A stretch of 21,807 nucleotides of DNA from Chiloscyllium plagiosum (lineage: Eukaryota). The stretch is from the NCBI RefSeq assembly GCF_004010195.1, contig NC_057759.1, positions 405,518 through 427,324 of the forward strand, in the 5' to 3' direction. A program made the position numbers and the translations under genes. Below, piece after piece: positions 1 through 21,807 of the stretch (the stretch's first letter is position 1; the number at the start of each line of letters is the position of its first letter). The notes under the pieces were generated by a model. That model searched no databases. It was given only the letters and a program-made list of their open reading frames with translations, and was not told where the DNA came from.

Positions 1-39
1 CAGCCTTAGTCAGGAGGAATCAGATTATGCTTCGTGTCA

Positions 40-155
40 GAAGGGCTCGTCGCTGAAGGGCTACTGAGGGTATATTTCGTAACTAACTTATAGCCAGACA
101 TCTAGAAAAAGATTCAAAAGCTAGTGGAGTCATTGCAGGAAGCTCAAAGTGTCTG
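40..155 (+). pseudogene. gag: ERV gag capsid C-terminal fragment
   Basis: Frame +1 reads EGLVAEGLLRVYFVTNL*PDI*KKIQKLVESLQEAQ, matching the gamma-type CA end (FxxxSxPDIxKKLQKL...LxEAQKV); contains 2 stops. Confidence 0.75.
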
Positions 156-1047
156 TGTGATATGGTGCCTGTGTGTGTGTGAGAGAGAGAAAAGAAAAGC
201 TGTACAGCTAACAGAAAGTTTAACCCTTTGTGATTCGGTTTGAATGCACATTTGTTTGTTGGTGATTGAATGTTTGTGCTTTGTTCCCTGGAGCTTCAGA
301 TCTGGGACTGTTTTGAATCTGATTTCTATTATGGAAATTTTAACATGATTTCTTTTAAGGTTAAGGATTTTACAGATTATGAAATAAAATGTTAACTCCT
401 GCTCTTTTTACAGGTCATGACTGCCTTACTATCGGTTTCTAACTAGTCTCTTTTATCCTTACATAAAAGCGATTTATGGAGGACAGTTGAAGTCTCAGTT
501 CAACACTAGATTGTAATAAATCAAAAAAAAATCCTATGGTTAAAATTGGTGACCTTGGATTCGGCCATTATTCATGCATTCGAATTTTTTTTTTAACTTG
601 AATAGACAAATCCTTTTTAAGGCAGCTCTGGTTATTTCACGACCTATAGCATTGTAATTGAGCAATGACTGGTCAGGACTACTTAAGAAAACTAATTTTG
701 GATTTAAATCAGGGGACTAAAACCAGGTAATTATAATGGATTTAAAGTTGGGAACTGTATGCATTTTACATTTTAAATATTAAACACTGAATAAATGAAT
801 TTATAATATATAAATATATATTTACAAGTAAGATTCCAAAATGTATAGTTAGGAATAGGCTTTAAAGTTAGACAAACCATAAATTGTATTTGAGATTACA
901 GGGAGCAAGAAATATTGCATTATTTCTTTTTTTAAAAAAAAAATCAAGGTCTAAACAAAACATTGGGTGATGAGGAATGGCCATGAGGTGGCCCTAAAGC
1001 TGTTTAGTTGGTTAAATCGGCTCAGCAATTGATCTGGCAACGTAACA
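156..1047. mobile_element. AT-rich non-gag insert splitting gag; possible solo LTR of an unrelated element
   Basis: Gag homology stops at ~155 and resumes at 1049. The insert starts TGTGATA and ends CGTAACA (TG...CA, imperfect terminal inverted repeat). No clear TSD. Confidence 0.35.
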
Positions 1048-1048
1048 T

Positions 1049-1351
1049 GAGAAGCAGAAACAGAAGGCAAAAATAATGATAGCCACGGTTGATGAGGTAA
1101 TAAAGAAAAGGACACAACTAAAAGGAGAAGCCAACCGGAATGGTGGCGGGCAGCATGTTGAAAATAAGGGGAGGAGAAGGATTCGGGGAGGAGATGTTAA
1201 GGGGTCTGGTAGACAAGAACAAGGATCAAAGTGGAATTCCCCACAGGCAGGATGTTATTACTGTGGAAAGACAGGTCACTTTAAGAGAGAGTGTCTAGAT
1301 CTGAAAAAGGAAGTAAAGGTAGTGCCGTTTATGAACCTCAATGAAAAATAG
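1049..1351 (+). pseudogene. gag: ERV gag CA-NC end with single CCHC zinc knuckle
   Basis: EKQKQKAKIMIATVDEV..., an RG-rich linker, CYYCGKTGHFKREC (CX2CX4HX4C, 1253-1294), and TAG at 1349-1351. Confidence 0.92.
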
Positions 1352-1400
1352 GGGTGTCAGGAGTTCCTGCCCCCGGGGAGAAGTCACAAGTGACTGGTAA
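1349..1400 (+). other. gag-pol amber stop with readthrough-type context
   Basis: TAG GGG TGT CAG GAG resembles the MLV junction TAG GGA GGT CAG GGT. The downstream protease sequence is cut off after ~1400. Confidence 0.65.
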
Positions 1401-1618
1401 ACAAACAGAACTGCATGATTACAGTTGTTAAAATGTTTTAGTCACTTGTTGCGTTTCCACCCTGAATTATATAATATATATAATTAATAATTAATATTTA
1501 TAATAAATCAATTGTGTTAGCCTGAATCAATATTAATTGGCAGGATTCCGTCATACATTCTCAGTGACCTGTCATATTGATTCATGGTTAATTTAAAACA
1601 TGACTGCATTAATTCATT

Positions 1619-1743
1619 CCTGAAGAAGGGCTCATGCCCGAAACATCGGTTCTCCTGCTCCTTGGATGCTGCCTGACCTGCTGCGCTTTTCCAGCAACAC
1701 ATTTTCAGCTCTGATCTCCAGCATCTGCTGTCCTCACTTTCTC
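1619..1743 (+). mobile_element. 125-bp retroposed unit (Penelope-like terminal repeat) with 15-bp target-site duplication
   Basis: Flanked by the exact direct repeat CTGCATTAATTCATT at 1604-1618 and 1744-1758; begins with a hammerhead core. Confidence 0.8.
1620..1650 (+). ncRNA. Minimal hammerhead ribozyme motif (PLE type), probably decayed
   Basis: CTGAAGA (1620-1626), extra A, stem II GGGC-tcat-GCCC, GAAA (1640-1643), then CATC where CGTC is expected (CpG decay). Stem I is weak. Confidence 0.6.
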
Positions 1744-1787
1744 CTGCATTAATTCATTGTTAATTAAAGAATGAAAAGCTACGTTAC

Positions 1788-2694
1788 TGGCCAGTGTGTG
1801 CAGGCAGTGGCAGCAACAGCCTTATTGGGAGACGAGAGTCGGAAACTTACTTTTTGGGGAGCCTTAATAGTCAGCACCCCACATCAGGTATGGACCATAT
1901 TAAATCAGAAAGTAGGACGATGGCTCACAGACCGTAGGATCTTGAAATATGAGACAATCTTAATAGAGCAGAATGACCGTGTGTTAGTCACAGACAGTTG
2001 CTTGAATCCAGCTGCATTTCTGTGGTGGGGAGAGGGGGTGGCCCTTGGCAATCCAGAACATGACTTGATATTACTGAATATCAGACTAAAGTGCGAATGG
2101 ACTTAAGAGACGTAACATTGCATGCGGGAGTCAGTTGTTTATCGACGGGTCCTCCCAGATGATTGAGGGTAAAAGGCACAATGGATATGCTGTAGTAGAC
2201 GGAATAGAGGGAAGCGTTATCGAGGCTGAAAGACTGCCTAATGGCTGGTCAGCCCAAACTTGTGAACTCTATGCCCTAGAAAGAGCTCTCAGAACCTTAG
2301 AAAACAAAAACAAAGGAGTGGTATGTACAGACTCCAAATATGCTTTTGGAGTGGTATATACCTTTGGAAAAATTTGGCAAGAAAGAGGACCGATAAATAG
2401 CAGAGGAAAAGAACTAGTTCATGAGGAATTGATAAAACAAGTGCTGGAATCCCTGTTACTCCCGAGAGAAATAGCGATAGTTCATATAAACGGACATCAG
2501 AAGGGGAATGAACCGGAAGTAAGAGGAAATAGACTAGCTGATGAGATAGTTAAAGAAGCAACCCTGAATCCACAAGGAGCAGTGATATACTCCCTAATAC
2601 CTACAATTCCAGATCTTCAGGGTGCCTCATTGTTTACTACAAAGGGGGAAAAGGGACTAAAAGATTTAGGAGCTGCAAAGACAGCAGATGGGCT
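1788..2694 (+). pseudogene. pol: ERV pol: RT connection domain and RNase H (frameshifted)
   Basis: CVQAVAATALL..SRKLTF..TPHQV..WLTDRRILKYE..LNPAAFL, then FIDGSS..AQTCELYAL..TDSKYAFG..VHINGHQ..GNRLADE with the four acidic catalytic residues. Confidence 0.95.
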
Positions 2695-2899
2695 CTAGTT
2701 GTCACCCGAGCTGGGAGGGACCATTCCTAACCCCCCTGACTACTGAGACAGCTATCCGGACTACTGAGACAGCTATCCGGACTGCTGAGAAGGGGTGGAG
2801 TCATCACACTCACATTAAAGGTCCTGTGAATGCCCCATTGGCGGAGTGGCACGCTCATCCTACAACCCTCTGAAAGTTAAGCTGAGAAAGAAGGAATGA
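2695..2899 (+). pseudogene. pol: ERV integrase C-terminal (GPY/F) fragment
   Basis: PSWEGPFL..TTETAIRTAEKGWSHHTHIKGP, then after a frameshift PLKVKLRKKE* (TGA 2897-2899). No HHCC or DDE core. Confidence 0.85.
2739..2780 (+). repeat. Perfect 21-bp tandem duplication
   Basis: ACTACTGAGACAGCTATCCGG x2 (TTETAIR x2). Confidence 0.95.
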
Positions 2900-4253
2900 A
2901 CTGAGACAAAAGACTCTTTTAATGTTTGATGATATATATTGTTGTTGTTTGTAAGGGCTGCATGGACTCACCTCTCCCTGGCGCCTAAAAGATTAAGACA
3001 GATAGACAGGACGGTTGGCAGAGGTCAGAGATGGGCGGGTATTGGTATAGTACGGAGGCGGGAAAAATCACTTCACTTCACTATGCCAAACTTATGCTGA
3101 ACAAAAGGGACTTTCTGACTGTTGGGTCTGTGCAGAGGTCCCACACCATGGCGAATCTGGGATGCCCACCTCGGTAATATCGCTCACCAAAAGAGAAGTG
3201 TACGATGTACAACAATTTGACTCTGGCTCAAATAATACAAAGTGGAGATCTGACGGGTGAATATAACATTTTTGGATAGTTCCCTCGACCAGCCCTGAAA
3301 ACCCAGGGTGCTATCGATGGCCTTAGAGTTTCCCCACCGAAAGCAGCAGTAAATACCACCTGTTTCTGTAATCAGAATGATACCGCACCCTTCCAATTAG
3401 GAAAATCATCTTGTGTCTATACCAGCCAAGCCACTGCCATGACCATTCCCCGAATATTAAACGGAACATATTGGGTATGTGGCCTGAAGGCCTATCCATT
3501 TATTCCTGGGGAAAAATAGATTTGCATGACCGAATGTATAGGAATGCATGCATGTTATGATGTTGATGAAATACTGCCTCAAAGCCAGAAAGGCTGGAGT
3601 GGCTGCTGTTACCTCGCTTATATAGTTCCTCACCTCCGATTAGAAAAACATGAGCACTACCTGAGAAAGGAGGGGGGAATAAGACGTAAGGCCCGAGAGG
3701 TCCCTGAAGGAGATCGTCTATTGTGGACACTATTCCCAAACTACGGTGCTGCAAGAGCAGGGGTAGAAATACAGAAACTGGCGGCTGCCCTTGAGAAGTT
3801 AATTAATGAAACCGTTGACGTAATGGGAGAAACTCAGTCCCAAATATCGGCCATAACCACCGAAATGATTGCCACAAGACTAACAGCTTTACAGAATTGA
3901 ATGGCTTTAGACTACCTCTTGGCCAAAAAAGGGGGAACCTGTGCTCTGATTGGTAAGGAATGCAGCACCGTCATCCTCGACACCTCTTCCACAGTGGAAG
4001 ATAAGGCAGAAATAGTAAAGAAAAAGATAAAGAATATAAAAGAAATTGGGGATGAACTTCAAAAAGATGAGGGATGGGGATGGGCGACTGGGGACTGACT
4101 GGTTGGGGAAATTGGTTAGTTAATTTAGGCATTTATATATTACTGATGATAGTAGGTCTAATAATAGGATTTAATGTGTTAAAGTGGATAGTGAGTAAGT
4201 TGGTAATGTCTTTAAGAGGACAACAATCAATGTTGGGTGCACAAGGAAGATAG
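2896..4253 (+). pseudogene. env: ERV gamma-type envelope (SU+TM), disrupted
   Basis: Signal-like LMIYIVVVCKG; CWVC 3120-3131; NGTYWVCG; WSGCCYL; RRKAR cleavage site 3682-3696; LQN*MALDYLLAKKGGTC ISD; CALIGKECS (decayed CX6CC); TM WLVNLGIYILLMIVGLIIGF in a shifted frame; several stops and frameshifts. Confidence 0.92.
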
Positions 4254-4380
4254 CGTAGCAGATTACTCCTAGAGTTTGAAAAAAGGCAGACTTAGGAGGG
4301 CAGAAATGGCAAGATTGTTAACCTCTGCACCTTAGGGTGAAAAGAGGGCAGAAAATAAAACTGCAAAAACAACAAATGGT

Positions 4381-4401
4381 AAAAAAAAAGAAATGGGGGA
4401 G
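4381..4401 (+). other. Polypurine tract
   Basis: AAAAAAAAAGAAATGGGGGAG, one base upstream of TGTAAG. Confidence 0.75.
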
Positions 4402-4928
4402 TTGTAAGAAATGGGGAAGTGTGTTGTTTTCGCAGATATAGCAAAAAGGTAGTGATAATAAGCTTAAGTATAGTGCTGATAAATCAAATGCTTCTAAGAA
4501 AAACAAGCGTGTGCGTGCAGAAAAGGGGAACAACGGAAAACCGTTAGTGGATAATTGGGTACTAACTTTAATGCATAATTATTCTAGCAAATAATTTTTT
4601 TCATCATGATAGTTTAAATAATTTAGTCTCAGCAAACTAGCTGAGATAGCTGAAATGCATAAACTAGGCAAGAAAGGACACATTGTTAAAATATTCAGGA
4701 ATGGAATGTACCTATGAACAATGGAAGATTTTACAAGCAAACAGATAAAATGAAAGGAACATCAAGATCCAAGTTTAGCAAAATCTCCCTTATGTCAGCA
4801 CTTACAGAGGGAAGGGTCGCCAACTTGGAAAAGGGGGGAATAATAAGAGCGGATTGCAAGTTATTCAGAGAATAAAGTTGATTGGGTAATGTAGGAGTCA
4901 GAAGAGGCGACCTCACGCAGCTCAAAAG

Positions 4929-4933
4929 TATAA
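4929..4933 (+). promoter_or_regulatory. Putative LTR TATA box
   Basis: TATAA ~70 bp upstream of the poly(A) signal; inverted CCAAT (ATTGG) at ~4881. Confidence 0.5.
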
Positions 4934-4999
4934 CTGTGTACTAGTTTGAATGCTCATTGCTCATTTGCTTCTGCATTTGATGCCCTTGCAAGATCGTAG

Positions 5000-5005
5000 A
5001 ATAAA
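5000..5005 (+). terminator. LTR polyadenylation signal
   Basis: AATAAA followed by a GT/T-rich tract, 57 bp before the LTR end. Confidence 0.7.
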
Positions 5006-5145
5006 TTGTCTTGTTTCCAGTTTTGGTGGTCTTGTCTAATTTTATTAAATTTATTTCTAGCAATAATAATGACAAATACACACACAGAGAGGTGGGAGTG
5101 AACAAGAAATTGTGCGGCGGCACATCAAGACCAATGGCCACTCTC

Positions 5146-5225
5146 CCGAAGGACGGCTGCCCCGGACTCGAAACGTTGACTCCGCTTTCTCTCTGTCTGT
5201 CTCTGGACAGATGCTACCAGGCCTG
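5146..5225 (+). mobile_element. Degenerate Penelope-like terminal repeat with eroded hammerhead core
   Basis: CCGAAGGA...GGACTCGAAACGTTGACTC...CAGATGCTACCAGGCCTG; same architecture as 1619-1743. Confidence 0.5.
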
Positions 5226-5754
5226 AAGCACAAACAAGGTCCTCGGGGGTGAGTCCGAGTTCAGGATCCTGTTAAGGTTCGTTTGGCAGATGGATGACAG
5301 TGTGGGAGGGTATGCAATGGGATTAGAAGAATAGAGACAGAGACTGTTTCCTAAATGGGGAAAGGTTTCGGAAATCTGAAGCGCAAAGGGACTTGGGAGT
5401 CCGAGTTCGGGATTCTCTTCAGGTTAACAGGCAGGTTCAGTTAGCAGTTAGGAAGGCAAATGTAATGTTTGCATTCATTTCGGGAGGGTTAGAATACAAG
5501 AGCAGGGATGTACTGCTGAGGCTGTATAAGGCTCTGGTCTGACCACATTTGGATTATTGAGCGCAGTATTGGGCCCCATATCTAAGGAAGGATGTGCTGA
5601 ACTTGCAGGGAGTTCAGAGGGCGTTTACAAGAAAAATCCCAGGGATGAAACACTTCTCATATGAGGAGAGGATGAGGGCTCTGGTTCTTAACTTGATGGA
5701 GTTCAGAAAGATGAGAGAGAACCTGATTGAAACTTACAGAATATTGAGAGGCCC
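5226..5754 (+). mobile_element. CR1 LINE fragment (RT C-terminal region)
   Basis: KANVMFAFISGGLEYKSRDVLLRLYKALV*PHLDY..WAPYLRKDVL. Confidence 0.85.
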
Positions 5755-5796
5755 ATTCATGCATCTGCCTTGATACATCTTTATTGATGCTATCGT

Positions 5797-6521
5797 CTGG
5801 GGAGTGTTTCCGAACAAACAGCCCTATGGGGTGCAGGAAGACCGTTCCTTAAATGTGGCATTGCAGCTTGACACTGTGGTGAAGTAAGCGTTTGGCATGC
5901 TTGCCTTCACTGGTTAGAGCACTGATGACAGGGGTTGGGGCATCATGTTACAGCTGTACAGGATGTTGGTGAGGCCACTTTTAAAATACTGTGTACAGTC
6001 CTGGTCAACCTGCTGTAGAAAGGATGTCGTTAAGCTTGAAAGGTTATAGAAAAGATTTACAAAGATGTTATCAAGGTTGCAGGGTTTGAGTTATAAGCAG
6101 AAGCTTCATAAGCTGGGACCTTTTCTCCCCTGGAGCGTTAGAGGCTGAGGGGTGACCTTTATAGAGGTTATAAAATCACGAGGGGCACAGAAAAGGTAAA
6201 TAGGTATAGTCTTTTCCCCAATGTAGGGGTGTCCCAAACTAGTGGGCATAGGTTTAAGGTGAGAGTGGAAAGATTAAAAAGGGACCTGAGAGACAAATTT
6301 ATCACACACAGGGCAGTGATTATATGGAATGAGCTGCCAGAGGAAGTGGTAGAGGCAGGTACAATTACATGGAAGAGACGTTTGTAAAGGTACATGGATA
6401 AGAAAGGTTCAGAGAAGTATGCGTCCAATGCAGATAAATGGGGCGAGTTGAGTTTGGACAACCTTGTCAGCATGGGTGAGTTGGGCTGAAGGGCCTGTTT
6501 CCATGCTGCATGACTCTATGA
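5797..6521 (+). mobile_element. HER1-like CR1 LINE 3' end
   Basis: LQLYRMLVRPLLKYCVQ..; TSGHRFKV; WNELPEEVV; tail GGGCTGAAGGGCCTGTTTCCATGCTGCATGACTCTATGA. Confidence 0.9.
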
Positions 6522-6629
6522 AAATGGATGAGAATAACAAACTTTGCCTGAATGTACAGGAGGAGCTGTGAATATGTGGGGTCATTATACAGACCAATTT
6601 CTCTTATCAAAACACATGATTGGAACAAA

Positions 6630-6688
6630 TCACAAACTGATCCTGACAAATGTTATTTCTCTGTCCTCTGAACAGGATGTGGCCATCT
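6630..6688 (-). pseudogene. Candidate terminal cytoplasmic exon
   Basis: Acceptor cttcccaccttgacAG; phase 1 gives EMATSCSEDREITFVRISL*. ITFVRI would be an ITIM if TTT were TAT. Confidence 0.25.
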
Positions 6689-6830
6689 CTGTCAAGGTGG
6701 GAAGTGGATGCAATTCTGAAATGTCTTTGAACCAATCGACTTGCTCAGCCAGAAGGCAGTGAAGAGTTTGCAATGGTTAGGAATCACGTGCAGAGCAGAG
6801 CGGGTAAGGAGGTCAGATTTCACTCCTTTA

Positions 6831-7078
6831 AGGACCATCGCAGACAGGAACAGGAGAAGGCCATTCGGCCCCTCTAGCCTGCTCATCCATTCAATAGCAT
6901 TGTGGCTGATGCACCATTCCTCATGCTCACTTTCCTGCATTTAACATGTAACCCTCAATTCCCTGACTGATCAAGAATCTCCTGCTCCTGTTTCCACACA
7001 CAGCTCTCTGTGGCAAGGAGTTCCAACGACTCTCAACCCTCTGAAAGAAGAAACTCCTCCTCACCTCAGTCTTCAATT
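6831..7078 (-). mobile_element. CR1 LINE 3' end
   Basis: Minus strand KTEVRRSFFFQRVESRWNSLPQRAV and 3' UTR GAGGGGCCGAATGGCCTTCTCCTGTTCCT. Confidence 0.85.
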
Positions 7079-7084
7079 TTGAAC

Positions 7085-7222
7085 CAGATGGTTGTTTGTT
7101 CCTGACAACAGTCATCATTAGAGTCTTAACTCCAGATCTGTTTTTGTTTAAAATCGCATTCCAAATCCACCATCTGCCAAAGCAAGATTCAAATTCACAT
7201 CTGCAGGGCATACCCTGGGGAG
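7085..7222 (-). mobile_element. Degenerate tRNA-derived SINE 5' part (DeuSINE/SacSINE-like)
   Basis: Minus strand ...GGCAGATGGTGGATTTGGAAT...ATCTGGAGTTAAGACTCTAATGATGAC. Confidence 0.5.
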
Positions 7223-7333
7223 CTGAAAATATAGGATTTTGCTTCCCCATTATTTCAGAAACGGAAAGTGAATTTCATCAAAATTGAGACCAGAACAAGT
7301 TGCTGCACACCACTGAGCTAAACATTGATGTCG

Positions 7334-7451
7334 ACAGAATCCATACAGTGCGCAAAAGGACCATTCAGCCCATCCAGTCTGTCCTAAGCCAGTGAAGAGG
7401 ATCCCACCCAGACCCCTACCCTACCCCTGTAACCCTGCATTCACCATGGCC
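7334..7451 (-). mobile_element. HE1-like SINE 3' fragment
   Basis: Paralogous to the 3' part of the adjacent SINE (GGCCAATCC..AACCTGCACATC; LINE-shared tail). Confidence 0.7.
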
Positions 7452-7817
7452 AATCCCTCTAACCTGCACATCATAGAATCCTACGCATGGAAGCAGGCCT
7501 TTTGGCCTGTCAGGTCCATATATTGACCCTCTGAATAGCATCCGACCCAGACCTACCACCTCTCCAATCCCTGTATGCCTGCATTTCCCATGACTATGCC
7601 TCTTAGCGTGCATAACTCTCACACTATGGGCAACTTAGCAAGGCCAATCCATCTAAACTGCACATCTTTGGACTGTGGGAGGAAACCGGAGAACCTGGAG
7701 AAGACCCATGCAGAGAAAGGGAGAATGTGCAAACTCCCAATAAACAGTCACCCAGGGCTGGAATTGTTCCTGGGACCCTGGCGCTGTGAGGCAACAATGG
7801 TAACCACTGTGCCACCC
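7452..7817 (-). mobile_element. HE1 SINE (V-SINE), near full length
   Basis: Head GGGTGGCACAGTGGTTACCATTGTTGCCTCACAGCGCCAGGG; core GGAGTTTGCACATTCTCCC...GGTTTCCTCCCACAGTCCAAAGATGTGCAG; HER1-shared tail. Confidence 0.9.
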
Positions 7818-7844
7818 AATGTTTTTGCCGCTGGCCATGCAGGG

Positions 7845-8060
7845 GTTGGTTAGCTCAGTTGATTCTATAGTAGGCTTACAATGTACAGTCACATTGACAG
7901 CTTGCGTTCAATTGCAGGTCTGGTAGAGATTGCTGTGAGTGATCATTCCCTGTGCTTTAGATGTGGTGTCCTTCAGGTTAAACCATAAAACAGTTGTTTG
8001 CCTTTTCTCCCCCACACCTCTTTCTCCCTCTCTCTAATGAGACAATGGTGACTTCACATT
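7845..8060 (+). mobile_element. Degenerate tRNA-derived SINE
   Basis: A-box-like GGTTAGCTCAGTTG and B-box-like GTTCAATTGC; related head at 15972-16024. Confidence 0.6.
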
Positions 8061-8102
8061 AATCACCTGCTAAAAACATAACTTTGCTGATTAAAAATTA
8101 AC

Positions 8103-8164
8103 TGCCCTCTTTTTCACTGCAAAATAACTTGTACTTTTCCTCCCTGATGCACTATTGGAGTGAG
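8103..8164 (-). pseudogene. Candidate cytoplasmic exon with ITSM-like motif
   Basis: Strong acceptor cttctcttttattttcAG; phase 1 gives HSNSASGRKSTSYFAVKKRA (TxYxxV); weak donor GTTAAT. Confidence 0.45.
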
Positions 8165-8214
8165 CTGAAAATAAAAGAGAAGACACTTTACCAATGGTGC
8201 GTATCTAAATGAAG

Positions 8215-8665
8215 TGGGAGAGGGTGCACAGGGAGATTTACCAGCATATTGCCTTGGGGGCTGCAGAGTTTCAGTGATTGAGAGAGGTTGGACAGACTGG
8301 AGTTGTTGTTCTTACAGCAGAGTAGATTGAAGGAGAGGGATGTATAAAATGATGAGGGATGAAGATAGAGGAGGCAGGAAGAAACTTTCCCCGCTTAACG
8401 GAGGTGGGGAAGGGGTATAGAGTAAAGGTAAGGGCCAGGAGGTTTCAAGGGGATGTGAGGAAAATCTTGTTCACCCAGAAGGTGGTGTGCAATCTGTAAG
8501 TCACTGCCTGTGAGGGTGGAAGACGCAGAAACTCTCATTACATTGAAGGAGGATTTAAATGTGCACTCGTGACGCCAAGTGCTGGGGAAATGGGATTAGA
8601 GAATATCGAGATGGTTGTTTCTGACCAGCACAGACTCTGGCCTTTTTCTGGGATGCAGATTTCTC
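8215..8665 (+). mobile_element. CR1 LINE 3' end, degenerate
   Basis: ERVHREIY.., GAGAGGTTGGACAGACTGG, GGATGTGAGGAAAATCTTGTTCACCCAGAAGGTGGTG. Confidence 0.8.
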
Positions 8666-8739
8666 AAAAAATATGACTAACTCACCTTTGAGATGTGTAA
8701 TCTACATCCAAGATACTATCTAGCATGATTTTGTACATT

Positions 8740-9205
8740 TCATGTTCAGAGATGAGGGGTTTGTCGTCGAAAGAGAGATTCAGCAGTTAAGGCCAATATT
8801 CTCTGGAGTTTAGAGGAATAAGGGAGATCCAACTGAGGGATACAGGCTGGTAAAGGAGATGGGATTGACAAAGGAGACAGAGAGGATGTTTCCTCAGGTG
8901 TGACAATTTAGAACGAGAGGGTTATTGCTTCAGGAGAAGGGAATGGAACAGATTGTAACGAGAGATGTTGAGAAATGTCTCCCCTCCAAGGCAGAGGGGG
9001 TGGGAATCTCTGGGAATTCACTTCCTAGTAGGTGGGGGCATGTCGGGATACTGAATAAATTGAAGGAGGGTCAGACAGATTGTTAATCAGTGAGGGGTTA
9101 AAGGGAGGGGGGCAGGAAACTGCAGTGAGGCTGGGATGAGATCAGCCGCAGCTGTATAGAATGGGGGAAGCAGGGTCCCGAGGGCTCCTCGCCTGTATGT
9201 TGTGT
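8740..9205 (+). mobile_element. CR1 LINE 3' end, degenerate
   Basis: CTCTGGAGTTTAGAGGAATAAGGGAGATC, GGATGTTTCCTC, GGAATCTCTGGGAATTC, GAGATCAGCC...GAATGG tail. Confidence 0.75.
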
Positions 9206-9328
9206 TGATTGTCCAGCTGCCTAAACACTTTTTAGTGTGGCTAGCTCATAGCACATGCTCAGAAAGCTCTGAATCTGAGGGCCTAAACTGTGTGATGCAT
9301 CACAGTCCATTAGTCTCTTAGAAACCAA

Positions 9329-10212
9329 GACCATAAGATATAGCAGCCATTCGGCCCATCAAGTCTGCTCTGCCATTCCATCATGGCTGATATGTTTGTT
9401 AACCCTATTTTCCTGCCTTCTCTCTGTAATGGTTAATCCTCCTCTTGATCAAGAACCTATCTCTGTCTTAAAGACATAAATGACAGCCGTCTGCAATAAT
9501 GAGTTCCACAGATTCCCCACTGTCTGGCTGAAGAAATTCCGCCTCATCTCAGTTGTAAAAGGAGTCCCCTTCATGCGGAGGCTGTGCCTTCGAGTCCCAG
9601 TCTCTCCTACTCGTGGAAACATCTTCTCCATGTCCACTCTATCCGGGCCTCTCAGTATTCTCCAAGTTTCAACCAGATTCTCCGTCACCCTTCTAAACAC
9701 AATCGAGTCCAGAGTCCTGTTCCTCAACCTCTCCTCATATGACAAGCTCTTCATCCCTGGGATTTTTCTGGACTCCTTCCACGTTCAGCACATTCTTCCT
9801 TGGGATGCTCACAATGTTCCAAATATGGTCTGACCAGAGCCTGATACAGCCTCAGCAGTACATCCCTGCTCTTGTATTCTACACCTCTTGAAAGGAATGC
9901 TGACATTCCATTTGCTTAACTGCCAACTGAAACTGCCCATCAACCTGAAGAGAATCCTGAACCTGGACTCCCAAGTCCATTTGTGCTGTAGATTTTTGAA
10001 CCTTTTCACCATTTAGAAAAGTCAACCCCTCTATTCTTCCTACTAAAGTACATAACTTCTCACGTTCCAATTTCTCAACATCTCCTGTTTCAATCTGTTC
10101 CATCTCCTTCTGCCATTTTGTGGCACACCTCTCCTAGCCAACTCTTTCTGCAGCCTCACCCCTTCCTCGATACTACCTGTCCTTCCAGCTATCTTTGTGC
10201 CATCAAAGAAAC
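9329..10212 (-). mobile_element. CR1 LINE 3' ~0.9 kb
   Basis: DGTKIAG..EEGVRLQKEL; MKSLSYEERLR..MFPRVGETGTRRHSL..EMRRNFFSQTVGNLWNSL. Confidence 0.9.
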
Positions 10213-10691
10213 ACTCAGTACAATGAAATGGCAATGCTCCTCATGTGAATGATGCTAGACCTAGAGTGAATGGCTCCTTGCCCCCAAAGACCAAGGCCAG
10301 AAGGGACCACTGTTGTACTGAGGCAATCAACAGATTGATGTCCCAGGGTCTAGAAAGTAGGTATCCCCTGAAAACAAGATGAAAGATAAAGCAATTAGCC
10401 ATCAGTTCCCTCTTCCAATTCACACTGCCTTGTTGTTAATTTAGTTGAGAGAGATGGAACACCTCTATGATTTAGATGATTGCAAACACTATCGATGATT
10501 AATAAATTCAAATGTTAAAAAATTTGAAAAGCTTGGGCAGACCTTTGCTCCATGCTATAAGCAAGAGAAACACTAGCAATGTTTAAATGTGGCTGGGTTT
10601 CTGAGGGATAAGATAAAATCTTAACCAGAGAAAATCTCCACTTTCACTGAACCAGAAATGTTATAAAGTGTATATATATTATATTCTTTAC

Positions 10692-10756
10692 CAGCCTTTC
10701 TTGGTTTGAGATGGTGAAAACTGAGTACATCAAACTGCTATCTGTTTTGGAGTCAT
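10692..10756 (-). pseudogene. Cytoplasmic exon with ITIM-like motif
   Basis: Acceptor ttattgtttttttgattatAG and donor GTAAAG; phase 1 gives DDSKTDSSLMYSVFTIS; 65 bp, one short of phase 1-1. Confidence 0.55.
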
Positions 10757-11059
10757 CTATAATCAAAAAAACAATAAGCAAAGTGAACCAAATGATTTGA
10801 GATCAGAATATTAAAATAACAGCAAACAATGCCTCAAAATTAAATATGGAGTGATAATTAAGGTCACAGCCCCAACCCAACAATAACATAAACTGAAGCT
10901 CTTGGCGATATAGGAACATTTTCAAAGCAGTTCACGAACCAGGTGACTCAATAACATCGAATGTGTATTTTGCATCAACAAAGTTTGCACCTACCCTCCC
11001 AGAACAAGCTCACAGAGGGAAGGTGGAGGCCCTGGGGTAATTTACAATTTTTTTATTAT

Positions 11060-11578
11060 TAATCACTCATGACACATGGGTAACACCCACTGGACCCTGC
11101 GTTTATTGCCCAACTCATCCCTGGTGGACTACTTGAGAAGGTAGGGATAAGCTGCTTTCTTGAACTGCTGCAGTCCATGTGCTGTGGATAGAAATGCATT
11201 GCCCTGAGGGAGGGAATTCCAGGATTTTAGCCCAATGACACTGAAGGAATAGTGTCATATTTCGAAGTCAGAACACTGCATGGCCCAAAGGGGAACTTGT
11301 AGAGGGTGGGTGTTCCCACGTATCTGCTGCACTTGTCCGTCGAAATGGAAGTGGTCATGGGTTTTGAAGGTGTTGCCTGAGGATCTCTGGTGTATTTTCA
11401 CAGTACATCTTGGTATTGCTGCTAGTGAGCATTGGTAGTAGAGGGAGTGGATGCTTGTGGATGTGGTTCCCAGGAAGTGGGGACTGCTTTTTCCATCGAT
11501 GATATTGAGCTTTTCAAATATTGTTGGAGCTGCAACCATCCAGACAAGTGGGGAGCATTCCATCACACTCCTGACTTG
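11060..11578 (-). mobile_element. CR1-clade LINE 3' end (second family)
   Basis: MECSPLVWMVAAPTIFEKLNII..SIHSL; SWNSLP; GLQQFKKAAY. Paralogous to 17830-18265. Confidence 0.85.
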
Positions 11579-11748
11579 AGACTGAGATACTTGGAATGGC
11601 TCAATCAGGGAAGACTCTGACCATATATATCCCTCTCAGGGATAAAGGAATAAAATCATGAAGAATCAATATTGTTCTATTTTCTTCAGATCTATCCTAC
11701 AAACTCCAGTATGAGTCACACCCATCACACACAGTCTCCCTCACATGT

Positions 11749-12068
11749 TCAAAGTTTGGGTGAAGATTTGTAGCTCGGGTGCTCGTTGTTGTGGTTCTGT
11801 TCGCCAAGCTGGAAATTTTTGTTGCAAACGTTTCGTCCCCTGTCTAGGTGACATCCTCCGTGTTCGGGAGCTTCCTGTGAAGCGCTTCTGTGGTGTTTCC
11901 TCTGGCATTTATAGTGGCCTGTCCCTGCTGCTTCCAGTTGTCAGTTTCAGCTGTCCGCTGTCGTGGCCGGTATATTGAGTCCAGGTCGATGTGTTTGTTG
12001 ATGGAATCTGTGGATGAGTGCCATGCTTCTAGGAATTCCCTGGCTGTTCTTTGTTTGGCTTGCCCTAT
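11749..12068 (-). mobile_element. Penelope-like element 3' end (end of GIY-YIG region plus terminal repeat)
   Basis: IGQAKQRTAREFLEAWHSSTDSINKHIDLDSIYRP followed by a hammerhead motif. Confidence 0.88.
11823..11863 (-). ncRNA. Minimal hammerhead ribozyme motif of the PLE, core-mutated
   Basis: CGGAGGA (CTGAnGA expected), T, stem GTCACCT-agac-AGGGGAC, then GAAACGTTTGC with palindrome AAACGTTT. Confidence 0.65.
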
Positions 12069-12600
12069 GGAACAGTCTTGCATTGTTTATTTGAAACTTT
12101 TTAAAGAAGGCCAGTGGATTACAATCAGTGTCATTTATATGTCATTGTTCTTTGTTGGATCGACTTCAAAGTGCTGAAGAACCAACAGTAATCCCAAAGC
12201 CCCCTTTCCTATGGGAGAGTATTTTTCCCAATGAATGGTATTGTTTGTAATAGCAGCATCCTCCAGGTTTCACAATTCCTAACACATCATCCTGGAACAA
12301 GACAGCACTTCGCCCCAATTCACCAGCATCAGCGGCCATTTTGATAAGACTGGAAAACTCAGGGATGGCCAAAAGTGGTTCATTGATTCAAATTGCTTTC
12401 ACCTTTCAAATGTAACCTCACACTCAGCTAACAAAACCACTTTTTCTTATTTCCATTACAAATTTGTTAAAGGCGCAGCCATCCAGCTAACATCATGGAT
12501 AACTTTCGAGTAAAGTCAAATATTCCTAAAAAATCGATTAATTTCTCATTTTGTTTTAGGAACAAGGAATTCTGGTAGTGTCTTCAGTTTTGCTGTGTCC
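12069..12600 (-). mobile_element. pol: Old Ty3/Gypsy pol fragment (RT thumb to RNase H)
   Basis: Across frameshifts: EFLVPKTK*EINRF/LG, AAPLTNL, INEPLLAIPEFSSLIKMAADAGELGRSAVLFQ, KYSPIGKGALGLLLVLQHFEV, TDCNPLAFFKKFQINNARLF. Confidence 0.85.
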
Positions 12601-12605
12601 ATCAA

Positions 12606-12766
12606 TGTGTGTGTGTGTGTTTGTGTGTGTATGCCTGTATGATTGTATTTGTCTCTCTATGTGCTGCTGTATGTTTCTCTGCACATCTCTGTGTTTGTGT
12701 CTCTGAGTATCTATATGTATTGACATCTGTCACACAGACACAGACACACAAACACACACACAAACA
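12606..12766. repeat. Degenerate (TG)n ... (CA)n microsatellite pair
   Basis: TG-rich tract from 12606 and CA-rich tract 12730-12766. Confidence 0.7.
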
Positions 12767-12834
12767 TGCATCAACATTACCATAAGCATTGTGTCACTTT
12801 AAACGTAAGAGAAATAGACAGAGATAAAGCCCCA

Positions 12835-13002
12835 CTGTGTATATTTCTGATGATGTCCAAGAATTCCTGTGTTGATTGTATAGGTTGTCTGGATCCGCTG
12901 ACCAGGTGTTTCAGTTTCTGCTGTAGTTCTTTAGCCAGTTTGTGTGATGGTGTCCCTGGTAGTGATACTATGGGTCTGAGTGGGATGTCTGGTTTGTGCA
13001 CT
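12835..13002 (-). mobile_element. Penelope-like element RT N-terminal fragment
   Basis: VHKPDIPLRPIVSLPGTPSHKLAKELQQKLKHL..IQSTQEFLDII (PLE KxHK..PLRPIVS motif). Confidence 0.9.
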
Positions 13003-13109
13003 TCCCTCACATGTACTGAAAGCCTTTGATTTCTGCCGGTTAGTAATAATTCTCAAAGTATGCCCCTTGTTCGAGGATCTCGAGGTTTGTAAATAAAATG
13101 ATTAGTTGC

Positions 13110-13166
13110 CATCCTGTATCCCTGTGTTCTTCACTGAAGAGTACATGGCTCCAGCACAACTCAAAA
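13110..13166 (-). pseudogene. Cytoplasmic exon with YxxV motif
   Basis: Strong acceptor ttttcttttgacctttTAG; 57 bp, phase 1-1, open frame VLSCAGAMYSSVKNTGIQD; donor is GCAACT (GC, or mutated GT). Confidence 0.55.
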
Positions 13167-13299
13167 CTAAAAGGTCAAAAGAAAAGATGGAAAATTGTCT
13201 TCAACAGCAGTCAGACAGTCCCCAGGTGGCAAATAATATCTGTCCCTGCTGAGTTTCTCCAAAAATTTCTGTATTTCTTTTCATTTCTGACACTCAGTG

Positions 13300-13920
13300 C
13301 CTGAAGAAGGCTAATGAAATGCTGGCCTTTATATCGAGAGGACTAGAGTACAAGGATGCAGAAGGGATGCTGCAGTTATACAAAACCCTGGTTAGACCCC
13401 ACTTGGAGCAGATCTGGGCACCACACCTGAGGAAGGATAGATTGGCCTGGGAGTACAGCGTGAGTTTACAAGATTGATACCTTGGCTTCAGGGGTGATGA
13501 GGAGAGATTACATAAAGTAGGCCTGTTCTGTCCAGAATTTACAGGGTTTAGGGATGATCTGATCGAAGATATTAACAGGAGAAGACAGGGTATAGAAATT
13601 GAAAGTGTTTCCACTGGTCGGGGATCTTTGAACTAGGGAGGGCATTGCTGGAGAATTAGGGCCAGACTGTTCAAGAGAGATGTTAGGAAGTACTACTACG
13701 CACAAAGGCTGGGAAAGGTTTGGAACTCTCTACCACAAACAGCAGGCATTGCTGGATCATTTGTTAGTTTTAAATCTGAGAGAGAATTTTTTTTTTGTTC
13801 AACAAAGTTATTAAAGGGGATAGGGGCACGAGCAGGTCTATGGAGTCAGGACACAGATCTACCATTGAATGGTTGCACAGGATCAAGGAGCTGAATGGCT
13901 TCGTCCTGCTCCTTTCTATG
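13300..13920 (+). mobile_element. CR1 LINE 3' end
   Basis: KKANEMLAFISRGLEYKDAEGMLQLYKTLVRPHLEQIWAPHLRKD; tail GCTGAATGGCTTCGTCCTGCTCCT. Confidence 0.9.
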
Positions 13921-14034
13921 AATATTCCACATTAATAAATCATGGAATCCCCTGCAGTTACAAAATGACATTTCCACACACCAGAGCAATTAATGATTTC
14001 AAATAGAAACTGAAAGTCCAAATATTTTATTTTC

Positions 14035-14192
14035 ACATGTTCCAGATCCCCACCATCCTCTGGGTGAAACAATCCTCAAATCCCTCTCTAAACCTCTTAC
14101 CCTTCACTTTAAAATGATGTCCCCCCCCTTGTTACTGACCCTTCGACTAAGGGGAACAGCTGCTTCCTGCCCCCTGTCCATGTCCCTCATAT
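14035..14192 (-). mobile_element. Older CR1 fragment that appears to continue at ~14914-15000
   Basis: TTCCAGATCCCCACCATCCTCTGGGTGAAA...TGTCCATGTCCCTCAT, resuming as AATCTTACAGACCTCTATCA after the HER1 insert. Confidence 0.65.
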
Positions 14193-14197
14193 TAGCA

Positions 14198-14913
14198 TCA
14201 TAGAGTCATACAGCAAGGAAACAGACCTTTCAGTCCAACTAGTCCATCCCGACCATAATCTCAACCTAAACTCGTCCCACTTGTTTACACTTGGCCTATA
14301 ACTCTCCAAACCTTTCCTATTCTTGTACTTATCAAAATGTCTTTTAAACATTATAACTGTCCTTTTATCCTCCACTTCATCTGGGAGTTAAATCCACACG
14401 TGTACCGCTAGCTATATAAAAAAAAGTTGCCCATCATGTCATTTTTAAAAATGTTTCTCCTCTCACCTGAAAACTATGTCCCCTGGTCTTGACGCCCACC
14501 CCCACCCTTGGGAAAAGACACCTGCAATTCACCTGATCTATGCCCATCATCATTTCATAAACCTCTATACCCCTCAAACTTCTGCACTCCAGTGATAATA
14601 GTCCCAGCCCATCCAGCCTCTCCTCATAACTCAAACGCTCCATTCCCAACAACATACTGATATATCTTTTCTGAACCCTCTCCAGCTTAATAATGTCCTT
14701 CCCAGAACTGGACACAATACACCAGAATACACCAGGACACTTCACCAGTGTCCTGTACAACCACAACATGATATCCGAACCCCAACGATCAAAAGGTCTG
14801 AGCAATGAAGTCAAGTGTTCTAAACACCTTCTCAAACACCCTGTCTACCTGTGACACAAACCCCAAAGAATTATATACCTGAACCTGTAGGTCTCTCTGC
14901 TGTACAACACTAC
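14198..14913 (-). mobile_element. HER1-like CR1 LINE 3' end
   Basis: DIMLWLYRTLVK..DIIKLERVQKRY..LSYEERLDGLGLLSLE..KTRGHSFQV; tail TATGACTCTATGA. Confidence 0.9.
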
Positions 14914-15102
14914 CAATCTTACAGACCTCTATCATGACCCCTCCACCATCAACCATCTCTGTTGTTCAGGAAACAACCCAAACTTCTTTCCAATGCTTCC
15001 AGAGATTTGTTTTTGTTGATCTTCCCAATCAGACAAATACCAGCATGAACGCTGACCAATATGCATTGATGTAGGATCAGCAGCTCACAGGTTCACACTC
15101 AC

Positions 15103-15174
15103 CATTCAATAGACTTGACCCGATCTCTGCATATTCAAAATTTCTTGCAGGTCTGTCGATTTCGCATCACCTCC
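15103..15174 (-). pseudogene. Cytoplasmic exon with YxxI motif
   Basis: Acceptor atttcattccaAG and donor GTGAGT; 3' part reads RPARNFEYAEIGSSLLN and ends in phase 1; 5' part out of frame. Confidence 0.55.
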
Positions 15175-15326
15175 CTTGGAATGAAATATTTCCAGACCAT
15201 TAAGCAAACAAGTCCTGCTGTTTGCATGCAAAAATCCCTGGCAACATGGTCACTGAGCCAAGCTCCCAAGGAGTTGTCCAGAATCCTCCTGGAATTGTCC
15301 AGAATCTGGTTCAGAACTTCTATGTT

Positions 15327-15670
15327 CATAGAATCATAGTATTTTACTGTAGGGAAGGAGGCCATTCATATCTGTACCAGCTCCTGAAAGAGCTACCCAG
15401 CTAGTCCCACTTTCCAGCCCTATCTCTGTAGCCCTCTAACATCAAATTTATATCCAGCTCTCTTTTTGAACCTCCTATGGAATCCACCTCCCAAGCAGCA
15501 CATTCCAAACCCAACAACCCAATAAGTTTCTCCACATCTCACTCTCTCACTGACAATCTTGAAATTCTAGCCAGCCAGTTTCTAATAAACAAATGAGTGG
15601 GAAACAATAACTTGTTTTTCCGTCAGAATTTGTTCAAATTTTCAACGCCTCAATAAGGTCACCACTTCAT
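15327..15670 (-). mobile_element. CR1 LINE 3' end, degenerate
   Basis: Plus strand CATAGAATCATAG..GAAGGAGGCCATTC..GCAGCACATTCCAAA. Confidence 0.65.
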
Positions 15671-16023
15671 CTGAAATCCCTCATTGTTGTATGAAAAGGA
15701 TACCATCTCCTTCACACTCAGGTTTGAACAGCCTTCATTAAATAAGGTATCCAGAACAGAACAAAATCAGCCTGGGTAAGAGAAGCCCAACTCCCTTTAT
15801 CAAATGTATTTCTAAATTCAGCTTCTGTTGCCTGTGTTGGTAAGGTGTTATACACTTACAAAGAAATATCCAACAGATCAAAAGTTTATCTCCAATGCGA
15901 TCTAATATTCTCCATTCAATGCTTGTGCTGTCACCGGAATTAATTTCTTTTCTGCCCTCTACTTTGTGTTAGGTTAGCTCAATTGGCTGAAATGTGGAGT
16001 AAGATTGACAGCGTGGGTTTAAA

Positions 16024-16025
<2 letters not shown>

Positions 16026-16060
<35 letters not shown>
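16026..16060. repeat. (TC)n microsatellite
   Basis: ~17 perfect units. Confidence 0.97.
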
Positions 16061-16062
<2 letters not shown>

Positions 16063-16310
16063 CACTCCAACTGAGGTCCACCAGTGTCTTGTACAACTTC
16101 ACATCACCTCCTTGTTCTCAGTCTCTATGCCCCTATTAATAAAGCTGAGGATGTTGTGTGTTTTATTAACTGCTGTCCCCTTGTTATGCCGCCTTCACTG
16201 ATCTGTGGACATATACCCCCAGGCTCCCTCTGCTCCTACACCTGCTTTAGTTTTTTTTACCCCCCCCAAATCTATTGTCTTTCTGCTTCTTTGAACCAAT
16301 GTCATTCCCC
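16063..16310 (-). mobile_element. CR1 RT fragment, degenerate
   Basis: ACTCCAACTGAGGTCCACCAGTGTCTTGTACAACTTCACATCACCTCC is antisense to EVMxKLYKTLVxPQLE. Confidence 0.65.
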
Positions 16311-16434
16311 AAATTTTTGTTGAATCAATTTTGTCTTTATTTTCAGATGTTCATGAATTAAAACCTATTTTGTTCAATCAAACATCATTTTCTCCGTCCC
16401 AGTTGTTTTGCTACTAAGTAACAGTATAACTCCA

Positions 16435-17300
16435 GAAGAACATACAGTGTAGGATAAGGTTGAGTCAATTTAGCCCCTCGGTAACCTGCTCCGCTATTCC
16501 ATACAATCGCAGCTGATCCCATCTCAGCCTCAATCCCATCTCAGCCTCAACCCCACTTTCCTGAAAACACTCCCTTTGACCTATCACTGATTAACAATCT
16601 GTCTGTCTCCTCCTCCAACTTATGCAGTGTCCTGGAGGGTGGGGGGGAGTGATCCCACAGATTTACAACCTCTTCATTTCAGAGATTTCATTCCTCCTTA
16701 TCTTTGTTTTCAATCTGCCCAGCCCCTTATCCTGAACCGATAACCTCTCGTTCAATATTCTCCGACATGAGCAAACATCCTCTCTTCATCTCCTTTGTCA
16801 ATACCCCCTTTAGCATCTTATAGCCCTCAGTCAGTTCTCCTCTGTACACTCCAGAGAAACCACTCAATCTCTCATCTAACGCAAACCCTTCATTGCTGGA
16901 AATGATTGGGTGAATCTCTTCTGAACTGCATCAGTCCTCAAGTAGAGAGATCAAAATTGTACCAGTCTGTTCTCATAATACTAACCTTTTCATCTTGGCG
17001 ATCAATTCAGTGATCTCCTTTGAACTCCTGGAGGGATTCAACTACATCCCTCCTCAACTACTCACAGTCCTCCGGATGTGGAAACCCCAATTGTACAGTT
17101 GCAGTAACAATTACCTACTTCAATACTCCATTCCTTTCAAATTAAATGTCTTCTTTGTGACCTGCTGTAGCCTGTACACTACTTTGAGATTCATCCACAC
17201 GGACATCCTGTTCCCTTTGCACTGACATTTTGAATTTTCTCTCCTGTTCAGATGATAACTTGCCTTCTTCAATTCTTCCAACTGCAATGGATAACCTCAC
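16435..17300 (-). mobile_element. CR1 LINE fragments, degenerate, with 17-bp tandem duplication
   Basis: CCTGCTCCGCTATTCCATACAATCGCAGCTGATC tail; ATCCCATCTCAGCCTCA x2 at 16516-16549; GGATAACCTCACA at ~17290. Confidence 0.65.
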
Positions 17301-17532
17301 CACTGATGGGACTGACCAACGCTCAGTTCAGTGTCTAACGGAAATTGAGAGAGTGTCCTCGATTTGAACTGTTATGCTTTAGATTTGCAAATGAGTCAGA
17401 CACCATGATCCATTTGCTCCAATTTGTCTAACAAATGTAAAAATGTTGGCTTTGCACCCCAGAGTGATTTTTCAGCCCATTCGGACAGTGTTTGAATGCT
17501 GTTGCAAGTTGTTAATCACCTCACTAACTTAC

Positions 17533-17563
17533 TTGTGCCACCGGGAACTGCTGGAAGAATCAG
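17533..17563 (-). pseudogene. 31-bp first cytoplasmic micro-exon
   Basis: Acceptor ctttctcccttattttctccAG and donor GTAAGT; phase 1 gives ADSSSSSRWH. Confidence 0.65.
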
Positions 17564-17829
17564 CTGGAGAAAATAAGGGAGAAAGAACATGTTTTACTGT
17601 AAATATTCAGCTTCACCTGCTCGCAAATGAATCTGGATTCCTTGATTGATGCACAAGCAACAATTATTCCAATTGTAATCTTTAGTTTATAACTATGCTG
17701 ACCATTCTTCTGAACACAACACATTACTTGGGGAGACATAAAAAGTAATTTCATCTGCCACTTGTTCAGCCTGCCCTCATCCTCAAAAAAAAAACACGGT
17801 GTGGAACGTGCTTTGTAAGTTCACTGGTG

Positions 17830-18265
17830 GGTTGTGGAAATCACTGACTGGGCCGTGAATTTATTATCCATCCCAAGTTGAGCCCTTGAGAATGAGATAG
17901 TGAGCTGCCTTCTTGAACTACTGCAGTCCCTGTGCTGTTGGTAGACCCACAATACCATTAGAGAGGGAATTCCAGGATTTTGACCCAGGAACACTATAAA
18001 CGAATAGCTGATATATTTCCAAGTTGGATGGTGACTGGCTCAGGGGGAAACTTGCAGGAGGTGGTATTCTCATGTACCTGCTGTCCTTGCCCTTCTAGAT
18101 GGAAGTGATTATGGGTTTGGAAGGTGCTGTCTGAGGAACTTCTGCAGTGCATCTCACAGATGGTACACACTGCTACTGAGCATGGATGGTGGAGAGAGTG
18201 GATGTGGTGCCAATCAAGCATAGGCTGTGTTGTCTCTGGATGGTCTTTGGCTTCTCAAGTGTTGT
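17830..18265 (-). mobile_element. CR1-clade LINE 3' end (second family)
   Basis: IHSLHHPCSVAVCTICEMHC; SKSWNSLSNGIVG. Paralogous to 11060-11578. Confidence 0.85.
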
Positions 18266-18519
18266 CTATGAGGTGCATTGCAGAAGTGATTGAGTGTCTA
18301 TTTGCGTGCACATGAAAGTGTGTGTGTATCAATGGAATGTCTGTATTTCTCTCACACACACATGCACAACTTCATACTCTCACTCAAACACACTCGCACA
18401 CATACTCTCTCATAGACACACCCTCATATGCTCTATGTGAGCAACATTAATTTGAAACCCACGTTGAATCCCAACTGGAGAACAATCACTAGCGTTACCT
18501 GACAGAGTGTCTCACCCAC

Positions 18520-18622
18520 CTTGTTTCCTGGTCCGGAGTTTAATGGGAAGCAATGTGACAAGAGAAAGGATCACCTAACAGTGAGACAATGAGTTCTGCC
18601 ATCTCAGCGCTGTGTTCCTGTG
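18520..18622 (-). pseudogene. Transmembrane exon, frameshifted
   Basis: Acceptor ccctctctgaatccAG and donor AAG|GTGGGT; AQEHSAEMAELIVSLL / VILSLVTLLPIKLRTRKQ (hydrophobic then basic); 103 bp = 3n+1. Confidence 0.65.
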
Positions 18623-19009
18623 CTGGATTCAGAGAGGGATTTCCTGTCAACAACATCATTGCTTCAGCAAACACCAACCCCAGTGTTTCCTGTTCCCTGT
18701 TGCCCTTACCCCCTGCCAACACCCATCCATTTGGAGGGAAACCCCTGTATCTGTGAAATTCACTCCATATCCTCACCATTGCAGTGACATCACTGTTTCT
18801 GTGCAGCCTGTCTCATTAACAACATCCCACCACTCCAACCCAAACTATTCAATACTAAACTCAAAAAATCACTCTGCACTCCCATCTCTCGAAATTGTCA
18901 AACAGAAATTACTGTCCCTCATTTTCACAGCCTACATGTATCGAGGAAAAACTTCCCTTTGTCCTCCACCTGTCAGCAGCAATTGGACCATTCACAGAGA
19001 AACATCGAA

Positions 19010-19570
19010 AATATGATCGTGAGGAGGCCTTTTGGCCCCTCCAGCCTGCTCCACCCATTCAATGAGATCATGGCTGATCACCCAACTTGATCCTGTATCT
19101 CCCTGCGTTATCCCTTTAACCCCTAAGAACTCTATCAACTCCTTCCTGAATAACATGCAGTATTCTGGCCCTGACTGCTTTCTGTGGCAGAGAATTCCAC
19201 AGGCTCTCCACTCTCTGCATGAAGACATTTCTCCCCATCTCAGTCCTGCCCAGTTTCCTTTAGACTGTGACCCCCTCGTTCTGGACTCTCTATCCGGTAA
19301 CTGGGAACACCCTTCCTGTGTTCACTCTGTCTCGTCCTTGTTCAAATTGAGAGGTTTCTATGGGATTTCCCATTAATTCTTCCAAACTCTAGTGAATATC
19401 ATTCTAACCAATCCAGTCTCTCTCCATTTGTCAGTTCTGCCATCCCAGGAATCACTCATGGAAACCTGCTGTACAACCTCATGAGATTCCAAACTACGCG
19501 CACAGTTCTCCAGGGTAGCCAGCCACCCTGCTCCTGGACTTGAATCCTCTCGCTATGAAGGCCTCCCTTA
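19010..19570 (-). mobile_element. CR1 LINE 3' end
   Basis: GGCCTTTGGCCCCTCCAGCCTGCTCCACCCATTCAATGAGATCATGGCTGAT tail; TTCTGTGGCAGAGAATTCCACAGG. Confidence 0.85.
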
Positions 19571-19619
19571 TCTGAGAAAGGATGTTACTTTCCTCTTCCC
19601 TCTGCCCCCCCCCCAACTG

Positions 19620-19734
19620 GCATAGCTGCTGCCATACATTCTGGGTTTTTCCAGCACTTTGGGTTTATAACCTGTAACATTAACTCTCTCTCCATAGATG
19701 CTGCAGACCTGCTGAGTTTCTGAAGCAAGTTTTT
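19620..19734 (+). mobile_element. Two eroded remnants of the PLE-type terminal repeat
   Basis: CATAGCTGCTGCCATAC..TTTTCCAGCACTTT and AACATTAACTCTCTCTCCATAGATGCTGCAGACCTGCTGAGTTTC. Confidence 0.5.
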
Positions 19735-19809
19735 AAAGAGTGTTTATGTCAAGTTTTCAGCTGGACTCCAGTGAAGAACTAGTACTGATCACGATGAAGA
19801 ATGGACTAC

Positions 19810-20097
19810 CTGGCACTGTGTGGTCGGAATTACTGGTCACATTAAGTATTGTTGCACTGGGACCCCTGTTGATCACAACAGACTGGTATTGGCCTTGGTG
19901 TTGGGACTGGAAAAATTCAGTGGCCAGTTCTGTCCTGTCTGAGCTAGAGTTGTAATTCCCGCTAGCATTGTTTAAGGCTTTCTGTTGAAAGTAGGGTCCA
20001 GTACCTCCGCTCATTACACACTCTGGAATGAGACAACTCCCAATCAGAACCTCCGTTTTAGTGGCTCTGGGGGCGAGGAAAATCCCAGTAACAGGAA
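19810..20097 (-). pseudogene. Ig-like (FCRL-type C2) domain exon
   Basis: Acceptor tctttgtcttattttgttccAG and donor CAG|GTAGT; 288 bp, phase 1-1, open frame VPVTGIFL..EVLIGSCLIPECVMSGGTGPYF..TELATEFFQSQHQGQYQSVVIN. Matches FCRL PVSG..L.C.V..GTGP..F and GxYxC; second Cys and core Trp are lost. Confidence 0.8.
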
Positions 20098-20338
20098 CTG
20101 GAACAAAATAAGACAAAGAGGAAATAAAAGATTGGATGTTGAAATTGTCTCTGTTTTTCATGGATGTTATCATCGATGACATGATGATAATTGATGGAAA
20201 GGAGACATAAAACAAGCGAGATTTCACATCATTACAAAGTCTCCCTGTGTTGTACAATCTCCACTTTGAAAGATTTGTGTAAACTATGGATGACCAAATG
20301 GTACCTCATCCAACCATTGCCTCTTGATGTTCAATGGT

Positions 20339-20570
20339 GTTACCATCACTGTCCCCACCCCGCTGCACAATCAACATCCTTGTGGGTTACTGTTACTGTT
20401 TGCACCCCAGCCTACTATCAACATACTGGGGGTTATCGTCACTGTCCCCACCCCACTGCACTATCAAAATCCTAAGGGTTACTGTCACTGTTCCCACTCC
20501 CACCCCACTATCAATGTCCTGGGGGTTACCATCACTGTGGCCAACCCCACCCTAGTATGAACATCTTTGG
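20339..20570 (+). repeat. Minisatellite, 5 x 46-47 bp, derived from LINE RT sequence
   Basis: Units start at 20339, 20386, 20432, 20478 and 20525: GTTACYRTCACTGT..CCC..ACTATCAACATCCTGGGG. Confidence 0.9.
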
Positions 20571-20742
20571 TATTAACTTCAGCCTCCTTCAGCTTGTATT
20601 GTCTCAGCTTCGACCTTTCTCTGATGGATTGTTTCACAAGGAATTGTAAACTCAGATCTACAGCACAGAAACGGGACCTTCAGCTGACTGAATCCATGTC
20701 AGTCAAAAGTAGCCAACTCTATTCTCTAGTATCATTTTCCCA

Positions 20743-20945
20743 GTCATAGGGTCACACAGCATGGAAATAGGCCTGTCGGCCCAGCGCGTCCATGCTGACC
20801 TGGTCTCACTCGCGAAACTAGTCCCATTTGTTTACGTTTGGCCCATATCCATTGAAACCTTTCCTATCCATGTATCTTTCCAAATCTCTTTTAGAGGTTG
20901 TTTTTATACCCACTTCCTCTGGCAGCTCATTCCAAATATAAGGCA
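20743..20945 (-). mobile_element. HER1-like LINE 3' tail
   Basis: GTCATAGGGTCACACAGCATGGAAATAGGCCTGTCGGCCC...CACTTCCTCTGGCAGCTCATTCCA. Confidence 0.85.
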
Positions 20946-20952
20946 CTTGTAG

Positions 20953-21251
20953 GACCATATTTGGAACATTGTAAGCTGTTTTGGGCCCCCTATCTCAGAA
21001 AGGATGTGCTGAACTTGGAAGGGGTCCAGATGGCGTTTACAAGAAAGATCCCAGGGATGAAGAACGTGTGATATGAGACAACATTGAGGACTCTGGTTCT
21101 TAATTAGAAGTGTGAGGGAGAAACTGATTGAAAGTTACAGAATATTGAGAGGCATGGATAGAGTGGACATGGAGAAGATGTTTCTATGAGTAGGAGAGAT
21201 GAGGACCCAAAAGCACAGCTTCAGAGTGAAGGGATGTCCCTTTAGAACTGA
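20953..21251 (+). mobile_element. CR1 LINE fragment
   Basis: PYLEHC..APYLRKDVL; YRILRGMDRVDMEKMF; KHSFRVKGCPFRT. Confidence 0.85.
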
Positions 21252-21254
21252 CAT

Positions 21255-21807
21255 ACTGTTGGGCTGGTGGGGGGAGGCGGAAAAGGGGGGAGAGGTAACA
21301 AACGACTTACCAGGGATAAGCAATGGGGCACAGGTCTCTGGCATAGAGTATGTCCGTGTTGCTCAGAAAGGAAGGGGGAAGAGAAGCAGAGCATTAGTCA
21401 TTGGGGACTCCATAGTTAAGGGGACAGACAGGAGGTTTGTGGAAATGAGAGACTTATGGTTGGTGTGTTGCTTCCCAGGTGCCAGGTTCATGATGTCTCT
21501 GATCGTGTTTTCAGGATCCTTGGTTGTAGTTCGCATATAGATGAGGTTGCGATTATGTAGGTCCAAACTAAGGTTTCCGGGTCAGAAGAGCGTTCCAGTC
21601 AGGAAGTAGTTGGTTTGAAGTGTGTCTAATTCAATACAATGAGCATCCGGAATAAGGTAGGTGAACTTGCAGCATAGGTTGGTACCTGGGATTTTGATGT
21701 TCTGGCCATTTCAGAGACCTGGGTGGAGCAGAGACACAAATGGTTGTTGCAGGTTCCACCATTTAGATGTTTCGGGAAGAACAGAGACAATGGTAATAAA
21801 GAGGTGC
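21255..21807 (+). mobile_element. CR1 LINE: ORF1 SGNH/GDSL esterase fragment joined to ORF2 APE endonuclease start; runs off the window
   Basis: RALVIGDSIVKGTDRRF..VCCFPGAR, then LKCV*FNTMSIRNKVGELAA*VGTWDFDVLAISETW..FRCFGKNR. Confidence 0.9.

Follow-up and report, generated by a model that had tools for sequence, protein, structure and literature searches.

A probable pseudogene fragment copied from the back half of an FCRL-type ITIM receptor gene in the bamboo shark Chiloscyllium plagiosum

We analyzed 21,807 nt of the Chiloscyllium plagiosum genome (NC_057759.1, positions 405,518 to 427,324; here called the window) and found on its minus strand a damaged partial duplicate, introns included, that derives from the 3' portion of a gene for a five-Ig receptor with ITIMs and is most likely a dead pseudogene that arose by repeated segmental duplication in a cluster of ~7 Mb (probability roughly 0.92). 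On sequence similarity, with the parent placed by its similarity ranks, the window copy and its intact parent are assigned to an FCRL-type family. The first-pass annotation had described a hidden gene here; its family assignment stands on the parent's matches to FCRL5, FCRL4, and FcγRI, but its hidden-gene call falls because of the lesions in the window copy, and the family is already in RefSeq under automatic names.

Exons and lesions of the window copy

Between 5796 and 20938 the introns and exons of the window copy are colinear with the parent gene in blastn blocks of 64 to 79% identity, and its exons follow the same order; the three exons called earlier (Ig, TM, and the 31-nt exon) each align to a parent exon at E 1e-14 to 1e-97, which excludes chance. 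Compared with the parent, annotated in RefSeq as "PECAM-like," the copy retains exon order and introns but holds only 7 of 14 exons, namely Ig5, the transmembrane (TM) exon, and five tail exons (C1 to C5), as follows.

5796..20938, minus strand: segmental duplicate, with introns, of the parent's 3' half (FCRL-type), pseudogene fragment (blastn blocks)
19810..20097, minus strand: Ig5 homologue, 288 nt, phase 1-1 (alignment to parent; AG/GT ends)
18520..18622, minus strand: TM homologue, 103 nt, AG/GT ends (alignment to parent)
17533..17563, minus strand: tail exon C1 homologue, 31 nt, AG/GT ends, the sole undamaged exon (alignment to parent)
15103..15174, minus strand: tail exon C2 homologue with a 20-nt deletion, frameshift (alignment to parent)
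13110..13166, minus strand: tail exon C3 homologue with a GC donor instead of GT (alignment to parent)
10692..10756, minus strand: tail exon C4 homologue (the parent's first ITIM) with a 1-nt deletion, frameshift (alignment to parent)
8133..8164, minus strand: tail exon C5 homologue with an AC donor instead of GT (alignment to parent)

Six of the seven exons are hit and one is undamaged according to automated alignment, which also supplied the lesion flags for the relatives discussed below. The damage comprises three frameshifted exons, two non-GT donors, the loss of Ig core residues, and the absence of the last exon, C6. No open reading frame runs across the exons, and the copy lacks the leader-to-tail open frame required of a functional FcR/FCRL member. 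Retained parental introns along with genuine disabling lesions (frameshifts, altered donors, and missing exons, the TM lesion recurring in the X1 short-read contig and in four sister copies) are the marks of an unprocessed pseudogene.

The Ig exon had been called at exactly these coordinates, and its strand, length, phase, splice ends, and motif are all confirmed; its open frame starts PVTGIF and carries a C..V..GGTGP motif. Relative to parent Ig5 it is 15 nt shorter, in frame, with the C-strand Trp deleted and Ser in place of the second Cys. The exon has no Pfam match at E<=10 and only a weak PDB match to FCRL4 (E 0.21), although its protein is 62% identical to the parent's fifth Ig domain and the exon itself is ~79% identical to that of the parent. 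The open Ig5 frame and the intact C1 are points that count against reading the copy as dead.

The TM exon is 102 nt long in 25 of 30 aligned copies, the window copy included among the 30, and 103 nt in the window, where a +1 frameshift lies ahead of a complete hydrophobic core and, read in the frame that continues from the Ig exon, a stop follows after 26 codons. Its annotated coordinates and AG/GT ends were correct, but the hydrophobic-then-basic peptide exists solely in the shifted frame. Across this exon a contig (18232-18650) from short-read run X1, possibly the same sample that lies behind the assembly, has 0 differences and 0 gaps, and four sister copies share the frameshift, so we reject an assembly error as its source. 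The 31-nt micro-exon was rightly called and aligns to parent C1, and the further small exons anticipated downstream exist as the four homologues of C2 to C5. The proposed limit of the feature at 6630 is not exonic, since the final intron of the parent covers 6451-6843 in alignment.

Both ends of the gene are missing. Upstream exons had been placed beyond 21807, yet we found none of S1 to Ig4 in the next 90 kb, a stretch that begins with a 4901-N gap which could conceal sequence (Ns also occur in some sister stretches); that stretch holds a single family exon, an Ig exon of the second subfamily in L035, which contains a stop and lies on the opposite strand. Similarity between the window and its sisters on C100025, on C94925, and at C50:4.21 Mb reaches the gap edge, and no S1 to Ig4 exons lie above Ig5 in the stretches retrieved for sisters C100864, C100025, C50:1.21 Mb, and C50:4.21 Mb. 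The parent's S1-Ig4 region spans ~13 kb and therefore would not fit into the 4.9-kb gap. At the other end, the parent's C6, which encodes the second ITIM and the stop, has no homologue in or below the window. We rejected displacement of C6 by a retrovirus, as the sister at C50:1.2 Mb has an empty insertion site and likewise no C6.

The intact parent and its FCRL-type relatives

The parent lies 2 Mb from the window on scaffold C50, at 2.50-2.53 Mb (the part matched by the window is 2,503,310-2,517,402) and corresponds to RefSeq XP_043539736-43 (P0003, P0017). It has 14 exons, GT-AG at every internal junction, and a 1968-nt coding sequence whose translation equals the RefSeq protein, with five Ig domains, an uncharged TM segment, and two ITIMs. 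The 143-aa tail has five tyrosines, two of them in consensus ITIMs that are kept in two other sharks. FcR/FCRL genes have a leader split across two exons, the second of them short, and one phase-1 exon per Ig domain; the parent shows this layout, with leader exons S1 and S2 of 40 and 30 nt and five Ig exons that are each a multiple of 3, and its tail carries tyrosine motifs of the ITIM/ITSM type found in such receptors. FCRL4 and FCRL5 are inhibitory receptors whose ITIMs recruit SH2-domain phosphatases, and by analogy the parent would act as an inhibitory leukocyte receptor, its ITIMs recruiting the same class of enzyme. Orthologues occur in Stegostoma (named "Fc receptor-like protein 2/4"), Hemiscyllium, and C. 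punctatum; automatic RefSeq names in the family are "Fc receptor-like protein 2-6" or "PECAM-like." Scaffold C50 carries several intact multi-Ig ITIM receptors.

The best PDB matches to the parent are human FCRL5, FCRL4, and FcγRI (9loc, 9mbz, and 8din; E 1.9e-49, 2.9e-19, and 6.8e-19), and the earlier description of the window copy as the 3' part of a gene of FCRL type was right. In single-domain PDB searches Ig2 matches FcγRI domain 2, Ig3 matches domain 3 of FCRL5, FCRLA, and FcγRI, and Ig4 and Ig5 match FCRL5; together with the whole-protein alignment these give the FcR-subtype order D2-D3-D4/D5. Ig1 alone has no FcR match in the PDB at E<=0.05, weakly matching Robo, TCR constructs, and KIR3DL1, and aligns to domain 1 of FCRL4/5 in the whole-protein search. 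The parent also shares its ITIM tail with human FCRL5 and FCRL4 and is ~26-29% identical to frog and turtle FCRL models. PECAM1 resembles the parent in being a multi-Ig, ITIM-bearing protein; unlike PECAM1, the parent belongs to a large tandem family. We rejected PECAM1 as its best match: FCRL5, FCRL4, and FcγRI lead the PDB results, no PECAM-named chain appears among the PDB matches listed for the parent or its domains, and in the Atlas FCRL clusters rank 1-5 (0.97-0.98) and PECAM clusters 6-12 (0.96-0.97).

The shark cluster is similar to the Xenopus XFL family, which, in the part of PMC2413239 consulted, is a lineage-specific FcR-type expansion by birth and death that includes gene fragments. 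The same part of that source describes activating, FcRγ-associating XFL members, unlike the shark and ray models that we scanned, in which clear TM segments lack a charged core residue and most full tails have ITIMs.

Synteny did not place the cluster. We searched for seven marker families which we take to represent the tetrapod FCRL region (PRCC, Prp31_C, UFC1, RGS-like, Ets, the zeta family, and Not3), and none matched on C50. PRCC and Prp31_C had no match, UFC1 is on unplaced sequence, RGS-like genes are on C35 and unplaced sequence, 0 of 36 Ets matches are on C50, and the zeta family is on C12. Scanning 150 of the 503 ORFs in 20 sampled 10-kb stretches of C50:7.1-8.06 Mb likewise left the cluster unplaced. 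The evidence for an LRC location of the shark FCRL-like genes is mixed, with Not3 on C39 and an IGSF1/A1BG-like Ig exon at C50:7.26 Mb.

Copies, selection, and transcripts

As anticipated, the window copy belongs to a cluster and has paralogues in the genome with the same exon chain. The genome holds ~50 loci with this Ig5 exon versus ~11 with Ig1, and each of the 16 non-parent copies examined has one or more lesions. For Ig5, dN/dS is 0.83 between window and parent and 0.59-1.33 when the window is compared with seven paralogues, and pooling six sister copies gives 1.22; these values rest on 11-44 differences per pair. The pooled value for 24 non-parent copies, 0.75, may still reflect older constraint. 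Purifying selection on the copies has been lost by this measure (0.83 and 1.22, from small counts). Values near 1 can also arise from positive selection in immune receptors.

Unequal crossing-over would have copied the 3' cassette many times. A clade of sister copies, already without the Trp, the Cys, and the upstream exons, would then have multiplied and afterward drifted, and an endogenous retrovirus would have inserted later, just below the window copy.

Among 149 reads over the window from RNA run X21 (a single-cell poly(A) run sampled to ~2%, without a positive control on the parent), no spliced joints were listed. About 15 reads across Ig5 have their first mate on the minus strand and are taken as antisense; in six of them a non-templated poly(A) follows 20144, which lies 16 nt past an AATAAA at 20123-20128. 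At 20074, 20083, and 20089, 14 of 15 reads carry a sister copy's letters, and the antisense reads agree with sister L004 (C100025) at all 6 sites.

An ambitious reading of these data, which we consider improbable, is that a true shark FCRL family has one inhibitory gene that seeded ~50 dead cassettes, some of them transcribed antisense and polyadenylated across Ig5 and serving the one working gene as regulatory RNAs or as sources for gene conversion. The more general proposal that dead copies have a non-coding role, through antisense RNA tuning the parent or as gene-conversion donors, is very unlikely: the polyadenylated antisense reads favor it, but they are few, come from one run, and bear the letters of a sister, a repeat promoter nearby would produce the same pattern by read-through, the Ig5 exon is only ~79% identical to that of the parent, and dN/dS reveals no constraint. 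We give very little credence to a short secreted decoy, in which the TM-exon stop would yield a soluble Ig product; an open Ig5 followed by a stop before the full TM segment is common to the window, L002, L003, and L004, but neither leader nor promoter was found, the domain has lost both the Cys of its disulphide and its core Trp and fails to score as Ig, dN/dS is ~1, and the frame is no longer open in sisters L005 and L018. Finally, the lesions largely refute a working FCRL-type membrane receptor with its upstream exons beyond the window, for although exon order, most splice sites, and the Ig frame are kept and the 4.9-kb gap sits where Ig4 could be, the TM frameshift and stop (present in X1 too), two further frameshifts, two non-GT donors, the lost last exon, Trp, and Cys, and upstream exons absent from 90 kb and from the sisters' retrieved stretches and too long for the gap make it extremely improbable.

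Implications for FCRL genes in sharks

Taken alone, the window fragment is a routine loss of the kind that birth-and-death evolution produces; what it adds is a measure of lopsided decay, with one intact gene set against 16 of 16 damaged copies examined. FCRL molecules have been said to be lacking in cartilaginous fish (reviews PMC4016189, 2014; PMC13337447, 2026). Yet the parent resembles FCRL5, FCRL4, and FcγRI domain by domain (Ig2-5), and the case for FCRL in sharks rests on the intact genes and not on the window fragment. We found no published account of this shark cluster in titles and abstract openings of a library with few subscription journals. Genes named fcgr1a-like, fcrl3, and fcrl5 are reported in bamboo shark B cells (PMC11372145). 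If a tree and synteny confirm the assignment, the FCRL family would date to the ancestor of jawed vertebrates, and the intact genes would become candidates to explain the IgM Fc receptor activity of sharks to which the title of a 1988 paper refers (cited in PMC6795676).

The damaged exon chain in the window

The window (C50:405,518-427,324) contains a piece of the 3′ half of a shark gene for an inhibitory receptor of FCRL type; the piece is genuine but probably dead, and is one of dozens (probability roughly 0.92). Its parent is an intact 14-exon, five-Ig, ITIM-bearing gene at about 2.50 to 2.53 Mb of the same contig (C50), from which the fragment retains the last Ig exon (Ig5), the transmembrane exon (TM), and five tail exons (C1 to C5):

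Exons of the window copy
19810-20097, minus: Ig5, in frame, 15 nt shorter than the parent exon; deletion of the C-strand Trp, Ser at the position of the second Cys
18520-18622, minus: TM, 103 nt; +1 frameshift and stop
17533-17563, minus: C1, intact
15103-15174, minus: C2, 20-nt deletion
13110-13166, minus: C3, donor GC
10692-10756, minus: C4, 1-nt deletion
8133-8164, minus: C5, donor AC

Ig5, TM, and C1 had all been named in the first-pass annotation and were recovered at these coordinates with AG and GT ends. The 288-nt Ig exon is open in phase 1, as proposed, but has no Pfam match at E values up to 10, and its best PDB match, FCRL4, is weak (E = 0.21). The hydrophobic-then-basic character ascribed to the TM exon appears only in a shifted frame; the frame of the Ig exon reaches a stop after 26 codons. 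No exon was borne out around 6630, where the proposed gene had ended, this position being the parent's last intron by alignment. Neither the window nor the 30 kb below it contains C6, the exon for the second ITIM and the stop codon, and 0 of 42 genome matches to C6 lie near the window (40 of 114 candidates scored).

The TM exon measures 102 nt in 25 of 30 aligned copies and 103 nt in the window copy, L059, and L060; L064 and L068 have the same extra base plus a deletion at the acceptor. The lesion is genuine: a 419-nt contig from short-read run X1 covers window 18232-18650 with no differences or gaps. Because X1 may be the assembled sample, this contig excludes an assembly slip more than it demonstrates fixation.

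The parent gene and its duplicates

With an intact-looking paralogue as the query, four database proteins were returned, among them P0003/P0017 (RefSeq XP_043539736-43, "PECAM-like," Chiloscyllium plagiosum), which maps letter for letter onto C50:2,502,959-2,531,147. In this parent gene the leader is split over exons of 40 and 30 nt; five Ig exons, a TM exon of 102 nt, and six tail exons follow, and every internal junction is GT-AG. The tail carries two consensus ITIMs, and the TM core is uncharged. Identity is 87% for the Hemiscyllium orthologue and 73% for that of Stegostoma. Five further RefSeq models, each with an ITIM-bearing tail, belong to a second subfamily.

Introns as well as exons align in order between window 5796-20938 and parent 2,503,310-2,517,402 (64 to 79% identity), and the window copy is therefore a DNA-level duplicate. 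Above Ig5, parent homology stops about 610 nt before Ig4. The next 870 nt or so are unrelated sequence, after which a 4,901-N gap begins; no leader or Ig1 to Ig4 exons of the parent were found in the 90 kb beyond the window (about 10 kb of Ns in total). The closest copies, or sisters, on C100025 and C94925 and at C50:4.21 Mb align with the window right to the gap edge, and that on C100864 matches as far as 21428. None has Ig4 above Ig5 in the stretches available (15 to 22 kb in four sisters, some with Ns; about 3 kb on C94925).

Genome-wide, the Ig exon has 63 matches, 29 of them with internal stops; 8 belong to the second, more distant subfamily (33 to 39% identity), and in 5 more cases the match is to the second piece of a split exon. 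At least about 50 Ig5 loci remain, a lower bound that may include haplotigs among unplaced loci (L006 and L007 are identical); 28 lie on C50 at 0.2 to 7.0 Mb. The Ig1 exon has 12 matches at a minimum of about 11 loci, so duplication of the 3′ cassette has been far more frequent than duplication of the gene in full. Among 17 copies checked exon by exon, chosen nonrandomly as best or nearest matches, only the parent is lesion-free; every one of the other 16, four near-full-length copies among them, carries damage. The window copy, L002 to L005, and L018 form a single clade (support, 0.96) whose members all lack the Trp and the second Cys. Ig5 dN/dS, estimated from few changes, is 0.83 for window versus parent; it is 0.59 to 1.33 for window versus seven paralogues and, pooled, 1.22 for six sisters and 0.75 for 24 nonparent copies, in these cases also from nonindependent pairs.

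One near-full-length copy at C50:7.01-7.04 Mb (L095 to L097) shows 87% DNA identity to the parent and has lesions in most exons. A possible intact relative is the short-tailed C. punctatum model P0023 (71% to the parent).

Transcripts and neighboring elements

RNA run X21 (single-cell poly(A), about 2% covered) gave 149 reads on window 7900-20900, mostly on repeats, with no spliced joints listed among them. About 15 reads lie over Ig5 with first mates on the minus strand, and 14 of the 15 depart from the window's letters at positions 20074, 20083, and 20089; of L001 to L030, only L004 (C100025) agrees with the reads at the six sites that differ. Among these antisense reads (window 19618-20144, plus strand, about 15 reads), six have a poly(A) behind 20144 that the genome does not encode. 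The AATAAA that precedes it by 16 nt (20123-20128) lies in the acceptor tract of the Ig exon when that tract is read on the opposite strand. We infer a low-level antisense transcript from sister L004/C100025 or an allele of it.

An endogenous retrovirus remnant with a short target-site duplication lies directly below the pseudogene:

Retroviral features
window 4403-5062 and L037:8779-9430 (C50:404,296-404,947): LTRs of about 660 nt each, 98.3% alike, TG..CA ends
window 1046-3900: coding remnants, zinc-knuckle and RNase H, in separate short frames

At C50:1.2 Mb the insertion site of the sister copy (L112) is empty, so the insertion is later than that duplication. Directly below the window, L037 (C50:397-404 kb) holds a second broken copy with Ig4 (internally duplicated), Ig5, TM, and C2. 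A similar two-copy layout recurs at C50:1.18-1.20 Mb (L124/L125), which suggests a higher-order duplicated unit.

Elsewhere on C50, L035:3962-4377 (about 471 kb, plus strand), 44 kb above the window and on the opposite strand, is a stop-containing Ig exon that falls in the second subfamily, most of whose members are intact. Two Ig exons outside the window copy's family (L144:8656-9147 and 7478-7813, about 7.258 Mb, minus strand), about 150 kb past the last family match sampled, are possibly of KIR/LILR type; look-alikes of the former in Atlas, a protein-cluster similarity resource, include IGSF1-like, alpha-1B-glycoprotein, FCGR3, and FCRL2 clusters (0.92 to 0.94). L142:7656-8588 (about 7.158 Mb) is an intronless rhodopsin-family GPCR frame, and L160:3483-3728 (about 8.05 Mb) is a SPRY-domain exon that may resemble HERC1.

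Probable Fc receptor-like genes in sharks

Judged by similarity, the parent very probably belongs to the FcR/FCRL family. In PDB it is matched best by FCRL5 (E = 1.9e-49), FCRL4, and FcγRI. By domain, Ig2 matches FcγRI domain 2 (E = 1.2e-11); Ig3 hits FCRL5, FCRLA, and FcγRI domain 3; and both Ig4 and Ig5 hit FCRL5. Ig1 searched alone has weak matches only, to Robo, TCR constructs, and KIR3DL1, and Atlas ranks five FCRL clusters slightly ahead of PECAM clusters. The window copy does not qualify as a working member of this family.

In published work, no FcRL was found in the shark genomes screened (PMC4016189), an absence restated in 2026 (PMC13337447); bamboo shark B cells are reported to express fcgr1a-like, fcrl3, and fcrl5 by annotation name (PMC11372145); Xenopus has at least 75 FcR-like genes and gene fragments (PMC2413239); and the reference list of PMC6795676 includes a title from 1988 about an Fc receptor for shark IgM. 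Neither "Fc receptor" nor "FcR" occurs in the main text of PMC7677710. The fragment by itself is ordinary; the cluster is at odds with two reviews, a contradiction that rests on intact genes annotated before.
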